Below are positions 1 through 64,000 of a stretch of 64,000 nt of DNA, piece by piece. The notes below the pieces were generated by a model. That model was not told the DNA's origin and searched no databases. It was given only the letters and a program-made list of their open reading frames with translations. The position numbers and the translations under genes were made by a program. Position 1 is the first letter of the stretch, and each line of letters begins with the position of its first letter. The DNA comes from an uncultured Gammaproteobacteria bacterium (lineage in GTDB: Bacteria > Patescibacteriota > Patescibacteriia > UBA9934), in the NCBI GenBank assembly GCA_964552565.1, contig CAZKGL010000001.1, positions 499,061 to 563,060 on the forward strand, in the 5' to 3' direction.

Positions 1-1
1 G

Positions 2-613
2 ATCATCGGCACAATTAAGAAGCTGAACAAGCGCGACGACATCCACGGCATCCTTGTGCAGCTGCCGCTTCCGACGCAGAACGTCGACAAGGTCATCGCG
101 GCAATCGATTATAAAAAAGACGTTGACGGGTTCCACCCGGAAAATAGGAAGCTGCTCCTCGCAAACACCCCGAACCTCGTGCCGCCGGTCTCGCTCGCGG
201 TCATGCGCATGCTCCAGGCGAGCCGTTTGCCGCTCAACGGGAAGTCGGCGGTCATCCTCGGCAACAGCGCAATCTTCGCCGAGCCGATCATCGAGCTCAT
301 GAAAGAGGCGGGCGTCGAGGCGACGTTCCTGCCGCGCACCGCAACCGCGCTTGCCGCAAAAACGCGCGCCGCGGACATTCTCGTTGTCGCGGTCGGCGCA
401 CCGAACGCGCTGACGAAGGACATGGTGAAGGAAGGCGCGATCGTCATCGATGTCGGCACCAATAAAGTCGACGGCAAAGTCGTCGGCGATGCATCGCCGG
501 AACTCGTCGGCCACGCGGGCTTCATGAGCAAAGTCCCGGGCGGCGTCGGCCCGCTTACGGTCGCCTATCTCCTCTTTAACGTCATCAAAGCGATGGAAGT
601 GCAAGGGCGTTAG
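2..613 (+). CDS. folD: methylenetetrahydrofolate dehydrogenase/cyclohydrolase FolD, 5'-truncated by window edge
   Basis: frame open from nt 2 (..GILVQLPLP..); NAD(P)-binding GKSAVILGNSAIFAEP and C-terminal GGVGPLTVAYL typical of FolD. Confidence 0.85.
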   Translation: MIGTIKKLNKRDDIHGILVQLPLPTQNVDKVIAAIDYKKDVDGFHPENRKLLLANTPNLVPPVSLAVMRMLQASRLPLNGKSAVILGNSAIFAEPIIELMKEAGVEATFLPRTATALAAKTRAADILVVAVGAPNALTKDMVKEGAIVIDVGTNKVDGKVVGDASPELVGHAGFMSKVPGGVGPLTVAYLLFNVIKAMEVQGR

Positions 614-1746
614 CCGAAAAGCGCGAGGACGATGTTTGCAATGAAGACGAGCCCCGCGGACAACACGGCCCATCGCGGGACGAAGAGGGAGCGTTTCGCG
701 GTCTGCGGCTTTCGACGCAGTGTTTCGTAGGTCGCAATCAGGACGAGACCGGTGATGCCGATGAACACGCCGCCGGTGAAATCGATGACACCGATGAAAT
801 CGTCCGCGCCAACCATGACAAGGACCGGGGGGACGAACAGCGTCAGCGCCCAGGCCACCAGGTAGCGGAGACGGTAGTCGAACGCGTAGGTATTCGTCAT
901 GACCAGCGCGTGCGTCACGAACGCCGTCATGACCGTGCACATGCCGATCGCCGCGGCGATAAGCACGAATGCCGGGCCGAGCACGTCGGCGAGGCCGTGG
1001 ATCGTTTCCACCGAAGTCGCCTTCCCCGTCACGCCGACGACCGCAGTCACAAACACGAGGTAGAGGAGGCCGATAATGGCCATGCCGGCAAGGACGCTGC
1101 GCCGCAAGAGGTGCTTATGCCTGCCGAGCGCGTCGCGCATCTCGGGGACCGAGCCGAAGCCGGTGAACGCGAAAAGCGCAACGCCAAAGGGAAGGAAGAA
1201 CTTTTCCGGGTCGCCGGCGAGGGCGTAGTGGTCGATATCGATGTGCGGCGCGGCGAGGACGGCCAAGAGCGCCATGAGGCCGACGTAGGCGACAATGAGA
1301 TACTTCTGCAGCCGCGCGACGGTCGTCATGCCGCCGAACACGACAAGCGCGCCGAGGAAAAAGAACAGCGTGCGGTAGAACGCGACCGTCCCGCCGAGGA
1401 CCGGTGAGAACACTTGGTACGCGAAGCTGCCGCCGACGATGAGATACGCCGTCATGGCGCCGTACAGGCCGCCAAACAGGCCGACGGCCGCAAAGAACGC
1501 CCCGACGGGCCCCGCGTGCTCGCGAATAAGGCCGACGAAACGCGCGTGCCCTTTGGTGAGCACTGCCATGTCGGCGTACATGAGCACGGTAACCGCGCAG
1601 ACGACCGCGGAAAGCGCAAATGCCACCATGCCGACCCCAAACCCCGCCTGCGCGAAGACAAACGGCAAACCAAACATGCCTACGCCGACCACTTGCCCGA
1701 TCATCGGCCGCAGGCTCGCCCAAAACGCTTTTTTCGCATCCTCCAT
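610..1746 (-). CDS. APC-superfamily amino-acid transporter-like polytopic membrane protein
   Basis: 379 aa from internal Met MEDAKKAFWAS; ~11-12 hydrophobic helices; resembles Trp/Tyr-permease-type carriers; start uncertain. Confidence 0.55.
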   Translation of the reverse strand: MEDAKKAFWASLRPMIGQVVGVGMFGLPFVFAQAGFGVGMVAFALSAVVCAVTVLMYADMAVLTKGHARFVGLIREHAGPVGAFFAAVGLFGGLYGAMTAYLIVGGSFAYQVFSPVLGGTVAFYRTLFFFLGALVVFGGMTTVARLQKYLIVAYVGLMALLAVLAAPHIDIDHYALAGDPEKFFLPFGVALFAFTGFGSVPEMRDALGRHKHLLRRSVLAGMAIIGLLYLVFVTAVVGVTGKATSVETIHGLADVLGPAFVLIAAAIGMCTVMTAFVTHALVMTNTYAFDYRLRYLVAWALTLFVPPVLVMVGADDFIGVIDFTGGVFIGITGLVLIATYETLRRKPQTAKRSLFVPRWAVLSAGLVFIANIVLALFG

Positions 1747-1805
1747 ACCGCACCGATTATACCACGACGCTTTCCCCAGTCCGTCCACTTCCAGGCGCCA
1801 CCCCC

Positions 1806-3335
1806 ATGCGCTACGATGGCGGCGATATGTCGAGTGGAATGACGCGGGTCCCCCCGCACAATCTTGAAGCTGAGGAGTCGCTGCTCGGCGCAGTGCTTAT
1901 TGACCAGGAGACGCTGTTGAAAATCGGCGACCTGGTGAAGCCGGAGGATTTTTACAAGGACTCGCACCGCATCATCTTTGAAACGATGCTCGAACTTGCC
2001 GAACGCCACGACCCCATCGACATCCTGACCGTCGGCAACCGCTTGGAAGAAAAAAGCATCCTGAAGCAGGTCGGCGGGCGCACCGCGCTCGTCGAGCTGA
2101 CGAACACCGTGACGACGGCGGCGCACGTCGCGCACTACGCGGAGATCATCACGAAGAAAGCGCTCCTGCGGCGGCTGCTGCGCGCCGCGAGCGACATTAC
2201 CGAACTCGGCTACGACGAGACGCAGGACGCCGACCTCCTCATCGACGAGGCAGAGCAGAAGCTCTTTAACGTGTCGAGCAACGTCCATAAGACGAGTTTT
2301 GTCCCGCTGCGCTCGGTGCTGACGCAGGCGTTTGACCGGATCGACGAGCTGCACCGCGAGAAAGGCAAGCTGCGCGGCGTGCCGACCGGGTTCACCGGCC
2401 TCGACAACCTGCTGGCAGGCCTCCAGAAATCCGACCTCGTCATCCTCGCCGCCCGCCCGTCGGTCGGTAAAACGTCGTTCGCGCTCGACATCATGCGCTC
2501 GGTCGCGCTCCGCACCAAACAGCCGGTCGGGTTCTTCTCGCTCGAAATGAGCAAGGAACAGCTCGTCGACCGCCTCATTTGCGCCGAGGCCGGCGTCGAC
2601 CTCTGGAAGCTGCGCAACGGCCGCCTGTCCGACCACTCGGACGATTTTCCCCGCATCGGGGATGCGCTCGGCAAGCTCTCGGAGGCGCCGATTTACATTG
2701 ACGACTCGCCAATGGCGAACATTATGACCGTGCGCACGAAAGCGCGCCGCCTCCAGTCCGAACACGGCCTCTCGCTCATCGTCGTCGACTACTTGCAGCT
2801 CATGGAAGCGCGCAAGCAGACGGACAACCGCGTGCAAGAAGTCGCGGAGATTTCGCGCGGCTTGAAGCAGATCGCCCGCGAGCTCCAGGTGCCGGTCCTC
2901 GCCCTCGCGCAGCTCTCGCGTGCGGTAGAAAATGAAAAGCCGGCGATCCCGAAGCTTGCCCACCTCCGCGATTCGGGAAGCATCGAGCAGGACGCCGACG
3001 TCGTCATGTTCCTCTACCGCAAGGCCGCGGACCGCAACTACCAGCCCGACGAACTGACGCCCGAAGAAAAGAACGCGGCCGAAGTCCACGTCGCCAAGCA
3101 CCGCAACGGCCCGACGGGGATGGTAAAACTGTTCTGGGATGCGGCGCGCACGTCGTTCAAGAACCTCGACAAGGCGTATGGCGAGATGCCGGTGCCCATC
3201 GCCGCTGGCGGCGCCAAGCCTCCCGCGGATGCCACTGCCACCCTCCCCAGCCACCCTGCCACTCCGCCGGCAAACCCGAATGTCGGCCTGCCACCCGGCA
3301 TGCCGCCGAGGGGGTTTACACCGCCGCCACGGTAA
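1806..3335 (+). CDS. dnaB: replicative DNA helicase DnaB with Pro-rich C-terminal tail
   Basis: N-terminal LEAEESLLGAVL motif, Walker A ARPSVGKTSFAL, Walker B LIVVDYLQLM, RecA-like core; alternative starts 1827/1839. Confidence 0.9.
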   Translation: MRYDGGDMSSGMTRVPPHNLEAEESLLGAVLIDQETLLKIGDLVKPEDFYKDSHRIIFETMLELAERHDPIDILTVGNRLEEKSILKQVGGRTALVELTNTVTTAAHVAHYAEIITKKALLRRLLRAASDITELGYDETQDADLLIDEAEQKLFNVSSNVHKTSFVPLRSVLTQAFDRIDELHREKGKLRGVPTGFTGLDNLLAGLQKSDLVILAARPSVGKTSFALDIMRSVALRTKQPVGFFSLEMSKEQLVDRLICAEAGVDLWKLRNGRLSDHSDDFPRIGDALGKLSEAPIYIDDSPMANIMTVRTKARRLQSEHGLSLIVVDYLQLMEARKQTDNRVQEVAEISRGLKQIARELQVPVLALAQLSRAVENEKPAIPKLAHLRDSGSIEQDADVVMFLYRKAADRNYQPDELTPEEKNAAEVHVAKHRNGPTGMVKLFWDAARTSFKNLDKAYGEMPVPIAAGGAKPPADATATLPSHPATPPANPNVGLPPGMPPRGFTPPPR

Positions 3336-3413
3336 ATCCACACGCCGGATCCTGCTCGGCGTCACCCGGCGTTAGGTGACAAGCGCGCTTTTATTGGGTA
3401 ATATTGTCGCACT

Positions 3414-3719
3414 ATGTTCAACAAACTGAAGGAACTCAAAGACTTGCGCGACCAAGGAAAAAAGATGAAGGAAATGCTCGACGAGATCGTCGTCGTCGGC
3501 CAGGGCAGCCGCGGACAGGTCATGGTGACCTTGAACGGCAGCCACGACGTGCTTGGCGTGCAGATCGACGACGCCGTGGAGCGCGCGGCGATCGCCGTCG
3601 GCGTCAAGGAGGCGTTCGCGGACGCGAATAAGAAGCTGCAAACGGAACTCATGAAAAAGATGAAGGACATGGGCGGCCTGGGCGGCATCGGCGACATGAT
3701 GAAGAATATCGGCGGGTAA
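3414..3719 (+). CDS. ybaB: nucleoid-associated protein YbaB/EbfC
   Basis: ~100 aa, MFNKLKEL...GQGSRGQVMVTLNGSHDVLGVQID signature; conserved dnaX/ybaB/recR neighbourhood. Confidence 0.85.
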   Translation: MFNKLKELKDLRDQGKKMKEMLDEIVVVGQGSRGQVMVTLNGSHDVLGVQIDDAVERAAIAVGVKEAFADANKKLQTELMKKMKDMGGLGGIGDMMKNIGG

Positions 3720-3722
3720 GCC

Positions 3723-4322
3723 ATGCGCAAGTTCCCTACCCCAATCCATAATGCGATCGCTGCGCTGTCGCGGCTGCCCGGGGTCGGGCCGAAAACGGCG
3801 CTCCGGTATGCGTTCGCGCTTTTGCGGCTGCCGAAGCACGAACTCGAGGCGATCGCCGCGCACATCGCCGGGCTGCAGCACGTCGAGACCTGCGGCACAT
3901 GCTTTGCGTTTTCCGAACGGCGGACCTGCGAGATCTGCGGCGATCCGGCCCGCGACGCGCACCTGCTGTGCGTCGTCGCCGAGTCGCGCGACATCGCAAC
4001 CATCGAGGCGACGCATGCGTTTCGCGGGCGCTACTTCGTCCTCGGCGGCGCGTTGAACCCCATCGACGGCCACACGCCCGAGACGCTGCGCGTCGCGGAG
4101 CTCGTCGGCCGCCTCACCCTGCATCCGGAAATCAGTGAAATCATCCTCGCCTTCTCGCCCGACGTGCACGGGGAAACCACCATCCTCTACCTCGGCAAAC
4201 AGCTTGGCGCGCTCGGGCGAAAAACCACGCGTCTCGCCCGCGGGCTCCCTATCGGCGCGGATATCGAATACGCCGACGAGGTCACGCTCGCATCCGCATT
4301 GACGGGCCGTTCGGAAACATAA
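3723..4322 (+). CDS. recR: recombination protein RecR
   Basis: HhH N-terminus, C4 zinc finger CGTCFAFSERRTCEICGD, Toprim domain; 4-nt spacing after ybaB. Confidence 0.9.
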   Translation: MRKFPTPIHNAIAALSRLPGVGPKTALRYAFALLRLPKHELEAIAAHIAGLQHVETCGTCFAFSERRTCEICGDPARDAHLLCVVAESRDIATIEATHAFRGRYFVLGGALNPIDGHTPETLRVAELVGRLTLHPEISEIILAFSPDVHGETTILYLGKQLGALGRKTTRLARGLPIGADIEYADEVTLASALTGRSET

Positions 4323-4434
4323 CGCGGCACCACACCTGGACAGGGAGGTCTTTTTTTGTTACCGTCCACCCTCCTCTGTGGAGACGTATCCCCACATACC
4401 CATGCGGTGACACGCCTTCACGGAGGAACTCAGC

Positions 4435-5043
4435 ATGCCCATTTCGAGTGCAGCCATCCGCTTCGGTCTCATCGGCTTCTTGCGCGACCATGGCGTCATG
4501 CTCGACCAGGCCGCCCCGATCGCCCGCGTCCTCATGGCCATCAACGCGCGCGTCATCGCCAACCGGGTTCCGATGCTGCCTCGCAGCTTCCAGCACGCCG
4601 GGGAGATGATGGCGGCCATCAACGCCGCGCTGCCCCACCCGACGTGCCGGGAGGTGGACTACGTCAGCCCGCACGACGTCGCGTTCTCCGGCGTCCTCGC
4701 CCGGTGCCCGACGTTCGTGTGGGACGACATCCTCGAGCGGCGCTTCGCGACGCGCAGCCGCTTCTCGCGGTTCTCCCAGGCCGTCCCGTGCCTCGAGCGC
4801 GACATCGGCATCGCCATCCGCGCGGTGATGTCGGTGACGCTCACCCCGCCGCGCGTCGACCGCCTGTGGTTCGACTACGAGAGCGTGCTCCTGCACGCCA
4901 CCGCGCTCCTCGCGGTCCGCGACGACAGGGCGCCGGAGGACCGCGCGGCGCTCATGCCGCTCCTCGCGGTGCTGGCGCTGGCGCTCCCCATCGGGCCCGA
5001 CCCGGATGGCTCGGGGCGCTGGTACTGCGTCGTCGAGGAATAG
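4435..5043 (+). CDS. hypothetical protein
   Basis: 202-aa ORF in coding-like frame, no recognisable motif. Confidence 0.4.
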   Translation: MPISSAAIRFGLIGFLRDHGVMLDQAAPIARVLMAINARVIANRVPMLPRSFQHAGEMMAAINAALPHPTCREVDYVSPHDVAFSGVLARCPTFVWDDILERRFATRSRFSRFSQAVPCLERDIGIAIRAVMSVTLTPPRVDRLWFDYESVLLHATALLAVRDDRAPEDRAALMPLLAVLALALPIGPDPDGSGRWYCVVEE

Positions 5044-5085
5044 CCTCAGCCCCTTGACGGAGCCTCTGCTCCGTCGGGGGCTTCG

Positions 5086-5610
5086 TCATTGTAATGTGGA
5101 AAGAAAGACGCGCACCTGCTCAACCGCCGACGCCTTGCCTCCGGGCAAAAATGAGTTCACGACGACGAGATCCGGCCCAAGGTTGATGCGGTCGCGCGCC
5201 TCGTCCTCCTTGCGCCGCACCGGATCGGGATTCGGTTCGTAATGTTCGGGAATGATCTTGATGACGATGGGCGTGAAACCGTTCCGCCGCAAGTTGAGCA
5301 CGCCCTGCTCCACGAACGCCCCAACGCAAAAGCGGTGCGACGCCATTGCCGCATGGATGTCGGCACGCTGCGTGCCGTAATAGTTCGTCGCGTGCTCCAC
5401 GTGATGCGCGAATGCGTCCGCGGCGATGCGCCGCTCGAACTCCTCGCGGGAAATAAACTCATAATACACGGCGTCCTCATCGTCCCGCTGCGGGCGTGTG
5501 GTGACGGAACGAATGATCGTCACGTCGCCCGGCATCCGCGCGAGAAGCTCATCCATGATCGTCGTTTTTCCCGATTTACTCGGGCCGACAAAGGCGATCG
5601 CGTATCCCAT
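5086..5610 (-). CDS. gmk: guanylate kinase
   Basis: P-loop GPSKSGKTT and SVTTRPQRDDEDAVYYEFISREEF matching the Gmk TTRxxRxGExDGxxYxFVSxEEF motif; start at internal Met MGYAIAF. Confidence 0.65.
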   Translation of the reverse strand: MGYAIAFVGPSKSGKTTIMDELLARMPGDVTIIRSVTTRPQRDDEDAVYYEFISREEFERRIAADAFAHHVEHATNYYGTQRADIHAAMASHRFCVGAFVEQGVLNLRRNGFTPIVIKIIPEHYEPNPDPVRRKEDEARDRINLGPDLVVVNSFLPGGKASAVEQVRVFLSTLQ

Positions 5611-5645
5611 AGACGACCGCATTCTACCACAGCTATACTAGCCCC

Positions 5646-6836
5646 ATGCACCATCTTGTCCGCAACCTGTTGTTTGCCGTTTTTGTGGCCGCATTTGTGG
5701 TCGGCGCGCCGGTCGTCGTCCTCTATACCGCCGGCTACCGCTATAACCCCGTGAACGGGCTCGTCGTCCGTACGGGCGTGCTTTCGGTCGAGAGCGACCC
5801 CCGCGGCGCAGCCATCGCGCTCTCCGGCGAAACGACCGGCGAGAAGACGCCCTATATCTTCAACCGCGTCATGCCGGGCGACTACACCGTCGCGCTCAGC
5901 CGCGAAGGCTACCATACGTGGGAGCGGGAGGTGGCCGTTGCGAGCGGCGGAACGACGTACCTGAGCGACGTCGTCATGTTCCTCGACGAAGCGCCGGCGC
6001 TTGCCGCCGCGCTGCCGGAGGCGAGCCTTGCCGTGCCATCGGCCGACGGGAGGACGATCGCGCTCGTCGACCGCACCGAGCGCTCGGCGCGCATCTGGCT
6101 GTTTGACCCGGACGGGTCGTCGCAGCTCGACATGATTACCGAGTATCCCGCGAGGGCGAGCGACATGGTGTCGCTGACATGGAACGTCGACGCGACGCGG
6201 CTCACGCTGCACAACACGACGCAAGGGACGGCCGCGACCTTCACGACCGACGGCATCCTGCTCGCGGACGACGTACAGACGGATGCCGCCGCGCCGGTGG
6301 CGCTCGTCGCGAACGCCCAGGCGGTCGAGGTCTACGACGTGCGCGAGGGACGCACGCTCGTCGCGCTCCTGCCGCTCACGGAGTACCGCATTGCGGAAGC
6401 CGAAGACGGGACAGCGGTCATTGTCGGCGCAAACCACGCCATCTACGTCATCGACCTCGACGACGCCGACAACCCGATCGTCGTCAGCGCAAACGGCACC
6501 GCGTACGACTTCGACGCCGCCGCGCGACGCTTCGTGTGGACGGACGGCATTGAGTTGAATGCCGCGGACCTCGACACCGGCGAGCGGACGTTCATCACGC
6601 GCCAAAGCAACGCCATCATCGCGGTGGCGTGGTACCCCGAAAGCAATACCGTGCTCGTCGCGACGAACGACGACCTGCGCGCGTTCTCCCTGAACGACGG
6701 CGGAACGACGATTACCTCTTTGCTCGGCGACGCAACGATGTTCTCGTTCTCCCTTACCGAACACGCCGAATCCGCCTCCTTCTACGGCGAGTACGACGGC
6801 GTCCGCGGCGTGTTCATCCTCCCTCTCACCAAATAA
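5646..6836 (+). CDS. membrane-anchored PEGA-domain / beta-propeller-like protein
   Basis: N-terminal TM helix, PEGA-like segment (GETTGEKTPYIFNRVMPGDYTVALSREGYHTWEREVAV) followed by repetitive beta-rich region. Confidence 0.55.
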   Translation: MHHLVRNLLFAVFVAAFVVGAPVVVLYTAGYRYNPVNGLVVRTGVLSVESDPRGAAIALSGETTGEKTPYIFNRVMPGDYTVALSREGYHTWEREVAVASGGTTYLSDVVMFLDEAPALAAALPEASLAVPSADGRTIALVDRTERSARIWLFDPDGSSQLDMITEYPARASDMVSLTWNVDATRLTLHNTTQGTAATFTTDGILLADDVQTDAAAPVALVANAQAVEVYDVREGRTLVALLPLTEYRIAEAEDGTAVIVGANHAIYVIDLDDADNPIVVSANGTAYDFDAAARRFVWTDGIELNAADLDTGERTFITRQSNAIIAVAWYPESNTVLVATNDDLRAFSLNDGGTTITSLLGDATMFSFSLTEHAESASFYGEYDGVRGVFILPLTK

Positions 6837-6875
6837 GCTCGCGACGGCGGGGCGCGGTGGCCCCGCCTATTGTCG

Positions 6876-7022
6876 GCCGGGTGACGCCGAAGGGACGAGC
6901 GGTGCGTCGTTGGGCGGAGACGTTTGCGCCCAGCCGCAGGCGACGCGTCGCCGCTACGGCGTAGCGCAACTGCGGAGCACAACGACGTACCCGAGTCCCG
7001 ACCGAAGCGGCAGGACCCGGCC
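6876..7022. repeat. family-A intergenic repeat, long copy (CCGGGTGACGCCGA...GGCGGCAGGACCCGGCC)
   Basis: shares 5' and 3' ~17-nt termini (imperfect inverted repeats) with copies at 15156-15246 and 41335-41428; lies between convergent genes. Confidence 0.6.
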
Positions 7023-7029
7023 GTGTGGG

Positions 7030-7548
7030 TTAGTACAAAAACTGGAACGTCGCGAGCATGATACCGATCTCCTCGTCGGCGGCATCGTCGGTCACAATTG
7101 CAAACACGCGATCGTTGTACGACACGTAATACTCTTCGCGGCCGCTCAGGTGCGCGTATTTTATTGTCGGATACGCGGCAAACAAAAACTCGCTTTTCGT
7201 CACGCTGCCATCGCCGTCGAAGGTGGCGTCAATCGTCCCCAGCGCACGCGACTCTTCGCGCACGGTCAACTGCGTCTCTCCGTCGTCATCCACGATGGCA
7301 ACGCCGTCGTCGAGCGCCGCGACCGACCACGCGGCCGGATAGCCCATGCTCCACACGTCCGCGCCGTATGTCACCCACCCTTCATCAGGGAGTAACGCCG
7401 AGCGGAAGACGCGGTCGGACGCGGTTTCGCTCCTGGCGCGGGCGCCCTGGTCGCGACGGAGCACGACGAGCAGTACCGTAACGAACACGACGGCAACCAC
7501 AAGCGTCCCGATGGTCAGCCAGGACGGCAATTGGCGCAGATGGCGCAT
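7030..7548 (-). CDS. hypothetical membrane-anchored protein
   Basis: single N-terminal TM (LVVAVVFVTVLLVVL) then soluble domain. Confidence 0.4.
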   Translation of the reverse strand: MRHLRQLPSWLTIGTLVVAVVFVTVLLVVLRRDQGARARSETASDRVFRSALLPDEGWVTYGADVWSMGYPAAWSVAALDDGVAIVDDDGETQLTVREESRALGTIDATFDGDGSVTKSEFLFAAYPTIKYAHLSGREEYYVSYNDRVFAIVTDDAADEEIGIMLATFQFLY

Positions 7549-7557
7549 AGCAAAACG

Positions 7558-8418
7558 TTAGAGCCCGGACGCGATGGAGTCGGCGAGCGCGTCGCTGCGG
7601 CTGCGGAGTTTCGGAAGCTTGGTATTGACGAGCGCCGCGAACTTCGGCGCCTTGGCCGGACGCGGGAACGCGCTCGAGGGGACGGGGACGCGCGGCGTCG
7701 TGGTGCCGGTCAGCGCGAACACCTCTTCGGCGTATTCGAACATGGTGACCGGTTTCCCCTCGTTCACCACATGATACACGCCCGGTGCGACATCGTGCTC
7801 CACCATCCACAAGGTCGTTTCGGCGACGTCCTTCGTATAGGTCGGCATGCCGACTTCTTCATGCACGATGCGCAATTCCGGCTGCTCCTTTGCCAGGCGC
7901 ATCATGAGGGAGACAAAGCTTGGCTTTGACACGTCCGACATGCCGGCCGGGCCGAAAATTTTTGAGAGCCGGCAAATGAAATACGTCGCCCCGCTTTCGC
8001 GGACGAACCGCTCGCCGGCGGCCTTCGTTTCCCCGTACTTCGAGCACGGCGCTCCGGTCGGGTCGTCCTCCGTGTAGCCCTCCGGCTTGTCGCCGGCGAG
8101 GACGTAGTCGGTACTGTAGTGGACGAACAGGATGCCCGCCTTCGCCGCGGCCTCGGCGAGGTGCTTTGGGCCGAGGGCGTTCACGGCGTATGCGAGCGGA
8201 TACACTGCCGGATCCTCCACCTTGTCGACGAAGTTGTATGCGGCCGCGTTGATGATGCAATCCGGCTTCGTTTCGGCGACGAACCGCTGCACCGCGTCGT
8301 TGTCGGTGATGTCGAGCTCGCCGCGCTCCGTCGCGATGACCTCATGTCCTGCACGCGAAAATACGGCCGCAAGCTGCGTACCAAGATTGCCCCGCGCGCC
8401 AGTAAGGAGCACGATCAT
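7558..8418 (-). CDS. rmlD: dTDP-4-dehydrorhamnose reductase
   Basis: MIVLLTGARGNLG Rossmann N-terminus, RmlD-like length and YxxxK; operon with rmlC-rmlB. Confidence 0.85.
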   Translation of the reverse strand: MIVLLTGARGNLGTQLAAVFSRAGHEVIATERGELDITDNDAVQRFVAETKPDCIINAAAYNFVDKVEDPAVYPLAYAVNALGPKHLAEAAAKAGILFVHYSTDYVLAGDKPEGYTEDDPTGAPCSKYGETKAAGERFVRESGATYFICRLSKIFGPAGMSDVSKPSFVSLMMRLAKEQPELRIVHEEVGMPTYTKDVAETTLWMVEHDVAPGVYHVVNEGKPVTMFEYAEEVFALTGTTTPRVPVPSSAFPRPAKAPKFAALVNTKLPKLRSRSDALADSIASGL

Positions 8419-8421
8419 ACG

Positions 8422-8964
8422 CTAAAACGGCAAGTCAAGTTCGGCGAGTTTCGGCGCGGCCTGGTCGCGGGGAGAAAGGGTCGGCTCGCCCGCGAGCGGC
8501 CAGGGGACGTTGAGCTCGGGATCGTTCCAGGCGACGTTGCCGTCTCCCGCCTTGTCGTAGGTGTGCGTGCACTTGTAGAGCACCTCGCACTCCTCAAGCG
8601 CATAAAACCCGTGCGCAAACCCTGCGGGCATCCAAAGCATCTTCTTGTTCTCTGCCGAGAGCTCGATCGCGAAGTGGCGCATATATGTCGGCGACGCTTT
8701 CCGCAGGTCCACGGCGACGTCCCACACTTTGCCGCGGGTGCAGCGCACAAGCTTCCCCATCGGCTTCGGCGGCAATTGGAAATGCAGGCCGCGCAACACG
8801 CCCTTGACGGAGTAGGAATGGTTGTCTTGCGGAAACTCGGACGGAAGCCCGAGCGCGGCAAACTTGTCCGCGTTCCACACCTCGTAAAAAAATCCCCGGT
8901 CGTCGCTGAATACCTGCGGCTCGACCACAAGCAGTCCTTGGATGGGCGTCGGAGTTACGTTCAT
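8422..8964 (-). CDS. rmlC: dTDP-4-dehydrorhamnose 3,5-epimerase
   Basis: internal-Met start MNVTPTPIQGLLVVEPQVFSDDRGFF (cupin RmlC signature); ATGA overlap with rmlB stop. Confidence 0.85.
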   Translation of the reverse strand: MNVTPTPIQGLLVVEPQVFSDDRGFFYEVWNADKFAALGLPSEFPQDNHSYSVKGVLRGLHFQLPPKPMGKLVRCTRGKVWDVAVDLRKASPTYMRHFAIELSAENKKMLWMPAGFAHGFYALEECEVLYKCTHTYDKAGDGNVAWNDPELNVPWPLAGEPTLSPRDQAAPKLAELDLPF

Positions 8965-9971
8965 ACGGTTTGGCCGAATTGGCGCGCGTACCAATCGCGG
9001 TATGCCGCGCTGTTGCGGATGGCGCGCCACCATGACTCGTTCTTGCGGTACCATTCTACCATGTTGCGCAGGCCGTCCTCGAAGGTGAACTGCTGCTGCC
9101 AGCCGAGGTCGCGCATGATTTTCGACGGGTCGATGGCGTACCGGCGGTCCTGGCCCGGACGGTCCTTGATGTACGTGATCATGTTCTCGTTCAGCCCCAT
9201 GACGCGGACGAGCAGCATCGCCGTCTCGAGCATGGAGTATTCCGCATTGCCCCCCATCATGTACGTCTCACCCGTCGCCCCGCGCTCGAGGATGGCCAGC
9301 ACGCCGAGACCGTGGTCGCGGACGTGGATCCAATCGCGCACCTGGTGGCCGTCGCCGTGGATGTGGATCGGCTTGCCGTCGAGGAGGTTCGTAATGGAAA
9401 TGGAAAGATATTTCTCCGGGTACAAGTACGGCCCGTAGTTGTTCGTGCAGTTGGAAATCGTCCCGCGCAGACCGTGGGTGTGCACCGCGGCGCGGACAAG
9501 ATGGTCGCTCGCCGCCTTCGTCGCGCTGTACGGGTTGCGCGGGTCGTACGGCGTGGCTTCGTGGAACTTCGGGTCCGTCGGGCCAAGCGAACCGAATACC
9601 TCGTCAGTCGAGACGTGGTGAAACCGCTTCTGGTACTTCACGCACGCGTCGACGAGACGCTGCGTGCCGAGCACGTTCGTCAAGATGAACGGCTCGTTAT
9701 CCATGATGCTGCGGTCGACATGCGTCTCGGCCGCGAAGTTCACGACCGCGTCGGCGTCGCGCACCAGCGTTTCGACGAGCTCCTTGTCGACGATGGAGCC
9801 GTAAATGAACCTGTAGCGCGGGTGCGTTTGGATGTCGACCGTCGTCGCCAAATTGCCGGCGTACGTCAAGGCGTCGAGGTTCACCACCTCCCAGTCCGGC
9901 CGCTCCGCCAGAATGACTCGGATGAAATGCGACCCGATAAACCCGCAGCCGCCCGTGACCAGCACTTTCAT
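8961..9971 (-). CDS. rmlB: dTDP-glucose 4,6-dehydratase
   Basis: MKVLVTGGCGFIGSHF, YSATKAASD catalytic motif, SDR-extended fold. Confidence 0.9.
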   Translation of the reverse strand: MKVLVTGGCGFIGSHFIRVILAERPDWEVVNLDALTYAGNLATTVDIQTHPRYRFIYGSIVDKELVETLVRDADAVVNFAAETHVDRSIMDNEPFILTNVLGTQRLVDACVKYQKRFHHVSTDEVFGSLGPTDPKFHEATPYDPRNPYSATKAASDHLVRAAVHTHGLRGTISNCTNNYGPYLYPEKYLSISITNLLDGKPIHIHGDGHQVRDWIHVRDHGLGVLAILERGATGETYMMGGNAEYSMLETAMLLVRVMGLNENMITYIKDRPGQDRRYAIDPSKIMRDLGWQQQFTFEDGLRNMVEWYRKNESWWRAIRNSAAYRDWYARQFGQTV

Positions 9972-9995
9972 ACGCAAAAATTGGTACGACCCACC

Positions 9996-10559
9996 TTACC
10001 GTTTGGCCTTCAGCTGGTCAATAACCTCAAGAACGCGGGGTTTTGCCTGGCACCATGCGGCGACGGATTGCCCATCGGTGATTTCTCCCGCGTGGATCAT
10101 CCGGTCGACGTCATCGGGCGTCAGCAGCAGATGCTCGAACTCTTCCAGTTCATCCTGCTCCGATTCGATCGCCTGGAGGCCCCACGCAACGAAGATGTCC
10201 ATGGTCTCATTCACGATCCCGTTGCATGACGCGTGCTGGCCGACATGCTCAATATGGTCTGCGTGCATCTTCGCCTCTTCGGCAAATTCGCGGATCGCGG
10301 CGGGAAGCGGGTCTTGCCCTCCGCGCCCGCCCATTGGGAGCTCAATGCTCTCACGGGCAAAAAGCGGTCGGTATTGCTTTACCCACGGAATGGTTCCTTC
10401 AGCGGTGATCCCGATGACGCACGCACCACCAAGGCAATCACAAAAAAAGTAGTCGTGCTCCTTTCCCTTCGGTCCGATAAACCGCGCCTTGCAGTACTTC
10501 CAATACGGATTCTCGTGCAAAACCTCGACGGCAAGTTTTTTCCAGGGGGTCAGCGCCAT
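9996..10559 (-). CDS. NUDIX-family hydrolase
   Basis: Nudix-box-like GGRGGQDPLPAAIREFAEEAKM; start at MALTPWKK. Confidence 0.55.
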   Translation of the reverse strand: MALTPWKKLAVEVLHENPYWKYCKARFIGPKGKEHDYFFCDCLGGACVIGITAEGTIPWVKQYRPLFARESIELPMGGRGGQDPLPAAIREFAEEAKMHADHIEHVGQHASCNGIVNETMDIFVAWGLQAIESEQDELEEFEHLLLTPDDVDRMIHAGEITDGQSVAAWCQAKPRVLEVIDQLKAKR

Positions 10560-10560
10560 A

Positions 10561-10962
10561 CTACATGGCCGCACGAATCTTGTCGGCGACGGCCTTCAGC
10601 TCGTCTTGCGACGGGTGCGTCTTCACAAACGTGCGCTCCACGCCGTCCTTGCGCGGCATGATGTGCACATGGGTATGCATGACGTCCTGCCCGGCGGAAA
10701 GGCCGTGGTTCATGCCGAGGTTGTAGCCGCTGGCGCCAAGGCCGCGCATGATTGCCGGCGCGATCGCGTGCACGGTCGCCATGACCGCCACGGCGTCCTC
10801 GCGCGTCCCTTCGTTCAGGTTCGTCGCATGCGCCTTCGGCACGACAAGCGTATGGCCCTCGCTCACCGGGCCGATGTCGAGGAACGCGAAGGTCTTCTCG
10901 TCCTCGTACATCTTGTGGCACGGGATCTCGCCCGCGATGATCTTACAAAAGAGACAGTCCAT
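10561..10962 (-). CDS. HIT-family nucleotide hydrolase
   Basis: MDCLFCKIIAGEIP...HTHVHIMPR histidine triad. Confidence 0.85.
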   Translation of the reverse strand: MDCLFCKIIAGEIPCHKMYEDEKTFAFLDIGPVSEGHTLVVPKAHATNLNEGTREDAVAVMATVHAIAPAIMRGLGASGYNLGMNHGLSAGQDVMHTHVHIMPRKDGVERTFVKTHPSQDELKAVADKIRAAM

Positions 10963-10973
10963 AGTACGGCTAT

Positions 10974-11330
10974 CTAACGTGAGGATTCGTGTTCTGACAA
11001 GGCCTTCCGGGCGCACCAGGGCAACACGAGGCCGGCAAGCGCAAGCGGAAGGCGCAGGTCGCCGAACGGCTCCCCCTCGCGCCACAGCACGACGGCGAGG
11101 ACGATGCCGAGCGTGATCGCCAGGAGTGTGCCGAGGAAGGTGGACGACGGACGGTGGATGGTGGGATGGCTCCCCATCCACCCGATGGCGGCGACGAACG
11201 CAACGAGGGCGAGGAGATGCACCGAGAAGACGTTACTCACGAACCCCGGCGCGGCGTACTCGATGACGCCGAACACGCAATACGCGAGAAGCGCGGTGAA
11301 GAAGAGGGTTTTCCAAAGCCGGGTATGCAT
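10974..11330 (-). CDS. small polytopic membrane protein
   Basis: 118 aa, 3-4 hydrophobic helices. Confidence 0.4.
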   Translation of the reverse strand: MHTRLWKTLFFTALLAYCVFGVIEYAAPGFVSNVFSVHLLALVAFVAAIGWMGSHPTIHRPSSTFLGTLLAITLGIVLAVVLWREGEPFGDLRLPLALAGLVLPWCARKALSEHESSR

Positions 11331-11331
11331 A

Positions 11332-12804
11332 CTACCAAGGAGTCAGCGCGTGCCACATGCCGGCGGCGGCGCGGCGGAACGTCAACGGATCGCGGTGGAA
11401 GCGCAGCGTGATGTTCCGGATATCGACCTCCGCCCCATCGACCGCGATATCCGGCGCGGAGAGGATGAACGTGACGGCGCCGTCTTGCGCGGCCATGCTC
11501 GGGACGGCAAAGGTCGCGGTCGCGCGCCGCCAGCGCGCGTCAACCGCTTCCGGCGCTGCGTACTCCGCAAGGATGAAATCGATGCCGAGCGCGGCGAGGT
11601 CCGTGTGCACGGTGAGCCGCGCGGGATACGGGTTGAAAAACGCGGACTGCGCAAACGCGAAGAGGCCTTCGCCGGTAATCTTGATGTCGCCGACGGGGAC
11701 GGAACCGGATATGACGCCGGTATCGAGGATGCTCTGTTGGATCTTTTCATGGCTCGCCGGCAACGGGACGGTAAGGCGCCCGATCCGCACCTCCTGGGGC
11801 GAATCCGCATGGAACGTCTCGAACGTGAAGTGTTTCGCATCCGTGAAGAACGTCGTCCCGCGCGGCGCGGCAAGGTAGCCGACGTCGTCGCCGATATAGA
11901 TACGGTTCATGAACGTCGCATAGCGCTGGGTCGTCGCGATGCTGCGCCAAAAAATGTCGCTCGTCCCGGACAGCTCGATGGTGTACACGCCTTCGTCAAA
12001 GCCTTCCCCGCGGACCGCAACCGTCGTCAACGGACGAGAGACCTGGTTTTCGGTGCTGTTGCCGTCGTCGGAGAACCGCTCCTCCGCCACGACCTCCCCG
12101 TCTTCGTTCCAGACACGGATGACGCCTTCGTCCGGCCCGTACGTGCGGTTCATGTCCATGAACGCGAACGTGAACGAGAGCGCTTCGTCCTTGATGTACG
12201 TGACGATCTTGTGATAGCCGCGCAACGACACGTCGAACGTCTGCGTGCCGCCGAGCGGAGCGTAGTCGGGGTCGCGGTACGGCGCGTCGAGATCGGCGTG
12301 GTACGTCGCGATGCGGCTGCGCGCCGGGGGGTCGGCAAGAAAGTCATCGATGGAGGCGTACTCGTCCGCGCGCTGGAGGAGGACAAGCCCGTCGGACGCG
12401 AGGCGGCCCCACGCGCTCTCGTCGATGATGCGGTTCTCCACCGGCGCGAGGTCGTAGCTCTGCGCGTAGATGTCCGTCAGCGCGCCGAGTTCCAGGATGT
12501 CCTGGCCGCGGTTTGCGTACTCAAGCGTCACGTCGACGGACGTGAAGTCGTCGTCCGGAAGGTTGACGGAAAAATACGCGGGGTCGGCGACAAGCGTCAC
12601 GAACCCTCCCTCGTCGCTCTCTGGCGCCCGCTCCTGCGGCAAGATGCGGTTGATGTACGGCGATCGCTCCAGCGTCCCCGCGGAAACGGAGAACACCCCG
12701 CTCGGCGCAAGGTGGTACAGCCCGAGCACCAAGAGCACCACGAACGGCGTGGCGATGATGGCGGCATGGAGGATGCATTCACCAAGCGAGATGTGGAGTG
12801 CCAT
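11332..12804 (-). CDS. hypothetical secreted/membrane-anchored protein
   Basis: 490 aa, N-terminal TM (AIIATPFVVLLVLGLY), no motif recognised. Confidence 0.45.
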   Translation of the reverse strand: MALHISLGECILHAAIIATPFVVLLVLGLYHLAPSGVFSVSAGTLERSPYINRILPQERAPESDEGGFVTLVADPAYFSVNLPDDDFTSVDVTLEYANRGQDILELGALTDIYAQSYDLAPVENRIIDESAWGRLASDGLVLLQRADEYASIDDFLADPPARSRIATYHADLDAPYRDPDYAPLGGTQTFDVSLRGYHKIVTYIKDEALSFTFAFMDMNRTYGPDEGVIRVWNEDGEVVAEERFSDDGNSTENQVSRPLTTVAVRGEGFDEGVYTIELSGTSDIFWRSIATTQRYATFMNRIYIGDDVGYLAAPRGTTFFTDAKHFTFETFHADSPQEVRIGRLTVPLPASHEKIQQSILDTGVISGSVPVGDIKITGEGLFAFAQSAFFNPYPARLTVHTDLAALGIDFILAEYAAPEAVDARWRRATATFAVPSMAAQDGAVTFILSAPDIAVDGAEVDIRNITLRFHRDPLTFRRAAAGMWHALTPW

Positions 12805-12806
12805 AC

Positions 12807-14411
12807 TTACTCAACGGGCGTCATACGATAGAGGGCTTCGTCACCGACCGACGTCACGAAGTCGATGCGCAACCCGAGGCTGGCAAGCTTGTCGTTGTTC
12901 AAATAGTACAGGTCGGACGGCGGGAACGGGATGCCGAAATAGTACAACGGCGCGAGCGATGCGGCCTCCGGAAGGATAGCGTAGTTCTCTTCGCTCCGGA
13001 GCGGCTGGATGACGTGCCGGTACGGCCACAGGAACTTGTCCGCGCGGTCGACGACGATGATGGCATCGGTCTCGGTCTGCGCAAGGACCGCCTCTCGCTT
13101 CGCCGCGCTTTCACTCAGGACGGTACGCGTGCGCAGGAGCCCGTCGTCGCCGCCAAACATCGCCACCGCCGACAGCATGACGATGGCCGCGGCCGTCGTC
13201 ACCTGCATCGGGACGGTGCGGGCGAACGCGCCGACCGCGCGCGCCGCAAAGATGGTCGAGAGGACGAAGAGCGGCAGCCAGTAGCGCACGTGCGAATCGC
13301 CGAGCGTCACTGCGGCCGGGTCCGGATTGTCGTTGAAGGACCAGCTGCCGTAGACGACGCCGAGCCACGCGGCCAGCGCAAGCGTCAACACGGCGAGCAT
13401 GCGGAAATGCCCCTTCTTGTCCCGAAGGCTCATGACGATGCCCGCTGCGGCTAGGGCGGTCACCCACGGGTACAGCGACATGCCGAAATTCCACACGTTT
13501 TTCAGTATCGCCATCTCATGGATGCCGAAGGGGAACAGCATCGCGATGGCTTCCTCGGCCATCGAGGTTGGGGGGACCTCGGCGAGCGCGACGTGTCCGT
13601 CGCCCGGCGCCGCGCCGCCCGTGTCTTCGACGGTGTAGCCGTTCACGAACGGGCTGCCGTACAGGTCGGCGTTGACGGCGGCGTTGACCGCGAGCGGGAT
13701 GCAGGCAAAAAGGACAAGCGCGATCCACGGCGCAAGCCCCTTCACCTTCGCCCGGAACCGCCATGCAACACACACGACGGCCGCGCCGATCCACAGGACT
13801 TCTGACGTACGGAAGATGAGCGCGAGGCCGAGGAACAGCCCGGCGAGGGCAAGCTCGACCACGTGCGGCCGTGCGCCGCGGACATGGCGCGACAACGGCT
13901 GCGCGCATGCGGCCCATGCGGCAAGCATGAGGAACGCGACGAACCCGACGTTATGCATCATGGGCCGCGCGGCGTAGTACCACACCGCAGGATGCACGGC
14001 GGCAAGCACGGCCGCGAGAGAGGCGAACCGCGCGCTCCCCGTCATGCGCCGCATGAGGTCCCACCATGCCACAAGTGCCGCAACAAGGAGGAGCGGCGTG
14101 AGGTACTGCATGCCGGCATCGCCGACGATGCGGCCGAACATCCCGGCAAGCAACGGGAGCCCGAGAAAACTTCCCGGCACAATGTATGGCCCGACTGCGA
14201 CCGCGCTGCGCGGGTGGACGAGGCCGTCGAGCGCCTGCGTCACGCCGTCCGGGACGGCAAACGTCCCGTACGCGCGGAAACTCCGGGCAAACACGAAGTT
14301 TGCGTTTTCGTCCGGCGAGGGAAACGAAAACGGCACGCCGAACGACAGCCAAAGCAACGATACGCCATACAGCACGACGCCGAGGATCAGGAACACGTGG
14401 GTCCGGCGCAT
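12807..14411 (-). CDS. GT-C family (PMT/ArnT-like, GT39/83) glycosyltransferase
   Basis: start at internal Met MRRTHVFLILGVVLYG; many TM helices with periplasmic loops; adjacent to CDP-alcohol transferase and rml genes. Confidence 0.55.
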   Translation of the reverse strand: MRRTHVFLILGVVLYGVSLLWLSFGVPFSFPSPDENANFVFARSFRAYGTFAVPDGVTQALDGLVHPRSAVAVGPYIVPGSFLGLPLLAGMFGRIVGDAGMQYLTPLLLVAALVAWWDLMRRMTGSARFASLAAVLAAVHPAVWYYAARPMMHNVGFVAFLMLAAWAACAQPLSRHVRGARPHVVELALAGLFLGLALIFRTSEVLWIGAAVVCVAWRFRAKVKGLAPWIALVLFACIPLAVNAAVNADLYGSPFVNGYTVEDTGGAAPGDGHVALAEVPPTSMAEEAIAMLFPFGIHEMAILKNVWNFGMSLYPWVTALAAAGIVMSLRDKKGHFRMLAVLTLALAAWLGVVYGSWSFNDNPDPAAVTLGDSHVRYWLPLFVLSTIFAARAVGAFARTVPMQVTTAAAIVMLSAVAMFGGDDGLLRTRTVLSESAAKREAVLAQTETDAIIVVDRADKFLWPYRHVIQPLRSEENYAILPEAASLAPLYYFGIPFPPSDLYYLNNDKLASLGLRIDFVTSVGDEALYRMTPVE

Positions 14412-14413
14412 AC

Positions 14414-14992
14414 TCAGAGCGAGTACGTGATGGCGGCGACCGCACCGAACATCGTCGCAACGACGAGAACGATTTCTGCGACGGTCACCAGTCCAGAGAT
14501 CTGGAACATGATGCCAAGGAGGAGCAGCGTCATCGAACAGAACTGGAGCAGCATTTTCGTCTTCCCCCACCCATTCGCCATCATGATTGCGCGGTCCCTC
14601 TTCGCGCGGGCAAGCCATGACGCCATCGGCAGGAGGTCGAACAGCACGGCAGCCAACACGACGACCGGATGGAAGAATTTGAAGGCAAGCACGATAATGA
14701 CGAGCCCGATAAGGAGCTTGTCCGCGATCGGGTCGAACAGGATGCCCCACGGCGTGATTTGTTTGCGGACGCGCGCAAGCGACCCGTCGACCGCGTCCGT
14801 GAATGCGGTCAAAATGAAGAGCGGGACGCCGTACAGCAAGTTCCCCGTCGCGAGCAAATACACCACGACCGGCGTCAGCGCCATGCGCAACACCGTCACA
14901 TGGTTGGGCTTCACGCTTTCGGGGATGAACGGCAGCACGACGGCCCGCATGAGGTAGTCGTGCGGAAACAGCTTTGAGGGATCGCGTCCCAT
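14414..14992 (-). CDS. CDP-alcohol phosphatidyltransferase family protein
   Basis: DAVDGSLAR...G..FDPIADK signature (D-G-x2-A-R...G-x3-D-x3-D). Confidence 0.75.
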   Translation of the reverse strand: MGRDPSKLFPHDYLMRAVVLPFIPESVKPNHVTVLRMALTPVVVYLLATGNLLYGVPLFILTAFTDAVDGSLARVRKQITPWGILFDPIADKLLIGLVIIVLAFKFFHPVVVLAAVLFDLLPMASWLARAKRDRAIMMANGWGKTKMLLQFCSMTLLLLGIMFQISGLVTVAEIVLVVATMFGAVAAITYSL

Positions 14993-15015
14993 AGTGCTAT
15001 CATCATAGCAGATTT

Positions 15016-16965
15016 ATGGAGAAACTCCCGCTCCGCGCCTTTCTCTTCGTCGGCCTTGTCGCAATCCTTGGCAGCCTCTTGTATTACGCGCTTCCCGTCA
15101 CGCGGTTCGGGATCGCTGTGGTCATTGCGCTCGCAGCCGTCGGCGCGTGGATGACGCCGGGTGACGCCGAGGGAGGCCCCCGATGGGCGCGCAGGGAGCG
15201 ACAGCGACTCGAGCACCCAGCGGGGTCCGAGGCGGCAGGACCCGGCGTACGCCTTGGCCGGGCTTCATACGCCCTCGCCGTCATCGTCGTCCTCGCGCTC
15301 GCCGCATGGTGGAGCGCCATCACCCCGCATGCGATCACCGAGGCGGTGCGCTCCCCGTGGGGCATCGTGCCGCCGTTCGCCGTGGCAGCGCTTGGCGTCG
15401 CATTCTTTGCATTGCTTGTGCTCCTGACGAACCCGCCGACGCGGCTTGCCATCACGCTCTGCGCGGCGACGCTGTTCTCCGCGCTCGCGATGGCCGCGGT
15501 CGTGTACCCGCTTGGCCTTGGCTTCGACCCGTTCCTCCACCGCGCCACCATGGCACACATCGCGGAGTTTGGCACGATCACCCCCAAACCCTTGTACTAC
15601 ATCGGCGAGTACGCGCTTGCGCTTGCGCCGCACCTCCTTCTTGGCGTCCCGCTTGCGCTCATTGACCGCCTGCTCCTTCCCCTCATGGCCGCGGTCATGC
15701 TGACAGGGAGCGCGGTCATGGGCCTTGCGCCACTTGCGCACCGGAAGAGCGCCATTGCGGTCGCCGCACTGCTGTTCCTCCCGCTTGGCGCATTCATCAC
15801 GACGACGCCGCAAGGCATTGCGTACGTCCTCGCCGCGAGCGCGGTGTTACTCTCGTTTGCAGCCATCAATCGTGTCGTCCCGTTCGTCCTCGCCGTCGCC
15901 GCGCTCCTCACACATCCGTTCGCCGGCATCCCGGTCGTCCTGTACGTCGTCGCGTCCGCGGTCGTCGCCCGCGCGGCGTCCCCCGCGCTCCGCACTGCTG
16001 CGCTCGTGGCAACCCTTATCGCGGGCGTCGTCGCCATCCCGGCGGTCTTCGCGCTGCAAGCGGCGCGCAGCGGCCTGTCGCTCTCCTTCCATCCTGGAAA
16101 CCTCTTCGACATCTCACGCTGGCAAGAACTGGCGCTCGGCGGATTCTTCGCGAACCACTTCTCGTTCGCATACGACGCCCTCTACCTCGCGCTCGACAAC
16201 CTGCTGTGGTTCACGATCGCCGCCGCGGTCGTCGGCTCCCTCGCGCTTCGCCATGACGCGCAGCGCCGCGCCAACGCCGCGCTGCCCGCCATCCTCGCGG
16301 TCGCGATGGCGAGCAACTTCATCGCGCTCTCCATCCTGTTCGACTTCGACTTCCTCATTTCCTACGAACGCAGCGACTATGCGCTCCGCTCGCTCATGAT
16401 GACGCACATCTTCCTCCTGCCGCTTGCGGGCGCCGGCATCGCGTCGGTTGCACACCGCTTGCGGGAAAAGCCGCTCGTGCTGCGCGGCGCGTTCCTTGCC
16501 GCGCTCGCCGTCATCGGCATGGGCAACGTCTACGGCGCATATCCGCGCCACGACAACTATGCGCGGAGCGCGGGGTTCAATGTGAGCAAGGCGGATTTTG
16601 ACGCGGTAGACGCTATCGACGACAAAGCGGAAGGCGAGGACTATATCGTGCTTTCCAACCAGGCCACTGCCGCAGCCGCGGTCGAGGCATACGGCTTCAA
16701 GAAGTACTACCACGGCGACATCTTTTACTACCCCATCCCGACGGGCGGCGTCATGTACCAGCACTTCCTGACCATGGTCGACGAAGGCCCGACGCGCGAG
16801 ACGATGGACGCGGCGATGGACGTCGCGGGCGTCAACCTCGGGTTCTTTGCGGTGAGCGACTACTGGTGGCAGTCCGAACAGCTTATTGAAAACGCGAAAC
16901 GCATCGCGGACGACTGGTTCTCCGTCGGCGACGGGAGCGTGACCGTCTTCATCTTCCGGCAGTAA
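15016..16965 (+). CDS. large polytopic membrane protein (>=14 TM) with in-frame family-A repeat insertion
   Basis: 649-aa ORF; residues ~46-78 (TPGDAEGGPRWARRERQRLEHPAGSEAAGPGVRLG) are the translation of repeat copy B; real start could lie downstream of the repeat. Confidence 0.5.
   Translation: MEKLPLRAFLFVGLVAILGSLLYYALPVTRFGIAVVIALAAVGAWMTPGDAEGGPRWARRERQRLEHPAGSEAAGPGVRLGRASYALAVIVVLALAAWWSAITPHAITEAVRSPWGIVPPFAVAALGVAFFALLVLLTNPPTRLAITLCAATLFSALAMAAVVYPLGLGFDPFLHRATMAHIAEFGTITPKPLYYIGEYALALAPHLLLGVPLALIDRLLLPLMAAVMLTGSAVMGLAPLAHRKSAIAVAALLFLPLGAFITTTPQGIAYVLAASAVLLSFAAINRVVPFVLAVAALLTHPFAGIPVVLYVVASAVVARAASPALRTAALVATLIAGVVAIPAVFALQAARSGLSLSFHPGNLFDISRWQELALGGFFANHFSFAYDALYLALDNLLWFTIAAAVVGSLALRHDAQRRANAALPAILAVAMASNFIALSILFDFDFLISYERSDYALRSLMMTHIFLLPLAGAGIASVAHRLREKPLVLRGAFLAALAVIGMGNVYGAYPRHDNYARSAGFNVSKADFDAVDAIDDKAEGEDYIVLSNQATAAAAVEAYGFKKYYHGDIFYYPIPTGGVMYQHFLTMVDEGPTRETMDAAMDVAGVNLGFFAVSDYWWQSEQLIENAKRIADDWFSVGDGSVTVFIFRQ
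15156..15246. repeat. family-A repeat, copy B (in frame inside ORF 15016-16965)
   Basis: CCGGGTGACGCCGAGGGAGGCCCCC...GAGCACCCAGCGGGGTCCGAGGCGGCAGGACCCGGC; ~80% identical to copy at 41335-41428. Confidence 0.65.
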
Positions 16966-16966
16966 T

Positions 16967-17650
16967 ATGCGCCCGACGCGTGCATTCTGGTTCGGTATCG
17001 TCCCCGCACTGTTTCTCCAAGGCATCGGCGCGTATGCGTACTTTGTCCTGCTTGCTGACTCGCCCGCCGCGAGCCCGCTGTACGGTGCGGTGAAAATCCT
17101 CCTCGTCATCTGGCCGATTGTTTGGCTGAAGCTCGGCGCGCCGCTCCCGCGCTTCCGTCTTCCGTTCGACCGCCGCTCGATCGCGTACGGCCTCACTGCC
17201 GGACTCACGATGGCCGGCGCCATCGGTCTCTCCGCATGGTTCCAGTTTGATAATCTCGTACCGTTTGGGAATGCATTTTCAACAAAGGCCGACGACCTCT
17301 TTCCGCTGGCGTACTTTGTTCCTGTCGCGGTCGTCTTCAGCCTCGGCCACTCGTTATTCGAAGAGTATTTCTGGCGTTGGTTCGTGTTTGGAGGGCTTCG
17401 GACGCGAATGCCGGATGTCGCCGCGGCGTTCATCGGCAGCCTCGGGTTTACCATCCACCACATCGTCATTCTCAGCCAATTCTTCCCCGCCCCGCTCACC
17501 CTCCTGACGAGCGCGGGCGTATGTGTGGGCGGCCTCATCTGGTGTCATGCCTATCGCGCGACTGCAAGCCTGAGCGCCGGCTGGATAAGCCACGCACTCG
17601 TCGATGCGGCGATTTTCGGGGTCGGTTACGCAGTAATTTTTGCCAAATAG
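16967..17650 (+). CDS. CPBP (CAAX) family intramembrane metalloprotease
   Basis: EExxxR motif (FEEYFWRWF) and FxxxH (FTIHHIV) in TM helices. Confidence 0.7.
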   Translation: MRPTRAFWFGIVPALFLQGIGAYAYFVLLADSPAASPLYGAVKILLVIWPIVWLKLGAPLPRFRLPFDRRSIAYGLTAGLTMAGAIGLSAWFQFDNLVPFGNAFSTKADDLFPLAYFVPVAVVFSLGHSLFEEYFWRWFVFGGLRTRMPDVAAAFIGSLGFTIHHIVILSQFFPAPLTLLTSAGVCVGGLIWCHAYRATASLSAGWISHALVDAAIFGVGYAVIFAK

Positions 17651-17655
17651 TATTT

Positions 17656-17683
17656 GGAAGCTGAGCTTCGAAGCTCAGCTTCC
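17656..17683. repeat. REP element, 28-nt perfect palindrome GGAAGCTGAGCTTCGAAGCTCAGCTTCC (5' flank of RAYT)
   Basis: self-complementary; near-identical copies at 18442 and 49442. Confidence 0.8.
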
Positions 17684-17787
17684 AAGTTGTGGATACTTTT
17701 CTGAGATCGCTTGACGGGGGTCTTTGCATTTGAAAAACTGAAACTATCACTCCCCTCGCTCAAGGCGCGGGGCGTTTTATTTCGCGC

Positions 17788-18555
17788 GTGACTGAGAATA
17801 TGCGAAATGAACAGTTCACCATCGGCGGGTATTACCATATTTATAACCGCGGTGTAGACAAGAGGGATGTTTTTTGCGATCCAGATGATTATGAACGATT
17901 CGTTCGCTCGTTCATCTATCTCAATACGATGCCAACGCATGCATTCCCGCCAATCGCGCAGCTTACAACTCGACCTAACAATCAAGGCCACATCCATGTT
18001 CGCATCATGGCCTACGCGCTCATGCCAAACCATTTTCACTTCCTTATCGAACAAATAGGGGAGTTCGGGGTGACTGAATTCATGCATCGGCTTGGAACGA
18101 GTTACACAAAATATTTTAATCGCCGCTACGACAGATCTGGAAGGTTGTTTGAAAGTGAGTACAAAGTGGTTCCGATACAATCAGATGCGCATCTCTACCA
18201 CATCTCGCGATACATCCATCTGAACCCCCTTTCACTCTCCCCCGCCTCGCACAAACTAAAACGCTGTGCTGAAGACTGGAAACGGGCCGAGGAATTTCTT
18301 CTGCGGTATCCCTGGTCGAGCTACCGCAGCTATGTCGATCGGTGCACCGATGAAGTCAATCCTGACATGATATGGGACATGTTCTGTGGATCGACTGACT
18401 ACCGAGCATACATGCGCGAATGGTATTTATCTCCACAGTTCGGAAGCTCAGCTTCGAAGCTGAGCTTCCGACCGGGCATGGGGCAATTTTTGCCAAATAA
18501 CCGCTACAACTTGCAAAGAAACGACTTTTCTGCCTATCCTATGGCACCGTCCTAG
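17788..18555 (+). CDS. REP-associated tyrosine transposase (RAYT; IS200/IS605 TnpA-like Y1 HuH)
   Basis: HuH motif MPNHFHFLIE, catalytic Tyr motif SRYIHLNP, REP palindromes flanking; ORF reads through REP2 to 18555. Confidence 0.75.
   Translation: MTENMRNEQFTIGGYYHIYNRGVDKRDVFCDPDDYERFVRSFIYLNTMPTHAFPPIAQLTTRPNNQGHIHVRIMAYALMPNHFHFLIEQIGEFGVTEFMHRLGTSYTKYFNRRYDRSGRLFESEYKVVPIQSDAHLYHISRYIHLNPLSLSPASHKLKRCAEDWKRAEEFLLRYPWSSYRSYVDRCTDEVNPDMIWDMFCGSTDYRAYMREWYLSPQFGSSASKLSFRPGMGQFLPNNRYNLQRNDFSAYPMAPS
18442..18469. repeat. REP element GGAAGCTCAGCTTCGAAGCTGAGCTTCC (3' side of RAYT, inside its ORF)
   Basis: perfect palindrome, 2-nt variant of REP1 (central G/C swap). Confidence 0.8.
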
Positions 18556-18565
18556 GAGGTTCGTC

Positions 18566-19033
18566 ATGGCTGAGGAGGTGGAGAAGTCCGACATGCCCGC
18601 CCGGCAGACCAAGGCCGCGCGGGGGGTGGTGCGGCGCTACGGCGCCTCAATGGTCCGGCTCTTCGGGAACCTGTTCCCGGAGGAGAAGGACATGCTCGTC
18701 GTTCCGACGTCGCTGCCCGACCGCGGCACGCGCGCGTACGACCTCATGGAGGACCACCGCGCGCTCGGCGCCTACATCGGGGACAAGCTCCGATCGGCGC
18801 TGCACCGCGGGGCCTTCCCGCAGGACTGCACCCGGCCCATGAACGACCGGGAGCGCATCGTCCGCGGCCTCCTTCTCGCGAGCCGCGCCCACGACGTCGC
18901 GTTCTGGTCCGACGTCGCGCTCAGCAACATGCGGGCGACGGGCCGGGTCTTCCACGAGATCCAGAACGCCGCCTGCAAGGGCTGCCCGGTCCGCACCTGC
19001 GAGCACTGGCGCGCCAAGTCGCGCGCCGCCTAG
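18566..19033 (+). CDS. hypothetical protein downstream of RAYT
   Basis: strong SD (GGAGG) 7 nt upstream; 155 aa with C-terminal CKGCPVRTCEHW Cys cluster; no family recognised. Confidence 0.45.
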   Translation: MAEEVEKSDMPARQTKAARGVVRRYGASMVRLFGNLFPEEKDMLVVPTSLPDRGTRAYDLMEDHRALGAYIGDKLRSALHRGAFPQDCTRPMNDRERIVRGLLLASRAHDVAFWSDVALSNMRATGRVFHEIQNAACKGCPVRTCEHWRAKSRAA

Positions 19034-19086
19034 GGCTCGCCTCAAGAAAGCCCCCACCGCGCCGAGCGCGGAGGGGGCTTCTCATG

Positions 19087-19941
19087 TTATGCGAGGACCT
19101 TTTCTTTTTGCTCAAGCACCTCGGCGGCGAGTTCGATGAGCTCTTCAACACGGCTCTGCGGCAGTCCCGTCCGCCGCACGATGTCCTCAGTCTCATGCCG
19201 CGTCATGTCTTGGCACAAGATGAACCCGGCATTTGCGCATGCATGGAGCTCGTCGTCCGTCAGCCCGGCAAGCACGGTGACGGGGTAGAGTTTCGTTCCG
19301 TCGATCATGCTCGCCAACCCTTTGCCGTCCGGGTATTTCCAGCCGATCAGCCGCATCCCCTTGCACGTCCCGTAGCGCAGCGCGCGGTCGGAAAAGAGCC
19401 CGTTCGTGAGGATCCAGAACTCGTCAAAACGGGGACACAACTGCAATGCCGCGCCGTCGAGCAGGTCGAGATGCCGCGCGTACGAGGCCATCACGTCCTT
19501 GAGCCGCACGTGGTCGGTAAAACTATTGCGGAACTTGCACTCGATCGCGTAGGCGCGCTCGCCCTTCGTCGCGAGGACGTCGACCTCGTGGCGGACGCAT
19601 GCGCCCTGCAGCTCTTCCGGCAACTCCGTCTCATAGCCTTGCGTCCGCAAAAGGGCGGCGGTGTATTTTTCGAAAAGGAATCCGGCGGGTCCGAGACGCA
19701 GCAGCGCGTCACGCAGCGTATACCGGCACGCGACGCAGCGGTTCGTCGCGCGGAGCGCGCGTTCGACCAACGCGTAGATTTCGCGCGTCGAAGCCCCATC
19801 CTTTACCCGCGGCCGGACAAACTTCAACACGGCGGCGACGTCGTCGGCCTTGCCGCCGGCGCGGAAAATGCTCGCGCGGATTTTCTCCTCGTCAAACGGG
19901 ACGCGGTCGCCGCTCGACTTCACGATCATGGGCTGCGCCAC
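19087..19941 (-). CDS. ATP-cone domain fused to Mrr-like restriction endonuclease (PD-(D/E)XK)
   Basis: N-terminal ATP-cone (KSSGDRVPFDEEKIRASI), catalytic core EVDVLATKGERAYAIECKF. Confidence 0.65.
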   Translation of the reverse strand: MAQPMIVKSSGDRVPFDEEKIRASIFRAGGKADDVAAVLKFVRPRVKDGASTREIYALVERALRATNRCVACRYTLRDALLRLGPAGFLFEKYTAALLRTQGYETELPEELQGACVRHEVDVLATKGERAYAIECKFRNSFTDHVRLKDVMASYARHLDLLDGAALQLCPRFDEFWILTNGLFSDRALRYGTCKGMRLIGWKYPDGKGLASMIDGTKLYPVTVLAGLTDDELHACANAGFILCQDMTRHETEDIVRRTGLPQSRVEELIELAAEVLEQKEKVLA

Positions 19942-19947
19942 ATGGCG

Positions 19948-21126
19948 CTATTGTAGCACGACCGTCGCGAGCAATGCCCGTCCCTTCTCCTCCCACTCGG
20001 CCAAACCGAGTGTTTGCTTTTCCAAAATGTAATCCGCGACCAGTTGCACCGCGGCGTCGTTGTCCGTTGCGGCGTGTGCAGTGGCATATGCCTCGATGAA
20101 CGCGTAATGCAGCTCCTCGCGCACCGCATCGTCCTCCACTTGGCGCCAGGTCTCTTCGTCAACGACAAGTGCAGTGCCTTCCGCGGTCGTCAGCGCGTCG
20201 CGCAAATACGCGACCAACTCCGCCTGGACATCCCCGAGTGTGCGGTCCGACAGGTCGTCCTTGCTTAGGTAGGGACGGATGCGGTCAAGCAACGCGGCGA
20301 TCTGCGCGTCGGGATCTTCCAAATCGAGGTGGTAGTCGACCGTCTCGTAAAACGGCTTCATATCGTACGTCACCGCGCCGTCGCGGGACATGTCGGCCTT
20401 CGCCAAGCCCTCGTACAGCGCCCGCGCCGTCCCAAAATCCATGTCGGTCTCGACAAACGTGTACAGGACGTACTGCAGCGTGGCGCCGAGCGCCGCGTCC
20501 GGCGTCGCAAACCGCGCCAAGAGGTCGCCGACAAACACCGCCTGGTTGTGGCTGCGCTGCGGGTCGCCGATCTGGTAGCTCTGCCGATGCCGCAGCCATT
20601 GCAGCGTCGAGGTCGTCGGCAAATTGAGCGCGCGCAGCGATCCGAGGACTTGCGAGAACCCCGCAGTCACGATGTAGTCGGCCTGGACGCCGATGACGCG
20701 CTCGATCTGGTCGATGCCGTAATCGAGACCCGCATACCCGCATGCGTTTGCAATGTAGTATTCGTTCGGCGAGTAATTGCCCGGCGGGATATAGGCGTAC
20801 GTGCCGCGCGGCACCGACGTGATGCGCACCGTCCAGTCCGAGACGTTCACGGACGCCATGTGGATGGCGTCGCAATGCTGCTCCTTCCCTTCCTTGCGCG
20901 AATCGATGCCGAGCAACAGCACGTTGACCACGTCGTCCTCGCCGAACGGGACGGAATCCGCGGTGACGATGGCGCGCGTCCGCGCCGCAAGGACGTTGTC
21001 GACCACTTCGTCGATCGGCGGCGTCGCGGCCGTAATCTCTTGCGCGGGTTTGCGGAGCAGCAAATAGCCTCCCAAGACACATGCGAGGACCGCGAGCGTG
21101 ATAATGAAGGCGCGGCGAGGGGACAT
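19948..21126 (-). CDS. LytR-CpsA-Psr (LCP) family cell-envelope phosphotransferase
   Basis: N-terminal TM, NVLLLGIDSR...D...ITSVPRGTY LCP signature. Confidence 0.75.
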   Translation of the reverse strand: MSPRRAFIITLAVLACVLGGYLLLRKPAQEITAATPPIDEVVDNVLAARTRAIVTADSVPFGEDDVVNVLLLGIDSRKEGKEQHCDAIHMASVNVSDWTVRITSVPRGTYAYIPPGNYSPNEYYIANACGYAGLDYGIDQIERVIGVQADYIVTAGFSQVLGSLRALNLPTTSTLQWLRHRQSYQIGDPQRSHNQAVFVGDLLARFATPDAALGATLQYVLYTFVETDMDFGTARALYEGLAKADMSRDGAVTYDMKPFYETVDYHLDLEDPDAQIAALLDRIRPYLSKDDLSDRTLGDVQAELVAYLRDALTTAEGTALVVDEETWRQVEDDAVREELHYAFIEAYATAHAATDNDAAVQLVADYILEKQTLGLAEWEEKGRALLATVVLQ

Positions 21127-21129
21127 GGG

Positions 21130-22134
21130 TTATGCGGTCGGGATGGTCGATGCGAGGTGGTGCTGACCCTTTGCGCGGGCGAGGTTATGGCTCTTGCGGT
21201 CGGGGTATCGCGACGCGTCAAAGCCGAAATAGTTGTCACGGACGATATCGATGAGGAAGCGGCTCGCGAGCTCGAGCGCGATCTGTTTCGTCGCGCGCAG
21301 ATGCAGCACGCGGTCTTCGGGCGACGCCGCGACGCCGCGCCCCTCCGCGTAGCCCGCCTCCGCGGCGGCAAAAAGGGCGGCATCGAACGTCGCGTCGGGG
21401 TCGTCCTCGGCGGTCGGATTGCACCACGACCGGAAGGCGTCGCCAAGGTCAACCGCGGGGTAGTGCCAAAGGATCGTGTCGAAGTCGATGACGCCGACCG
21501 CGGCCCCGTCCGCGTCGAACACGATGTTCGAGATCTTCAGGTCGGCGTGGCTGACCTGCTTCCTGCCCGCATCGTCGCCGATGATGAGCGGCGGGAGCGT
21601 CGCGAGGATATCGTCCGCAATCGCCTTCGCCTCGTCCGGCAAGTCGTCCGCGATGCTGCGGAGCTCGTCGACAAAAAACGCGGTGTCGTGGAAATGCGGG
21701 ATGCTCCCCTTCGGCGTGTAGTCGAGCTCGGCCAGGTGCCGATGCATTTCGCCCACGATGCGCCCGGCGCTCCGCGCCATGTCCGGGCTCGCAAGCGCGT
21801 CGACGATGGTGCCGGCGATCCACGGATACACCCGCCATCGGTCGCCCGCGGCGTCGCGGACGAACAGCCCGCCGTCGCGCGTCGTCATGAGCGTCGGGAC
21901 CTTCATGCCGCGCATGGCGAGGAACGCGGTCACGACCTGCATGTCCCCCGCCGCAGCGTCCGGGATGACCTTGTGGATCTTCTGCAATACAAAATCGCCC
22001 CCTTCGGTCACCACGCGGTACGTGGTGTTAATGAGGCCGGTGCCGACCGGGACGACGGACTCGACGGTGCCGATGTCGTAGTGCGTGAGAATGTCCTTCG
22101 TATGCATAGCGTTTTTCTTTCTCTGTTTTAGCAC
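21130..22134 (-). CDS. aminoglycoside-phosphotransferase/choline-kinase-fold kinase
   Basis: catalytic loop HADLKISNIVFD and DFD metal-binding motif of APH-fold kinases. Confidence 0.6.
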   Translation of the reverse strand: MLKQRKKNAMHTKDILTHYDIGTVESVVPVGTGLINTTYRVVTEGGDFVLQKIHKVIPDAAAGDMQVVTAFLAMRGMKVPTLMTTRDGGLFVRDAAGDRWRVYPWIAGTIVDALASPDMARSAGRIVGEMHRHLAELDYTPKGSIPHFHDTAFFVDELRSIADDLPDEAKAIADDILATLPPLIIGDDAGRKQVSHADLKISNIVFDADGAAVGVIDFDTILWHYPAVDLGDAFRSWCNPTAEDDPDATFDAALFAAAEAGYAEGRGVAASPEDRVLHLRATKQIALELASRFLIDIVRDNYFGFDASRYPDRKSHNLARAKGQHHLASTIPTA

Positions 22135-22194
22135 TGCCGCAGCAAAAACAAAACCCCCCGCGGATGCAGGGAGTTTTGCTGATATTCACACGGT

Positions 22195-22479
22195 TTACAG
22201 GAGAGCCTCCTTCGCGGCTTTCCCGACGGCGAACTTGAGGACGGTCTTTGCCGGAATCTGGATCGTCGCACCGGTCGCCGGGTTGCGGCCCTGGCGGGCG
22301 GCGCGATGCTTCTTGGCGAGCTTGCCGAGGCCCGGGAGGACCACTTCGCCGGCGCGCTTCACTTCGCTGTACATGAGGCCGACCATGCCCTCCCACATGT
22401 CACCCGCCTGCTTCTTGCTGACACCCCACTTCTCTGAGAGTTCAGCGACGAGCTGGGACTTCGTAAGACGCTTTGCCAT
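22195..22479 (-). CDS. hup: DNA-binding protein HU
   Basis: 94 aa, MAKRLTKSQLV...RNPATGATIQIPAKTVLKF HU arm signature; AT-rich promoter upstream. Confidence 0.9.
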   Translation of the reverse strand: MAKRLTKSQLVAELSEKWGVSKKQAGDMWEGMVGLMYSEVKRAGEVVLPGLGKLAKKHRAARQGRNPATGATIQIPAKTVLKFAVGKAAKEALL

Positions 22480-22685
22480 ACATTTCCGTCGTAATGACGT
22501 AAAAAATTTTAATTACGCCGTAAATCGTAACATATTTAAAAAATCGAGGAAATAGTTATGCACATGGGCTATTTTTTATCGAGGGAACCCACCCTGAGGC
22601 GCATGCCGAAGGGTCCTGTAGCGAGTTTGACTGGCTGCGGACCCCTCGCCTACGCTCGGGGTGGTTTCCTTGTGTTTATCCGATG

Positions 22686-23630
22686 TTACGGCTGCAGCGC
22701 CTCTTCAGGACTGCCGCCGTCGACAGTGATTTCGACCGAGTAGTCGTCGCCCATCACCTCGTTGACCGTCTTCACGATCTGCTCACGGATCGCCGTCACG
22801 CGGCACGAGCCGCCTGCGTCGATCTCCGACGAAAAGTCGAGCGAGACCTTTGCGCCGTAATCGTTGACGTGGAGGCTGTTCAGCCGCACGCCGGCCGGGA
22901 TGCTCGACGCATAGCCGTCTGCGTCTTCCTCACTGGTCGCCCCTTCGAGAAGCGTCCAGATGGTGTGGGAGAGCGCGATGGCCGGAATCTCGCTGTCGAA
23001 GATGAACCGGTCGACGGCGTACACCGTGTCGCACTCGTTCCCCTCGCCCGCCATCTCGGCGTTCGTGAGGAAGATGCTCACCTCGCGGTCCTTGCCGAAG
23101 TACACCGGGATCGTCACCACGTTCTCCTCGCTGCCGTCGCGCGCCGAGGTGCTGAACACCTCGACCGTGCCGCGCTCGCCCGGCGTTGCCGAGTAATGCG
23201 CATAGATGACGAAGTCGCCATACTGGCCGATGTCCGGCGCATCCGCGGTCGTAAAGCCGCTGTCGAGCACGTCGCCCGACTCGTCCGTGAGCCGCCACTC
23301 GACCGTATTCTCAAAGACGCGGGCCTCGCCGACGATGACAAGCCAATGCGAACTGACGAACTGGTCCGGGTCCGGCAGCGTGACCTTCATATTCTCCGTG
23401 TCGCTCACGACCGCTTCGTCGCGCGCGGTGACGTCGTCGATGCCGTCGGCGTCCTCGTCTTCCTCGCTCGGCTTGCCGCCGTCCCCGCCGTTGCCGACGT
23501 CCGTATAGTCGTCACCCGTCCCGCTGCCGCCGTCGCCAAGACGGTCGCCGCCGATGGTTTGCGACCACACAAGGGCGCCGATGACGAGCACGGCGACGAT
23601 GGCGATGGCTGTCCAGAGTTTCTTATCCAT
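22686..23630 (-). CDS. GerMN-domain secreted protein
   Basis: N-terminal TM/signal, two GerMN-like repeats; approximate call. Confidence 0.5.
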   Translation of the reverse strand: MDKKLWTAIAIVAVLVIGALVWSQTIGGDRLGDGGSGTGDDYTDVGNGGDGGKPSEEDEDADGIDDVTARDEAVVSDTENMKVTLPDPDQFVSSHWLVIVGEARVFENTVEWRLTDESGDVLDSGFTTADAPDIGQYGDFVIYAHYSATPGERGTVEVFSTSARDGSEENVVTIPVYFGKDREVSIFLTNAEMAGEGNECDTVYAVDRFIFDSEIPAIALSHTIWTLLEGATSEEDADGYASSIPAGVRLNSLHVNDYGAKVSLDFSSEIDAGGSCRVTAIREQIVKTVNEVMGDDYSVEITVDGGSPEEALQP

Positions 23631-23641
23631 AGAAAAGAGGT

Positions 23642-24882
23642 TTATCGCGAATCGGGCGTCTCTGCAAGCGTCACCTCCACGTCGCGTTCTTCGCCGTCAT
23701 GGAGCACGCGCAAGGTCACCGTGTCGCCCGGCGACTTGTCGCGGAGCAGGATGTTGAGCGGCGTGTCTTCGGTCACCTCCTCGCCGTTGACCGCAAGGAT
23801 GATGTCGTTCTCCTCGATGTCGGCCTTGTCCGCAGGCGAGCCCGGGATGACCGCGAGCTGGTTGTTGTCGCCGCGGACGACGAGCGCGCCATGGTCGACC
23901 GAGAGGTTGTTCGCTTCGACGATCTCGTCGGTAATCGTCACGTAGCGCACGCCGAGGAACGGACGGATGATCTTGCCGAACTCGCGCATGTCGTCGACTG
24001 CGTCCTTCACGTCGTTCGACGGCAGCGCAAAGCCGATGTTCTCCGCGTACTGGCTCGCCGCGACGTTCACGCCGACGACAAACCCGTCGGTGTTGAGGAG
24101 CGGGCCGCCGCTGTTGCCGGAGTTGATGGCCGCGTCCGTCTGGATGACGTCCTGCAGGAGCTCGGATTCGTAGCCGCTGCTTGCGACCACGGTGCGAGAC
24201 AAGCCGGACACCACGCCGACGGAAACCGTGTTCGCAAACTCGCCGAGCGCGTTGCCGATGGCGATGACGGTCTGGCCCTGCTTGAGCGCGTCAGAGTCCG
24301 CGAACTCGAGGTACGGGAACGCGACGTCCGACTCGATCTTGAGGAGCGCGATGTCATAGCTGTCGCCGAGCGCGACGACGGTCGCTTCGTATTCATTGCC
24401 GTCGGTCGTGAACACGGTGTACGACGCCTCACGCACGTCGACGACGTGCTGGTTCGTCACGACGTAGCCGTCCGACGACACGATGAACCCGGAGCCGCTG
24501 CTCACTTCCTGTTCCTCCGTGCCGTTCTGGCGGTAGCGCGGAATGGAAAACCCATACCCGAAATCCTGGTAGTACTGCTCCATGATCGGCACGTCTTTCG
24601 TCGCGACGATCGACACGACGGCGGGGTTCACTTTTTCGACCACGTCGACGATGCTGTCGCTCTCTGCCGTACCGCTCACCGAGTACTCGTCCGACGGCTC
24701 GTCCCCGCCTGCGCCGATAAGGTCGCCGAAATCCCTCTCGCCGCCGAACAGGAGTACACCGCCGCCGATGGCGACGGCGAGCACGATGGCCGCGAGCGCG
24801 CCGAGGAAGCCGGCAATGAGGGACGGCGCAAGCGCGCGGACGGGACGAGTGGCTGAGGCTGGTGTCGTGTGCTGATCTTCCA
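23642..24882 (-). CDS. HtrA/DegP-type trypsin-like serine protease with PDZ domain
   Basis: His-Asp-Ser triad context (TNQHVV..., DIALLKI, GNSGGPL), C-terminal PDZ; start at MEDQHTT to avoid overlap with upstream gene. Confidence 0.8.
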
Positions 24883-24956
24883 TAGCAAAAGAAAGGCAAA
24901 GAATGAAAGAATCTGCGGTGAGCGCAGATATCATCATAGCAAAATACCCGGTTTTG

Positions 24957-25277
24957 TTACACTTTTCCGTAACGTTCGCGGATTTTTTCGAGGTTGAGCC
25001 GTGCGATGTCCGCAAGCGGAATGTGAAGCTCGGTGGCAAGTTGGGTGAGGTACCACAACACGTCGCCGAGTTCGTCGGCGACCCGTCGGCGGTCCTCCTG
25101 CGTCACATCCCCTTCGTGCTCCCGCCACATCTTTTTGACGACGTTCGCCACCTCGCCCGCTTCGCCTGCGAGGCCGAGCGTCGGGTAGATCGGGTTCTCA
25201 CCATGGCCCGGATACACGGCCGTCAACCGGCTCTCGCGCTGGTAGACCTCCCAGTCGGACATCTTCCCTTCTTCCAT
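24957..25277 (-). CDS. MazG-like all-alpha NTP pyrophosphohydrolase
   Basis: LAGEAGEVANVVKK...ELGDVLWYLTQLA EExxE/D motifs; start at internal Met MEEGKM. Confidence 0.7.
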   Translation of the reverse strand: MEEGKMSDWEVYQRESRLTAVYPGHGENPIYPTLGLAGEAGEVANVVKKMWREHEGDVTQEDRRRVADELGDVLWYLTQLATELHIPLADIARLNLEKIRERYGKV

Positions 25278-26283
25278 ATGAGATGCAATAACTCCCGTCC
25301 TTGTACACGACCTCGCCGTCGATCGCCACGTCGTCCGTAACCGCGAACACGTCGACGTGATACTTGCTCGAACGCTTCGGGAACCCCGGCTTCGCATAGA
25401 TGGTGTGCTTCTGGCCGAGCGAGAGGTGGATGCCGCACATGCGCTCGTAGCTGCCGATGTCGGTCAACCGGCGGTCGCGCGTCATGGCGCGGTTCAAGCC
25501 GAAGCCGAGCTCGCGCACCCACAGCTCCTCGTCCGCGCGGATCTGGTCGAGCACCTTCACAAACGATGCCGGCGCGCCGGGCGCGTCGACGATGATGCCC
25601 TTTTCGATACGTACAAGCACCGGTTCGTCCGGCACGATGACATGGAAGTCTGCATCGCCGAACGCAAAAAGCTTCGCGGCGCCGTTGACGCCCTCCATAC
25701 GCACCGGTTCGGTGAATACCTCGCCGATCGGGAATTGGCCACCGACGTTCTTCATGCCCGCGTAGTCGCCGATGTTCAGCTTCGCGTCCTCAAACGGCGT
25801 GTCGTACACGAGTTCCGCGCCCGCGCCGCGGAGCACGATACGCGACGCGGCGTCGATACGCGACTTCAGCGCCGGGCCGAGGGTGCGGTAATAGCCGGCG
25901 TCATACGCGAGCGCATCGATGTACGTCGGCCACTCCGCTTCCGGCATGCGCCCGAGGTGCGGATGCTCGATGACCTTCAGGCCGCGCGCAAACAGCTCGA
26001 GACGGAACCGGAACTCGTTCAGCCGGAAGCTTGACGACTGGACGAGCACTACAAGATCGCCCGCAGACAGGCGGTCGATGTGGGCGCGGACCTCCTCCGG
26101 GGACGTGGCGTTGAAATTGCACGCGATGGCTCCGGGGAGCGCCGCGCGGTACGCCTCGGCAAGGAGGCGCGCCAGGCCGCACTCGTCGTCATACACCAGT
26201 AAGGCCGGGCCGTCGGTGTGCCCGATGGCCTGCCTTACCGTGCTCATGACACTCTGCGCTGCCGCATCGGCGAGGGGATGCAT
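25198..26283 (-). CDS. M29-family (aminopeptidase T/AmpS-like) aminopeptidase
   Basis: full-length similarity pattern to thermophilic aminopeptidase family; 3' end overlaps MazG-like gene by ~80 nt in another frame (unresolved). Confidence 0.6.
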   Translation of the reverse strand: MHPLADAAAQSVMSTVRQAIGHTDGPALLVYDDECGLARLLAEAYRAALPGAIACNFNATSPEEVRAHIDRLSAGDLVVLVQSSSFRLNEFRFRLELFARGLKVIEHPHLGRMPEAEWPTYIDALAYDAGYYRTLGPALKSRIDAASRIVLRGAGAELVYDTPFEDAKLNIGDYAGMKNVGGQFPIGEVFTEPVRMEGVNGAAKLFAFGDADFHVIVPDEPVLVRIEKGIIVDAPGAPASFVKVLDQIRADEELWVRELGFGLNRAMTRDRRLTDIGSYERMCGIHLSLGQKHTIYAKPGFPKRSSKYHVDVFAVTDDVAIDGEVVYKDGSYCISYGRREDVRLGGLPAREPVDGRVSGPW

Positions 26284-26323
26284 ACCGGCGACAGCGTACC
26301 TGCTCGTCCCAAGTTCGGCAACG

Positions 26324-26665
26324 TTACGCGGCGTACACCTCTTCGTCTTCGCGGCGCGTCACGGTCATCTCGCTTCCGGCAAACGCATTGTAGAGCCACG
26401 AGACCAGGGCACCGAAGACGAGACCGTTCAAGAAGAGGACGGCGAGCGAGAGGATGAACCCGACCGCCGCGGTACCGCCATCAATCTGCGGGATGCCGAA
26501 GAGCGCGAGCGCACTCGAGCCGAAGATGAGGAACGACAGCAGGGCCATGACGACAAACGTAATGCCGATGGCCAGTGCCGACGCTTTCACATTCATCGTG
26601 TGCATACGACATTGGTGAAGAATAATCACCACCATCGTACCCCCGGCCCCGGGGCGCGCAAGCAC
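26324..26665 (-). CDS. small membrane protein
   Basis: 3 TM helices. Confidence 0.4.
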   Translation of the reverse strand: MLARPGAGGTMVVIILHQCRMHTMNVKASALAIGITFVVMALLSFLIFGSSALALFGIPQIDGGTAAVGFILSLAVLFLNGLVFGALVSWLYNAFAGSEMTVTRREDEEVYAA

Positions 26666-26671
26666 ATCGCG

Positions 26672-27040
26672 CTACGACTTCGGCGTGAAGTCGAGGGCGA
26701 GCGAGTTGATGCAGTAGCGGAGCCCCGTCGGCGCCGGGCCATCCGGGAACACGTGGCCGAGATGTGCGCCGCAGGAAGCGCACGTCACCTCGGTGCGCAC
26801 CATGCCGAGCGACGTGTCCTCGTGTGTCGTGACGTTTCCTTTGGCGACGACGTCGGCAAAGCTCGGCCAGCCGGTGCCGGAGTCAAACTTCGTACCGCTC
26901 GAGAACAGCGGCGTTCCGCAGTTCACGCAGACATACGTCCCCTCGTCATGGAAGTCGTAGTACTTGCCGCTGAACGGCGGCTCTGTGCCCTTCAGGAAAC
27001 AGATATTTTTCTGCTCGGGAGTAAGATTCGGATTCTGCAT
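26672..27040 (-). CDS. msrB: peptide-methionine (R)-S-oxide reductase MsrB
   Basis: two CxxC pairs (CVNCGTPLF..., [12 protein letters not shown]) and catalytic RYCINS. Confidence 0.9.
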
Positions 27041-27042
27041 AC

Positions 27043-27492
27043 CTACTCAAACTGCACGGGCACGATAAGCTCGTCGTCGTACTCGGGCAGGCCCGACGGG
27101 TTGTCCTTTGCGAGCACGAGGTAGCCCTCGGTCGTCCCTTCGGGAACGGTAAAATGCACCGTCGCCGAGAACGGAACAAAGTCCTCCGTCATCCATTCGT
27201 CCTCCGCCTGCGCGTACCCCTGGCCGATCTGGTCTCCATCCTCGTCCCACACAAAGACCGGGAAAGTCGCTTCGAAGTACCACGTCCCGCGCGCCTCGCC
27301 GGTGATGATGATCGGGCTCACAATGGCGGCGTTTTCCGCGGGCGACGTGACGAAAATGAGATCCGCCTTTTCGTCGGCGTTCCCGAGGTCGTCTGCAGGC
27401 GCAGGAGCCTGCGTGCATCCTGCACCGAGGAGGAGCAGTGCCGCTGCGGTGATGGCAAAGGAGATTTTCATAGTGATACAAGTATGCCACAA
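27043..27492 (-). CDS. lipoprotein, unknown function
   Basis: signal + lipobox LLGAGC. Confidence 0.5.
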
Positions 27493-27583
27493 GTAAGGAA
27501 AGTGCCCCGCACACTTCCCACCAGGCCCGAGAATGGTGAAATCTGCTGGAGAGGGCCTGAGGAAAGGGTGCGGAGCAAGCCTC

Positions 27584-29047
27584 CTAGTCGAAGTCGACGG
27601 GACCGGGGTCGGAGACGGCGCTCATGAAGAGGAACGTCGCGCCGCCGAGCGAACCCGTGAGGGACGCTGAGGGCGACGCCGCCGCCCAGTCCTCCATGCC
27701 GTCGCCGTTCATGTCGCCGACCGCCGCGACCGTCTTGCCGCGGAAGTCGTACGCCGCGTCGCCGGCCGTGTAGCCGTACGCGTCGACGCCGAGCTCCATG
27801 CTGCCCGCGATCGGGCCGAGCACGAGGTACGCGTGGCCGGCGTCCACGATGCCGTCGTGGTCCGCGTTCGTGGCACCGACGATGAGGTCGGTCGCGCCGT
27901 CGCCGTCGTGGTCGAGCGTCGCGACGCTGCCGCCGGCGAAGTCCCCCAGCTCCTCCCCGCGGAGCACGGCCAGGGGCTCCGCATCGTCCGCGGCCGTGAG
28001 CGGGGCGCCGATGACGACGACCGCGCCCCTGTCCTCCTCCATGCCGGGAACGCCGACCACGAGGTCGAGCGTCCCGTCGCCATCGACGTCCGTCGCGGCG
28101 AGGCTCGCGCCGAAGCGCTCCGCCGGATGGCTGGCCGCCCAGTCCCTGTCCGCATCGGCGGCGGCGATCTCCCCGGCCCCGCCGGAGAAGACGTACACGG
28201 TGCCGCCGTCCGGATCCTCGGCCGAGACGTTCGGCGAGGACGTGACGATCTCGTCCGTGCCGTCGGCGTCGAGGTCGGCCATGAGGAGCGCGGTGCCCAT
28301 CATGTCGCCCAAGTCCGCGCCGTGGATCGTCGCGACCGGCGCGCCGAGGCCGGTGGCGCTGCCGAGCGTCACCGTGACCGCGCCGCCGTTCGAGAGCGGG
28401 GCGCTTGCCGCGAGGTCGTCGACCCCGTCGGCGTTCACGTCACCGACCGCGACCTTCCAGCCGAACCGGCTGTCGTCGTTGTCGATGGAGATGCGCTGCG
28501 CCCCGGAGAGGAGCACATCGCCCTCCTGCGTGCCGTACAGGATGTACGCGACGCCGCCCATGACGCCGCCGATGTTCGCGTACGGCGCGCCGACCACGAG
28601 GTCGTTGACGCCGTCCGCGTTGACGTCGCCCTGCGCGAGGCTCGAACCCGCGCCGTCGCCGCCCATCTCGCCGTAGATGCGGAGCGTGGACGCCGCGGTG
28701 AGCTCGTTGCCATCCGTGAGCGGGCCGTGCACGAGGTAGGCCATGCCCGCCGGCGCGTCGATGACGGTGTGCGCGGTGTCGTCCGGGTCGTAGCCCGGCG
28801 CACCGACGTACAGGTCACCGTAGCCGTCGGCGTTCACGTCGCCGGCCGCCATGAGCGCGAAGCCGGAGAACCGGTGCGCGTCGCCGACGAGCTGCGCGTC
28901 GCTGTCGAGCGCGATCGGCTCCGCGGCAGCGTCACCGTCCGTGTCGTCCGTCCCCCCACTCCCCCCGTTGTCCTCTTCCCTGTCGCCACCGTCCGGCACG
29001 GGGCGGATGCACCCGGCGATCGACAAGAAGAGCAGCCCCCTCAGCAT
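27584..29047 (-). CDS. FG-GAP repeat (integrin-alpha-like beta-propeller) lipoprotein
   Basis: repeated GDVNADGxxDLxVGAP units; lipoprotein signal from MLRGLLFLSIAGC. Confidence 0.7.
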   Translation of the reverse strand: MLRGLLFLSIAGCIRPVPDGGDREEDNGGSGGTDDTDGDAAAEPIALDSDAQLVGDAHRFSGFALMAAGDVNADGYGDLYVGAPGYDPDDTAHTVIDAPAGMAYLVHGPLTDGNELTAASTLRIYGEMGGDGAGSSLAQGDVNADGVNDLVVGAPYANIGGVMGGVAYILYGTQEGDVLLSGAQRISIDNDDSRFGWKVAVGDVNADGVDDLAASAPLSNGGAVTVTLGSATGLGAPVATIHGADLGDMMGTALLMADLDADGTDEIVTSSPNVSAEDPDGGTVYVFSGGAGEIAAADADRDWAASHPAERFGASLAATDVDGDGTLDLVVGVPGMEEDRGAVVVIGAPLTAADDAEPLAVLRGEELGDFAGGSVATLDHDGDGATDLIVGATNADHDGIVDAGHAYLVLGPIAGSMELGVDAYGYTAGDAAYDFRGKTVAAVGDMNGDGMEDWAAASPSASLTGSLGGATFLFMSAVSDPGPVDFD

Positions 29048-29267
29048 ACAGTCCCCCTTTTCTGAGCCCGAAGCGGACTCATGGCCACCTTGTCCCCGCC
29101 GGGCCAAGTTGTCGAGGCAGACTCCAAAAACATCGCTTGGTTGAGCGATATTCCACGTATGGCCTGTGCATACCTGGGCTTTTCATTTTCTGGCGAACCT
29201 TTTGCGCAGACGACCCGGCACTACGAAGGGTCCGACCCCTTCCGGTGGCCGGGTCCTTCTATTATTT

Positions 29268-29327
29268 GCAACATAACCATCCAGAGGAGCGTAAGCGACG
29301 AAGGATCCCTCGCTTCACTCGGGATGG
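29268..29327. repeat. degenerate short copy of family-B palindromic element
   Basis: AACCATCCAGAGGAGCG...GGATCCCTCGCTTCACTCGGGATGG; directly downstream of TspO stop. Confidence 0.45.
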
Positions 29328-29349
29328 GAACTGCTTCTTGCCACGCAAG

Positions 29350-29745
29350 TTAATTGAGCGCGTACAATGCGCCATTCAGGTATGTGGCGAAACTCACCCA
29401 TACGAAGTACGGTGCAAGGAGCCATGCGGCAAGTTTGTCGACGCGGACAAACGCCATGATAGTGAAAAGGATGGCGAACCATAGCCCGATGATGACGACG
29501 AACGCGATGTCCGGGCGGTGCAAGCCGAAGAAAATGGGCGACCATGCAAGGTTCAGTGTGAGCTGCACCGCAAACATGCCAAGCGCATGGCTGCGTTTCG
29601 CTGTACGTTTCGCAACCCATACTCGCACCGCTGCGACCGCCATCAACGTGTAGAGCACGGCCCACACCGGGCCGAACACCTCACCCGGCGGCGTCAGCGC
29701 AGGTTTTGTCAGCGTGGCATACCACGCAAGTCCTTCCTCCGTCAT
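29350..29745 (-). CDS. tspO: TspO/MBR tryptophan-rich sensory protein
   Basis: 5-TM, Trp-rich, WxPxF-like motifs characteristic of TspO. Confidence 0.75.
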   Translation of the reverse strand: MTEEGLAWYATLTKPALTPPGEVFGPVWAVLYTLMAVAAVRVWVAKRTAKRSHALGMFAVQLTLNLAWSPIFFGLHRPDIAFVVIIGLWFAILFTIMAFVRVDKLAAWLLAPYFVWVSFATYLNGALYALN

Positions 29746-29751
29746 ATGTGA

Positions 29752-30054
29752 TTATGCAATCGCAAGTTCTAACGGCTTCACCTGTCGCTTAATCGCTTTT
29801 CCAGAGGCCTTTTGTTCTACAAGAAGATCGTACCGCGACTGTAAATTGAGCCAAAACTCTGCAGAGGTACCAAAATATTCAGACAACCGGAGCGCGGTAT
29901 CCGCAGTCACTGCACGGTCGCCATGCACGATTTCGTTAATCCTTCGGCGTGGCACGCCAATATCGTTCGCGAGTTTATATTGGGTAATTCCCATCGGCTT
30001 CAAAAACTCCTCTTCCAGAATTTCTCCCGGGTGGATAAACATTGCCTCACTCAT
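29752..30054 (-). CDS. higA: HigA-family XRE-HTH antitoxin
   Basis: HPGEILEEEFLKPMGITQYKLANDIGVPRRRINEIVHGDRAVTADTALRLSEYFGTSAEFWLNLQSRYDL is the canonical HigA signature. Confidence 0.8.
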   Translation of the reverse strand: MSEAMFIHPGEILEEEFLKPMGITQYKLANDIGVPRRRINEIVHGDRAVTADTALRLSEYFGTSAEFWLNLQSRYDLLVEQKASGKAIKRQVKPLELAIA

Positions 30055-30092
30055 ACCAATTTTTTTACTCGTCGCGAATTACTCTAATGATA

Positions 30093-30827
30093 CTACATAT
30101 CAAGCCGGGCGATTTCCTGAGTATACGCACAGAATTCACAATCTTCCGCCGCCTTCGGGATCTTCGATGAACGCAAACACGTGCGCATGGCCATGAGTGC
30201 GCCGTCGACCCACGAGTCGTCGCCTTTGTACTTCAACAACTTCACTTTGAATTCCAGCCTCCCGTCGAATGCCGCGAGATCGGTGCGACCGTTGACGTAG
30301 ACGAAGTATCCAGTGTCCGACACCCTGAATCCGTTCCTGCGGAGCAGCCACTGGTACACCTCCATCTGGCGCTTGTAGCCCATTTGCCATTCGCTATCGA
30401 GGTTTACCTCGCCGTCTTTGCTCGTCGCTTTGTAATCGACGACGATGAGCTCGCCCTTTTTGTTCACCCAGATGTCATCGACCGCGCCGGTCACGAGGAA
30501 CCCGCTCCTCGTGTGCACAAACTGCACGCCCTTAAAATTCTCCCGCCACACGTCCATGAGCTCGTGCGAAAACGGTACGGCGTTCACCTTGTACTCCGCC
30601 ATGAGCGGGTGCGCGGTCTTCGCGACGCGATGCACGTCGAACTCCTTCTTGAGGAGCGCATCAACGGCCTTGTTCAAGTTGAACGGCGGCCCACTCGGCC
30701 TCCCAATCCCCAAGCGCCTATCCAAATAAAAGCACCGCTTACAATCGATGAACAACTCAATCTTCGACCTACTCACCTTGTACGGCGTCTTCGCCTTGGG
30801 GTCGTAGAGATTCCGCGTGCGGGGCAT
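30093..30827 (-). CDS. Cas4/RecB-like PD-(D/E)XK nuclease with 4-Cys (Fe-S) cluster
   Basis: N-terminal CxxC (CKRC), motif III VVDYK, QxxxY (QMEVYQ), C-terminal CEFC; start at MPRTRNLY. Confidence 0.65.
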   Translation of the reverse strand: MPRTRNLYDPKAKTPYKVSRSKIELFIDCKRCFYLDRRLGIGRPSGPPFNLNKAVDALLKKEFDVHRVAKTAHPLMAEYKVNAVPFSHELMDVWRENFKGVQFVHTRSGFLVTGAVDDIWVNKKGELIVVDYKATSKDGEVNLDSEWQMGYKRQMEVYQWLLRRNGFRVSDTGYFVYVNGRTDLAAFDGRLEFKVKLLKYKGDDSWVDGALMAMRTCLRSSKIPKAAEDCEFCAYTQEIARLDM

Positions 30828-30899
30828 ACATTTGGTTAAGCCCAAGATGAAACTCATGCGGGCATGCTGACGAGTCTTAGACCTCCGAGGAACGTCAAA

Positions 30900-31124
30900 T
30901 TATTGATCTAATTGGATCTCCCACCTGTCCTCCTGAGAAAGTTTATATTCGTCCATGATCTCGTTGAGCTTTCGGGCGATCTCGTGACGGCGCATCAGTT
31001 TTTCTGGGTCAATATGGTTGAACACTATAGGCACACCGGGAACCATGTCACGGGCAGACATAGCTGTTTCACGTTTCAGTGTCTTCCATTCTTGGAGAAT
31101 TTGATCAAATTGCTGCTGATCCAT
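30900..31124 (-). CDS. hypothetical 74-aa protein downstream of res
   Basis: 10 nt after res stop; low-G+C codon usage like the island. Confidence 0.4.
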   Translation of the reverse strand: MDQQQFDQILQEWKTLKRETAMSARDMVPGVPIVFNHIDPEKLMRRHEIARKLNEIMDEYKLSQEDRWEIQLDQ

Positions 31125-31133
31125 ATTGGCATG

Positions 31134-33812
31134 CTAGTCATGGTTTACAAAGGCCCTAATACACTCAGCGAAAGTCTTTGGACGAAACTTTTCCCACTCC
31201 TCCTGCTTCACGTATAGCATTTTGTATTCTGTTCCCGCCTTTAGATTGTTTACATCGTCACACCACTGCCGAAGCCGTGCGATCTTCCGCGAATCGTCGA
31301 GATCCTCCCTGCCCTTCGTCTCGATAATATAGACTGTGTCATCTGCCAGCTTCACGAAAAAGTCCGGATAATAATAGGCGATGCTCCCGTCCGCATTCTT
31401 ATAATCGATACGGAATTGGACTTCGTAATAGTTTTTTGCGAATGAAACCACATCCTCACAATCATCGAGAAATTTTCCGAATTCGAGTTCAAGATGGCTA
31501 TCGCCAACAATCTTGTTGAAGACGCTCTTCTTTGGAGTGATGTATTCGTTCTTATCACTAACAAACGGCCGGGCTTGGCTGATCTTGATGTAGTTACGTA
31601 CTTCCGCCTCTCCTTTATCAATAACGGTAAGATCATTGATTGCCTTTTTGAAGGTCTCCTCAATGGTCCTACGCGCTTCAATTTCCGATAGGTTACGGAC
31701 TAGGTTAGAGTCCTCAAGATCGACCGTTTGACCAAAGAGACGGTCGCACACAAAATCTCGTACTAATGGGAACAGCTGATCAAAGCCACTGACCATGCGA
31801 AGTTCACGCATGATGCCCTGCGTGTAGAATCCGATGGCATTTCGCCAGTCGGGCATTACACCTTCTGGAAGCTCAACGATGTGATCAGTTTCCCCGGTTA
31901 CAATTTTCTTGAAGACTATTTCGCGTTGCTCTTGCGCGGTGAATTGCTTGTATTCTACCGGCCTAAACTCTAGATGAGTAACATCAATGTCAGAGATGTT
32001 TTTATATTCTCGAAAAATACGTGGAGACAGGACAGGAAGTTGAATATCGAGCTTCTCAATATCCTTCTTAAGATTTTCATGATCGATCTCAACGATGACC
32101 GGCGCAACGGCGCTTGAATCCCTGTCCATTCGCCGCGTCTGCAGTTCCACACCCTCTGCCTTAATCGACTCAACGAAATCCATGAACGCGGGGGTGCCGA
32201 TAACGCTGACGTATTCCTCAACTCCTCTACCGAAGTACATGAGCCGCAAACCGCGACCAAGCGTTTGCTCAGGAAGGATGTTGCTTTTTGACGCGAACGC
32301 GCGAAGGCCAACGATCGTGGTCACGTTTCGTACGTCCCAGCCCTCTTTCAACATGAGAACCGAAACGACAGCAAGATACGGGCTCTCAAAGCTATCTAGT
32401 TCATTCGATTCCCGACGGAGTTTATCGAGCTCCTCTTTATCCTTATGCTGAATGGTCTCCTTAATTTCGCCAGAGCGATTTGTGTGAATCGTTAATATCT
32501 TCCCTGCGAGTTCTGGGAAGTTTTGCTCGAGGTGCTGAGCGACCGCGTCACAGTTCGTGGTGTCATCAGTCATGACGAAGAGTACCGCTTTTTTTCCAGT
32601 CTTCAGGTGCTGCTCGTATGCTTTACGCCATTCGATAACACCGAGGTGGAGATATTCGCGGTAGCGCTCAATAAAGTTACTACTCTCAACCTCGTTGAGC
32701 TTCGCACGACTCGCCTGGTCCGGAAGAACCGGATGTTTTACGACGTTTTGATGGATCGCCTCAACAAGAGGATAATCGCAGACGGTTTGCACGAAGATCT
32801 CGCCACGCTCATTCTTCGGCGTTGCGGTAACGTCGATCTGCAATGACAACGCACGACCTTTCATCTTCAGGCGGTTTGAGATGTCTTCAATTGATTTAAA
32901 CCATGCGAGCTTCTCGTCGTGAATATGATGCGCCTCATCGTTGAGAACCATGAGCTCATCTACCTCACGCACAATGTCACCGAGATCAACGCCCGAGTTG
33001 GTCGTTTTCGTAACAGGACGGTCTCCCAAAAAATAATCAGTCGTGTTTTCATCCTCAAAAGTCGCCGCCTGGACGTCGCGATCGTACACACGATGAATGT
33101 TCGTCAGGAAGATATTTCCACTCGGAGAGACACCGCTCACTTCGTCCTGCAGGTGCACCGTAACCTGAAAATCATCCTGCCAGTTTTGCCCCTCGTAGCC
33201 ATTATCAGGAAGAATGGGATCGCCAAAGAAAATCTTGCATCCCTCAAAGTCTCCTTTGATGCGATCCAAAACGATGATGTTGGGTGCAATCAACAAAAAG
33301 TTCTTCGACATCAACGAATCCGGTTCGTAAATGCGATGGAAGTAACTCCATGCAATAAGCAGGCTCAACACTTTTGTCTTGCCCGCGCCCGTCGCAAGTT
33401 TCAAAACAAAACGCGGCCAGGCTTCCTTAAACATGCTTCCCGACACACGGCCCGAACTGTCGTACCGCAACAGGTCATGTGGAGCCCGTGCGCCGGCGAC
33501 TTCATAAAGGTAAATCGCTGTCTCTACAGCTTCACGCTGAGCAAAGTAATACCTGAATGTCTTTGCAACGCCATCAACCCAATCGACATGATCTTCAAGA
33601 AACCACCAACGCAGGAGCGCACGAGTCGTCGGACTCGCGCCTTTGTAATCGTTATCGCGCCACTCCTTCACCAACTTTCGCACCTCAGGCACGAGCGGCG
33701 GCATGAGTTTCTCCCACTTCGATTCTCGCAACGCCTCATCAGCCGGAAACCATCGGGTTTTCGGATCGAGGATTGCGTAGGGATCTTTTGGGAAACCAGG
33801 ATGGAGGGCCAT
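31134..33812 (-). CDS. res: type III restriction enzyme Res subunit (SF2 helicase + C-terminal PD-(D/E)XK)
   Basis: motif I LATGAGKTKV, motif II LNDEAHH, C-terminal nuclease PDFFV...YIIETKG. Confidence 0.85.
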   Translation of the reverse strand: MALHPGFPKDPYAILDPKTRWFPADEALRESKWEKLMPPLVPEVRKLVKEWRDNDYKGASPTTRALLRWWFLEDHVDWVDGVAKTFRYYFAQREAVETAIYLYEVAGARAPHDLLRYDSSGRVSGSMFKEAWPRFVLKLATGAGKTKVLSLLIAWSYFHRIYEPDSLMSKNFLLIAPNIIVLDRIKGDFEGCKIFFGDPILPDNGYEGQNWQDDFQVTVHLQDEVSGVSPSGNIFLTNIHRVYDRDVQAATFEDENTTDYFLGDRPVTKTTNSGVDLGDIVREVDELMVLNDEAHHIHDEKLAWFKSIEDISNRLKMKGRALSLQIDVTATPKNERGEIFVQTVCDYPLVEAIHQNVVKHPVLPDQASRAKLNEVESSNFIERYREYLHLGVIEWRKAYEQHLKTGKKAVLFVMTDDTTNCDAVAQHLEQNFPELAGKILTIHTNRSGEIKETIQHKDKEELDKLRRESNELDSFESPYLAVVSVLMLKEGWDVRNVTTIVGLRAFASKSNILPEQTLGRGLRLMYFGRGVEEYVSVIGTPAFMDFVESIKAEGVELQTRRMDRDSSAVAPVIVEIDHENLKKDIEKLDIQLPVLSPRIFREYKNISDIDVTHLEFRPVEYKQFTAQEQREIVFKKIVTGETDHIVELPEGVMPDWRNAIGFYTQGIMRELRMVSGFDQLFPLVRDFVCDRLFGQTVDLEDSNLVRNLSEIEARRTIEETFKKAINDLTVIDKGEAEVRNYIKISQARPFVSDKNEYITPKKSVFNKIVGDSHLELEFGKFLDDCEDVVSFAKNYYEVQFRIDYKNADGSIAYYYPDFFVKLADDTVYIIETKGREDLDDSRKIARLRQWCDDVNNLKAGTEYKMLYVKQEEWEKFRPKTFAECIRAFVNHD

Positions 33813-33814
33813 AG

Positions 33815-34108
33815 CTAGATGTCAAGTAATCTTGTCTGGAGATCATAAATTTCATCTTCCAGCTCTCTTCGTAACTCAGTTATTTCTGATGATTGATTGA
33901 TATGCGCAAACATAACGTCTATAGCAGCCAATCCGACAGTAAAGACGAATGCAACAACAACACCAATGATTATTTGCATGCTCAAATTTTTCTGATCTTT
34001 TAACTCTTCTTTTAGCGTAGCGAATTCTATGTAAAAAACCGATTCTGCTATCGCCTGGTCCAGCGGTACAAACCCCTTCAGTTCATCGTCAATAACGTGT
34101 CGTGGCAT
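33815..34108 (-). CDS. small single-TM coiled-coil protein between mod and res
   Basis: 97 aa; TM IIIGVVVAFVFTVGLAAIDVMFA; start overlaps upstream stop, stop 3 nt before res start. Confidence 0.5.
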   Translation of the reverse strand: MPRHVIDDELKGFVPLDQAIAESVFYIEFATLKEELKDQKNLSMQIIIGVVVAFVFTVGLAAIDVMFAHINQSSEITELRRELEDEIYDLQTRLLDI

Positions 34109-34109
34109 A

Positions 34110-34331
34110 TTAAATCTTCAGAAAGCCCTTAATCTCAACCACGCCACCGTGTTCTTCAGCTGCGATATCTAAGTTTTTATATCGATGAAAATCCACACCA
34201 GCGAACGCGACACCTGGACCAAACGTAAAGCCTGGACCAAATTCGATGCCGCTTACCTTGATCCTGAGTTTCGGAGTCAGGCTGCCGTCTGGCAAAATAT
34301 CAAATACCTCTCTGAAGCTGTATCTTTTCAT
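34110..34331 (-). CDS. small Gly-rich 73-aa protein between mod and res
   Basis: tightly coupled (5-nt gap after mod stop); GIEFGPGFTFGPGVAFAGVDF. Confidence 0.45.
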   Translation of the reverse strand: MKRYSFREVFDILPDGSLTPKLRIKVSGIEFGPGFTFGPGVAFAGVDFHRYKNLDIAAEEHGGVVEIKGFLKI

Positions 34332-34336
34332 AGTTC

Positions 34337-36619
34337 CTAGATCATTATCTCAACAACTCTGGTGGTATCGTTCCCAAAAATGTCGATTACTTTCACTGCG
34401 ACCTTACGCCGACCCGGCACGCACTGTACTGCAACTGATGTTAATTCAAGCTCGCGATCTTTACGAGTGCGGAAAGATTGCCATTCGTTTTCGAAAATAT
34501 ACTGGCCAGTCCATTCTTCGTCATAGTCAACCTTTGTCGCCTGCTCGAGTTCTACGGAGCCGTCAAGCATGATTTGTTTTGCCACCACGTCTTCCGCAGT
34601 GCGTACGATCTCTTTCTTGCTTTCGTAATTGAAGTCGACAGCCCAATAATCGATCCAGTCAGTCCATTTACCCGTCATTATTTCACGTGTGATAATTTCT
34701 GTTTGCTTATCTTTAGTCAACTTAATGAGATTGCCATCCTGCAAAACGATCTTCGATCCCCCACCCTTGATGTTTTCTTCGATTTCCGCGAGATCGTCTT
34801 GGTTGTAAAAAACCTTAAAATTCGCAAGCTCTATAGCGAGCTTATTCTTCTTTACAATCGGATTCACCTCAACGAACGCGAGATCGTAGAATTTCACCTG
34901 TCCGCGCTCAACGGCGCGCTTGTCGAAAACTTCGTTCGGAATCGTTTTAAACTGAAGGTCGATGCCATTGTTTTTTGCGACATCGGCATCCATGCCCATT
35001 TCCCAGCCAAAGCCGAGGACGTCCGCTTTCGTTATACCTTTTTCACGACATTCTGCGATTACCGACTCAACGAGCGAATGCGAGACTGGAAACTCGATCG
35101 GACCAATAGCAACAAGCCGATCGCGCTTCTTTCCAACAAAATTTCTGAAACCGTTTACCGGCTCAGCCTTATATGCTGAGAGAATAAGTGACCTAAAGTC
35201 ATCTTCTTTTTTACGGCGTAGCTGCTCCTTTTCTTCCGCTCGCAAGTCACCATCGACGTTTACAAATTGCTTGCGTTCGTATTTACCAAGGTTGAGAATT
35301 TCAAACGCACGATACGACTGACCCTCTTTCTTCAACTGTCGTTGCACTGCAATCATTCGCTTACGAGATGCGTGAATGCCGAAGCGTCCAAGGTCACTGC
35401 CAATCCATTTACGGTCCAACTTTTCAGAAACAGCTAAAGTCGTCCCTGAGCCGATGAAAAAATCAGCGACAATGTCTCCGTTGTTCGTTGAGGCTTGGAT
35501 AATTCGTTCAAGAAGAGCACTGGGCTTCTGAGTCGGATAGCCAGTATCTTCAACTCCGCGCACCATCGGAATGTCACTCCATAAATTTTGAACGATCATT
35601 CCCGGCCACTCATCCAAGAATTCCTTACGATAAATCAAAGAACCATTTTCTGGAAAATATAGCCTACCCTCCTCATCCCACTTACACATTTTTTCCTTAG
35701 TGACTGCCCATCCGTTTTTTGGTGGCTTCCTTCCTTTGTATTCATACCGTAGCGTCGGTCGTGGTGCCGGATTCGCCATGTTATTAATTCTGTATCGCCG
35801 ACCGCCCTCGTCAATTTTATTAAAAATATCTAACAGCTCATCGGTATTATCACTTTTGTTAAATTGTTCATTGAAAATAAACTGCTCACTTTTGGAATAG
35901 AAAAGTATGGTGTCGGTCTGAGTGCGAAAACTTCCTGCGATGCTAGTTCCACCGGTTCGTCGTTTCCAAATTATCTCCGATTGGAAATTTTCAGAACCGA
36001 ATATTTCATCAAGGATCAACCTCATGTAGGAATTCACTCGCCAATCACAGTGAACATAAATCGAGCCGTTATCGGCAAGTAAATCGTGCATGAGCCTTAA
36101 TCGCTCGTAAATCATCGAAATAAAGCTATCCGCTCCTCTTCCCCACGTATCACGATAGGCTACCTCCTCGATGATGCTCGGTTTTTTTGTAAACTCCTCC
36201 CCACCAATCTCAATGTTCATCGAAAAATCTGCACCGACATCGAATGGTGGATCGATGTAGATCAGCTTAATGCCACCTTGGGCTTCGATTTCCTTCCGCA
36301 AAGGGCCATTCTTGAGTGCAGAGAGAATCAGCTTATTGTCTCCCCAGATAAGTTTATTCGTCCAGCCCTTAGCCTGCCGACCAGAAAGATCAAAAAGATT
36401 CTGCTGCAACTTCACTTCTCGCTCACTGCGGGGCTCGTCGATATGTTCGATTGACTGAAACGGGAGCACGACGTTCATAACCTCGTCGGTCTTGCCGTTC
36501 CAAACCAACTCAACCTGGCGATTATCGCCAAACAGTAAAAACCGATATTTGTCCGGCAAGGGTTTCCCTTGCTCGAGCATCCTCGTGATATCGCGAATTT
36601 CGTTCGGTTGAAGCTGCAT
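34337..36619 (-). CDS. mod: type III R-M Mod subunit (N6-adenine DNA methyltransferase, 760 aa)
   Basis: DPPF motif IV (LIYIDPPFDVG), AdoMet motif I region, large C-terminal extension. Confidence 0.85.
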   Translation of the reverse strand: MQLQPNEIRDITRMLEQGKPLPDKYRFLLFGDNRQVELVWNGKTDEVMNVVLPFQSIEHIDEPRSEREVKLQQNLFDLSGRQAKGWTNKLIWGDNKLILSALKNGPLRKEIEAQGGIKLIYIDPPFDVGADFSMNIEIGGEEFTKKPSIIEEVAYRDTWGRGADSFISMIYERLRLMHDLLADNGSIYVHCDWRVNSYMRLILDEIFGSENFQSEIIWKRRTGGTSIAGSFRTQTDTILFYSKSEQFIFNEQFNKSDNTDELLDIFNKIDEGGRRYRINNMANPAPRPTLRYEYKGRKPPKNGWAVTKEKMCKWDEEGRLYFPENGSLIYRKEFLDEWPGMIVQNLWSDIPMVRGVEDTGYPTQKPSALLERIIQASTNNGDIVADFFIGSGTTLAVSEKLDRKWIGSDLGRFGIHASRKRMIAVQRQLKKEGQSYRAFEILNLGKYERKQFVNVDGDLRAEEKEQLRRKKEDDFRSLILSAYKAEPVNGFRNFVGKKRDRLVAIGPIEFPVSHSLVESVIAECREKGITKADVLGFGWEMGMDADVAKNNGIDLQFKTIPNEVFDKRAVERGQVKFYDLAFVEVNPIVKKNKLAIELANFKVFYNQDDLAEIEENIKGGGSKIVLQDGNLIKLTKDKQTEIITREIMTGKWTDWIDYWAVDFNYESKKEIVRTAEDVVAKQIMLDGSVELEQATKVDYDEEWTGQYIFENEWQSFRTRKDRELELTSVAVQCVPGRRKVAVKVIDIFGNDTTRVVEIMI

Positions 36620-36623
36620 ATAC

Positions 36624-37358
36624 TTATTTCAGGAGATCCCAGGCAACCAAGTAAGAGGTGACGTCGTGTTCCATATTCCCAAGGTACACCTTCCCATCGC
36701 GAATTTTAATGTTTACGCGATAGCGTGTGCCGTTGCTGACAGGAAGTATAGCGCGTTCACGCACCTTTTGCTCAATGACGTGATATGGAAGAACTACGAA
36801 CTTCGTGGCCTCTTCTCCATGCAAAACAAAGACGTAATACACGTTCCCCGAGCCGTGACGATCAAAAGAAACCTTGCGGATATCGAAGACAAAGATGTTA
36901 AACCGATTGATGTTCGACGTCTTCACCTGGATGCCGAACAGCTTGTTGTCCTTGGTCGCGATGATATCTAAGCCAGTATCGACGCTCATGATGCTGGCGT
37001 TATAGCCAAGAAACAAAAGCTCGGCACAAACCGCATGCTCACCAGCCTTACCCGTACAGCCGCTGTCGATCGCAAGTTTTTCAACAATTGCTTTCTCTGC
37101 TGGCGTTTCTGGCGTCTCTTCCACCTTTTCGACCGTCTGGTTGCCACTCAAGTCATACACGCCGGGACCAACACGCTTAAACGCTGAATGCTTTTTCTTT
37201 GCATCAGTGGAAAGCCGCGCACTCATTGTCATTTCTGGCGTCGCTCCGTTCGTCTCCAAGAGGCCCCACTCGAGCGCAAGCTCGGTAATGCGCGCATAGT
37301 GAAGTGGTTCCCCCGCGCGCTTTAGCACTTCGGCTGCTGCCTGCTTAAAGGAGTTCAT
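36624..37358 (-). CDS. HARE-HTH domain fused to PD-(D/E)XK-like nuclease domain
   Basis: N-terminal FKQAAAEVLKRAGEPLHYARITELALEWGL (HARE-HTH), C-terminal E...D(TGLDII)...IQVK; start at MNSFKQ. Confidence 0.55.
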   Translation of the reverse strand: MNSFKQAAAEVLKRAGEPLHYARITELALEWGLLETNGATPEMTMSARLSTDAKKKHSAFKRVGPGVYDLSGNQTVEKVEETPETPAEKAIVEKLAIDSGCTGKAGEHAVCAELLFLGYNASIMSVDTGLDIIATKDNKLFGIQVKTSNINRFNIFVFDIRKVSFDRHGSGNVYYVFVLHGEEATKFVVLPYHVIEQKVRERAILPVSNGTRYRVNIKIRDGKVYLGNMEHDVTSYLVAWDLLK

Positions 37359-37360
37359 AT

Positions 37361-37786
37361 CTACGAGTTGAAGGGCAAGCCCGCACCGTCCTCGAGTTTC
37401 CCATCCCACCCCTCCGCCCTCTTTTGCACGTCCGCAAAACACACTTCGTCGTGCTCACCTTCTTTTTTGTCACACTCCTTTGCATGGTCGCGTTCGGCCA
37501 AGCGTTCGGCAAGGAGCGGCCAGAATTCGTCCTCGGCAACCGCGTGGAGCGCCGCGTCTGCGTCGTCGAAGAACGCGTCGGTCCAATGGTCCTCGTCCTG
37601 CGTATCCGGGGGAAACGTCATGCCGAAGTCTTCCGCGCGATCCATGAGTTGTTCCCACAGCTCCGCAAGCTCTTCGTCGAGCTTGTCGCCGCGCAGCCGC
37701 GCGACGTGTTCGTCAAGCACGATCGCCGCCGCAACTGCGCGCGTGAGAGACAAATAGTGTTTTGTGTGTAGTGTCAAATCAGCCAT
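37361..37786 (-). CDS. highly acidic 141-aa protein (candidate DNA-mimic/regulator)
   Basis: ~27% Asp+Glu, start MADLTLHTKHY; stop abuts start of HARE-HTH nuclease gene; higher G+C than neighbours. Confidence 0.45.
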   Translation of the reverse strand: MADLTLHTKHYLSLTRAVAAAIVLDEHVARLRGDKLDEELAELWEQLMDRAEDFGMTFPPDTQDEDHWTDAFFDDADAALHAVAEDEFWPLLAERLAERDHAKECDKKEGEHDEVCFADVQKRAEGWDGKLEDGAGLPFNS

Positions 37787-37913
37787 AGAGCAGGTCGAGC
37801 GTATCCCTTTTTCCCCATCTGTACAATCCTTGACAACCCTCCCTTTTGTGCTATGCTCGGGTTGTGTCACCACGAAAAGACCCCCTGCAGGTTCCGTCCT
37901 GCCGGGGTGCTTT

Positions 37914-38399
37914 TCATTTCGAGCGGTACTGAAGCTTCTCCTTGAGCGCATCAATGCCCGCCAGGCGCGACTTCGCAGCTTTCTTGAGCAGCCCGGAGTA
38001 GCGACGGCTGTTTGGCACAAGGACGACGCGGAGCTTTTCGAGAGCATCAAGATGCCGCACAAGGCAAGAAAAATCGCCATCACCGCTTACGATAACTGCC
38101 TGGTCATATTCGCCGAGGTCGATCATTGCCTGGAGCACGAGCTCGGCATCGATATTCCCCTTCAGGCGGCCGTCGCTATCGGGAATTGTCGGCTTAAAGA
38201 CGAGGACGAAACCCGCCTCCTGGAGATGTTGGTAAAGACTGTTATTGCCCGGGACAAACCCGATGAAGTAGTACGCCTTTGTGACGCCGTAATGTTCCTT
38301 GAGGTAGATGCGAAAACGGCGATGGTTGATCTTCCAACCAAGGTCCCGCAACGCCATTGTGACGTTGTTGCCATCGATAAATGCGTAGTTGCTTGCCAT
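37914..38399 (-). CDS. NYN-domain (LabA/DUF88-like) nuclease
   Basis: AFIDGNNV...IVSGDGDF acidic residues of PIN/NYN fold. Confidence 0.7.
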   Translation of the reverse strand: MASNYAFIDGNNVTMALRDLGWKINHRRFRIYLKEHYGVTKAYYFIGFVPGNNSLYQHLQEAGFVLVFKPTIPDSDGRLKGNIDAELVLQAMIDLGEYDQAVIVSGDGDFSCLVRHLDALEKLRVVLVPNSRRYSGLLKKAAKSRLAGIDALKEKLQYRSK

Positions 38400-38406
38400 A
38401 GCATTG

Positions 38407-38430
38407 GGGTCCCTCCTGTCGTCGGGATGG
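38407..38430. repeat. family-B element, right-arm half copy
   Basis: GGGGTCCCTCCTGTCGTCGGGATGG between NYN start and MazG-like stop. Confidence 0.45.
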
Positions 38431-38432
38431 GT

Positions 38433-38783
38433 TTAGAGCTCCGTATATTTCTTGTGGTTGCCGTAGGACTTGTCGACGGGATACTTCAGTGCGGCCTTCT
38501 CGAGCTTTGCCGGCAACGCGGTCGCAAGGTCGATGTCGAGGTCATGCGCAAGGAGCAGCACCCAGTACAACACGTCCGCGAGTTCGTCCGCGACGTCTTC
38601 TTTGTGTGTCGCAAGATACTGGGCGAGTTCGTCACCATTCTTCCACTGGAAGTGCTCGAGGAACTCACTCGCCTCGAGGTTCAGCGAGATGGCGCAGTCT
38701 TTGGGGTTGTGGAACTGCTTCCAGTTGCGCGCCTCGCGGAAATCGATGAGGCGTTGCGTCAGCTCGTGGATGATGTCGCTCAT
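38433..38783 (-). CDS. MazG-like nucleotide pyrophosphohydrolase
   Basis: EASEFLEHF...ELADVLYWVLLLAHDL EExxE/ExxD motifs. Confidence 0.7.
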   Translation of the reverse strand: MSDIIHELTQRLIDFREARNWKQFHNPKDCAISLNLEASEFLEHFQWKNGDELAQYLATHKEDVADELADVLYWVLLLAHDLDIDLATALPAKLEKAALKYPVDKSYGNHKKYTEL

Positions 38784-39310
38784 AGGATGTGGAGGGCGTT
38801 CGCCTGGCGGCGGAGTACGCGGTAGTTCGGGATCGCCTTTGCGACGAGCGCCCAGAACTGCGCCGAGTGGTTGAAGGCGCCGATATGGCAGAGTTCGTGG
38901 ACGACGAGATAATCCTGCAACGGTTGGGGCAAAAAGACAATGCGGTAGTTAAAGGAGAGGTCGCCGCGGCGGTTGCAGCTTCCCCAGCGGGAGCGCTGGT
39001 TGCGGATGCCGACCTTGCCGACCCGGAAACCGTACATGGGCTGGAAATGCCCTAAACGCGCCGTCACCAGCGCCAGGGCGGCCTTTTTGTGCGCCGCGTA
39101 CTCCTCCGGGGTCCCATCGCCGGCACCGCGGCGCGGCAACGCCGCAAGCGTTGCTTGCGTCTGCGCGATCCATGGCGCCTTTTCGCACACAAACGCGTCG
39201 ATCACGCGGAGGCTTACGCGATATGGCGCAGTCACCGACACCGTCCCGTCGACGCGGACGCGAATCCGGATGCTGCGGGAACGGCGCATTTTGCGGACCG
39301 TGTATTCCAT
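38780..39310 (-). CDS. DUF45/WLM-type zinc metallohydrolase (YgjP-like, R-M associated)
   Basis: HExxH in LVVHELCHIGAFNHS; start at internal Met MEYTVRKMRRSRSIRIRV; overlaps MazG-like by 4 nt. Confidence 0.7.
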   Translation of the reverse strand: MEYTVRKMRRSRSIRIRVRVDGTVSVTAPYRVSLRVIDAFVCEKAPWIAQTQATLAALPRRGAGDGTPEEYAAHKKAALALVTARLGHFQPMYGFRVGKVGIRNQRSRWGSCNRRGDLSFNYRIVFLPQPLQDYLVVHELCHIGAFNHSAQFWALVAKAIPNYRVLRRQANALHIL

Positions 39311-39334
39311 GGGCAAAATAGTAGCACAATCCAC

Positions 39335-39362
39335 ATTGACGGATGCGCTGAGATCGGTATAC
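39335..39362 (+). promoter_or_regulatory. sigma70-like promoter TTGACG-16-TATACT
   Basis: read directly; ~50 nt upstream of small PA-rich ORF. Confidence 0.5.
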
Positions 39363-39412
39363 TTCCGGTGGTCTTTGCGAAGGCCGCCTCGTTTATTCTT
39401 AACACCATCACT

Positions 39413-39538
39413 ATGATGAACGACGGCGAGAACACCATGGCCCCGGCAATGGATCCGGGTACCCCGGCTCCGGCTCCGGCCGAACCGGAAGCTCCGGCAG
39501 AAGAAACGGCTCCCGCAGAGGAGACCCCGGCGGCGTAA
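39413..39538 (+). CDS. 41-aa Pro/Ala/Glu-rich peptide (MMNDGENTMAPAMDPGTPAPAPAEPEAPAEETAPAEETPAA)
   Basis: own promoter and intrinsic terminator; opposite strand to flanking genes. Confidence 0.4.
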   Translation: MMNDGENTMAPAMDPGTPAPAPAEPEAPAEETAPAEETPAA

Positions 39539-39556
39539 TGCCTTCGAACAAAAAAA

Positions 39557-39575
39557 CCGCGCATGCGGTTTTTTT
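39557..39575. terminator. bidirectional intrinsic terminator (CCGCGCATGCGG + T7 / A7)
   Basis: hairpin flanked by A-run and T-run between convergent ORFs. Confidence 0.7.
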
Positions 39576-39576
39576 G

Positions 39577-39828
39577 TTATCCCTTCACGAAAAATGCCGC
39601 GGCGAACGCCCCAAACACCAGGGTATAGCACACGACGAGCGCCAAGAGCCATGGCCGGACGCCGCGGCCGCCCATGCGCGCCTTGATGCCGAAAACGACG
39701 CCAGCGGCAGCAAGAAACCCTGCGCTAAGGAGAAACAGGCCTATCCAGAGCATAGCCGCCCCATTTTCCCATTCATGCACAGGAGCTGTCCAGAAAACCC
39801 TTGCAATTGCTGAGGTATTGCCGGACAA
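39577..39828 (-). CDS. small 2-TM membrane protein
   Basis: 83 aa hydrophobic. Confidence 0.4.
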   Translation of the reverse strand: MSGNTSAIARVFWTAPVHEWENGAAMLWIGLFLLSAGFLAAAGVVFGIKARMGGRGVRPWLLALVVCYTLVFGAFAAAFFVKG

Positions 39829-39841
39829 TAAAGGCAGTTAA

Positions 39842-40117
39842 TTGCTTAATGCAACGCATATGGTCTGGGGAAAAATCAAGGAGGCGCTCGGTTGGGGCGA
39901 GCCGAAAAAGGCAGGGACGGAAATCCGGGCGAACGTCGGCATGGATACCAAGCAGTACGAGGCGGGGATGGGCATGAGCGGCCCGGAATGGGAAGCAAAG
40001 GAAGCGGCAGAGGCGAAGGCGCCGGAAGTGGCGGCGGAAAAGCTCGCGGAGCTTTCTGCGGAGGACGACGATAAGACCGAAGAGGTAGAAATGCCCCACA
40101 CCGGCACCAATGGCTAA
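39842..40117 (+). CDS. hypothetical 91-aa acidic protein upstream of SPFH gene
   Basis: co-directional with SPFH protein, 45-nt gap. Confidence 0.4.
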   Translation: MLNATHMVWGKIKEALGWGEPKKAGTEIRANVGMDTKQYEAGMGMSGPEWEAKEAAEAKAPEVAAEKLAELSAEDDDKTEEVEMPHTGTNG

Positions 40118-40162
40118 GCCCAGATTTGACGGGAGCCCCGCTCCCGTCTTTGATAGCCCTAT

Positions 40163-40897
40163 ATGTATTATTTCCTCATAGTCCTCTTCATCCTGTTCCT
40201 TGCCACGCTCCGCCAGGTCAACCAGTACGAACGCGGCGTGAAGTTCACCATGGGCCGCTACACCGGCCTTGTGAACCCAGGCTGGCGCATGGTCATCCCC
40301 GTGTTCCAGTTCATGCGCAAAGTCGACATGCGCCTCAAGGCCGTCGACGTCCCGCCGCAAGACGCGATTACCAAGGACAACGTCTCGGTGAAGGTGAACG
40401 CGGTCATCTACTACAAAATCATTGACGCGCCGAAGTCGGTGCTTGAAGTCGAGCACATCCATTGGGCAGTGCTCCAGCTGGCACAGACGACGATGCGCAA
40501 CGTGGTCGGCGAAGTCATGCTGAACGACCTCCTCTCGCAGCGCCAGCAGCTCTCCGAGCGCATCGAGCAACTCGTCGACGAGCAGACGGCCGGCTGGGGC
40601 GTCGAAGTGGCGACCGCGGAACTCAAGGACATCAACCTGCCGCCGGACATGATCCGCACCATCGCGAAGACCGCGGAGGCGGAACGCGAACGCCAGGCGG
40701 TCATCATCAATTCGGAAGGCGAAGTCATCGCCGCGGAAAACTTGGCGAAGGCCGCAGGCATCCTCGCCGCGAACCCGGGCGCGCTGCACCTGCGTACGCT
40801 CAACTCCATCAACGACATCTCGAGCGACCAGTCGAACACGGTCGTCTTCACGGTGCCGCTCGAAATCCTCAAGGCGTTCGAGGGATTCAAGAAATAA
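40163..40897 (+). CDS. SPFH/band-7 (stomatin/HflK-like) membrane protein
   Basis: N-terminal TM, band-7 core, coiled coil. Confidence 0.8.
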   Translation: MYYFLIVLFILFLATLRQVNQYERGVKFTMGRYTGLVNPGWRMVIPVFQFMRKVDMRLKAVDVPPQDAITKDNVSVKVNAVIYYKIIDAPKSVLEVEHIHWAVLQLAQTTMRNVVGEVMLNDLLSQRQQLSERIEQLVDEQTAGWGVEVATAELKDINLPPDMIRTIAKTAEAERERQAVIINSEGEVIAAENLAKAAGILAANPGALHLRTLNSINDISSDQSNTVVFTVPLEILKAFEGFKK

Positions 40898-40905
40898 CCC
40901 CCTAG

Positions 40906-40962
40906 CCCCCATAAATGGGGGTAGCCTCGGGGAAGCCAAACCCCCTCCATTTATGGAGGGGG
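40906..40962. terminator. twin hairpins CCCCCATAAATGGGGG / CCCCCTCCATTTATGGAGGGGG between convergent genes
   Basis: read directly after SPFH stop. Confidence 0.6.
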
Positions 40963-40973
40963 CTCGGGGGTGG

Positions 40974-41325
40974 TCAATGCTCACTCCACAAGAGAAGAAG
41001 GCGCGACGCAAAGCCGCCCTTCTTTTCTTTTTGGGCTTGGCAGATTTCCAAAAACTCTTCGCGCGTCACGCCAAGCGCAAGCAACAGCCCGTCGATGACG
41101 GCTTCGACATCGGCAAGTTCGCGAAGCGCGTCCTCGCGGCCGTCCGCAGTGGCGGCCTCCGCGGCTTCTTCCTGCAGCTTCTGCCGGAGCTGCGCGACAA
41201 ACTGGGCGTCGTCGACAATCACGTCGGTCGCAAACGTGACGCCCTTCGCGCGCATCACCTCCGGCACCTTGTCGCGGATGAGCTTGTTATATACCACCCT
41301 TCCTGCCGGATATTGTTTGTCCATA
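40974..41325 (-). CDS. MazG/HisE-like NTP pyrophosphohydrolase
   Basis: all-alpha EAAEAA...ELADVEAVIDGL motif; start at internal Met MDKQYPAG. Confidence 0.55.
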
Positions 41326-41334
41326 CATGAGGGG

Positions 41335-41428
41335 CCGGGTGACGCCGAGCAGGTCCCCTGCTTGGGCGCGCAGACGAGTCCGACGAGTCGAGCACCCAAC
41401 AGGGTGCGAAGGCGGCAGGACCCGGCCG
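41335..41428. repeat. family-A repeat, copy A (fills cls-mazG intergenic gap)
   Basis: GCCGGGTGACGCCGAGCAGGTCCCCTGCTTGGGCGCGCAG...GAGCACCCAACAGGGTGCGAAGGCGGCAGGACCCGGCC. Confidence 0.65.
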
Positions 41429-41429
41429 G

Positions 41430-42707
41430 TTAGAATTGTTCGGCAAACAATGCCGCAAACGCCTCTTTGCATCGCCACCACCACGAGCGCTTCTTCCAGG
41501 ATGTGAGCGTTACTTCCTTGGCGCGGCGCAGGTCGCGGGCGAACGCGTCACCTAACCGCTTCGCCAACCCGGTGTCAAGCATGGCAATGACGTTCTCCTC
41601 GTTGAGCTCTTTGCTGCGCACATCGATGTTCGCGCTGCCGACGACCGACCACGCGCCGTCGACGACGACAAATTTGCTGTGCACCATGGTCGGCTGGAAC
41701 TCGTAAATGCGGACGCCGTCCTTCAGCATCTCCTCGTAGTAATACCGCCCGGCCCACAACACCGGCGGGACGTCGATGTGTTCGTTCGGCACGATGACGC
41801 GCACCTCGACCCCTTCGCGCGCTTTTGCACGGAGCGCGGCGCGGATGTGGTGGTCCGGGACGAAGTACGGGTTTTCGATGCTGATGCGTTTCGTCGCGCC
41901 CATAAACGACAGCCAGAACAGCGTGCGGATGGGATGGATATCGTCGGTCGGCGCGGAGGCGACGCTCAAAAACGGCACGCTCCCCTTCTCCGCCCGCCGC
42001 GGGTAATAGGCGTCGCCCACAAGGATCTCCCCGGTCGCCGAGGTCCACATTTGCACGAACGCCGCTTGGAGCCGCAGCGCCATGACGCCGGTCGTCTGCA
42101 CCATCATGTCGCGCCAATGCTCCGGGTTTTCCGCATTCCCCGACCACTCGTCGCCGATCGACACGCCGCCCGTGTATGCCACCGTTCCGTCAATGACGAT
42201 GGAGCGCCGGTGGTTGCGGCGGTGGTAGCGCGAGAGTTTGCCGAACTCGAACTTGCGGAACCATGCGACGTGGCCGCCCGCGGCCTCAAGCGTGATGAAC
42301 TTGTCTTCGGGCGCAAGGATGCCGCCCATGCTGTCCAAGAAAACGCGGACCTCCACGCCCTCATGCGCCTTCGCGGTCAAGATCTCGAGCAATTGGTCCG
42401 ACAGCTTCCCGTCCTTCCAAATAAACGTCATGACGTGGATGTGGTGCGTCGCCGCGCGCATCGCGGCGAACATGGACGCGAAAATTTCATTGCCGTTGTT
42501 CAGCACGTCGACCGGCGACCCCATGTCGACCGCCGTCCCCGTGAGCGCGGACAGCGCCGCGAGGAACTGCGGCGACCCTACGACGACGTCGTCCGTGCAC
42601 GTCAATTCATTAGGCCGCTTGCCCCACGACGCAAACAGGGTGACCAGCACATAAGCCAGTACCCACGCCCCGACGATAATTGCCAACACGACCCACCACG
42701 CGCCCAT
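41430..42707 (-). CDS. cls: cardiolipin synthase (two PLD/HKD domains)
   Basis: N-terminal TMs; two HxK(x4)D motifs (HVMTFIWKDGK..., HSKFVVVDGAWSVVGSANID). Confidence 0.8.
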   Translation of the reverse strand: MGAWWVVLAIIVGAWVLAYVLVTLFASWGKRPNELTCTDDVVVGSPQFLAALSALTGTAVDMGSPVDVLNNGNEIFASMFAAMRAATHHIHVMTFIWKDGKLSDQLLEILTAKAHEGVEVRVFLDSMGGILAPEDKFITLEAAGGHVAWFRKFEFGKLSRYHRRNHRRSIVIDGTVAYTGGVSIGDEWSGNAENPEHWRDMMVQTTGVMALRLQAAFVQMWTSATGEILVGDAYYPRRAEKGSVPFLSVASAPTDDIHPIRTLFWLSFMGATKRISIENPYFVPDHHIRAALRAKAREGVEVRVIVPNEHIDVPPVLWAGRYYYEEMLKDGVRIYEFQPTMVHSKFVVVDGAWSVVGSANIDVRSKELNEENVIAMLDTGLAKRLGDAFARDLRRAKEVTLTSWKKRSWWWRCKEAFAALFAEQF

Positions 42708-42730
42708 AGTACAGTGGTCATCTCACGTTT

Positions 42731-43111
42731 TTATGGTTCTGTCACCTGCGTCACCGCAAACGGGCTGAGGGTGACCGTGGCACGCATGGACCGCGTCATG
42801 CTCTGGTCCGTCAGCGACACCACGACCTCGCGCTGGCCCGCGACCGGCGTCGTCACCGTAAGCGCACAGGTCGCGTCCCCGGTCGTCACGGAGGCCGGCG
42901 CGAAATCGTTGTCCTTCTGCAACTGGATCAGCACCTCCTCGAGGCAGCCGGACGCCTTGGCCCGGACGGTCTGGGCGATGCGCGTTTCGTTCGCGTCGAC
43001 GAAGCTGTTGATGCTGCCGCGCACCAGCACGGCGAGCGCGCCTAAACTCACGCTCCCGAGGATGAGCACGATGAACAGCATGGCGATGCCGCGTTGATGG
43101 TGCGTACGCAT
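42731..43111 (-). CDS. minor pilin/pseudopilin-like protein
   Basis: N-terminal hydrophobic prepilin-like helix (QRGIAMLFIVLILG); lacks Glu+5. Confidence 0.5.
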   Translation of the reverse strand: MRTHHQRGIAMLFIVLILGSVSLGALAVLVRGSINSFVDANETRIAQTVRAKASGCLEEVLIQLQKDNDFAPASVTTGDATCALTVTTPVAGQREVVVSLTDQSMTRSMRATVTLSPFAVTQVTEP

Positions 43112-43112
43112 A

Positions 43113-43676
43113 TCAATTCTCGATCGTGTGGGGTGAAAGGGCGATGGTGGTGTCGCCACTGAAGGTCGCGGAGCGGAGCGCGTCGGTCGTCGGCGCGACC
43201 ATCGCCGTGTCGAGGCTGATCCTGAGCCCGGTCAAGATGCCCGAGGAGTCGCGCACGGTCGACACCTGCCACGTCGTCACGTCGATCTCGCCATCCGTCA
43301 GCCATACCGCGGGACCCGCGCCGGTCTGCATGCGCAACCGCCGGACGTTCTGCGTCCCGCCCGGGAACGACACCGCGACCGTCGGGCAGTCGATCACCAC
43401 GGTCGTCCCGCTGGCGTCCTGGAAACGCAGCGTACTCGGATTCGCGCCGAGCGTGGACGTGCTCGTCGTCACGGCGTCCGAGGCAGTGAGTGCGATCTGG
43501 AGTTCGGAAAACACCATGCCCGCCGTCTGCTCCATGCGCGTCCGCGCGTCAAACAACAGCTCCTCGCCATGCAGCTGCAACACAAACGTCACCATGCTCG
43601 GCAAGATAATCATCATGAGGCCGATATACAGCACGGTTTCGAGGAGCGTGATGCCGTGGAGAGTCGGGCGGCGCAT
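43113..43676 (-). CDS. type IV minor pilin (prepilin-type N-terminus)
   Basis: G-ITLLE-TVLYIGLMMII class-III signal with Glu+5. Confidence 0.65.
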   Translation of the reverse strand: MRRPTLHGITLLETVLYIGLMMIILPSMVTFVLQLHGEELLFDARTRMEQTAGMVFSELQIALTASDAVTTSTSTLGANPSTLRFQDASGTTVVIDCPTVAVSFPGGTQNVRRLRMQTGAGPAVWLTDGEIDVTTWQVSTVRDSSGILTGLRISLDTAMVAPTTDALRSATFSGDTTIALSPHTIEN

Positions 43677-43677
43677 A

Positions 43678-44541
43678 TTAGTCGGGACAGAATTCCGGCG
43701 AGGTCCACGATGACGCGTCGGTAAACGTCACCGTCATCGTCAAACAGGTGTCTTCCATGTTGATGTCGAACTGCCCCTTGTTCACTTCGCCGGTGCCGCC
43801 GGGAGGGACGGTGAAATCCTGGATGTCCATCTGTTCGCCGGACGTCAGGTTATGGAGCGGCGTCCCCGGCCCGGACGACGACCATACCTTCGTCGTGTCC
43901 ATAAAGAGCTGGCTCATGGTCGCGCCGTTCGTCCACGTGAACGCGATCGTGTTGACGGTCGCGGCGTTCCCGCCGGTATTCGTAAACCACAGGTCGCGCA
44001 ACTGCTTGCCGCCGCTCCATTCCGCGCCCTCGACCGCCCAGGTGACCGACGTCGCCATCGTCGCGCCGAAACAGCTCCCCTGCGGGTCGTCCCAGCGGGT
44101 GCGGAGCGCGCGGCTCGTCACGGTATGGCTGCGACCCGCGACATCGGTCCACGTCACGTCGCTCACCAACATGCGGCTGTCGTCGTCTACCGTGCCGCCG
44201 CTCGCCACCACAAGGCAGCCGGCGTCGCGCTGCACCGTCTGTACCCGCACGGTGCGCGTCATGCCGTCCGGCAGCGCCTGCGGACCGGACGTGCCGAGCG
44301 TCCATCGCCCGCTTGCAAAGGTCAACGAGCCGGTTTCCGTCGTCGTCAGATCGGCGAAGGCGATCGTCTGCAGCGCGGCAAGCCCCTCGTTCATGTTCCA
44401 GACGGCGCGCGTGATCTCTTCGGCGCGGTCGCTGGACGAATTCGCGGCGATGGCGAGGGTGACGAGACCGCCCAAATACGCCGCCGCAATACCGACGACG
44501 ACCAACGCTTCCAAGATGACTGCGCCTTTCGGGATCCGCAT
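43678..44541 (-). CDS. type IV pilin-like protein, 287 aa
   Basis: KG-AVILE-ALVVVGIAAAY prepilin N-terminus. Confidence 0.6.
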   Translation of the reverse strand: MRIPKGAVILEALVVVGIAAAYLGGLVTLAIAANSSSDRAEEITRAVWNMNEGLAALQTIAFADLTTTETGSLTFASGRWTLGTSGPQALPDGMTRTVRVQTVQRDAGCLVVASGGTVDDDSRMLVSDVTWTDVAGRSHTVTSRALRTRWDDPQGSCFGATMATSVTWAVEGAEWSGGKQLRDLWFTNTGGNAATVNTIAFTWTNGATMSQLFMDTTKVWSSSGPGTPLHNLTSGEQMDIQDFTVPPGGTGEVNKGQFDINMEDTCLTMTVTFTDASSWTSPEFCPD

Positions 44542-44542
44542 A

Positions 44543-45043
44543 TTATCGTACGGGAATACCGTTGCTCCCGACCGTCACCGTGCTTGACGCGCCGAACCAT
44601 TCGAGCGCGAGCGAGCCGTATTGCGCCGTCGTGCCGGTGTGCGTCACAAAGACGACCTCGTGGCTGTTCGACATGTCCGGGGCGCCGCCACTGAAGTCGA
44701 CCGACGTGAAGCGGATGTCGGGGCTCACGCTGAGGACGATATCCTTGCTCGTGTCGCGCGTCGCGTAGCTCGCGCCGGAAAACACGGTGATGGACGACGT
44801 GACCCGCGTGACCTCGTCATACGGGATGTACACGCCCCACGACGTGCCGGAGTGGCCGTTGCGCGCCCGGCGCGCCGCGAGCGCGACGGCGTTGACCACC
44901 TCGCGGTCCGTCGCCACCGTTGCGGCCGCGATTTGGAAACGCGAGAACGCGAAGGCGGACATCGCAAAGACGGCGAGGAGGATCCCCACGACGATGACGA
45001 CTTCGATGAGGGTGATGCCGCGCGGCACATTAAATCGTTCCAA
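44543..45043 (-). CDS. type IV minor pilin
   Basis: RG-ITLIE-VVIVVGILLAVF prepilin signature. Confidence 0.7.
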   Translation of the reverse strand: MERFNVPRGITLIEVVIVVGILLAVFAMSAFAFSRFQIAAATVATDREVVNAVALAARRARNGHSGTSWGVYIPYDEVTRVTSSITVFSGASYATRDTSKDIVLSVSPDIRFTSVDFSGGAPDMSNSHEVVFVTHTGTTAQYGSLALEWFGASSTVTVGSNGIPVR

Positions 45044-46154
45044 TAACCTTATAAATCGGCGTGATGATGGAGAACGCGAGCACGCCGACCATGACGCCGA
45101 TCAGCACGATAAGGAGCGGCTCGAGCAGCGTCGTCGCGTTCTTCGTCGCTTCGTCGACCTCCTGTTCGTAAAAGCCCGCAAGGTAGATACACATGTCGCC
45201 GAGCGTCCCCGTCTCCTCGCCGACGCGGATAAGCCGGAGCGCAATCGGCGGCACAAGGCGCGGCGACCCCGCGAGCGCGTCGGCGATGGTGCTGCCGTGC
45301 GCGATGGTCGTCAGCACCTTCTCGAACAACCGCTGGTAGTGGACGTTTTTCATGACCGAGATCGTCACGGGCAGCGCGTCGTTGATGGGCATGCCGCTCC
45401 CCAGCAGCGTGCCGAGGAGGCGGGTGCAGCGCGCAAGGTTCGCGTTCCGCGCAATCGTCCCGACGACGGGGAACCGGAGCGTCACCCAGTGCGTGAACGG
45501 CTTCACGAACGGCAGGGTGCGCAGGAACATGAACCCGACGGACGCGGCGATGAGGAGGACAAGGAGCAGCGGCCCATGGTTGCCGATGATGCCGGAGATC
45601 CACAAGAGCGCGACGGTCGTGGGCGGCAGCGGGACGTCGAGCGAATCGAAGAGCTTCGTGATATTCGGCAGGATAAACACGACAATGCCGGTCGTCACAA
45701 GGACGGCAGAGACGAGCACGATCGACGGGTACATCATCGCGCCGCGGATCTTTTGGCGCAGCTCGTGCTCCTTCTGCATCTGCCCGGCGAGCTGTTCGAA
45801 GTTCCCCTGCAGCGTGCCGGACGCTTCGCCGGCGCGGATGAGGTTGACGTAGATGCTCGAAAAGATGTGCGGGAAGTCCTCGAGGCCGTCGGCGAGCGTC
45901 TTGCCGCTCGTCACCGCCGCCTTCAGCGAACTGAGCACGGTCTTCAGCGGCCCCTTCGCCTGTTGCAAGAGGATATCGAGCGCGTCGTCGATCGGAAGCC
46001 CGGAACGCAAGAGCACGGAGAGATACTTGGTGAGGAGCAGCTGTTCGGTGTGCGACAGGCGGACCTGGAGCCGGGTCACCAACGAAACCCTGCGCCGGCC
46101 GGGGGCCGTCGCGAGCTTCTTTTCTGCGGGTTGTGCGGCAACGGCTTCCCCCAT
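45030..46154 (-). CDS. pilC: type IV pilus assembly platform protein PilC/GspF
   Basis: duplicated GspF domains, 3 TM; start at internal Met MGEAVAAQ (ATGA overlap with pilB). Confidence 0.8.
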   Translation of the reverse strand: MGEAVAAQPAEKKLATAPGRRRVSLVTRLQVRLSHTEQLLLTKYLSVLLRSGLPIDDALDILLQQAKGPLKTVLSSLKAAVTSGKTLADGLEDFPHIFSSIYVNLIRAGEASGTLQGNFEQLAGQMQKEHELRQKIRGAMMYPSIVLVSAVLVTTGIVVFILPNITKLFDSLDVPLPPTTVALLWISGIIGNHGPLLLVLLIAASVGFMFLRTLPFVKPFTHWVTLRFPVVGTIARNANLARCTRLLGTLLGSGMPINDALPVTISVMKNVHYQRLFEKVLTTIAHGSTIADALAGSPRLVPPIALRLIRVGEETGTLGDMCIYLAGFYEQEVDEATKNATTLLEPLLIVLIGVMVGVLAFSIITPIYKVIGTI

Positions 46155-46156
46155 AG

Positions 46157-47515
46157 CTATTCTTGCATGACGCGAACGAGCTCTTCGATCGTCGTCTGCT
46201 TCGCGATGACCTTGCGCGCGCCGTCTTCGACGACGGTCGTCATCCCCTCCTTGCGCGCCTGCGCTTCGATGTCGTCGCTCGACGCCCGAGTGACGATGAG
46301 CCGCTGGATTTCCGGCGAGTTCTCGAGGACCTCGTAGATGCCGACGCGGCCGCGGTAGCCGCTTTCGCCGCACTTCGCGCACTTCCCCGGCTTCGCGACC
46401 TCGATCGTCTGCGCGTCGCGGAACAGCGCGTCGACCGTTTCTTTGCTGAAGAGCTTCTCGGCGTCCGCGCGGGCGAGCTGCTCCGTGGTCATGCAGTCCT
46501 CGCAGACGCGCCGCACGAGGCGCTGCGCGATGGCGCAAATGAACGTCGATGCGATGAGGAACGGCTCGACGCCCATGTCGATGAGGCGCGGGATGGTCGT
46601 CGCGGAGTTGTTCGTGTGGAGCGTCGACAGGAGCTTGTGGCCGGTCATCGCGGCGTTCACGGCGATCTTCGCCGTTTCCTGGTCGCGGATTTCACCGACC
46701 ATGATGATGTCCGGGTCTTGGCGCAAAAGCGCGCGCAGCCCGGTGGCGAACGTCAGCTTCGCCACGTGGTCGACTTGGCTTTGGTTCGTGCCGGGAATTT
46801 CGAACTCGACCGGGTCTTCAATGGTGGCGACGTTCACTTCGCGCGTGTTGAGCACCTCCAAGATGGCGTAGATGGAGGTGGTCTTGCCGCTCCCGGTCGG
46901 GCCGGTGGCGAGGATCATGCCCCACGGCTTGCGGATGGCGCGCTGCACGCGTGCGAGGTCCTCTTCGGAAAACCCCAGCTGTTCGAGGGTGAGTTGGTGC
47001 GACTGGCTAGAGAGGAGGCGGAGGACCGCTTTTTCGCCGAGCGCGGTCGGGATGACGGACACGCGGACATCGACATCGCCGAGCGGACTTGTAAACTTGA
47101 AACGGCCGTCTTGCGGCGCGTGGTGCTCGTCGGTGCGCATCCGCGTCAGGATTTTCAGGCGGGCGATGACGCGGGCATGGAGCTCGGGCGCAACCGTGTA
47201 CTGGTCGTGCAGGATGCCGTCCACGCGGATGCGGACGACCGCTTCTTCCTTCCAGGGCTCGAGGTGCACGTCAGACGCACGGCTGGCGTGCGCGAATATC
47301 ATGAGCTGCTCGAACAGCTTGACTGCCGAGTCCTCCTTTGCGTGCGCGCCCGTCGCTTTGGCGATGAGGTCTTCGATCTCCTCCTTTGTGGGAAGTTTCA
47401 CCGAAGGATCCGGTTGCACCGCCGCCTTCGCGGCCGGCTTCGCGGGCGTTGCCGCAGGAACGTCAGCAATCGCGGCGGGCGCGTCGGCAACCGCTGCTCC
47501 TTTTTTCTTGGGCAT
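46157..47515 (-). CDS. pilB: type IV pilus assembly ATPase PilB/GspE
   Basis: Walker A GPTGSGKTT, Asp-box, His-box, tetracysteine motif; N-terminal low-complexity tail. Confidence 0.9.
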   Translation of the reverse strand: MPKKKGAAVADAPAAIADVPAATPAKPAAKAAVQPDPSVKLPTKEEIEDLIAKATGAHAKEDSAVKLFEQLMIFAHASRASDVHLEPWKEEAVVRIRVDGILHDQYTVAPELHARVIARLKILTRMRTDEHHAPQDGRFKFTSPLGDVDVRVSVIPTALGEKAVLRLLSSQSHQLTLEQLGFSEEDLARVQRAIRKPWGMILATGPTGSGKTTSIYAILEVLNTREVNVATIEDPVEFEIPGTNQSQVDHVAKLTFATGLRALLRQDPDIIMVGEIRDQETAKIAVNAAMTGHKLLSTLHTNNSATTIPRLIDMGVEPFLIASTFICAIAQRLVRRVCEDCMTTEQLARADAEKLFSKETVDALFRDAQTIEVAKPGKCAKCGESGYRGRVGIYEVLENSPEIQRLIVTRASSDDIEAQARKEGMTTVVEDGARKVIAKQTTIEELVRVMQE

Positions 47516-47656
47516 AGACGGAATGTCATGCGCATTTTACCGCATCACCCCATGCAACGACGATGTACATGTCCACACCGCGCTCGACGTTGCGGCGCGC
47601 GCGACGGTATACTGTGGGAAACGCGCGAAAAAGCGTACTAACAATTTTTTTGCACT

Positions 47657-48133
47657 ATGCAAAAGACTCAGCGAGGATTTACGCTCATGGAACTGCTCAT
47701 CGTCATTGCGGTCATCATCGTGCTTGCCGCGGCGGTGTTCGTCGCCCTTAACCCGGCGAAGCGCTTCCAGGATTCGCGCAACGCACGCCGCTCGAGCGAC
47801 GTCGCCGCGATCGTTGCAGGGTTGAAGACCGACCAGGTGGACAACGGCGGCACGTATCTCGCGTCCGTCGCCGCGCTGACCGTCGACACCGAATACCAGA
47901 TCGGCACGGCGGGTGCGGGCTGCGACAGCGGCTGTACCGCGGTGACGACCGAGGCGGCCTGCGCTGACCTCACCGGCCTCGTCACGGAAGGCTACCTCGG
48001 CAGCGTGCCGATGGACCCGTCGTCGGGCACGGCTGCAGAGACGGACTACTACATCATCCGCAACACGAGCGGCACCATCACGGTCGGCGCCTGCGATGCA
48101 GAAGGTGGCTCGACCGTCACCCTTTCGCGCTAA
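47657..48133 (+). CDS. type IV major pilin
   Basis: QRG-FTLMELLIVIAVIIVLAAAVF class-III leader, divergent from pilB. Confidence 0.85.
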   Translation: MQKTQRGFTLMELLIVIAVIIVLAAAVFVALNPAKRFQDSRNARRSSDVAAIVAGLKTDQVDNGGTYLASVAALTVDTEYQIGTAGAGCDSGCTAVTTEAACADLTGLVTEGYLGSVPMDPSSGTAAETDYYIIRNTSGTITVGACDAEGGSTVTLSR

Positions 48134-48144
48134 ACACCACACAG

Positions 48145-48178
48145 ACAAAAAACCCGCCGGTTGTACGGCGGGTTTTTT
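48145..48178. terminator. bidirectional intrinsic terminator A8-CCCGCCGG...CCGGCGGG-T6
   Basis: serves pilin (+) and tRNA-Tyr (-). Confidence 0.75.
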
Positions 48179-48263
48179 GGTGGGTCGGGAAGGGATCGAA
48201 CCTTCGAAGGCGTAAGCCAGCAGATTTACAGTCTGCCCCGTTTGACCACTTCGGTACCGACCC
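48178..48263 (-). tRNA. tRNA-Tyr(GTA), 86 nt with long variable arm, CCA encoded
   Basis: GGGTCGG acceptor, anticodon loop CTGTAAA, TTCGATC T-loop; close to E. coli tRNA-Tyr. Confidence 0.85.
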
Positions 48264-48311
48264 GGGAGGCTTCGCGGCATTATTCTGCCGCATGCCTGAA
48301 ACTTTTTCAAG

Positions 48312-48387
48312 TGGAGCCGGTGGTCGGATTTGAACCGACGGCCTGCTGTTTACAAAACAGCTGCTCTCACCCCTGAGCTACACCGGC
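48312..48387 (-). tRNA. tRNA-Thr(TGT), 76 nt, CCA encoded
   Basis: GCCGGTG/CACCGGC acceptor, anticodon stem-loop GCTGT-TTTGTAA-ACAGC, T-loop TTCAAAT. Confidence 0.8.
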
Positions 48388-48482
48388 GCGGGCTAAAGAA
48401 TAGCAAAGAAACGCGGTTTTCGCAAGCAATTCGGGTTTACATATGGCGAAGCCCAGGCGCGATGCCTGGGCCAAGCCTCCTT

Positions 48483-49319
48483 TCAGTAGAACGTCGCGCG
48501 GTAGTCGCTCCAGTCGTAGGTGCACTGCACCTTGAGCGCGGTCCGCGTCGCGTGGTTGTGGTACGTGAAGTGCAGGTCGTTGCTGCCGATGCCGTCCCGC
48601 TTCCAGTCGACGATCTCGTTCGTCGACGCCGCGTAGGGAGCTTCGGGATCGCCCGTGCGCCGCATGAGCGCGAGGCCGAGCCCGTCGACGAGGAGCACGT
48701 CGTCCTCGGCCATGACGCTCGTGTAGTGCTGCGCCGCGTCGTCGGGAACGAGCTCGCGGCCGTTCACGAGCGCGATCCAGCCGCCCACGTACGACCACGG
48801 CTCGGGGTCGCCCTCTTCCTCGTCCGTGTGCGGGTCGAGTCCGTACAGCTCGCCCTCGCGGCAATTGTAGTACTGCTCACCGGCCGCGACATGCATCGCG
48901 ACGTCGACCACGTCCGTCTCCTCGTCCACCTCGGTTTCGAACGGGACCATCACCAGGCGGTGGTAGTCGTTGACGATGAGCGGGTAGAAATCCTCGGTGT
49001 ACCCGTCCTCGTCCGGGAAGTACGGGTGCGCGAGGTCGGACTGCGTGACCTCGGGCCCGATGACGATGCGCACCGCGCCGGTGCCCACCGCGAACGTCGC
49101 GTGCGTTTCGCCCACCGCGAGTACGTCGCCGTCCCGGTACAGCGTGAGCGGCAGCGGGTGCGACTCGACCGTCCCGACACGCGGAACGACCGACAGCGTC
49201 GCGGTCGGCGATTCATACGGCTCTTCCGCCGCCGCCGTGTCGTCGCCGATGTCCGGCAAACCGGTTTCCTTGCCGGCGCCGTCCACACACCCCATCATCA
49301 CGAGCATCATGCCCCCCAT
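48483..49319 (-). CDS. lipoprotein, unknown function
   Basis: start MGGMMLVMMGC with GGGGGGA SD; the 470-aa track ORF is an upstream read-through across REP3. Confidence 0.5.
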   Translation of the reverse strand: MGGMMLVMMGCVDGAGKETGLPDIGDDTAAAEEPYESPTATLSVVPRVGTVESHPLPLTLYRDGDVLAVGETHATFAVGTGAVRIVIGPEVTQSDLAHPYFPDEDGYTEDFYPLIVNDYHRLVMVPFETEVDEETDVVDVAMHVAAGEQYYNCREGELYGLDPHTDEEEGDPEPWSYVGGWIALVNGRELVPDDAAQHYTSVMAEDDVLLVDGLGLALMRRTGDPEAPYAASTNEIVDWKRDGIGSNDLHFTYHNHATRTALKVQCTYDWSDYRATFY

Positions 49320-49441
49320 GTCATCCCCCCCAGGCAGGCACACGTCCCGCCACCTCATCCATGGCATACCGGAGGGGAATGTCAAGGAATCCTGCAAAAT
49401 GCGATGAAAACAAAAAAATACGCACGCCATCCCGAGCACTC

Positions 49442-49469
49442 GGAAGCTCAGCTTCGAAGCTGAGCTTCC
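49442..49469. repeat. orphan REP element GGAAGCTCAGCTTCGAAGCTGAGCTTCC
   Basis: identical to REP2; intergenic between DUF2231 gene stop and lipoprotein start. Confidence 0.8.
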
Positions 49470-49510
49470 GATGTCGTTTGCTGCGTTCGTGGGTGGGGTA
49501 CACCGACCGA

Positions 49511-49993
49511 CTATTCTCCGATAAGGATGTCGTAGATAACCCGCGCTGCGGGATCGATGTCCGGTCCGTAGATCATTGTGCCGCCAAGCGCGCCCGTAAC
49601 CGTCACGAAGACGAGACCGAGGACGGCGAGCGGGACCGCGACCGCGGGGCGCAGGATGAACGCCGCCGCGCGCACCAGCCGCGCCGGGGCTTGGGCTTTC
49701 AGGATGACGACGACGTGCGCGGCCGCGAGGAGCGCGAAGCACAGCAACGTGTACAACGCAAAGTCGCCGTGGACGTCGAGCAGCTTCGGCACCTCCCCGT
49801 CGATGCCCTGTTCTTGGATCCACCCGGTAAAGAATGTGGGAACCGCGGCAAGGGCGCCGAGGATGGCGAACCCGGCCTTCATGGGGAACCACCACGACTG
49901 CTTCGTCACCGCCGGCACGCGCGCAATCTCAATGACGGCGTACACCGTGAGCAGCGCGATCGGGAAGTGGACGAGGATCGGATGGAGGTTCAC
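49511..49993 (-). CDS. DUF2231-like membrane protein
   Basis: 4 TM, MNLHPILVHFPIALL start typical of the family; often next to cupredoxins. Confidence 0.5.
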   Translation of the reverse strand: MNLHPILVHFPIALLTVYAVIEIARVPAVTKQSWWFPMKAGFAILGALAAVPTFFTGWIQEQGIDGEVPKLLDVHGDFALYTLLCFALLAAAHVVVILKAQAPARLVRAAAFILRPAVAVPLAVLGLVFVTVTGALGGTMIYGPDIDPAARVIYDILIGE

Positions 49994-49999
49994 ACGCCC

Positions 50000-50536
50000 C
50001 TACTCTTCAACAACCAGCGTGCCCTTCATGCCCATGGCACGGTGGCTGCCGACCGAGCAGTAATACTCGAAGCTTCCCGCCGTGTCGGCGACGAACTCGA
50101 TCGTTTCCGACGCGCCTGCCGACAACTTCTGCGTTGCGGCGTTGAACTCGTCGATCTTCCAGTCATGGAATCCTTCCGCGTTCGTGAAGACGATGCGGAC
50201 CGTGTCGCCCTTCTTGACCGTGAGGCTCGTCTCCGAAAATGCGAAGTTGTTCCCGGTCACCGCAAACTCGCGCACGGTCGGTTCCGCAGCATCCCCGACG
50301 ATGATATTCGCAGTGCCGTCAGCGCCCACGTCAATCTCGATCGTCGCCCCGGCCGGGTCGTCCTCGCCCTCGACGACCATCTCCTCCGCGTCCGACGTCG
50401 TGCCATCTTCTTCAATCACCGGCATGGTCGCGGACGTGCCCGCGTCGACCGAGGTGTCCGTCGTGGATTCAGCAGCGCAACCGGCGCCGGCAAGCAAAAG
50501 GAGCGAGGCAACAATGAGTGACGTACGCATACACAC
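50000..50536 (-). CDS. plastocyanin/azurin-type cupredoxin lipoprotein
   Basis: lipobox LAGAGC; type-1 Cu ligands H...C..H..M (HDW...YYCSVGSHRAMGM). Confidence 0.75.
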   Translation of the reverse strand: MCMRTSLIVASLLLLAGAGCAAESTTDTSVDAGTSATMPVIEEDGTTSDAEEMVVEGEDDPAGATIEIDVGADGTANIIVGDAAEPTVREFAVTGNNFAFSETSLTVKKGDTVRIVFTNAEGFHDWKIDEFNAATQKLSAGASETIEFVADTAGSFEYYCSVGSHRAMGMKGTLVVEE

Positions 50537-50592
50537 GATTTCAAGAATAACCTGGCCTATTGTACCTCGTCAGAACGGATGGGCAATGGCGG

Positions 50593-51705
50593 TTATTCCA
50601 CAGCCCCCGCCAGCCGCTCCGCGTTCTTGTACGCGTACTTTTCTTGGACGTCGGGGTCCAGCCGCCCAATGAACGCCCGGGCGTAGTCGGTCAGCAACAA
50701 TCCCGTCTCGCTGTCGAGCGACCAGTCCGAACTCCACCCGCGGTCGGTGCCCCAAAGTACTTGGTCCTGATGCGCTTCGATGAATGCGCTCCACGTCGCA
50801 ATGTCTTCATCGAGCAATGGCTCGTAATCCTCGAAGTGCGCGAAGAACGCATCCCTCCCCACTTCCGGGCGCAACAGGAAGTCGTCGCCGTACAGTTCGT
50901 CGACGCCGTAATACACGTTCGGATGGTTGTCGAGGATCTCGCCCACCGCGTCGAGGTCCTGGTGCCCGTCGTCCTCGTAGACGACGAGCTGGTCGCCGTG
51001 GAAAATAAAGTTGATGTCGGGGTACATCTCCGCCGCGCGTTCGAGGTTGTCCTGGTGGCCGACGCCGAGATGGACGTACACAAGGAGGTTGTTATCCGCG
51101 ACGACCGGGTAGATCTCCAGCATGCGCGGATCGTCCGGCGGGAGTTCGGGAGCGCCGCCGTTGCGGGCGTACAGGCCGATTTCGCCATAGCCCTCGAAGA
51201 GGCCCGGCGCGATGGCGAGCATGGTTTCGAGCGTCGCCGCGTCGACCGTCGGGAAGCCGTCCGGGCGGTCGTCGCTGTCAGGCGGCATAATGAACGGGAC
51301 GAACTGGTCGGGGTAGCGCTCCATGGTGCGCGCCGCGACCTCGACCATCGGCTCGGCCATGTCCTTCCAGACGCTGAAGAAGCCGAAGACCTTGTCCGTC
51401 CCCTCGGTCGCAAACGTACAGGCGATGCTGTCCATGGTGAGGTTCACGCCAAGGATCGGCCGCTCCTCAAGGTCGCCGGGCAGCGCGAGGTTGACCGGAC
51501 CGTCAGGGATCGCCGGGATGTGGATGTGCGTGTCCCACAATGGCCCGGTGTAGGAGCCCTCCGGATACTCGCGGACGAGTTCCGGACAGTCGACGTCCGT
51601 AAATGCGGCATCAACGCGGTCACGGCTCGCAAGCAAACCAACGACGATGACGAAGAGCGCGAGCCACACGATTGCGACCGCGCCTTTGAGAAGCATACGT
51701 TTCAT
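50593..51705 (-). CDS. secreted amidohydrolase-superfamily (TIM-barrel metal hydrolase) protein
   Basis: signal/TM, HIHI metal-binding start of barrel; stop overlaps next gene. Confidence 0.55.
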   Translation of the reverse strand: MKRMLLKGAVAIVWLALFVIVVGLLASRDRVDAAFTDVDCPELVREYPEGSYTGPLWDTHIHIPAIPDGPVNLALPGDLEERPILGVNLTMDSIACTFATEGTDKVFGFFSVWKDMAEPMVEVAARTMERYPDQFVPFIMPPDSDDRPDGFPTVDAATLETMLAIAPGLFEGYGEIGLYARNGGAPELPPDDPRMLEIYPVVADNNLLVYVHLGVGHQDNLERAAEMYPDINFIFHGDQLVVYEDDGHQDLDAVGEILDNHPNVYYGVDELYGDDFLLRPEVGRDAFFAHFEDYEPLLDEDIATWSAFIEAHQDQVLWGTDRGWSSDWSLDSETGLLLTDYARAFIGRLDPDVQEKYAYKNAERLAGAVE

Positions 51706-51974
51706 ACGGGAAGTGCGATAATCTCCGGCTGTTCCTTTCCTGCATGATACACGCGGACGCTTGCGCCGTCCTCCGCGAGCTCGACCTTTGTCACTCCGCT
51801 CGAGCCGCCGCCTTCCCAGCCCGGTCCGCCCTTATATTCGCTGGATGATTCCCCGGAAAACGTCATGACGACTTCCCCGGTCTCTTCATTGATGACGTCC
51901 CACGCACGATCGATCTCAAGCTCATAGAGATCACCGTGCTCGTGTTCGCGTGGTTGGATGCGATAGGTGGGCAT
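51702..51974 (-). CDS. hypothetical 90-aa protein
   Basis: between HExxH gene and amidohydrolase, overlapping stops/starts. Confidence 0.4.
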   Translation of the reverse strand: MPTYRIQPREHEHGDLYELEIDRAWDVINEETGEVVMTFSGESSSEYKGGPGWEGGGSSGVTKVELAEDGASVRVYHAGKEQPEIIALPV

Positions 51975-51980
51975 AGCGTA

Positions 51981-52700
51981 TTACGGGACAAGCGTCGTTC
52001 CAGCCTTCTGCACCGCGACGAGAATCGCGTCCGTGAGCGCGTCAACGTCGGGATATGCGCCGGCCGCATACTTTTTCGCAAGCGTCCGGACGATTCGCGC
52101 ATGTTCAGGATAGCCCATCGACGGTTCGCGGAAGACGCGCACCCAGCCCGGGGAGTTTTGCACGACAGTGTTGAAGATTTCCGAAACGTGCCAGACGAAA
52201 AAGTTATGCTTCTTTGCGCGGTACTTCGGGAAACGCGCGTAAAAATAGTCGTAGAACATGAAGTGCAGCAATTCGTGGGCGATGACGACCGTCACGTAGC
52301 GGAGGTTGTTATGCTCGAAAGGAATCTGGAACGTCTTGTCGTCCAGAAAACGCGGGTACATGGCCCACAGCGTGCCGTAGGCGGTGTACTTCCCCTTCGG
52401 CCACGGACGCCCGGGGAAAAGCCGCGCGACGAGCGCGAAGTACCGGGCTTCGACCTTGCGCCACCGGACCTCGTGCCGCGCCAGCCGCGTTGCGAGCCAT
52501 TCCGGTTCGGCGTACTGCTCGCGGACGAAGCGGTTGAAAGCGTTTTCGTCGTATAGCTTCTCACGAAGCTCCGGCCATTTTGAGAAAAATGCCCATTCCA
52601 AGTTGCGACCGCCGGAGTACTTCGCCTCTTTGACGAAGCCTTTTGCGGTGTCGAGGTCTTTTGTTTTGCTGACGCGGAAGGTGACGTGCGGATAGCGCAT
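51981..52700 (-). CDS. HExxH-motif protein (putative zinc hydrolase/peptidase) in RiPP cluster
   Basis: real gene is the C-terminal 240 aa of the 711-aa track ORF (start MRYPHVTF); VVIAHELLHFMFYDYFY. Confidence 0.5.
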   Translation of the reverse strand: MRYPHVTFRVSKTKDLDTAKGFVKEAKYSGGRNLEWAFFSKWPELREKLYDENAFNRFVREQYAEPEWLATRLARHEVRWRKVEARYFALVARLFPGRPWPKGKYTAYGTLWAMYPRFLDDKTFQIPFEHNNLRYVTVVIAHELLHFMFYDYFYARFPKYRAKKHNFFVWHVSEIFNTVVQNSPGWVRVFREPSMGYPEHARIVRTLAKKYAAGAYPDVDALTDAILVAVQKAGTTLVP

Positions 52701-52762
52701 AAAAATGTAAAGGGGACGCGTCGAACGCGTCCCCTCAAGGGTAGCAGGTTGCTTCTGGCCGC

Positions 52763-54130
52763 TCAACCGGTCGCCGCCCGCTGGTTCTCGAACGCGTCCC
52801 AGAGGAGCCACTCGAGCGTGCGCTGGCTGTGCGCGCAGGCGCGCTCGTCGCGCAGGAAGCGGTCGCCGTGCTTGAGCTCGACGCTCGCCGGGCAGCCCCC
52901 GCCGCAGATGCCGAGCGCCGGACACGCCCGGCAGGCGGGCATGGTGAAGGGCGAGCGCTCGCGCCACTCGCCGAACAGCCGCTCGAGCAGGTCGTCGTGG
53001 TTGTCGTCGTAGACCGAGGCCGGGAAGTACGTGCGCGGCTTCACGAAGTCCTGGCAGACCCCGATCCGCCCGTCCGGCGCGATGACGAGCTGGTTGCCGA
53101 CCACGCCGCAGTCGGCGTACATCGGCCGCTGGTCGACGAACGCACGTGCCTTGCGCATGACGCGTTCCTCGTAGAAGCCGCGCGCGCGGAAGCGCTGGAA
53201 CGCGACGATCTGGCACTCGACCGCACGGCGGTAGTAATCCTCCGGCAGGGCGAGGTGCGGCGTGAAGTGCAGGAGGTTGAGACTGATGCCCTGCGCCTGC
53301 GCGAACTCGCCCTCGGTGAAGAAGTCGAGGACTTCGTCGAAGCGCGCGATGGCCTCGGGCGTGAGGGTGACCGACAGGCCGACCTCGACGCCGTGCGCGC
53401 GCAGCATCCGGAAGGCGCTGGTGATCTTGTCCATGACCGGCACCCCGGGACGCTTCGCGACGCGGTAGCGCTCGGTCACCTGCCGCGGGCCGTCGACCGA
53501 CAGCCCCACCGTCACGCCGTGCTGCGCGAACAGCCGCGCATCGGCTTCGGTGAGGAGCACGCCGTTCGTGACCATGGTGACGACCGTCGAGCCAGGCAGC
53601 GCGCCGCGTTCCTTGAGCTCGGCCACGTAGCGCACCGTCTCGTAGACCGCGTGACGGTTCACGAGCGGCTCGCCGCCGTAGAGGTGCACGACCTTCTTCA
53701 TGGCGGGGTTGCCGTGGCGCGCCGTCATGGCGGCGAACAGGTCGAGCGACGCCCGCACGGTCTCGTGGGTCATGCGCGTCGTTCGGAAGTCGCTGGCCAC
53801 GCCCGGCGTCTCCTCGAAGCAGTACGTGCACCGCAGGTTGCAGCCGTCGGTGACGAGGAGGTAGAGAAGCTCGAGGCTGATGGCCGAACGGAGCGCGGCG
53901 TACGTCTGCGCGAAGAGCGCGTCGTCGTCCGCGTCCGCGTCGACGAGCATGCCGAGGCTCCGCAGCCCCTCGGACACGTCGGGGTCGTCCGGCGCGCCGT
54001 TGACGGCGATCTGCCGCGTGATGGCCGCGAAGTCCGCCGAAGCGAGGTACGCGACCTGCAGCGTGAGCGTGTGGAAGAGCGCGACGACGCCGTCGCGCTC
54101 GAACGGGTGACACCACCGAGAGAGACGCAT
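52763..54130 (-). CDS. radical SAM / SPASM-domain peptide maturase with N-terminal RRE-like domain
   Basis: CxxxCxxC (DGCNLRCTYCFEE) ~100 aa from N-terminus, C-terminal SPASM Cys cluster (CRACPALGICGGGCPA); start at internal Met MRLSRW with GGAGG SD. Confidence 0.8.
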   Translation of the reverse strand: MRLSRWCHPFERDGVVALFHTLTLQVAYLASADFAAITRQIAVNGAPDDPDVSEGLRSLGMLVDADADDDALFAQTYAALRSAISLELLYLLVTDGCNLRCTYCFEETPGVASDFRTTRMTHETVRASLDLFAAMTARHGNPAMKKVVHLYGGEPLVNRHAVYETVRYVAELKERGALPGSTVVTMVTNGVLLTEADARLFAQHGVTVGLSVDGPRQVTERYRVAKRPGVPVMDKITSAFRMLRAHGVEVGLSVTLTPEAIARFDEVLDFFTEGEFAQAQGISLNLLHFTPHLALPEDYYRRAVECQIVAFQRFRARGFYEERVMRKARAFVDQRPMYADCGVVGNQLVIAPDGRIGVCQDFVKPRTYFPASVYDDNHDDLLERLFGEWRERSPFTMPACRACPALGICGGGCPASVELKHGDRFLRDERACAHSQRTLEWLLWDAFENQRAATG

Positions 54131-54139
54131 CGTGCCTCC

Positions 54140-54176
54140 AAAAAAGTGACGAGGGGGCCGGCAGACGGTCCCCCTC
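54140..54176 (-). terminator. attenuator hairpin (GAGGGGGACCGUCUGCCGGCCCCCUC) + U6 between precursor and maturase
   Basis: 7-bp GC stem, U-tract overlaps maturase SD. Confidence 0.6.
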
Positions 54177-54195
54177 GAGGTTGATCCCACCCCCG

Positions 54196-54306
54196 CTAGC
54201 AGCGGGTGCAGGAGGTGAAGCAGCAGTCGACGAAGTCGCGCCCCGGCTTGGGGACGGACCCGAGGACCTTCGTACGCGCGGAACGGGACAGGACGAGCAC
54301 CTTCAC
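54196..54306 (-). CDS. 36-aa Cys-rich RiPP precursor peptide (ranthipeptide/SCIFF-like): MKVLVLSRSARTKVLGSVPKPGRDFVDCCFTSCTRC
   Basis: GTG start 4 nt after GGAGG; 5 Cys in last 10 residues; immediately upstream of rSAM-SPASM; not in ORF track (too short). Confidence 0.7.
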   Translation of the reverse strand: MKVLVLSRSARTKVLGSVPKPGRDFVDCCFTSCTRC

Positions 54307-54362
54307 GGGACCTCCGGACGCGGAACGCAACGCAGGAGCGCGTGCGTATCCGGCCGAACACT

Positions 54363-54390
54363 ACTATACGGTGAATTCCGGCGGTGTCAA
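54363..54390 (-). promoter_or_regulatory. sigma70 promoter TTGACA-16-TATAGT driving RiPP operon, with adjacent 7-bp inverted repeat GCGCGTC-T-GACGCGC
   Basis: read directly on minus strand ~50 nt upstream of precursor start. Confidence 0.6.
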
Positions 54391-54457
54391 TTGCGCGTCT
54401 GACGCGCAGCGCGGCCGAATTCGGGATTGATCATAGCGCACCGAGTATTCCACGCGC

Positions 54458-54787
54458 CTACTTCATACGGTTCCAGATCTTCTCGTATGCATCCGCAACG
54501 GTTTCGGGAGCCCAGATGTAGACGAGGTACCCGCCCTCTTCGGACTCGATGTACAGTTTCGATTGCTCATCCGAAAGCTTCACGGTAGTGATCGGCGAAC
54601 CTCCCGCTTCGAGGTATTTGAAGAACTGTTGAAAATCAAACTCCACAAACTGACGCCAATATTCGCCCTCAGCAAAACGGCATTTGCCGGTCAGTGCGCG
54701 ATCCGCTTCTTCGCACACGGCAAGAATACCGGGGATATCTTTTTCATTGATCGCGGCAATAATGCGGTCGGTGACATGAGCAACCAT
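54458..54787 (-). CDS. NTF2/SnoaL-like small protein
   Basis: 109 aa from internal Met MVAHVTDRII; low-G+C islet. Confidence 0.4.
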   Translation of the reverse strand: MVAHVTDRIIAAINEKDIPGILAVCEEADRALTGKCRFAEGEYWRQFVEFDFQQFFKYLEAGGSPITTVKLSDEQSKLYIESEEGGYLVYIWAPETVADAYEKIWNRMK

Positions 54788-54965
54788 ACGAAAATAGTGA
54801 TAATGCCATGCCGTACATGCACATGGTATAAGGAACGACCCTGCGCGTCTATTGCTCGGCCCAAGGAGGCCGCATTTTGCCCCCAACGAAAATACCGCTG
54901 CATCAGCGGTATTTTTGCGGCACGGCATCGCGAGCCAAGCGAGAACTCTTGCAACAACGGTGTGA

Positions 54966-55304
54966 TCACCCGTTTCCGCAATTCTTGCCGACAACCTTTT
55001 CGTTGACATCAAAATAGACTTCCAGTCCACCATCCCAATCCGGAAGGTCATACAGCCACCCTGACGTTATCTGCTGCTCCAGTTCACCTTGACCAAAGCG
55101 ATCGCCGCCGAGCTCCTCCTTTACTACTTTTTCATCAGGTTGCCCAAGTACCTCCGCTACCTCCTCTGCCGTCATTTCGTTTTCAATGCGATCGAAGTCT
55201 GGGTAAGTACAAGCGAACCTGTTGTCCGAAATTCGTTGATAGCCCAGATACACCGCGATACCGACGAGTAGAGCCACGGTAATTCCGATTGCGGTCGCTT
55301 TCAT
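54966..55304 (-). CDS. small membrane-anchored protein
   Basis: N-terminal TM MKATAIGITVALLVGIAVYLGY. Confidence 0.45.
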   Translation of the reverse strand: MKATAIGITVALLVGIAVYLGYQRISDNRFACTYPDFDRIENEMTAEEVAEVLGQPDEKVVKEELGGDRFGQGELEQQITSGWLYDLPDWDGGLEVYFDVNEKVVGKNCGNG

Positions 55305-55437
55305 AGCATCTCTTATTTTCCACGATGCTATCAGATCATCACGTAAAGTTCTATGCCCTCGTGGCCCAAACTAAAGATTTTATTCTTACTAGCAGAATCT
55401 TTTGTGGCGGCCTTAGTGCACGACCTGAGAACTCTTG

Positions 55438-55845
55438 CTACGTTAAATCCGTGAATGGATTCCATGCAACTTCCCAAACGTGACCGTCGAGATCTTCGAA
55501 GTAGCCAGAATATCCGCCCCAAAATGTGTCTTGCGCTGGACGAATAATTTTTGCTCCTTGGCTGACAACTTCAGCAAACACGGCGTCGACTTTTTCTTTG
55601 GATCCGACATTGTGCCCGAGTGTAATGCCCGAGAAAGCACCTCGCCCCTTTTCTTTTCCAGCGTCTTCTGCGAGTTTTTCGTAAGGGAAGAGGGCGACTT
55701 TTGTTCCTTCAGTATCAAACATGACGAAATCGTCGCCATCTCCGCTCAGAATAGAAAATTCGAGCGAGGTATAAAATTGCGTTGCGCGAGGAATGTCTTC
55801 GACCCCTAAGGTAATGAGGCTAACTTTTGGTTTCATATACATCAA
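55438..55845 (-). CDS. VOC/glyoxalase-bleomycin-resistance fold protein
   Basis: paired beta-alpha-beta-beta-beta modules, ~130 aa. Confidence 0.6.
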   Translation of the reverse strand: MMYMKPKVSLITLGVEDIPRATQFYTSLEFSILSGDGDDFVMFDTEGTKVALFPYEKLAEDAGKEKGRGAFSGITLGHNVGSKEKVDAVFAEVVSQGAKIIRPAQDTFWGGYSGYFEDLDGHVWEVAWNPFTDLT

Positions 55846-56117
55846 TCTATGAATCGATAATGGAGCCGTTTGAATGTGAGCTCAAGCTGAGCCTTTAGCT
55901 GTCCGCGTCCTTTGCCGCCTTTTAAAAACTTCTCGCGTCGCTTTGCTTCTTGTTCCGTGGGGTACGCCTCGTAATAAATGAGTTCGAGAGGACGTCGGTG
56001 CATTGTCGCTGCCACAAGCCCCTTCGAATGACGATCGAAACGTTCCATCACATCCGAAGAATAACCGATGTAAAGCTTCCCATCTTGTTTGCTGTAGAGA
56101 ACATACGTGAAGAACAT
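55842..56117 (-). CDS. GIY-YIG nuclease-family protein
   Basis: MFFTYVLYSKQDGKLYIGYSSDVMERFDRH = GIY-YIG core; alt start 56171; track start 56279 is TTG. Confidence 0.7.
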   Translation of the reverse strand: MFFTYVLYSKQDGKLYIGYSSDVMERFDRHSKGLVAATMHRRPLELIYYEAYPTEQEAKRREKFLKGGKGRGQLKAQLELTFKRLHYRFID

Positions 56118-56295
56118 AGTCTGTTTATTGTAACGCAAAACGAGCCGCGATGGCTCGTTTTGGCTACTCATGTGACCTGAGTTTGCGCACTCGCTTGGCG
56201 AGGTGGGTCCGCTGAGCGGACCTATCCACCCAGCATCGCTGGGGTACAGCCAACGCTTAGCGTTGGCCATTGTGCACAAACCCAGCTCAGCTGGG

Positions 56296-56370
56296 TGGCA
56301 GGGACGCAGGGATTCGAACCCTGAATAACGGTTTTGGAGACCGTTGTGATAGCCATTTCACTACATCCCT
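56296..56370 (-). tRNA. tRNA-Trp(CCA), 75 nt, CCA encoded
   Basis: AGGGATG/CGTCCCT acceptor, anticodon loop CTCCAAA, T-loop TTCGAAT; close to E. coli tRNA-Trp. Confidence 0.85.
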
Positions 56371-56430
56371 CCGTTTCGATTGTCGGGCAAAGTATACGGG
56401 AAACCGGAGGTTTTGTAAATACAGAAGACA

Positions 56431-57042
56431 CTACCCGCCGGGACGGGTAGTGCCAGTGCCTTGCGCGCGTTCGCACAGGGCATCGAAGAGCGCGATGAGC
56501 TCGGGGTGTTCGAGGATGGGCTCGGTCGTGAAGAAGAACTCCGCGGCGATGACCTGGTGCCCCTGCTCCTCGTAGCACACCGCCTGGATGCACGCCTCCA
56601 GCTTGTCGAGCTGGTGCAGCACCTGCGCCTCGGGCGTCGCGCCGTCCTCGAAGGCGCGCCACATGGCGTACATGCGCCCGCCCCACTCGCCGAGCGGCAG
56701 GAGAATCTCCCGCATGGCGGCATCCTCCAGGCGCCGCTTCTCCGCCTTTACCCGCGCCTTCTCATCGGGACCGAGCGTATCGGTGACGATGTCTTCGGTC
56801 AGGCTTTCGGCGAGGTCGTGCAAGAGCGCCATCTGCACCGTGACGAGCGGATCGAGCCCCAGGCGGTCCGCCATGAGGAGCGCGAACATCGCCAGGCTCC
56901 AGCTGTGGTCCGCGACGCTCTCGGCGCCGGGGACGCGGCGCGTCTTGTACGTGTGTGCATCCGGGAACTCCTTGTTCCAGCCGGCGCGCGCCGTGCGCTT
57001 GAGCGCCTCGATGCGCATCATGAACACGAGGACGTTGTGCAT
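56431..57042 (-). CDS. HD-domain phosphohydrolase (YfbR-like 5'-deoxynucleotidase)
   Basis: H..HD motif (ADHSWSLAMFALL), LHDLAE. Confidence 0.7.
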   Translation of the reverse strand: MHNVLVFMMRIEALKRTARAGWNKEFPDAHTYKTRRVPGAESVADHSWSLAMFALLMADRLGLDPLVTVQMALLHDLAESLTEDIVTDTLGPDEKARVKAEKRRLEDAAMREILLPLGEWGGRMYAMWRAFEDGATPEAQVLHQLDKLEACIQAVCYEEQGHQVIAAEFFFTTEPILEHPELIALFDALCERAQGTGTTRPGG

Positions 57043-57107
57043 GCTCACCTCCAAAGCGCACCATTCGTACCAATCTGTACGCGGCATGTCAACGCAGCGG
57101 CGCACAT

Positions 57108-57617
57108 TTGCCCGACCGGGAAACGCGTGGCATGCTCGCGTATATGGCCCTCGAGATCATCGTCGCAATCCTCCTCGTCCTGTGCCTCGTCATGGCGTGC
57201 ATCCCGACGCTCCCCGGCATCCCGCTCATGTTCGTCACCACGCTCGTATATGGGCTCGTCGACGGCTTCCAGACGATGCCCGCGTGGTGGCTTGCAGTGT
57301 TCGGCGGTATTACGGTCCTGTCGATGCTCGTCGATACCTTCTCCGGCATGCTCGGGGCAAAGCTCGGCGGCGCAAGCCGGCGCTCGCTCCTTGCCGGCAT
57401 GGCGGGCCTCTTCATCGGCCTTCTCTTTTTCCCGCCGCTCGGCCCGTTCATCGGGCTCTTCCTCGGCGTGCTCATCGCGGAAATCGTCCAAGCGAAGGAC
57501 CATGCGAAGGCCATCAAAGCCGCTGCCTCGTCGCTTGCCGCCGCCATCGTCGGGACGCTGACGAACATCACCCTCGCCCTCGCGTACGTCGTGACGTTCC
57601 TGATTGTGGTGTTTTAG
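57108..57617 (+). CDS. DUF456-family membrane protein
   Basis: 4 TM, Gly-rich helices. Confidence 0.5.
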   Translation: MPDRETRGMLAYMALEIIVAILLVLCLVMACIPTLPGIPLMFVTTLVYGLVDGFQTMPAWWLAVFGGITVLSMLVDTFSGMLGAKLGGASRRSLLAGMAGLFIGLLFFPPLGPFIGLFLGVLIAEIVQAKDHAKAIKAAASSLAAAIVGTLTNITLALAYVVTFLIVVF

Positions 57618-58387
57618 TGTTTCAATCCGTATCCCCTCTTGAGCAGCCGGAGGTTCACAGTCCACATCGCCACGATGACGACAAAAAGGATGCCGGCGGA
57701 AAGCCACGGGTTGAACGCGCCCGTGCCGTAAAAGCCGTAACGGAACCCGTCGACCATGTAGACGATTGGGTTGAACTTCGAAATGCTCTGCCATGGTTCC
57801 GGCAACGACGCCACCGAGTAGAACACGCCGCCGAGGTAGGTGAGCGGCGTGAGGATGAAATTGCTGAAGAGCGTCGTGTCGTCGAACGACTTCGCGAACA
57901 TGCCGTTAAAGAACCCGGCAAGCGCAAACACGAGGCCGGTGAGGACGGCGAAAATGACGATGACGAACGGGTGCTCGATGGACGGCCGCGTGAACAGCGT
58001 ACTGACGCCGACGACAAGGCTGCCGGTGAGGAGTCCGCGCGCAAGGCCGCCGGTAATGAAGCCGCTGAGGATCGTCGTGCTTGTCATCGGCGATACGAGC
58101 ATTTCTTCGATGCTCCGTCCGAACTTGTTGCCGTAGAACGAGCCGACGACGTTCGCGAAGGAGTTCTGGATGACGGTCATCATGACGAGGCCGGGGACGA
58201 TGAACGCCATGTACGGAACGCCGTCGATCGCGCCGACCCGGGACCCGATGAACGTGCCGAAGACGAGGAAGTACAGCGACTGCGTGATGATCGGCGGAAG
58301 GAGCGTCTGTTTCCAAATACGGAAGACGCGCCCGACTTCCGTGCGGACGATCGTTTGGTATGCGACCCAGTTCGTTGCGAAACTCAT
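57614..58387 (-). CDS. ABC-2 type transporter permease
   Basis: 6 TM, ABC-2 signature region; overlaps ATPase gene stop. Confidence 0.75.
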   Translation of the reverse strand: MSFATNWVAYQTIVRTEVGRVFRIWKQTLLPPIITQSLYFLVFGTFIGSRVGAIDGVPYMAFIVPGLVMMTVIQNSFANVVGSFYGNKFGRSIEEMLVSPMTSTTILSGFITGGLARGLLTGSLVVGVSTLFTRPSIEHPFVIVIFAVLTGLVFALAGFFNGMFAKSFDDTTLFSNFILTPLTYLGGVFYSVASLPEPWQSISKFNPIVYMVDGFRYGFYGTGAFNPWLSAGILFVVIVAMWTVNLRLLKRGYGLKH

Positions 58388-59295
58388 ACGCGTTTGCCGA
58401 CCACGTCCATGAAGAGTTGTTCGAGACGGTTCGTGCTCGGACGGATGTCGCGCACCGCCATGCCGGATGCCGCAACCGCGGCGAGGAGCGGCTGCAAATC
58501 GTCGGGACCTGCAATGACGGCCTCGAACGTGTCGTCGTCAATGCGCCGCGTCGAAACCGCGGGAAGCGATGCGATGTTCTTCATCGCGTCGACGGTCACG
58601 AGGTACGACTGTTTCTCGAGCGAGGCGACGATGCTGCGCACGCTGCCTTCGCGGACGATACGCCCGTGGTCGATAATGGCCATGGTGCGGCACATCTGCT
58701 CCACCTCCTCAAGATAGTGCGTCGTGAGGAGCACCGTCGTCCCGTTGGCGTTCAACGTGCGGAGGTACTCCCACATGCCATGGCGCAGTTCGACGTCGAC
58801 GCCCGCCGTCGGTTCGTCGAGGATGAGCAGCTTCGGCTTGTGCACAAGGGCGCGGGCGATCATGAGGCGGCGCTTCATGCCGCCGGACAGGGCACGCGAC
58901 GGCGCGTTGCGCTTGTCGGTGAGCCCGAGCGTCTCGAGCAATTCGTCGACCCTGCCTTTTGCTTCGGCGCGGGAGACGCCGTAGTACCCGGCTTGGCCGA
59001 GGATGATGTTCTGCACGGATTCGAAAATGTTGAAATTGAATTCTTGCGGCACGATGCCGATTGACGCGCGCACGCCCTCCGGGTCGGCATCGAGATCCTT
59101 GCCGAAGACCGACACGCTGCCGCCGGACTTCACGACGAGGCCGCACAAGATGTTGATGAACGTCGTCTTCCCCGCCCCATTCGGGCCGAGGAGCGCGAAA
59201 AAGTCGCCCTCGGCGACAGCGAGCGACACGCCGTCGAGCGCCTTGGTGCCCTTGGCGTATTGTTTTGTGACCGATGTTGCGGAAATGGCGTCCAT
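58384..59295 (-). CDS. ABC transporter ATP-binding protein
   Basis: Walker A GPNGAGKTT, signature LSGGMKRRL, Walker B LLILDEPT; start at internal Met MDAISATS. Confidence 0.85.
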   Translation of the reverse strand: MDAISATSVTKQYAKGTKALDGVSLAVAEGDFFALLGPNGAGKTTFINILCGLVVKSGGSVSVFGKDLDADPEGVRASIGIVPQEFNFNIFESVQNIILGQAGYYGVSRAEAKGRVDELLETLGLTDKRNAPSRALSGGMKRRLMIARALVHKPKLLILDEPTAGVDVELRHGMWEYLRTLNANGTTVLLTTHYLEEVEQMCRTMAIIDHGRIVREGSVRSIVASLEKQSYLVTVDAMKNIASLPAVSTRRIDDDTFEAVIAGPDDLQPLLAAVAASGMAVRDIRPSTNRLEQLFMDVVGKRV

Positions 59296-59397
59296 AGACA
59301 ATACGACAGAGTGTACCCTGCGGATGCGTGGATTGACAAAACAGGCCGTTCCGCGCAGAATTCTTGGAAGAATCTTGGCATCCTTATCGCACTCCGT

Positions 59398-59922
59398 ATG
59401 AACCTCCACGCACTTCCGGCAGGCAAGGACGCGCCGCGCGACATCAACGTGTTCATCGAGATCCCGCACGGATCGTCCGTAAAATACGAGATCGACTACG
59501 ACAGCGGCTGCCTGTTTGCCGACCGCTTCCTGCACACGCAGATGACCTACCCTGCGAACTACGGCTTCATCCCCTCGACGAAGTCGGGCGATGGCGACGC
59601 CGTCGACTGCCTCGTCGTCACCGAGTCGCCGCTCCTGCCGGCGTCCGTCATCCGTTGCCGCCCGATCGGCGTGCTGAAGATGGAAGACGAGAGCGGGACG
59701 GATGAGAAGCTGATCGCAGTGCCGCACGATAAGGTGAACCCGTACTTCAAGAACGTGAAAAGCTGGGAAGACCTTCCGGAGATCCTCACGAAGAAAATCG
59801 AGCACTTCTTCACGCATTACAAAGATCTTGAGCCGAACAAGTGGGTAAAAGTGCTCGGCTGGGGCGGCCCGGACGAGGCGATGACATTCATCGAAGAAGG
59901 CCTACAACGCGTCAACGGCTAA
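59398..59922 (+). CDS. ppa: inorganic pyrophosphatase
   Basis: family-I PPase motifs (INVFIEIPHGSSVKYEID, DGDAVDCLVV, DEKLIAVPHD). Confidence 0.85.
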   Translation: MNLHALPAGKDAPRDINVFIEIPHGSSVKYEIDYDSGCLFADRFLHTQMTYPANYGFIPSTKSGDGDAVDCLVVTESPLLPASVIRCRPIGVLKMEDESGTDEKLIAVPHDKVNPYFKNVKSWEDLPEILTKKIEHFFTHYKDLEPNKWVKVLGWGGPDEAMTFIEEGLQRVNG

Positions 59923-59949
59923 CACAAAAGCACTCCGCGGCGACGCGGG

Positions 59950-60477
59950 GTGTTTTTGTGTATGCTAGAGTATGTCCGCGAGGTGGACATGCCGACGAAC
60001 GCCGTATGGCGCACGTGGCCCGTCACGTGCGCAATCATCCTCATCGCCGCGAGCTACCTCGCGACGCGAAATACCATCAGCTGGCCGGTGCTGTTCGGCG
60101 ACAAGCAGGTCGCGATGTTCGACCTGTGGTCGCTGCAACACTTCCTCACCGGCATTCTTATTGGATGGTTCGCCGTCCGGCACCCGTCGCCCGTGGTCGC
60201 CACGATCGGCCTTGCCTACGCGTGGGAGGCGCTCGAATGGTTCATGGAGGACGGCGGCATGGGCGCACGGATTGCGTCCTGGAAGGCCGGCAACGAGCAC
60301 TGGGCGAACCGCTGCATCGGCGACCCCGCCATGGTGTCGCTCGGCGCGATGCTCTCCATGCGTCAACCGCGCGTCCTGTGGGCTGCGCTTCCCTGCGCCG
60401 TCGGGTGGCTCGCCGTCAACGCGCTCGCGAAGGACTGCATGACGGTCCAAAAACACCTTCTCGCGCTGCTCCCGTAG
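59950..60477 (+). CDS. membrane protein, unknown function
   Basis: 4-5 TM helices. Confidence 0.45.
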   Translation: MFLCMLEYVREVDMPTNAVWRTWPVTCAIILIAASYLATRNTISWPVLFGDKQVAMFDLWSLQHFLTGILIGWFAVRHPSPVVATIGLAYAWEALEWFMEDGGMGARIASWKAGNEHWANRCIGDPAMVSLGAMLSMRQPRVLWAALPCAVGWLAVNALAKDCMTVQKHLLALLP

Positions 60478-60504
60478 CCCCGCACCGAAGACCCCTCGTC
60501 TCGG

Positions 60505-60996
60505 ATGCGGGGCGCTTCGTACTTGTCTGTAGAGGCCGGTTGGCATACCATCCGTGCGCCAGGCGGATCCCCCACCCCCCGCCTTCCGGAGGTCTCCTTG
60601 TCCCGTCCCACCAAGAAGCCGAACGTCGCGTCCATCACCACCCGCCGCAAGCGCGCCACGAAGAACGCCCAGGCGCGCTTCCCCGGCCGGCCGCTCGCCT
60701 ACCTGGGCGGCGTGCTCCACTTCATGGATGCGGAGCCGCCCGTGCGGGTTCCGGACACGCCGGTCATCCTGCGCGAGGGTGCGGAGGACACGGGCCTCGC
60801 GGCCGCCCGCAAGAACGGCTGCCGCGCCGTGCCGCACTCGCCCGTCATCGTGAAGGGCAACCGGCGCTCCGTGAGCCCGAAGCGGCAGACGACCACCTCC
60901 GCGCCCCGCAAGGATCCGTTCTCCGATTCGTTCCGCGACCCGTGGGCCAGCCGCTACAGCGGTGAGGTCGGCGACGTCTTCGGAAGCCGGTGGTGA
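60505..60996 (+). CDS. basic hypothetical protein
   Basis: 163 aa Arg/Lys-rich; followed by GC hairpin terminator. Confidence 0.35.
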   Translation: MRGASYLSVEAGWHTIRAPGGSPTPRLPEVSLSRPTKKPNVASITTRRKRATKNAQARFPGRPLAYLGGVLHFMDAEPPVRVPDTPVILREGAEDTGLAAARKNGCRAVPHSPVIVKGNRRSVSPKRQTTTSAPRKDPFSDSFRDPWASRYSGEVGDVFGSRW

Positions 60997-61057
60997 ACTC
61001 GCGTCCCCGCGCCAATGAAGGACCCCGCGTCCTCGTGGCGCGGGGTTCTTCGTCTCT

Positions 61058-61095
61058 GTATCGAAAAAACATCCGGCCGGATGTTTTTTCGATAC
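61058..61095. repeat. 38-nt perfect palindrome GTATCGAAAAAACATCCGGCCGGATGTTTTTTCGATAC
   Basis: read directly; intergenic upstream of HAD hydrolase gene. Confidence 0.7.
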
Positions 61096-61181
61096 GGCAC
61101 GTCGGCAACTATTATCTCGCGACCGTGAGTTTTTTTGTTCCCGTATGTTCCCAACAAACGAAAAATGCTACCATCCCCGGT

Positions 61182-61832
61182 ATGCAATGCAACGTCGTCA
61201 TCTTCGATTTTGACGGGACGCTCGCCGACACCATGACGGCGATGCTTGCGATATACAACGACGTCGCGCCGCGGTTCGGCTGCACGCCGATCGACCTCGA
61301 TGACGTCGAAACAATCCGCTCACAGCGGCCGCAAGAAATCATGCACCGCTACGGCGTCACGCTGTGGAAACTCCCCTTCCTCGCGTTCGTCATCCAGTCG
61401 CGGTTCAAGAAACGCGCGTCGTCCGTGCGGCCGCACAACGGCATCCCCGAGGCGCTCCGCGCGCTCAAGGAACGCGGCGCCACGCTCGGCGTCCTCACCT
61501 CGAACTCCGGCGCGAACGTCCGCGCGTTCTTGCGCGAACAAAGTTTGGACGACGTTTTCGATTTCGTCGTGTCGTACCGCAACCTCTTCGGCAAGGACCG
61601 CGCATTACGGCGCATCATGCGCCACCGCGGCATCGACGCGGTGTCCGTCGCGTATGTCGGCGACGAAACCCGCGACATGGAAGCTGCGCGCCGCGCCGGC
61701 GTCTTGGGCATCGCGGTCACGTGGGGGTTCCAAAACCGGGACGCGTTCAACCGGGTGCATCCGGATGTCATCGTCGACGCGCCGTCCCAACTCATCGACA
61801 TGCTCACGCTCGGTGAGAGGTCGCACAAATGA
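61182..61832 (+). CDS. HAD-superfamily phosphatase (PGP-like)
   Basis: motif I VVIFDFDGTLADT, motif III/IV VAYVGDETRD; start at internal Met MQCNVV. Confidence 0.75.
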   Translation: MQCNVVIFDFDGTLADTMTAMLAIYNDVAPRFGCTPIDLDDVETIRSQRPQEIMHRYGVTLWKLPFLAFVIQSRFKKRASSVRPHNGIPEALRALKERGATLGVLTSNSGANVRAFLREQSLDDVFDFVVSYRNLFGKDRALRRIMRHRGIDAVSVAYVGDETRDMEAARRAGVLGIAVTWGFQNRDAFNRVHPDVIVDAPSQLIDMLTLGERSHK

Positions 61833-61835
61833 AAA

Positions 61836-61911
61836 CCATCCCGAGGCGGCTGCCGAGGGACCTAGAGAAACGCCGATGAGCGTTCTAGGTCCCTCCTGGC
61901 GTCGGGATGGT
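61836..61911. repeat. family-B ~75-nt palindromic element (CCATCCCGAGGCGG..GAGGGACCTAGAG..CTCTAGGTCCCTC..CGTCGGGATGG)
   Basis: occupies exactly the gap between convergent stop codons; second copy at 63456. Confidence 0.7.
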
Positions 61912-62786
61912 CACGTGAGCGTGAAGTCGTCGATGACCCAGATGTCGGTCGGGAGGTCGACCGGCCGGCTGCAGGTCGTGTTGACGTAAACCGCGAGCGG
62001 CCACCGCCGGCCCGCCGCGCGGGCGAGCTCGTACCAGGCGACGACGTTGGCGGGTTCGTTGTCCATGAAGCCGACGACGTAGGGCTTGCCGCCCGGCATC
62101 GTCTCGCGGAACCACCCGGCCTTGAACGCCGCGTCCGGCATGGCGAAGCTCGGCTTGCACACCAGCATGTCGCGCGGGAGGTTGTCACGGATGAGCGCGC
62201 GCTCGGTCCCCTCGCGCATCCCTTCCGGGAACTCGCCGCCCTCCTCGGGTTCGTGCCGGCCGGTGAGATGCAGGACCTTCGCGCCCTGTTGCTTGACCTG
62301 CCAGAGCACCTGCGCGACGCCGGGAACGAGGCGGTCGGCCATGACGCCCGCGTTCGAGAAGAACCCGGTGCGCCAGTGCGCGAGCCACGACTGCCGCAGC
62401 TCGGACCGGTGCTCGATGACGTGCCCGCGGGTGACGTGGTCCCAGTTGTCCTCCGGCAGGTAGAACGGCCGGCGGCGGTTGTCGAAGAGCTCGGCGACCT
62501 CGACCATCATGCGCTCGTACCCGGGGTGGAACCGCAGGTGCGCGGTGAGGAAGCTGCGCAGCAGCAGCGCGGTGCGGCCGGTGTCGTAGACGACGCCGTC
62601 GACGTCGGTCGCGAAGGCGATGTCCTCCTGGAGCACGCCGAGATGGATGGCGGCCTCGACCGCGAGGCGGACCTTGGCGATGAACGAGACGGCGCTGATG
62701 CGCTGGCGGTCGGGGTTGAAGCGCCCCTTCATGGGGTGGTCGTCGTGGACGCGAATGAGCATGGGCAGTACCTCCGAAACCCGCAC
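61911..62786 (-). CDS. HAD-like hydrolase family protein
   Basis: DVDGVVYDT motif I-like, downstream K and DNE motifs; weak. Confidence 0.45.
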   Translation of the reverse strand: MRVSEVLPMLIRVHDDHPMKGRFNPDRQRISAVSFIAKVRLAVEAAIHLGVLQEDIAFATDVDGVVYDTGRTALLLRSFLTAHLRFHPGYERMMVEVAELFDNRRRPFYLPEDNWDHVTRGHVIEHRSELRQSWLAHWRTGFFSNAGVMADRLVPGVAQVLWQVKQQGAKVLHLTGRHEPEEGGEFPEGMREGTERALIRDNLPRDMLVCKPSFAMPDAAFKAGWFRETMPGGKPYVVGFMDNEPANVVAWYELARAAGRRWPLAVYVNTTCSRPVDLPTDIWVIDDFTLT

Positions 62787-62825
62787 CAGTATGACGAAAC
62801 TGTGCTAGTATGTCAACGTTTTCCT

Positions 62826-63431
62826 ATGCGCTGGACCGCGGACGAACGTCGACAATTGGGACGGCTCACCACCCCTGCAAAAATCCAGGACTTTTTAAAC
62901 GCGCTCCCGTTCCACGCCGTCCCGGACAACGACACCTGCATGTCGCCGCGGCGGGTGTTGCGCGAGAAGACGGCGCAGTGCATGGAGGGCGCGATGTTCG
63001 CTGCGGCGGCGCTGCGCTTCCACGGGTACCCGCCGCTCGTACTTGACCTCGAGGCGGAAAAAGATGACGCCGACCACGTGGTCGCCGTGTTTCGGGATCG
63101 CGGGTGCTGGGGCGCGATTTCCAAAACCAACCACGCGGTACTCCGCTACCGCGAACCGGTCTACCGCAGCGTCCGCGAGCTCGTCATGTCGTTTTTCCAC
63201 GAGTACTTCCTCAACAACGGCAAAAAGACGCTGCGCGCGTATTCGCTGCCCGTGGACTTGTCGCGTTTCGATACGCAGGGGTGGATGACGAGCGAGGATG
63301 ACGTCTGGTACATCCCGGAATACCTCGTCGACGTCCGCCACTACCCCATCCTCACGCCCCACCAGCGCCGCAGCCTCAGAAAAGCGGATGCGATTGAAAT
63401 CGCGGCGGGGAAGATTACTGAGTGGCGGTAA
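62826..63431 (+). CDS. hypothetical protein (Cys/His-containing, transglutaminase-like fold possible)
   Basis: start at internal Met MRWTADERRQ; upstream 190 aa of track ORF is antisense artefact. Confidence 0.4.
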   Translation: MRWTADERRQLGRLTTPAKIQDFLNALPFHAVPDNDTCMSPRRVLREKTAQCMEGAMFAAAALRFHGYPPLVLDLEAEKDDADHVVAVFRDRGCWGAISKTNHAVLRYREPVYRSVRELVMSFFHEYFLNNGKKTLRAYSLPVDLSRFDTQGWMTSEDDVWYIPEYLVDVRHYPILTPHQRRSLRKADAIEIAAGKITEWR

Positions 63432-63455
63432 GAACGAGCTCGGTTTACACATGAA

Positions 63456-63529
63456 CCATCCCGAGGCGGATGCCGAGGGACCCAGAAAACGCTGATGGGC
63501 GTTCGAGGTCCCTCCTCACGTCGGGATGG
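63456..63529. repeat. family-B palindromic element, copy 2
   Basis: ~88% identical to 61836-61911; again between convergent gene ends. Confidence 0.7.
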
Positions 63530-63551
63530 TTCTTCATTTTCTCCTCAAGTG

Positions 63552-64000
63552 TTATTTCTCTGCCCGAGCAAGCAATCCCGTCGAAAGAATCCTTCCAAAC
63601 ACTTCATCTTTGCTGCCCTCCGCATTCACGGTGTGCCAGCGCGTCGAGAAGCGGTCGTGCCGGCCGAGATACTCGTAGCCAAGGCGACAGCGCGCAAAAA
63701 ACTCGGGCGGGAACTTTTCAAACTTATCGCCGGCGGCGTCAAACGTGCGCGCCATCGCAACCGCGGGGTCGAGGTCGAGGTACACGACGGCGTCCGGAAG
63801 GTACTGCCCGACCGCGGGTTCGTTGATGCGCCAAATCGCATCAAACCCGAGCTGGTGGCCGAAGCCCTGCCACGCGACACTCGTCAGGAAGCTGCGGTCC
63901 GCCACAACAATGCCGCCGCGCTCAAGCACGGGCGCGACAACGGAGCGGAGCGACTGCGCCCGGGCAGCAGCGAAGAGGTACGTTTCGCACACCGGGTCCA
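63552..64000 (-). CDS. tmk: thymidylate kinase, C-terminal part (gene continues beyond window)
   Basis: LID/DRxxxx region and C-terminal Tmk-like helices (..VVADRSFLTSVAWQG..). Confidence 0.6.
   Translation of the reverse strand, partial: DPVCETYLFAAARAQSLRSVVAPVLERGGIVVADRSFLTSVAWQGFGHQLGFDAIWRINEPAVGQYLPDAVVYLDLDPAVAMARTFDAAGDKFEKFPPEFFARCRLGYEYLGRHDRFSTRWHTVNAEGSKDEVFGRILSTGLLARAEK

Follow-up and report, generated by a model that had tools for sequence, protein, structure and literature searches.

The 64-kb stretch of DNA analysed here (the window, to which all coordinates refer) comes from the 839-kb genome of an uncultured Patescibacteria bacterium and carries three full copies of a hairpin repeat and one short derivative, spaced 3 to 26 kb apart (Table 1). 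One full copy lies within the gene of a polytopic membrane protein, beginning 140 nt into ORF 15016-16965, where it preserves the frame and brings in no stop codon, as the original prediction had stated. That prediction placed the repeat at 15156-15246, and exact end matches together with a shuffle test confirm it there, the hairpin as folded spanning 15154-15248. The sequence CCGGGTGACGCCGA matches exactly at 15157, 41335 and 6877 on the forward strand and at 3356-3369 on the reverse strand, and GGCGGCAGGACCCGG is found at 15231 and 41411 and, with one mismatch, at 7006; combined into a two-ended pattern, they give three matches in the window versus none expected in shuffles. The 91 nt that were thought to be shared with copies at 41335 and 6876 are indeed shared with the first of these (78% identity over 101 aligned columns), but the second has only the two ends in common.

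Table 1. Hairpin repeat copies, host gene and promoter-like site in the 64-kb window.
Feature	Position	Strand	Remarks
Sigma-70-like promoter match	14974..15003	+	TTGAGG-18-TATCAT with TG; upstream of ATG 15016; consensus match only
Host gene, 649-aa polytopic membrane protein	15016..16965	+	Conserved in Patescibacteria
Intragenic hairpin repeat copy	15154..15248	+	95 nt, GC-rich; codons 47-78 of ORF 15016-16965
Intergenic full copy	41333..41427	+	95 nt, 78% identical to intragenic copy
Intergenic copy, longer interior	6875..7022	+	148 nt; same ends, different interior
Short deletion derivative	3342..3372	-	ACGCCGGGTGACGCCGAGCAGGATCCGGCGT

The remaining copies lie close to stop codons. The copy at 41333-41427 has its 3′ end 2 nt from the stop of a convergent PLD-like/cardiolipin-synthase-like gene (41430-42707, reverse strand), and the longer one is flanked by convergent genes, with 7 nt separating its 3′ end from the stop of the gene at 7030-7548 (reverse strand). 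The derivative is located 6 nt beyond the stop of dnaB (1620-3335, forward strand); it is the sole REP-sized copy in the window and, from its sequence, appears to have lost the whole interior between its two GCAGG repeats. No consensus sites for a promoter of the repeat's own were found at the window copies, and the flanks of the four copies share no consistent target duplication.

Each full copy is predicted to fold into a single long hairpin, with energies of -57.3, -54.8, and -89.2 kcal/mol and z-scores of -4.2, -3.9, and -5.5 for 15154-15248, 41333-41427, and 6875-7022, respectively. In the intragenic copy the outer stem P1 is formed by ACGCCGGGT (15154-15162) and ACCCGGCGT (15240-15248), followed by an asymmetric internal loop with GA (15163-15164) opposite GCAGG (15235-15239), an inner stem P2 in which CGCC (15165-15168) pairs with GGCG (15231-15234), and an apex of the form GCGCAG-hairpin-GAGCAC. 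The differences between this copy and the one at 41333-41427 consist of indels and compensatory stem changes (CCCCCG/CGGGG vs CCCCTG/CAGGG). A 3x3 register of the internal loop (GAC opposite AGG) was dropped, as only GA opposite GCAGG yields covarying P2 extensions, and a K-turn reading was rejected by reasoning, since position 2b would be G and not A.

The host protein has no Pfam or NCBIfam family assigned, and its predicted fold is nearest to the STT3-type (GT-C) glycosyltransferases, a weak match. Its AlphaFold2 model has a mean pLDDT of 91.5, with values of 57 to 69 over residues 51-80, a low-confidence, flexible stretch. The helices bracketing the element comprise residues 30-46 and 82-102, in agreement with the earlier claim that the repeat falls between two predicted transmembrane (TM) helices; it starts right behind TM2, at codon 47, in the loop between TM helices 2 and 3, which the order of the helices suggests is probably cytoplasmic. 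The promoter-like site of Table 1 is consistent with a start at 15016. Translation of the intragenic copy gives TPGDAEGGPRWARRERQRLEHPAGSEAAGPGV, whose roughly 31 element-encoded residues are rich in Arg, Glu, Gly, and Pro, and a tryptic peptide LEHPAGSEAAGPGVR is predicted from translation of the ORF through the element. A protein-database search with a 64-aa chimera containing the element-encoded peptide found no shared words. Two of the three forward-strand frames, including that of the host, are open through the element, so the lack of a stop codon is by itself weak evidence.

In the alignment of orthologues proposed along with the original prediction, the segment of about 30 aa is missing from 14 close orthologues and from all 63 aligned homologues. 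Because not one of them carries it, the segment is, on alignment grounds, a lineage-specific insertion that the protein tolerates. The stretch from Y24 to W98 is the longest among the 64 proteins (75 aa vs a median of 58). Although the element has 31 codons, this stretch exceeds the median of the family by a net 17 aa only, so some of the earlier loop may have given way to it. The length and sequence of this loop vary among orthologues, and one of them (P0009) holds an unrelated perfect hairpin repeat, TTGTCATCCCGAG…CTCGGGATGACAA, in frame in the same loop, which its near relative P0008 is without. The loop of the host is permissive as far as the sequences tell, because an unrelated in-frame hairpin occupies the same place in that orthologue.

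The 5′ edge of the element had been read as showing a TGACGCC target-site duplication, and TGACGCC(G) does occur twice, at 15152-15159 and 15162-15169. It is nonetheless part of the element: the derivative at 3342-3372 has the same ACGCCGGGTGACGCCG start, and ACGCCGG pairs with CCGGCGT at the 3′ end of the element, so that the doubling simply reflects the similarity between the outer and the inner stem of the element. ACGCC on either side was also rejected as a target-site duplication, not being common to other copies. Deleting the element plus this putative 5-nt duplication (95 nt) would leave the frame unrestored, and a one-step model therefore needs other boundaries or a second indel.

Taken together, the best explanation (probability roughly 0.8) is that a REP/MITE-like dispersed hairpin repeat inserted in frame in a poorly conserved loop of a membrane protein, which tolerates some 31 additional residues. 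The repeat would have landed in the part of the gene encoding the loop between TM helices 2 and 3, and because the insertion preserves the frame and brings no stop codon, the element would be translated as about 31 extra residues. The MITE-like insertion creating a charged loop, one of the three possibilities raised in the original prediction, is thus supported by the absence of the segment from the homologues and by the conserved N-terminus described below.

It is also conceivable, though unlikely, that the hairpin now serves this gene as a cis-acting mRNA structure and is kept by selection rather than merely tolerated, either slowing the ribosome after the first two TM helices in support of co-translational membrane targeting or regulating expression. 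The intragenic hairpin is intact (-57 kcal/mol, z = -4.2) despite 22% divergence from its nearest partner, with some of its changes compensatory, and the element starts immediately after TM2, all of which would fit such a role. However, the 63 homologues function without the element, and hairpins are just as well preserved in the intergenic copies, so the integrity of the hairpin is a property of the family and not of this gene.

Removal of the element from the mRNA, in the manner of an intron, or its bypass, such that it is never translated, is very improbable. The element has a compact, conserved structure, and exact removal of the 93-nt span CGCCGGG…CCCGGCG (15155-15247), a multiple of three, would keep the frame; but no ribozyme or intron family in Rfam matches it, most copies are intergenic, and all three ORF-borne copies known to us (see below) are open in frame, which would be needless if they were removed.

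The original prediction further allowed that translation starts downstream and the element is a 5′ leader, the upstream open frame being accidental. Long accidental open frames do occur in GC-rich DNA, as the second open frame through the element illustrates, but the conserved N-terminus and the gene order contradict this reading and leave it a slighter chance still. Residues 1-46 of the host align in all 14 orthologues with invariant R7, G19, S20, Y23, Y24, V28, and T29, and the AlphaFold2 helices 4-25 and 30-46 have pLDDT values of 88 to 98. The frame has no further ATG up to residue 158, and a start at the one in-frame GTG nearby would cost the protein TM1-TM3. The gene order around the N-terminus is conserved at two further loci (L126 and L127), and a divergent CDP-alcohol phosphatidyltransferase gene, which begins 23 nt upstream of the host start (9 nt in L127), pins that start within about 23 nt. 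The upstream start is genuine on this comparative evidence, and ORF 15016-16965 should neither be trimmed to a downstream start in annotation nor labelled a pseudogene. Least probable of all is a programmed hypervariable loop, with retroelement template diversification or phase variation drawing on the other copies as templates: the loop varies among orthologues, but nothing points to a templated diversification system. What distinguishes the copies is indels and paired changes in the stems instead of adenine-confined substitutions, tandem repeats are absent, the other copies occupy ordinary intergenic sites 3′ of housekeeping genes (dnaB and the PLD-like gene), and members of the family are found in unrelated genes and in more than one phylum.

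Insertion of a dispersed repeat, the preferred reading, can be placed against the wider family in metagenomes, the extent of which (large, and in more than one phylum) was beyond the view of the original prediction. At least 110 true copies were identified on metagenome contigs of 45% to 72% GC, plus two MAGs; the looser form of the motif is GGGTGACGCCG … CGGCAGGACCC, and a stricter pattern was used on species-representative genomes. The core (GGGU-GA-CGCCG … CGGCG-GCAGG-ACCC) is identical across copies while the flanking stems covary, and the core-to-core length is 83 to 142 nt (median 101), with the outer stem extra. Covariation was assessed from a gap-free mini-hairpin alignment with explicit pair counts: 82.3% of cells are paired vs 66.8% in shuffles, of which none of 500 reach the observed value, and pairing falls to 31% to 45% with the partners slid. 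MAFFT and RNAalifold applied to whole elements recover the basal stems only, as the interiors do not align. Nested and partial copies are also present (L019, L058, L089, L091, and others).

One particular strand is the better-folding one in 90 of 111 copies, and 50 of 77 loci have a GC-skew bias. By gene calls that are crude and based on GC3 only, on which the stop-codon and orientation figures rest, 52 of 114 copies have a stop codon no more than 60 nt from the 3′ end and 19 of 114 have one that close to the 5′ end, and the neighboring genes are convergent in 42% and divergent in 10% of cases. Copies within ORFs are rare (one of the window's four, and about 3 of 110 elsewhere), with in-frame copies in at least two other genes. 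At locus L120 the element is found in frame within a gene for a TIGR04282 enzyme, and dropping the 39 element-coded residues joins two HMM stretches into one continuous match; at L090 it lies within a 4.1-kb open frame in DNA of 49% GC. The usual home of the family would be just past stop codons, with the intragenic copy of the window probably representing a rare insertion that survived for having landed in a permissive loop, in an open frame, and in the orientation less common among stop-adjacent copies. By analogy with REP/RAYT and IS200/IS605, the family may be a mobile element of the non-autonomous kind, spread by an enzyme encoded elsewhere that reads the hairpin as a single strand.

Clustering of the proteins at about 110 loci gave no recurrent neighboring family, and a scan that spanned only short gaps between the motif halves revealed no larger element with the motif at its ends. 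Against Rfam 15, neither the window nor 20 loci gave a match at the gathering thresholds, and at E values up to 10 the surroundings of the copies and another 13 loci gave chance-level matches only. By phmmer, a weak search with an approximate consensus query, neither a transposase nor a RAYT-like gene was detected in the window and 127 loci. Three family members compared with plasmids by BLAST had chance matches only, and a scan of viral contigs gave one match, probably also by chance. In full-text literature the core motif, queried in both orientations and in DNA and RNA spelling, was encountered only in primers and aptamers, and a keyword search for Patescibacteria repeats produced nothing relevant. 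The repeat family is widespread, occurs in more than one phylum, and appears undescribed.

Whether it amounts to a class of its own we propose only tentatively, with the odds somewhat against it: hairpins of 85 to 165 nt in more than one phylum, with an invariant basal module (GGGU-GA-CGCCG/CGGCG-GCAGG-ACCC, with a 2x5 internal loop), interchangeable apical domains, nesting at the apex, fixed polarity at stop codons, a strand preference, and occasional in-frame translation. If this is true, a widely conserved protein would recognize the GA/GCAGG loop, possibly a single-strand DNA transposase, a recombinase, or an RNA-binding factor, and the family would count as a novel type of hairpin-borne mobile element or else as a novel class of structured RNA; finding that protein could reveal a new mobilization or RNA-protein system. 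For the host, the insertion suggests that a single step can add about 31 residues to a membrane-protein loop in a reduced genome such as that of a Patescibacteria bacterium, and the second, unrelated hairpin in the same loop of an orthologue that such loops repeatedly take up selfish DNA.

Among known systems, an intrinsic (Rho-independent) terminator is rejected, as there is no terminator-like site with a U-tract on either strand at 6875-7022, 41333-41427, or 15154-15248, and the flanks of the copies are not A- or T-rich. The repeat resembles attC sites in its conserved basal stem, unpaired asymmetric spacer, variable apical part, and length (about 60 to 150 nt for attC), and like them it follows a stop codon closely and with constant polarity, the better-folding strand being antisense to the upstream gene. 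It lacks, however, the R''/R' core sites (RYYYAAC … GTTRRRY), the basal stem being …GGGT/ACCC… without AAC/GTT, and forms no cassette arrays; the idea of a cassette was rejected because the neighbors of the window copies are housekeeping genes, dnaB and the PLD-like lipid synthase gene.

Bacterial MITEs are short, non-autonomous, and hairpin-capable, and can fuse in frame with host ORFs (PMC10969869), features that Correia, ERIC, QMITE, Chunjie, and other such repeats have in common with the present one. Here the flanks of the four window copies revealed no consistent target-site duplication, no parent insertion sequence turned up among about 110 loci, and in place of symmetric terminal inverted repeats the two arms form imperfect ones of fixed asymmetry. 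Compensatory change in the outer stem indicates that it is the hairpin that is conserved and not two transposase-binding ends.

The closest analogues are REP/REPIN and the Rickettsia palindromic elements (RPEs). The E. coli REP has a 7-bp stem, a purine mismatch, and then a 4-bp GC stem, and the architecture of the window repeat is similar. REP/REPIN sequences, which are mobilized by RAYT (Y1 HUH) transposases whose gene is flanked by the repeats, are likewise GC-rich extragenic hairpins, mostly between convergent or co-directional genes and near stops (gaps of 2, 7, and 6 nt in the window, and 52 of 114 family copies within 60 nt), with G·T wobbles that favor one strand and with dimers and clusters. 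The palindromic unit of REPs is 20 to 40 bp, with superfamilies marked by an unpaired GTAG or CGTC at one end, and occasional intragenic copies encode 20 to 30 aa (PMC3733652). The present repeat, by contrast, is one hairpin of 85 to 165 nt; of 110 copies, 3 have GTAGC and 7 have TAGC ahead of the core, as none of the window copies does, and CGTC occurs only on the complementary strand, inside the core and half paired. It also differs in the fixed GA vs GCAGG asymmetry between its arms, in a core that is identical across very different genomes where REPs are usually lineage-specific, and in having no RAYT gene detected in the window and 127 loci by the weak, approximate query given above.

In-frame insertion of repeats is thus already known from Rickettsia and from REP elements, whereas the repeat family itself appears undescribed. 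Ogata and colleagues reportedly noted in 2000 that RPEs insert in frame in protein-coding genes. RPEs are palindromic repeats that occur both between genes and in frame within unrelated genes, where they are translated as tolerated surface or loop peptides (PMC10969869; PMC3733652). Both kinds of repeat are palindromic and about 100 to 150 bp long, and in-frame copies in unrelated ORFs, presumably translated, are present here in the host gene of the window, L120, and L090. The present family is set apart by its host phylum and apparently its sequence, by the rarity of its copies in ORFs, by an invariant asymmetric internal loop, not a conserved peptide, as its defining feature, and by its occurrence in more than one phylum.

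The 649-aa membrane protein encoded by ORF 15016-16965 carries a copy of a hairpin repeat in the loop between its second and third transmembrane (TM) helices, as confirmed by the end matches, the two-ended pattern and the hairpin fold, and we conclude, with a probability of about 0.8, that a dispersed repeat entered a permissive loop in frame and is tolerated there, which supports the first of the original options. The host protein matches no Pfam or NCBIfam family, and its 137 homologues all belong to Patescibacteria/Uhrbacteria-like metagenome bins. The original prediction also considered that translation might start downstream, leaving the element as a 5′ leader, and this is rejected. Residues 1-46, comprising TM1 and TM2, contain invariant positions in an alignment of the 14 closest orthologues, and two relatives keep the gene order of CDP-alcohol phosphatidyltransferase (minus strand), host gene and Rce1-like protease, with the divergent gene beginning 9-23 nt upstream of the host gene in both. 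Together with a promoter-like site upstream, these features show that the start at 15016 is genuine and that the element lies within the coding sequence at codons 47-78.

The AlphaFold2 model of the host protein is confident (pLDDT 91.5, pTM 0.93). Its helices 4-25, 30-46 and 82-102 leave a segment, residues 51-80, in which pLDDT is only 57-69, and the element is thus flanked by two TM helices as proposed. From the helix order, this loop would face the same side as the N-terminus, probably the cytoplasm. Among solved structures, STT3 oligosaccharyltransferase subunits come closest to the model, a weak similarity (E = 4e-3, TM 0.35-0.40) that suggests a GT-C-like enzyme. Genes for a PMT_2-like membrane protein, the CDP-alcohol phosphatidyltransferase and the Rce1/CPBP protease form a conserved cluster with the host gene, which, combined with the weak STT3 (GT-C) fold likeness, suggests a cell-envelope glycoconjugate pathway.

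The segment Y24-W98 of the host protein is the longest in a 64-sequence alignment (75 aa vs a median of 58), and the residues encoded by the element are seldom matched: residues 55-66 have counterparts in only 1-21 of the 63 other sequences and residues 72-78 in only two of them, which marks the element-coded stretch as inserted rather than inherited. An orthologue of ~56% identity, P0009, contains in the same TM2-TM3 loop an in-frame perfect hairpin, TTGTCATCCCGAG…CTCGGGATGACAA (metagenome locus L126, ~3151-3220), which encodes …SSREAQRRGTPSMRSLVTLGMTK… and is absent from its close relative P0008. Since this hairpin is unrelated to the window element, two unlike repeats have been accepted independently in one loop, and the loop is permissive. 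A programmed variable loop, also put forward originally, is rejected.

The target-site duplication proposed at the 5′ edge of the element is not one either. The motif TGACGCCG is indeed present twice (15152-15159 and 15162-15169), but the first occurrence is the outer stem of the element itself, in which ACGCCGG has CCGGCGT (15242-15248) as its partner; the short derivative on the minus strand opens with the same ACGCCGGGTGACGCCG. We also discarded the ACGCC 3′ of the element as a target duplication, because removing element plus pentamer (95 nt) leaves the frame unrestored and the other copies have no such flank.

The window copies and other features are listed below. The ends of the host-gene copy, CCGGGTGACGCCGA and GGCGGCAGGACCCGG, have exact counterparts at 41335/41411 and counterparts with a single mismatch at 6877/7006, and the 5′ end is found additionally at 3356-3369 on the minus strand; the two-ended pattern has three matches in the window vs none expected from shuffles. 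The element was said to be common to all three sites, which holds for the second copy (78% identity), while the third has only the ends in common and its interior is longer. The derivative is 31 nt long and lacks the interior between two GCAGG repeats, apparently by deletion between them. Each of the three full copies folds into one long hairpin (z-scores -3.9 to -5.5 vs shuffles), and neither consensus promoters nor U-tract terminators were found at the window copies.

Coordinates of the repeat copies and other features in the window
Feature	Position	Strand	Remark
Repeat copy in host gene	15154-15248	+	in ORF 15016-16965
Repeat copy	41333-41427	+	2 nt from stop codon of PLD-like gene
Repeat copy	6875-7022	+	7 nt from stop codon of unassigned gene
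Short derivative	3342-3372	-	6 nt past dnaB stop codon
Promoter-like site	14974-15003		upstream of host-gene start
Conserved gene cluster	12807-17650		
Palindromes TCGGAAGCTCAGCTTCGAAGCTGAGCTTCCGA	18440-18471, 49440-49471		identical, perfect, 32 nt
Variant of TCGGAAGCTCAGCTTCGAAGCTGAGCTTCCGA	17654-17685		directly after stop codon of Rce1-like gene
Low-GC island	~30000-38000		45-52% GC vs 62-65% elsewhere
Two large ORFs in island	31134-33821, 34337-36628	-	
Direct repeat, 44 nt	61868-61911, 63487-63530		89% identical, 1.6 kb spacing

The palindromes represent either another family of hairpin repeats or shared terminators, and the low-GC island may be horizontally acquired.

Two further copies, both in frame, are located inside open frames of metagenome loci. 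In L120 (629-742) the copy is in frame within a TIGR04282/DUF2064 enzyme gene, and deleting its 39 encoded residues turns a match split over two HMM stretches into an uninterrupted one over profile positions 1-189. In L090 (reverse strand, 10470-10561 of the oriented sequence) the copy is found 1.6 kb into an open frame of 4.1 kb, where the DNA has 49% GC; the sequence VIARSPKGDEAIS…IASLTTIARND, encoded in this frame as well, resembles the translation of yet another palindromic repeat. All three ORF-borne copies share one orientation relative to the host gene, the minority orientation among stop-adjoining copies, which with n = 3 is suggestive at most.

Outside the window, a stricter pattern identified three true copies among species-representative genomes: an "uncultured delta proteobacterium" MAG contributes two of them, and the third belongs to a MAG of 70% GC. 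A looser pattern gave at least 120 matches in metagenome contigs; ~110 among the matches listed are genuine hairpins, on contigs of 45-72% GC and with 83-142 nt from core to core. Their P1 stem pairs …GGGU with ACCC…, followed by an asymmetric internal loop (5′-GA opposite 5′-GCAGG), a P2 stem (CGCCGnnn with nnnCGGCG) and a variable apical part of several types, the window type being GCGCAG-[hairpin]-GAGCAC, whose third position covaries (compare the GCCCGCAG/GAGGAC variant). Pairing continues outside the 22 bases required by the pattern, with covariation at eight positions outward of the core on either side and at three within it. In total, 82.3% of cells are paired vs 66.8% when shuffled (0 of 500 shuffles reach the observed value) and 31-45% when partners are slid, with 256 double-sided changes vs 118 expected.

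Gene contexts in the metagenome loci come from a crude GC3-based caller and indicate trends only. Among the matches listed, copies are mostly intergenic, with convergent gaps enriched (42%) and divergent gaps depleted (10%); in 52 of 114 copies the stop codon of a convergent gene is at most 60 nt from the …CAGGACCC end, and in only 19 of 114 is that of a co-directional gene equally near the GGGTGACG end. In 90 of 111 copies, again among the matches listed, the GGGTGACG… strand is the better-folding one of the two (interior alone: 79 of 111, p = 2.6e-7), and at 50 of 77 loci the GC skew of the flanking DNA is negative on this strand. In most cases the better-folding strand is antisense to the gene with the adjoining stop, and it tends to be the C-rich one. 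Taken with the fixed asymmetric loop and the polarity, this strand asymmetry suggests single-strand recognition, in which one strand of the repeat would be the recognised form, as in REP/RAYT, IS200/IS605 and attC. Alternatively, the family may act at the RNA level, for example in 3′-end protection or processing.

In several loci (L019, L058, L089, L091) an outer, more degenerate copy encloses an intact one at its apex, as expected if the repeat inserts into hairpin tips; further nested or tandem partial copies occur in L095, L105, L033, L065 and L028. We infer that the family is mobile from four observations: copies nest, they are present in some orthologues and absent from others, their sites are scattered and unrelated, and hosts that are not related share one core. 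No recurrent neighbouring protein family was seen at copy-bearing metagenome loci among the matches listed, and no enzyme acting on the repeat was identified in the window or these loci, using an approximate RAYT query. In a single case, a group II intron (L065, 2811-3127, minus strand; Rfam D1-D4 models) is ~400 nt from a family copy; hairpins are the targets of some bacterial introns of this group.

Among known classes, an intrinsic terminator is dismissed by the lack of U-tracts at the window copies, an attC site by the absence of core sites and cassette arrays, and the GTAG and CGTC REP superfamilies by size and by a GTAG tag in only 3 of 110 copies among the matches listed; no Rfam family matched in the window or in the 33 loci searched. 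A classical MITE is unlikely, as neither a consistent target duplication at the four window copies nor, at the loci among the matches listed, a parent insertion sequence was found. The family of repeats, whose internal loop is invariant and which occurs in more than one phylum, seems undescribed and offers a more interesting lead than the in-frame insertion, a known kind of event of moderate interest. Rickettsia palindromic elements and intragenic REPs likewise lie in frame within genes and encode 20-30 or more residues (PMC3733652, PMC10969869), and functionally the window element represents the same phenomenon.

What the first reader, a model, noticed from the sequence alone, without database searches (positions are those of the whole stretch)
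17656..18469. REPtron: RAYT transposase bracketed by 28-nt perfect-palindrome REPs, with an unusual self-complementary REP design
REP1 (GGAAGCTGAGCTTCGAAGCTCAGCTTCC) and REP2/REP3 (GGAAGCTCAGCTTCGAAGCTGAGCTTCC) are each their own reverse complement. They differ only by a G/C swap at the centre of each half-site. Each can fold as one 14-bp hairpin or as two short hairpins. The RAYT ORF reads through REP2, which translates as GSSASKLSF in both orientations, so the palindrome is tolerated inside coding sequence. This explains the spurious ORF extensions at 48483-49895 and 49361-50521. REPtrons are mainly described in Proteobacteria. One in this lineage is notable.
Basis: seen in the sequence. Interest (0 to 1): 0.6.

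Follow-up and report, generated by a model that had tools for sequence, protein, structure and literature searches.

The report
Palindrome-ended tyrosine-transposase insertion in small genome
An 835-base mobile element encoding a RAYT-like (HUH/tyrosine) transposase, capped at both ends by a perfect 32-base palindrome, recently inserted at the stop codon of a host gene and duplicated 15 bases of target, which known transposons of this enzyme class do not do.

Summary
Three perfect palindromes, each 32 nt rather than 28, lie at 17654-17685, 18440-18471 and 49440-49471. None is expected by chance. Two of them bracket an intact Y1 HUH gene whose best structural match is E. coli TnpAREP (4ER8).

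"REPtron" is right for the anatomy but not for the biology.
- The unit is an 835-nt insert of 49% GC in 64% GC DNA.
- It is absent from two syntenic relatives.
- It is flanked by an exact 15-bp duplication of the host target.
- The motifs (NHFH, YIHLNP, WSS) match Quentin subclass 2.1 / Bertels Group 1 / TIRYT, not classical REP-associated RAYTs.
- Dispersal is low: one solo palindrome in 64 kb.

All seven homologous loci fetched by protein carry a palindrome upstream of the gene and one at or just past the end of the conserved coding region. The palindromes have odd length and are lineage-specific. Several share the core GAAGCTNAGCTTC or the centre CTNAG. The window's palindrome is two such units abutted in inverted orientation, like a REPIN with no spacer. 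The same kind of doublet occurs solo in other metagenomes, once in frame inside a MiaB-like gene.

Verdict: a new variant of the REPtron/TIRtron kind. The 15-bp duplication is unexplained.

The parts
17635..17649 (.). Left copy of the 15-bp target-site duplication AATTTTTGCCAAATA. It comprises the last codons of the CPBP gene (I-F-A-K) plus the first two bases (TA) of its stop codon.
   Evidence: Exact direct repeat 850 nt from its partner. The empty site of syntenic relative L012 holds a single copy.
17650..18484 (+). Whole 835-nt insert, the mobile element. GC is 49% against 64% in the 5 kb on each side.
   Evidence: for composition. Searches show relatives L012 and L013 with the CPBP gene followed directly by the 153/156-aa gene across a 64-66 nt spacer.
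17654..17685 (.). REP1, the left-end palindrome: a perfect 32-nt palindrome made of unit GAAGCTGAGCTTC followed by its reverse complement GAAGCTCAGCTTC.
17656..17693 (.). Left arm of the 38-nt terminal inverted repeat, 87% complementary to 18432-18469.
   Evidence: pair I1.
17754..17782 (+). Terminator-like hairpin plus T-run in the 5' leader of the transposase gene. The homologous Uhrbacteria elements appear by eye to have a similar hairpin plus T-run at the same relative place; this is my reading of the sequences, not a tool call. It may insulate the gene from read-in transcription (inference).
   Evidence: The comparison rests on the L006 and L009 leader sequences shown.
17800..18555 (+). 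Y1 HUH transposase ORF (RAYT/TIRYT-like). ATG 17800 is the start supported by homologues. HuH lies at 18031-18039 (H-F-H) and the catalytic Tyr at 18211-18213 (RYIHLNP). The conserved part ends near 18440, and the rest is read-through of REP2 and host DNA.
18432..18469 (.). Right arm of the terminal inverted repeat.
18440..18471 (.). REP2, the right-end palindrome: a perfect 32-nt palindrome with the units in the opposite order (C-centred, then G-centred). It lies where homologues have their stop codon.
18485..18499 (.). Right copy of the 15-bp target-site duplication. It is followed by the native intergenic sequence, which aligns with L012.
49440..49471 (.). REP3, a solo palindrome identical to REP2 over 32 nt with unrelated flanks. 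It sits in the spacer between the DUF2231 gene (stop at 49511) and the next gene on the minus strand. It is absent from that spacer in relatives.

Best explanation
This is an IS-like mobile element of the REPtron/TIRtron kind: a single Y1 HUH tyrosine-transposase gene whose two ends are perfect 32-nt palindromes.

Shown:
- The element is an insertion. It landed between the second and third base of the stop codon of a CPBP-protease gene and left that ORF intact.
- It duplicated 15 bp of target.
- It differs strongly in GC from its host.
- Homologous genes in other small-genome bacteria are always bracketed by palindromes that differ between lineages but resemble each other.
- In two paralogous Uhrbacteria elements, similarity begins and ends exactly at the outer palindromes.
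- A solo copy of the right-end palindrome lies 31 kb away and is missing from relatives.

Inferred, by analogy with IS608, ISDra2 and E. coli TnpAREP, whose folds it shares:
- The protein recognises the palindrome as a DNA hairpin or cruciform.
- It nicks next to it through the HuH-bound metal and Tyr138, forming a 5'-phosphotyrosine link.
- It rejoins the ends, moving either the whole gene-carrying unit or the palindrome doublet alone, as with a REPIN.

The 13-nt odd-length palindrome GAAGCTNAGCTTC is the basic recognition unit, and the window's 28-32-nt sequence is two units abutted in inverted orientation. The only difference between the left and right ends is the order of the G-centred and C-centred units, which may be what tells the ends apart.
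For: Protein:
- Pfam Y1_Tnp E = 8.5e-10.
- H78, H80, Y138 and N142 are invariant in 53 sequences.
- The AlphaFold model has pLDDT 83.7.
- The top Foldseek hit is 4ER8 TnpAREP, E = 2e-5, followed by the IS608 and ISDra2 TnpA structures.

Insertion:
- Relatives L012 and L013 keep the gene order 640-aa gene, CPBP gene, 153-aa gene, ATP-cone/Mrr gene, with no transposase.
- L012 has one copy of the duplicated 15-mer region, and its downstream spacer aligns with the window's right flank.
- Element GC is 0.49 against 0.64 in the flanks.

Ends:
- 38-nt terminal inverted repeat.
- Similarity between paralogues L006 and L009 is bounded by the outer palindromes.

Recurrence of flanking palindromes:
- L005, L006 and L009; L016, L018 and L019; L022; L002.
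- Shared core: GAAGCTNAGCTTC in the window, L002-L004 and L016; GAAGCTCGGCTTC in L018; ACTNAGT centres in L005 and L019.

Solo copies:
- REP3; L003 and L004; an inverted doublet in L018 5.7 kb from the gene.
Against: - No activity is shown.
- There is only one gene copy and one solo palindrome in 64 kb, so current mobility is unproven. The full 839-kb source genome could not be searched.
- A 15-bp target duplication does not fit the single-strand peel-and-paste mechanism of known Y1 transposons, which make none. The mechanism borrowed by analogy may therefore be wrong in an essential step.
- The palindrome is perfect and identical on both strands. It lacks the bulges and the 5' GTAG/CGTC tag that give IS200/IS605 ends and classical REPs their strand specificity.
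- No cleavage site could be deduced.
- Six of the eight elements examined show no flanking direct repeat.
Confidence: 0.78

Rival explanations
1. It is a classical domesticated REPtron: a resident, vertically inherited single-copy RAYT that maintains a high-copy REP/REPIN population for the host.
For: The gene is flanked by palindromes, and one identical solo copy lies elsewhere. The best structural match is TnpAREP. In one Uhrbacteria lineage the homologue sits at the same locus in 24 contigs from many samples.
Against: It is absent from two syntenic relatives, it has a target duplication, and its GC is 15 points lower than the host's. NCBIfam RAYT scores 38.5 bits against the 80-bit cut-off. 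The motifs are those of subclass 2.1 / Group 1, the most IS-like RAYT group, reported without REPs. There is no GTAG or CGTC tag. Only one solo copy is seen in 64 kb, and homologous loci show 0-1 solo copies in 20 kb.
Confidence: 0.12
2. It is a dead relic. The gene is a decaying pseudogene that lost its stop codon, and the palindromes are inert leftovers.
For: The ORF runs 36 codons past the conserved end, through REP2 and into host DNA. The public annotation calls only a 182-aa product starting at internal Met74.
Against: All invariant and nearly invariant family residues are present, and there is no frameshift or internal stop. The model is confident over residues 1-215. The 15-bp duplication and all three 32-nt palindromes are still perfect, so the insertion is young. 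The closest homologue, in L005, also reads through its 3' palindromes, so read-through is a recurrent and tolerated feature.
Confidence: 0.07
3. The palindromes are host regulatory hairpins (terminators or protein-binding sites) that happen to lie near the gene, or they are ends used by an unrelated DDE-type transposase acting in trans. The latter would explain the inverted repeats plus target duplication.
For: The same 26-nt core occurs as the stem of a genuine bidirectional terminator in an unrelated Firmicute. Terminal inverted repeats plus a target duplication are the hallmark of DDE transposons. REP1 sits 4 nt after a stop codon.
Against: No T-run follows REP1, REP2 or REP3 on the relevant strands; the one terminator-like call has a poor tail. 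The palindromes lie inside the inserted low-GC segment and are missing from relatives. The association with this one protein family holds across homologues sharing 33-48% identity with the window protein, in 8 of 8 loci, with a conserved centre. No second transposase gene lies in the element, and no other copy of it is in the window.
Confidence: 0.03

Closest known systems
TIRtron / TIRYT (Di Nocera et al. 2013, PMC3733652), equivalent to TnpAY1 subclass 2.1 (Quentin et al. 2018, PMC6006769) and RAYT Group 1 (Bertels et al. 2017, PMC5581495)
   Same: - It is a RAYT-like Y1 gene flanked by terminal inverted repeats, some of which that paper describes as wholly self-complementary or 'double palindromic'.
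- The repeats belong to no family or only a small one.
- The motif signature matches: NH[YF]H, Y[IV]HLNP and an 'SS' tail motif.
- It is the most IS-like, horizontally moving RAYT group.
   Different: - There is no C-terminal HTH / DnaA_C-like domain; Pfam finds only Y1_Tnp, and the conserved protein ends near residue 215.
- The repeats lack the GGGGWSAS motif.
- The ends are perfect odd-palindrome units with a CTNAG centre.
- A target duplication is present, and neither paper read here reports one for TIRtrons.
- The hosts are Patescibacteria and Omnitrophota, which those surveys did not sample.
REPtron: E. coli-type RAYT/TnpAREP with REP/BIME (Nunvar 2010; Ton-Hoang 2012; structure 4ER8)
   Same: - It is the best structural match.
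- It shares the Y---NP class-2 motif.
- The gene is bracketed by hairpin-forming palindromes that also occur away from the gene.
- Palindromes overlap the 3' end of the gene.
   Different: - It scores below the NCBIfam equivalog cut-off.
- There is no GTAG tag and no bulged imperfect stem.
- Copy number is very low.
- It is not a resident locus; it is a fresh insertion with a 15-bp duplication.
REPIN (Bertels & Rainey 2011, PMC3116915)
   Same: The dispersed form is two inverted units that together make one long hairpin. It is non-autonomous and presumably moved by the linked Y1 enzyme. L018 shows a solo inverted doublet with a 4-nt spacer.
   Different: The window's doublet has no spacer at all and is only 28-32 nt long. 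The units are themselves palindromes, so their orientation is carried by a single central base. Abundance is orders of magnitude lower.
IS200/IS605 (IS608, ISDra2)
   Same: The catalytic fold and the HuH + Tyr chemistry are shared. Hairpins lie at both ends of a small single-gene element.
   Different: - The motif is Y---NP, not Y---Q.
- The ends are perfect palindromes in an inverted-repeat arrangement.
- A target duplication is present.
- There is no tnpB.
Rickettsia palindromic elements and intragenic REPs (Di Nocera 2013)
   Same: Short palindromic repeats are tolerated in frame within protein-coding genes: L004 MiaB-like, units inside the variable loop of the transposases themselves in L002 and L018, and read-through of REP2 here.
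   Different: The sequence family is different, the elements are much shorter, and they are linked to an identifiable transposase.

Membership tests
Y1 HUH transposase superfamily (Pfam PF01797, TnpAY1) | Score above the Pfam gathering threshold | tested here: met
   39.3 bits against a cut-off of 23, E = 8.5e-10.
Y1 HUH transposase superfamily (Pfam PF01797, TnpAY1) | HuH motif and a single catalytic tyrosine on the following helix | tested here: met
   H78-F-H80 and Y138 are invariant in the 53-sequence alignment. They align with the HuH and Tyr of ISDra2 TnpA.
Y1 HUH transposase superfamily (Pfam PF01797, TnpAY1) | Y1 HUH fold | tested here: met
   Model pLDDT is 83.7. Foldseek against the PDB gives 4ER8 at E = 2e-5 (target-normalised TM 0.67), then the 2A6M, 2XO6, 2XM3 and 2VJV transposases.
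Class 2 TnpAY1 (RAYT-like), Quentin 2018 | Y---NP motif rather than the Y---Q of IS200 | tested here: met
   YIHLNP, with N142 invariant.
RAYT sensu stricto (NCBIfam NF047646, REP-associated tyrosine transposase equivalog) | Score above the curated cut-off | tested here: not met
   38.5 bits against a cut-off of 80.
REPtron (RAYT + REP) | Gene flanked on both sides by copies of a palindromic repeat | tested here: met
   REP1 at 17654-17685 and REP2 at 18440-18471. The same arrangement is seen in 8 of 8 homologous loci.
REPtron (RAYT + REP) | The same repeat dispersed in high copy number through the genome (tens to hundreds) | tested here: inconclusive
   One solo copy in the 64-kb window. Homologous loci show 0-1 solo copies in 20 kb. 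The full source genome is not available, and the genome collection scan did not contain it.
REPtron (RAYT + REP) | Imperfect hairpin with a conserved 5' GTAG or CGTC tetranucleotide | tested here: not met
   The palindrome is perfect and has no tag. The flanks of the three copies share only TT/TC and AA/GA.
REPtron (RAYT + REP) | Resident, vertically inherited locus | tested here: not met
   Empty sites in syntenic relatives, a 15-bp duplication, and 49% against 64% GC.
TIRtron / TIRYT, equivalent to subclass 2.1 | RAYT-like gene flanked by terminal inverted repeats | tested here: met
   38-nt arms, 87% complementary.
TIRtron / TIRYT, equivalent to subclass 2.1 | Motif signature NH[YF]H / Y[IV]HLNP / SS tail motif | tested here: met
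   NHFH, YIHLNP and WSS are seen in the alignment and compared with Table 1 of Quentin 2018. The comparison was by eye, not with their HMMs.
TIRtron / TIRYT, equivalent to subclass 2.1 | C-terminal HTH (Bac_DnaA_C / HTH_23 / HTH_28-like) domain | tested here: not met
   Pfam reports only Y1_Tnp. Homologues are about 220 aa. The model shows short helices after Tyr138 and then a disordered tail.
TIRtron / TIRYT, equivalent to subclass 2.1 | GGGGWSAS motif in the repeats (majority type) | tested here: not met
   The motif is absent from the arms.
IS200/IS605 | No terminal inverted repeats and no target duplication; insertion 3' of a tetra- or pentanucleotide | tested here: not met
   Both inverted repeats and a 15-bp duplication are present.
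REPIN | Two inverted REP units forming one long hairpin, found away from the transposase | tested here: met
   REP3 is unit plus inverted unit and forms a 14-bp stem. The spacer length is zero, which is atypical.
Intrinsic terminator | GC-rich hairpin followed directly by a T-run | tested here: not met
   There is no T-run after REP2 or REP3. The only call, on the minus strand of REP1, has the tail ATACTATTTG. On the minus strand the nearest T-run to REP3 is 21 nt away.

The most novel reading that the evidence does not exclude
This clade of Y1 HUH enzymes may transpose by a route not known for the superfamily. Because its ends are perfect palindromes that are identical on both strands, the enzyme could cut both strands, for example at an extruded cruciform. 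It would then insert a double-stranded or hairpin-ended element into a target opened with a 15-nt stagger, producing a target-site duplication. The 28-32-nt doublet would then be the smallest known autonomous-transposase-dependent mobile unit, able to land in frame inside genes.
Probability: 0.2. Interest if true: 0.75.

Novelty: new variant of a known kind. Interest (0 to 1): 0.5.

Why it matters
RAYT-like enzymes are widespread, yet how they move DNA is still unsettled. For the largest group (subclass 2.1 / Group 1) published surveys found no cognate repeats.

This case offers three things:
- A clean filled-site versus empty-site pair, which fixes the element's boundaries to the base.
- A family-wide pairing of the protein with odd-length palindromes that share a CTNAG centre. 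That is a ready-made substrate prediction for biochemistry.
- A 15-bp target duplication, which the accepted single-strand mechanism does not predict.

It also shows that very small genomes (an 839-kb contig, probably Patescibacteria) carry this kind of element and tolerate its palindromes inside coding sequence. Annotators should know this: the palindromes extend ORFs, and the public annotation of this gene is truncated.

Tried and rejected
- **Genome-wide count of the palindrome.** The source genome is not in the species-representative collection. The single hit, L001, is an unrelated bidirectional terminator in Candidatus Scatomorpha with A- and T-runs on either side. It is treated as a chance match, because a palindrome built from palindromes has very low complexity.
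- **Exact look-up of the annotated 182-aa product** to fetch the source contig: not on record. The cluster look-up gave no accession or organism name.
- **Single-sequence search against PDB sequences:** no hit at E <= 1. The profile gave only weak hits, 2XM3 at E = 0.035 and 4ER8 at E = 0.57. Fold comparison was needed.
- **Target duplications around REP3 and around the solo doublets in L003 and L004:** none seen by eye. Intergenic DNA of relatives with 63-69% protein identity is too diverged to place REP3's boundaries.
- **Direct repeats flanking seven other elements:** only L009 has one, 13 nt long. Its offsets differ, and its left copy lies in the loop of a 15-bp hairpin, so it is left as ambiguous.
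- **A protein present on many contigs (P0102),** looked up in the hope of finding several insertion sites: all 24 contigs show the same locus.
- **Sigma-70 promoter scan of the element:** no site passed. The TTGACG...AAAACT pair at about 17706-17734 is only a weak match seen by eye.
- **Second transposase copy or remnant near REP3:** none by tblastn.
- **Rfam:** only three tRNAs in the window, and nothing at the palindromes.
- **Literature:** no paper in the held library mentions RAYT together with Patescibacteria, CPR, Parcubacteria or Omnitrophica. This is not proof that none exists.

Full report
**1. Observation**

They are far beyond chance: the pattern, even with up to 3 mismatches, has 3 matches in the window and 0 in 100 shuffles. 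A scan for perfect palindromes shows that each is 32 nt, not 28:
- REP1, 17654-17685: TTGGAAGCTGAGCTTCGAAGCTCAGCTTCCAA.
- REP2, 18440-18471, and REP3, 49440-49471: TCGGAAGCTCAGCTTCGAAGCTGAGCTTCCGA.

The building block is the 13-nt odd palindrome GAAGCTSAGCTTC. All six units in the window lie in these three sites. REP1 is the G-centred unit followed by the C-centred unit, and REP2 and REP3 have the reverse order. Each doublet is therefore its own reverse complement, yet the left and right ends are not copies of each other.

As single-stranded DNA each folds into one 14-bp stem with a 4-nt loop (-16 to -19 kcal/mol, z about -6 to -7). A lone unit, as found in L002, gives only about -5 kcal/mol.

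**2. The gene**

ORF 17788-18555 matches Pfam Y1_Tnp above threshold. It falls below the NCBIfam RAYT equivalog cut-off, 38.5 against 80 bits.

A search of the large protein collection found 4,396 relatives. The best are about 220 aa, and the named ones come from Candidatus Uhrbacteria, other Patescibacteria and Omnitrophota. They cover only about 82% of the query.

In a 53-sequence alignment the start aligns with ATG 17800. H78, H80 (NHFH), Y138 and N142 (RYIHLNP) are invariant, and a WSS motif follows. This signature is the one tabulated for TnpAY1 subclass 2.1, which corresponds to Bertels Group 1 and to the TIRYT proteins of Di Nocera (PMC6006769).

The AlphaFold model is confident (pLDDT 83.7) except for residues 216-251. 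That tail begins at nucleotide 18445, inside REP2, so the read-through is not part of the family fold. The best structural match in the PDB is E. coli TnpAREP bound to a REP hairpin (4ER8, E = 2e-5), followed by the IS608 and ISDra2 transposases. The condition 'lacks the Y1 HuH fold' is therefore refuted.

**3. It is an insertion with a target duplication**

- The region 17650-18560 is a low-GC island. The 835-nt insert is 49% GC against 64% on each side.
- An exact 15-nt direct repeat, AATTTTTGCCAAATA, lies just outside the palindromes at 17635-17649 and 18485-18499. The inverted repeat extends about 10 nt inward from each palindrome, giving 38 nt at 87%.
- Two relatives found through the upstream CPBP protease (69% and 61% identity) keep the local gene order. 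There the CPBP gene is followed after 64-66 nt by the 153/156-aa gene, with no transposase.
- The alignment shows one copy of the 15-mer region in L012, continuous with a spacer that aligns with the window's right flank.

The window therefore carries an insert at 17650-18484 plus a 15-bp duplication of target. The break fell inside the stop codon, between the second and third base. The element supplies the third base (TAG on the left, native TAA on the right), so the CPBP ORF is unchanged.

**4. The association is a property of the family**

A metagenome scan for the doublet with free central bases returned three contigs.
- In L002 a 218-aa homologue has the doublet GAAGCTTAGCTTCGAAGCTAAGCTTC 17 nt upstream of its start. 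It also has single units at its stop codon and inside its variable loop.
- L003, from the same metagenome, has the same 30-nt palindrome overlapping the last codons of an unrelated gene.
- L004 has it in frame inside an intact 484-aa MiaB-like ORF.

Seven loci fetched by protein alone all show odd palindromes upstream of the gene and one at or just past the end of the conserved coding region:

| Locus | Palindrome |
|---|---|
| L005 (54% identity) | GGGAACTSAGTTCCC type, also read through by the ORF |
| L006 and L009 (two paralogues, both also present in one Uhrbacteria assembly) | TTACCAACG..CGTTGGTAA |
| L016 | ATGTGTGAAGCTNAGCTTCACACAT |
| L018 (Omnitrophota) | TGATTGAAGCTCGGCTTCGATCA |
| L019 | AAGTTGAAGACTNAGTCTTCAACTT |
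| L022 | TTGTCGTAAGTCSGACTTACGACAA |

Several lineages share GAAGCTNAGCTTC or the centre CTNAG. Between the paralogues L006 and L009, similarity starts and stops exactly at the outer palindromes. The palindromes are therefore the termini of the mobile unit.

Solo copies are rare. There are none in most 20-kb flanks. L018 has one inverted doublet 5.7 kb from the gene. The window has REP3, which is absent from the corresponding spacer of two syntenic relatives.

**5. Interpretation**

The anatomy is that of a REPtron/TIRtron. Di Nocera et al. already noted TIRYT genes with self-complementary and 'double palindromic' repeats and with small or absent repeat families. Intragenic REPs are also known. 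Group 1 is the most IS-like RAYT group.

Several features differ here:
- The ends are perfect doublets with no spacer.
- There is no C-terminal HTH domain.
- The repeats lack the GGGGWSAS motif.
- The hosts are different.
- There is a clean 15-bp target duplication. IS200/IS605 elements make none, and neither paper read here reports one for TIRtrons.

I commit to this model: a Y1 enzyme recognises the palindrome as a hairpin or cruciform and moves either the whole unit or the doublet alone. Which strand is cut, where it is cut, and how the duplication arises are all inferred or unknown. A second possible duplication, 13 nt in L009, is ambiguous.

**6. Limits**

- The source genome could not be searched as a whole, so the copy number of the palindrome is unknown.
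- The lineage is inferred from neighbours' best named hits (Uhrbacteria, Parcubacteria, Doudnabacteria at 37-44% identity) and from the 839-kb contig size. It is not based on a marker gene.
- No paper in the held library links RAYTs with these phyla.

**7. Verdict**

It is a new variant of a known kind, of moderate interest. The target duplication and the family-wide palindrome code are the points worth following up.

Noticed in passing
window 17800-18555, compared with public protein P0001: The public annotation of this gene is a 182-aa product starting at internal Met74. It lacks the N-terminal strand and the conserved YHxYNRG motif, while including the non-conserved read-through tail.
   Followed up: partly
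L009 9805-9817 and 10699-10711: A 13-nt direct repeat, GAGACGAATTCGT, flanks a homologous Uhrbacteria element. The left copy lies in the loop of a perfect 15-bp hairpin (9776-9790 / 9818-9832). It may be a second target duplication or something else.
   Followed up: partly
L002 1722-1738; L018 10164-10186; protein P0014 ('TKLSF'): Single palindrome units sit inside the transposase genes themselves, in the variable loop before the HuH strand. In L002 the unit is translated as ..KLSF... This recalls the REP insertions reported within subclass 2.4 tnpAREP genes.
   Followed up: partly
L004 5801-5826, inside ORF 5121-6575: The T/A variant of the doublet lies in frame (..TSKLSFEAKLRN..) inside an intact 484-aa radical-SAM MiaB-like gene. 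Whether it is an insertion relative to close homologues was not tested.
   Followed up: partly
L003 230-350, and the LeuRS ORF 1688-4261 (minus strand): A different repeat appears twice in frame in a leucyl-tRNA synthetase, translated as ..IASEAKQSHANNSEIATSPSAPRNDK.. and ..EKQSRYNYSEIAASPTTPRNDK... It also seems to occur in the neighbouring intergenic DNA. It looks like another family of palindromic inserts in coding sequence.
   Followed up: no
L018 4230-4272: A solo inverted doublet of the Omnitrophota-type unit, with a 4-nt spacer, lies in a 75-nt intergenic gap 5.7 kb from the transposase gene. It looks like a REPIN.
   Followed up: partly
window 39547-39578, 48146-48179, 54889-54915, 61058-61095: Long perfect hairpins with A-runs and T-runs on either side look like bidirectional intrinsic terminators. 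One example is the 38-nt GTATCGAAAAAACATCCGGCCGGATGTTTTTTCGATAC. They are unrelated to the REP family.
   Followed up: no
window 19087-19941 (minus strand): A 284-aa protein combines an ATP-cone, an Mrr-type restriction-endonuclease domain and an AF1548-like C-terminal domain. It is conserved at the same position in relatives L012 and L013.
   Followed up: no
L022-L031: One Uhrbacteria homologue (P0102) is found at the same SerRS | transposase | protein-kinase locus in 24 contigs from many samples. In that lineage the element is fixed rather than visibly mobile.
   Followed up: partly
L001 395-445: The same 26-nt core forms the stem of an ordinary bidirectional terminator in Candidatus Scatomorpha merdavium. 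This is a reminder that nested palindromes have low complexity and can match by chance.
   Followed up: yes

What the first reader, a model, noticed from the sequence alone, without database searches (positions are those of the whole stretch)
29750..39660. ~10-kb lower-G+C defense island packing >=4 nuclease-based modules plus auxiliary NTP-pyrophosphatases
Codon and GC composition drop visibly from about 29.8 to 38.4 kb. On the minus strand the block holds a DUF45 Zn-hydrolase, a MazG-like gene, an NYN nuclease and an acidic protein. These are followed by a HARE-HTH::PD-(D/E)XK gene, Mod, two small ORFs, Res and a 74-aa ORF. Last come a Cas4-like Fe-S nuclease, HigA and TspO.

Several pieces are individually known R-M accessories: DUF45 next to R-M genes, and HARE-HTH on modification-dependent nucleases. 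The combination, with a type III system carrying extra coupled genes, an acidic protein and two MazG-like nucleotide hydrolases (38433-38783 and, outside the island, 40974-41325), is not a described system. The MazG and NYN pieces hint at nucleotide-depletion or RNA-targeting arms operating alongside DNA restriction.
Basis: partly seen in the sequence, partly recalled or inferred. Interest (0 to 1): 0.8.

Follow-up and report, generated by a model that had tools for sequence, protein, structure and literature searches.

The report
Restriction-modification island with embedded small genes
A recently imported type III restriction-modification operon sits among resident genes of a GC-rich bacterium and carries, between its two enzyme genes, a rare conserved pair of tiny genes (one soluble, one membrane-spanning) that also occurs inside other restriction systems; the wider "10-kb multi-nuclease system" is a loose neighbourhood, not one machine.

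Summary
It is narrower than stated: the foreign core is about 30.9-37.4 kb.

The core is one tightly packed minus-strand operon: acidic ORF, HARE-HTH/PD-(D/E)XK nuclease, Mod, a 73-aa ORF (s73), a 97-aa ORF (s97), Res and a 74-aa ORF (s74). The Cas4-like gene, MazG-like gene and DUF45 have host-like codon composition.

Across 92 loci with related Res genes (1.43 Mb), only Mod is consistently linked. HARE, DUF45, the acidic ORF and s74 never recur. MazG and NYN recur in one lineage each, and the Cas4-like gene in three. The single multi-arm system is therefore not supported.

Two things are worth keeping:
- **A cargo slot.** In this large, highly conserved type III family, 50 of 76 loci carry variable co-oriented genes between mod and res. 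Examples are Schlafen/AlbA_2, OLD-like ATPases, RhuM, KilA-N, Bro-N and PIN.
- **A real gene pair.** The two small ORFs form an unannotated cassette: a confidently modelled beta-rich protein plus a single-pass membrane helix. It occurs in at least 86 metagenome loci, and is embedded in or beside type I, II and III R-M operons.

I read it as a PrrC-style R-M accessory. That function is inferred, not shown.

The parts
34337..36619 (-). Mod: beta-class amino-methyltransferase subunit of a type III R-M system (760 aa). It has a DPPF motif IV upstream of the FIGSG AdoMet motif.
   Evidence: PF01555 3.2e-42. PADLOC MTase_III 3.8e-113. Best solved relative is EcoP15I Mod, 4zcf_A, 8e-16. Motifs read from the translation. 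GC3 0.50.
31134..33812 (-). Res: SF2 helicase plus C-terminal PD-(D/E)XK endonuclease subunit (892 aa).
   Evidence: ResIII 2.7e-12, with RE_endonuc and TnsA-like matches at the C-terminus below cut-off. PADLOC REase_III 1.7e-22. Walker A GAGKTK, DEAH, and D817/E831/K833 are invariant in a 21-sequence alignment. More than 8000 homologues, about 63% identical across phyla.
34110..34331 (-). s73: 73-aa soluble beta-rich protein, first gene of a conserved two-gene cassette in the mod-res slot.
33815..34108 (-). s97: 97-aa single-pass membrane helix protein, second gene of the cassette. It is the shortest member of its family.
   Evidence: One predicted TM at residues 40-71. 27 representative clusters, all 68-149 aa. 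In 64 of 69 loci the s73 gene is followed on the same strand by an ORF with exactly one TM. AF2 gives a single helix over residues 16-96. Conserved core QK.LSW.IVIGV.VAF.FT.G.
30900..31124 (-). s74: 74-aa ORF 9 nt after Res. It is an orphan within the searches run.
   Evidence: No family hit. No relative in any of about 178 fetched loci. No PDB match. GC3 0.51, like the R-M genes. It was not searched against the large protein databases.
36624..37358 (-). HARE-HTH plus PD-(D/E)XK nuclease (244 aa): a self-contained, probably modification-reading (type IV-like) nuclease, 4 nt upstream of Mod.
   Evidence: PF05066 1.1e-14, PF11645 9e-5. 364 homologues of uniform length near 245 aa, named by sources as CPR bacteria. 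Contexts vary: type I R-M, another defence island, housekeeping. Absent from 92 related R-M loci.
37361..37786 (-). Acidic 141-aa ORF (pI 4.36; 37 D+E against 14 K+R). Its stop lies 2 nt before the HARE start. Function unknown.
   Evidence: Reading of the sequence. pI. No hit in Pfam, PADLOC, PHROGs, PDB, plasmids or any fetched locus.
30093..30857 (-). Solo Cas4-like PDDEXK_1 nuclease with conserved CxxC...CxxC cysteines. Resident (host-like composition) flank gene.
   Evidence: PF12705 1.6e-13. cas4 TIGR00372 scores 30.9 bits against a cut-off of 65. GC3 0.79. Next to related R-M loci in L086/87, L089 and L017, the last frameshifted.
29752..30054 (-). Orphan HigA antitoxin-type HTH protein with no HigB partner. 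Low GC3.
   Evidence: TIGR02607 8.7e-34. 38-nt and 6-nt spacers to its neighbours leave no room for higB. GC3 0.50. L086 has HigB-HigA.
29350..29745 (-). TspO/MBR membrane protein: flank gene, not defence. Its N-terminus is short (the profile match starts at position 22 of 145).
   Evidence: PF03073 3.3e-46. TspO also lies at the edge of R-M or defence blocks in L086, L178 and L024.
37914..38399 (-). NYN/LabA-like domain protein, separated from the operon by a 127-nt spacer.
   Evidence: PF01936 1.3e-15. PADLOC NYN accessory model 1.7e-9. GC3 0.67. Near a related R-M only in L070.
38433..38783 (-). MazG-like all-alpha NTP pyrophosphohydrolase: resident composition, overlaps the DUF45 stop (ATGA).
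   Evidence: PF12643 5.7e-19. GC3 0.81. A 55%-identical copy sits directly upstream of Mod in L086/L087.
38780..39310 (-). YgjP-like/DUF45 HExxH metallohydrolase, resident composition.
   Evidence: PF01863 1.3e-40. HELCH motif. GC3 0.81. No PADLOC hit. Absent from the 92 related R-M loci.
40974..41399 (-). PRA-PH-like (MazG superfamily) gene outside the island. The family match is marginal.
   Evidence: PF01503 2.7e-4, 21.7 bits against a cut-off of 21.3. GC3 0.72. No relatives in related loci.

Best explanation
The low-G+C block is a recently acquired type III restriction-modification operon on the minus strand, about 30.9-37.8 kb: acidic ORF, HARE-HTH/PD-(D/E)XK nuclease, Mod, s73, s97, Res, s74. 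It lies in a variable locus bounded by resident genes, with DUF45-MazG-NYN on one side and Cas4-like nuclease/TspO on the other.

**Inferred from family knowledge.** Mod, an N6-adenine-type beta-class methyltransferase with a DPPF motif, marks one strand of a short asymmetric site. A Mod2Res1 complex uses ATP to slide along DNA and cuts unmodified DNA with the C-terminal PD-(D/E)XK domain of Res.

**Shown.** In this very large, highly conserved and widely transferred R-M family, the mod-res junction is a cargo slot. Two thirds of relatives hold unrelated co-oriented accessory genes there. Here the slot holds a conserved pair: a 73-aa beta-rich soluble protein and a single-pass membrane helix protein. 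The pair travels as a unit. It is also found between hsdS and hsdR of type I systems, upstream of other type III mod-res pairs, and beside type II/IIG enzymes.

**Inferred.** The pair is an R-M-linked accessory of the PrrC kind, a second-line module. The membrane helix protein would be the effector, causing membrane damage or growth arrest. The small soluble protein would be its sensor or restraint, triggered when restriction fails or is inhibited. The HARE-HTH nuclease is a separate modification-reading nuclease that covers phages whose modified DNA escapes the type III enzyme.

MazG, DUF45, NYN, Cas4-like and TspO are neighbours, not subunits.
For: **Recent import**
- G+C 0.485 against 0.631, tetranucleotide distance 0.5-0.64 against 0.227, and the per-gene GC3 split.
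- R-M genes of this family normally track host G+C (r = 0.83, n = 54). Here they sit 0.14 lower.

**Type III identity and intact motifs:**

**Operon packing:** 1-9 nt spacers.

**Cargo slot**
- 50 of 76 loci have at least 300 nt between mod and res (median 1366 nt). The distribution is bimodal, and the slot is used in either gene order.
- The gaps are filled by co-oriented ORFs of many unrelated families. These include Schlafen AlbA_2+HATPase_c_4, Bro-N, KilA-N, RhuM, HATPase-DUF4325-PIN, DUF3800, OLD-like AAA_21+TOPRIM, AAA_15 and M78+HTH.

**The cassette is real and mobile**
- Family conservation and pairing.
- The same Mod-s73-s97-Res layout occurs in L093, at Res 76%, s73 77% and s97 50% identity.
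- Other placements: type I hsdS-[cassette]-hsdR (L094-L096); upstream of another type III system (L091, L121, L138-141); next to a D12 methylase, a 1337-aa ResIII-Eco57I enzyme, AlwI, and DndB/Abi_2.
- It is absent from 2.9 M viral contigs and from the phage collection.

**Analogous cargo in the closest relatives.** The two closest Res relatives with a mod-res slot on the contig carry sequence-unrelated 'small soluble + small membrane' pairs in the same slot (L088, L089).

**Precedent for the logic.** PrrC and toxins embedded in R-M operons (PMC12707154, sections 72-73; PMC3710099).

**Flank genes unlinked elsewhere:**
Against: - No effector domain, toxicity or trigger has been shown for s73/s97. 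The fold of s73 matches nothing known.
- Many cassette copies sit between housekeeping genes with no R-M in view. Only 7 of 46 contigs of at least 3 kb hit my limited R-M seed set. About 15-20 of 118 neighbours carry R-M Pfam domains; that range is my estimate from overlapping family counts.
- The window's s97 is the shortest family member and lacks most of the C-terminal coiled coil. It could be decaying.
- MazG and the Cas4-like gene flank the R-M in a second, diverged lineage (L086: MazG 55%, Cas4-like 56%, TspO 52%, HigA 58%). A functional tie for those two is therefore not excluded.
- Res has no detectable sequence similarity to EcoP15I Res, even with a profile. The type III mechanism is inferred from architecture and from Mod.
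Confidence: 0.6

Rival explanations
1. The whole 29.8-39.7 kb block is one undescribed multi-arm defence system, in which DNA restriction (Res, HARE nuclease, Cas4-like), RNA targeting (NYN) and nucleotide depletion (MazG-like, DUF45) act together.
For: - All genes are co-oriented and closely spaced.
- MazG-Mod...Res...Cas4-like-TspO is repeated in L086/L087.
- A Cas4-like gene abuts related R-M loci in L089 and L017.
- An NYN gene lies upstream of Mod in L070.
Against: - Over 92 related loci (1.43 Mb), HARE, DUF45, the acidic ORF, s74 and the second MazG are never found. MazG and NYN each occur in a single lineage.
- MazG, DUF45 and Cas4-like have host-like GC3 (0.79-0.81), while the R-M core has 0.38-0.59. 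They were not acquired together.
- A 127-nt spacer separates NYN from the operon.
- No PADLOC system model matches MazG or DUF45.
- L086 also shares MsrB further along, so the resemblance looks like conserved chromosomal neighbourhood rather than a mobile unit.
Confidence: 0.08
2. s73-s97 is a selfish addiction (toxin-antitoxin-like) cassette, or a device that times or limits Res expression. It hitch-hikes in R-M operons without adding an anti-phage layer.
For: - It is a two-gene, tightly coupled, mobile unit found in many genomic contexts, including between housekeeping genes.
- It sits exactly between Mod and Res, where delayed Res translation is known to matter for type III establishment (PMC12707154, section 58).
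- Small membrane peptides are common toxins (my own knowledge).
Against: - Its neighbours are clearly enriched for R-M enzymes of several types.
- It is embedded inside type I and type III operons at different positions, including upstream of mod, where it could not delay res.
- s73 has no DNA- or RNA-binding signature and no HTH.
Confidence: 0.2
3. s73-s97 tethers or localises the R-M complex at the membrane, the site of DNA entry. The cassette would be a structural adaptor rather than a toxin.
For: - s97 is a single long helix with a central TM segment and flanking amphipathic/coiled-coil parts.
- The cassette is found with several helicase-type R-M enzymes.
Against: - There is no evidence of contact with Mod or Res.
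- The cassette also occurs without any R-M gene nearby.
- The partner R-M enzymes are unrelated to each other, which argues against a specific docking surface.
Confidence: 0.05
4. The two small ORFs between mod and res are chance ORFs in a degenerate spacer.
For: They are absent from nearly all related type III loci.
Against: - Both belong to conserved protein families: s73 in 86 loci at 43-77% identity, s97 in 27 representative clusters.
- The pair is syntenic in 64 of 69 loci.
- The s73 model is confident, pLDDT 92.6.
Confidence: 0.02

Closest known systems
Type III restriction-modification systems (EcoP15I/EcoP1I type)
   Same: - Beta-class Mod (DPPF then FxGxG). The best solved relative is EcoP15I Mod.
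- Res has SF2 helicase motifs and a C-terminal PD-(D/E)XK motif.
- mod and res are co-oriented in one operon.
   Different: - Res shows no detectable sequence similarity to EcoP15I Res, even with a family profile. It only partly matches NCBIfam BPTD_3080 (272 bits against a cut-off of 800).
- Mod is long (760 aa).
- mod and res are separated by two genes, and in two thirds of the family by other cargo.
PrrC/EcoprrI and other toxin genes embedded in R-M operons (RloC, RhuM, Doc/Fic, AbiJ; Makarova 2012, Anantharaman 2013 PMC3710099; review PMC12707154)
   Same: - An accessory unit sits inside an R-M operon.
- The same unit recurs inside R-M operons of different types.
- Slot cargo in relatives includes the very families listed in that literature, such as RhuM, Schlafen and OLD/ABC-type ATPases.
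   Different: - s73/s97 have no ABC ATPase, HEPN or any known toxin domain. They are two tiny proteins, one membrane-spanning.
- The published cases are mostly type I. I found no description of a systematic mod-res slot in type III systems in two literature searches.
- Activation by failure of restriction is untested.
Type III systems with a conserved third gene (m4C subgroup with an ATPase 5' of mod; Murray et al. 2021, PMC8259958)
   Same: It is a precedent that type III loci can carry additional conserved genes of unknown role.
   Different: That third gene is a helicase/ATPase upstream of mod and is conserved across hundreds of systems. Here the extras are variable, and in this window they are tiny non-enzymatic proteins between mod and res.
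HARE-HTH-nuclease fusions / modification-dependent (type IV) restriction enzymes (Aravind & Iyer 2012, as cited in PMC11037411)
   Same: An N-terminal HARE-HTH predicted DNA-modification reader is fused to a PD-(D/E)XK nuclease. It is encoded beside R-M genes.
   Different: No biochemical data exist for this 245-aa family. It also occurs in non-defence contexts, next to an MGMT-like gene. JGI labels some members 'Holliday junction resolvase'.
Solo Cas4 / PDDEXK_1 nucleases of small-genome bacteria (Hudaiberdiev et al. 2017, PMC5704561)
   Same: It is a Cas4-like PD-(D/E)XK nuclease with a cysteine cluster, not next to cas genes. That paper reports solo-Cas4 as over-represented in CPR genomes, mostly vertically inherited and occasionally beside R-M genes. 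This fits the host-like GC3 here.
   Different: It scores below the cas4 equivalog cut-off. The cysteine pattern is CxxC...CxxC rather than what I recall as the canonical Cas4 spacing.

Membership tests
Type III restriction-modification system | Mod is a beta-class N6/N4 amino-methyltransferase (motif IV before motif I), related to known type III Mods | tested here: met
   PF01555 3.2e-42. PADLOC MTase_III 3.8e-113. EcoP15I Mod, H. pylori Mod and Mbo45V are among the top four PDB hits, MboIIA being second. DPPF lies upstream of FIGSG in the translation.
Type III restriction-modification system | Res carries SF2 helicase/ATPase motifs | tested here: met
   PF04851 2.7e-12. GAGKTK and DEAH are invariant in the 21-sequence alignment.
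Type III restriction-modification system | Res carries a PD-(D/E)XK endonuclease domain | tested here: met
   D817...E831-x-K833 is invariant. The RE_endonuc and TnsA-like Pfam matches are sub-threshold, so this rests on motif plus weak profile evidence.
Type III restriction-modification system | Res is homologous to characterised type III Res subunits (EcoP1I/EcoP15I) | tested here: inconclusive
   No PDB sequence hit with the protein or the family profile at E up to 1. Partial PADLOC REase_III match, 1.7e-22. NCBIfam type III endonuclease PRK15483 scores only 22 bits.
Type III restriction-modification system | mod and res adjacent and co-transcribed | tested here: met
   Same strand and linked in 76 of the 80 genome loci, counting co-oriented matches. 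Here they are separated by two tightly coupled ORFs. Transcription itself was not tested.
Type III restriction-modification system | ATP-dependent cleavage that needs two inversely oriented unmethylated sites; hemimethylation by Mod | not testable with these tools
   Needs a methylome and biochemistry.
PrrC-type R-M-embedded second-line (guardian / abortive infection) module | Gene(s) embedded within an R-M operon, recurring across R-M systems | tested here: met
   Found between mod and res (window, L093), between hsdS and hsdR (L094-L096), and upstream of another type III mod (L091, L121, L138-141).
PrrC-type R-M-embedded second-line (guardian / abortive infection) module | A recognisable toxin or effector domain (ABC ATPase + HEPN anticodon nuclease in PrrC/RloC) | tested here: not met
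   No Pfam, NCBIfam, PADLOC or PHROG hit for s73 or s97. s97 is a single TM helix. s73 has a fold without a match. It is not a PrrC family member; only the logic may be shared.
PrrC-type R-M-embedded second-line (guardian / abortive infection) module | Kept silent by the R-M enzyme and activated when restriction is inhibited | not testable with these tools
   Needs genetics and phage assays.
Modification-dependent (type IV-like) HARE-HTH nuclease | HARE-HTH reader domain fused to a nuclease domain | tested here: met
   PF05066 1.1e-14 at residues 31-98 of the 272-aa ORF. PDDEXK_5 9e-5, 23 bits against a cut-off of 26.1. Some homologues carry PF11645 in precomputed annotation.
Modification-dependent (type IV-like) HARE-HTH nuclease | Cleaves modified but not unmodified DNA | not testable with these tools
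   No experimental data. The literature gives only a prediction (PMC11037411, citing Aravind & Iyer 2012).
CRISPR-associated Cas4 | Reaches the cas4 family score and lies in a cas1/cas2 adaptation module | tested here: not met
   TIGR00372 scores 30.9 bits against a cut-off of 65. PF01930 scores 17.4 against 22.7. None of the annotated minus-strand genes from 29.3 to 39.7 kb is a cas gene. It is therefore filed as a solo PDDEXK_1 nuclease.
HigBA toxin-antitoxin pair | HigA antitoxin with an adjacent HigB toxin | tested here: not met
   The HigA equivalog is met (115 bits). The flanking spacers are 38 and 6 nt with no higB ORF. The L086 relative does have HigB-HigA.
Any catalogued defence system using MazG, NYN or DUF45 (PADLOC-DB 2.0) | Protein matches a system-specific model | tested here: not met
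   MazG and DUF45: no meaningful hit. NYN: only a generic CRISPR-accessory NYN model at 1.7e-9 and HEC-09 at 8e-7.

The most novel reading that the evidence does not exclude
The s73-s97 pair (a small beta-fold protein without structural relatives, plus a single-pass membrane helix) is a new, portable R-M 'guardian' or abortive-infection module that plugs into type I, II and III restriction operons. The mod-res junction of this very widespread type III family would then be a dedicated docking slot for exchangeable second-line effectors. The two closest relatives with a slot on the contig carry sequence-unrelated 'soluble + membrane' pairs in the same slot, which hints at a recurring functional design.
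Probability: 0.3. Interest if true: 0.65.

Novelty: new variant of a known kind. Interest (0 to 1): 0.45.

Why it matters
**The island as a whole is ordinary.** It is an imported R-M operon in a variable locus, surrounded by resident nucleases and nucleotide hydrolases.

**Two points could matter.**
- One of the most widespread and conserved type III R-M families, with more than 8000 homologues across many phyla, uses the mod-res junction as an exchange point for accessory genes in about two thirds of the loci sampled. This extends the 'toxin embedded in an R-M operon' idea, documented mainly for type I systems, to type III. It also gives a simple anchor for mining new defence accessories.
- The pair found here is a conserved, completely unannotated cassette that associates with R-M systems of several types. 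It is small enough to test directly by toxicity assays, phage assays, and dependence on restriction being inhibited.

Tried and rejected
**Searches for mobility and transcription signals**
- Looked for att-like direct repeats, integrase or transposase at the island edges. Only short chance repeats turned up.
- The promoter and terminator scans were not informative.

**Function searches for s73, s97, s74 and the acidic ORF**
- Pfam, NCBIfam, PADLOC and PHROGs gave nothing.
- PDB sequence searches gave nothing significant for the acidic ORF or s74.
- tblastn gave nothing for the acidic ORF against plasmids or for s73 against phages.

**Structure of s73**
- The AFDB library was unavailable.

**Ideas considered and set aside**
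- I considered that the acidic ORF is a DNA-mimic immunity partner of the HARE nuclease. No acidic gene precedes HARE homologues in L174-L178, so I dropped it to speculation.
- I considered that MazG and Cas4-like are part of the mobile unit because L086 repeats the order. Host-like GC3 here and extended synteny with MsrB point to a shared chromosomal neighbourhood instead.
- I considered a phage origin for the cassette. There is no relative in 2.9 M viral contigs.

**Not done**
- Taxonomy of the source was not established. Only names attached to homologues point to Patescibacteria/CPR.

Full report

Yes. Sliding-window G+C falls from about 0.63 to 0.45-0.51 between roughly 30.0 and 37.5 kb. 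With 1-kb windows, the inside averages 0.485 and the rest of the window 0.631 +/- 0.038. Tetranucleotide distance to the window background is 0.52-0.64 for 2-kb windows starting between 30.0 and 35.5 kb, against a background of 0.227 +/- 0.048.

The minus strand carries an uninterrupted chain of ORFs.
- TspO
- HigA (equivalog score met)
- a PDDEXK_1/Cas4-like nuclease
- a 74-aa ORF (s74)
- Res (ResIII helicase plus C-terminal endonuclease signals)
- a 97-aa ORF (s97) and a 73-aa ORF (s73)
- Mod (N6_N4_Mtase; PADLOC MTase_III 3.8e-113)
- a HARE-HTH protein with a weak PDDEXK_5 match
- an acidic ORF
- NYN, MazG-like and YgjP/DUF45

The 'second MazG' at 40974-41399 is only a marginal PRA-PH match.

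**2. Refining the anatomy.**

Reading the sequence places the HARE start at ATG 37358 (244 aa) and the acidic ORF start at ATG 37786 (141 aa; pI 4.36). Spacers in the chain acidic-HARE-Mod-s73-s97-Res-s74 are 1-9 nt, so this is one operon-like unit. NYN is set apart by 127 nt.

Per-gene third-position G+C splits the block:

| Class | Genes (GC3) |
|---|---|
| Host genes | MsrB-like ORF .83, FG-GAP .94, SPFH .87, PLD .85 |
| Island genes, low | s74 .51, Res .55, s97 .38, s73 .46, Mod .50, HARE .59, HigA .50 |
| Island genes, host-like | Cas4-like .79, MazG .81, DUF45 .81 |
| Intermediate | NYN .67, acidic ORF .71, TspO .70 |

The compositionally foreign core is therefore about 30.9-37.4 kb, plus HigA as a separate small piece. 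No integrase, transposase or flanking direct repeats were found.

**3. The R-M system and its family.**

Mod has DPPF upstream of FIGSG, the beta-class order. Its best solved relative is EcoP15I Mod, and other type III Mods are among the top hits.

Res has the Walker A and DEAH motifs and an invariant D...E-x-K at the C-terminus. It shows no detectable sequence similarity to any solved chain, EcoP15I Res included, even with a family profile. It only partly matches PADLOC REase_III and NCBIfam BPTD_3080. By architecture it is a type III system, from a Res clade distant from the textbook enzymes.

The family is very large. More than 8000 homologues were scored, most about 63% identical over the full length, from Patescibacteria, Nitrospirae, Omnitrophica and others. 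A scan of species-representative genomes returned 80 loci from many phyla. In those loci the G+C of Res and Mod tracks the host (r = 0.83, n = 54). The 0.14 deficit in this window therefore argues for a recent arrival.

**4. Test of the 'one system' idea.**

tblastn and then phmmer with all island proteins over the 92 related loci (1.43 Mb) gave the following:

| Component | Result |
|---|---|
| Mod | adjacent and co-oriented in 76 of the 80 genome loci |
| HARE, DUF45, acidic ORF, s74, second MazG | never found |
| MazG | one lineage (L086/L087) |
| NYN | one locus (L070) |
| Cas4-like | three lineages (L086/87, L089, and a frameshifted copy in L017) |

PADLOC models call nothing but the R-M pair.

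The one striking parallel is L086. There the order is MazG-Mod-X-Res-Y-Z-Cas4-like-TspO...HigB-HigA...MsrB, with 52-58% identity in the flank genes. The shared stretch extends to housekeeping genes, and the flank genes here have host-like composition. I read this as a conserved chromosomal neighbourhood that repeatedly hosts defence cargo, not as a mobile multi-gene system.

The HARE nuclease belongs to a uniform 245-aa family with 364 hits, named by their sources as CPR bacteria. Its contexts differ: directly after a type I hsdR (L178), inside another defence island with GmrSD and a Shedu-like gene (L174), and next to an MGMT-like gene among ordinary genes (L175-177). It is an independent module. 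The literature predicts HARE-HTH to read DNA modifications (PMC11037411, citing Aravind & Iyer 2012).

The Cas4-like gene fits the 'solo Cas4/PDDEXK_1' class. That class is reported as over-represented in small-genome bacteria, mostly vertically inherited and sometimes next to R-M genes (PMC5704561).

**5. An unexpected general feature: a cargo slot between mod and res.**

In 76 genome loci with both genes, the distance between them is bimodal. It is at most 150 nt in 26 loci and at least 300 nt in 50 loci (median 1366 nt), whichever gene comes first.

The gaps are filled by co-oriented ORFs that fall into many unrelated clusters. Pfam identifies the following:
- Schlafen AlbA_2 + HATPase_c_4 (the largest cluster, 9 loci)
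- Bro-N, KilA-N and RhuM
- a three-gene set of an HATPase-like ORF (sub-threshold HATPase_c match), DUF4325 and PIN
- DUF3800 and a ParA-like ATPase
- OLD-like AAA_21 (with a weak TOPRIM match) and AAA_15
- an M78 peptidase with a weak HTH match

Of the four close Res relatives (76-85% identity) whose contig includes the slot, all carry cargo, each time different:
- L084/85: 67 + 200 aa
- L086: 251 aa
- L088: a 63-aa CxxC...CxxC protein (Zn-ribbon-like, by eye) plus an 86-aa hydrophobic protein (about two TM segments, by eye)
- L089: DUF6864 plus a 156-aa hydrophobic, apparently multi-TM protein

A fifth close relative, L082/83 (82%), has no Mod at all.

This matches the established idea of toxins and effectors embedded in R-M operons (PrrC in a type Ic locus; RhuM, Doc and HEPN families; PMC3710099; PMC12707154 sections 72-73, citing Makarova 2012). 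Two literature searches did not turn up a description of a systematic mod-res slot in type III systems. One paper notes Schlafen-like ATPases in type III loci (PMC5704561), and another a conserved extra ATPase 5' of mod (PMC8259958).

**6. The two small ORFs are a real, conserved cassette.**

- s73 has 9 database homologues at 51-77% identity. A pattern scan of metagenome contigs found 86 loci.
- In 64 of 69 analysable loci, the s73 gene is followed on the same strand by an ORF with exactly one predicted transmembrane segment (mostly about 95-160 aa; a few shorter at contig ends). In most of these, that ORF is detectably related to s97.
- An exhaustive search finds 27 representative s97-like clusters, all 68-149 aa. 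They share the core QK.LSW.IVIGV.VAF.FT.G.
- s97 is modelled as one long helix.
- Neither protein hits any Pfam, NCBIfam, PADLOC or PHROG model.

A second locus, L093, has exactly the same Mod-s73-s97-Res layout. Identity there is Res 76%, s73 77% and s97 50%, so the arrangement has persisted through substantial divergence.

Elsewhere the cassette sits:
- between hsdS and hsdR of a type I system (L094-L096)
- upstream of a different type III mod-res pair, after RadC (L091, L121, L138-141)
- next to a D12 methylase (L099-102)
- before a 1337-aa enzyme with ResIII and Eco57I domains and a weak T5orf172 match (L129)
- near AlwI (L111) and a Schlafen-type helicase (L135)
- between DndB and Abi_2 (L090)

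. The most frequent Pfam families among 118 neighbouring proteins are R-M components (Methylase_S 5, ResIII 4, Eco57I 4, N6_Mtase 3, N6_N4_Mtase 3, D12 3) and RadC (4).

Many copies, however, lie between housekeeping genes such as ArgG, FtsH, ATP synthase epsilon and DprA. No copy was found in 2.9 million viral contigs or in the phage collection.

**7. How it most likely works.**

*Shown:* an intact, recently imported type III R-M operon; a slot that exchanges cargo; a conserved soluble + membrane pair that associates with R-M systems of several types.

*Inferred from family knowledge:* Mod2Res1, hemimethylation of an asymmetric site, ATP-triggered sliding, and cleavage of unmodified DNA.

*Inferred by analogy:* s73-s97 is a second-line module. 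The membrane helix would be the effector and s73 its sensor or restraint, in the logic of PrrC. The HARE nuclease would independently attack modified DNA that escapes the type III enzyme.

*Weak points:*
- No effector chemistry is evident.
- Many cassette copies have no R-M in view.
- This window's s97 is the shortest in its family.

**8. Verdict.**

The gene calls and the island are confirmed. The proposed multi-arm system is not. What remains is a type III R-M operon of a known kind with an unusual, uncharacterised embedded two-gene cassette, and a family-wide cargo slot that deserves a systematic census. I rate it a new variant of a known kind, of moderate interest.

Noticed in passing
window 17250-18750: A second low-G+C patch (1-kb windows at or below about 0.52). 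It contains ORF 17788-18555 (+), whose sequence (…MPNHFHFLIEQ…, …YIHLNP…) looks like an IS200/IS605-type Y1 (REP-associated) transposase. This is read by eye and was not run against Pfam.
   Followed up: no
window 54500-56300, beside tRNA-Trp at 56296-56370: A third low-G+C patch directly next to tRNA-Trp. It holds a GIY-YIG-like ORF (55842-56279, '…YVLYSKQDGKLYIGYS…'), a glyoxalase/VOC-like ORF (55438-55845) and small ORFs. It is possibly a small tRNA-associated islet. The identities were judged by eye only.
   Followed up: no
window 29350-29745; L086 14642-15118; L178 14649-14738; L024 5784-6185 and 8370-8771: TspO lies at the edge of R-M or defence blocks in four independent contigs. It may mark a conserved defence hotspot in these small-genome bacteria. 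The window's TspO is short (131 aa; the profile match starts at position 22 of 145) and begins 6 nt after the low-GC3 HigA gene, so its 5' end may have been clipped by that insertion.
   Followed up: partly
L088 2330-2784; L089 1002-1837: The two closest Res relatives with a mod-res slot on the contig (85% and 83% identity) also carry a 'small soluble + small membrane' gene pair in that slot, with no sequence similarity to s73/s97. L088 has a 63-aa CxxC...CxxC protein plus an 86-aa hydrophobic protein. L089 has DUF6864 (122 aa) plus a 156-aa hydrophobic protein. The TM counts were judged by eye. This looks like an analogous design reached with different proteins.
   Followed up: partly
L016 8226-9993; L043 88-1865; L056 7245-9013: A recurring three-gene cargo in the mod-res slot, seen in three unrelated hosts: an HATPase_c-like protein (sub-threshold match), DUF4325 (STAS-like) and PIN. 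It looks like a partner-switching-type sensor coupled to an RNase.
   Followed up: no
L082 10001-12568 / L083: A Res homologue (82% identical) lacks the first ~30 residues and has no Mod anywhere on the 13-15 kb contig. A glyoxalase gene sits upstream. It is an orphan or decaying Res.
   Followed up: partly
L017 3344-4095: A Cas4-like gene lies divergently next to Mod but is split into two ORFs (117 + 148 aa). This is either a frameshifted pseudogene or an assembly error.
   Followed up: partly
window 39547-39578: A perfect 14-nt inverted repeat with a 4-nt loop (AACAAAAAAACCGC/GCGGTTTTTTTGTT). It looks like a bidirectional terminator and lies upstream of the DUF45 gene.
   Followed up: no
L002-L081 (Res family): Res proteins of this family stay about 60% identical over their full length across very distant phyla, while their G+C tracks the host (r = 0.83). 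This implies strong purifying selection together with frequent transfer followed by amelioration.
   Followed up: partly
L091 6549-7193; L121, L128, L138-141, L146, L178 52-708: A RadC-like JAB gene repeatedly sits immediately upstream of the s73-s97 cassette or of R-M operons.
   Followed up: no
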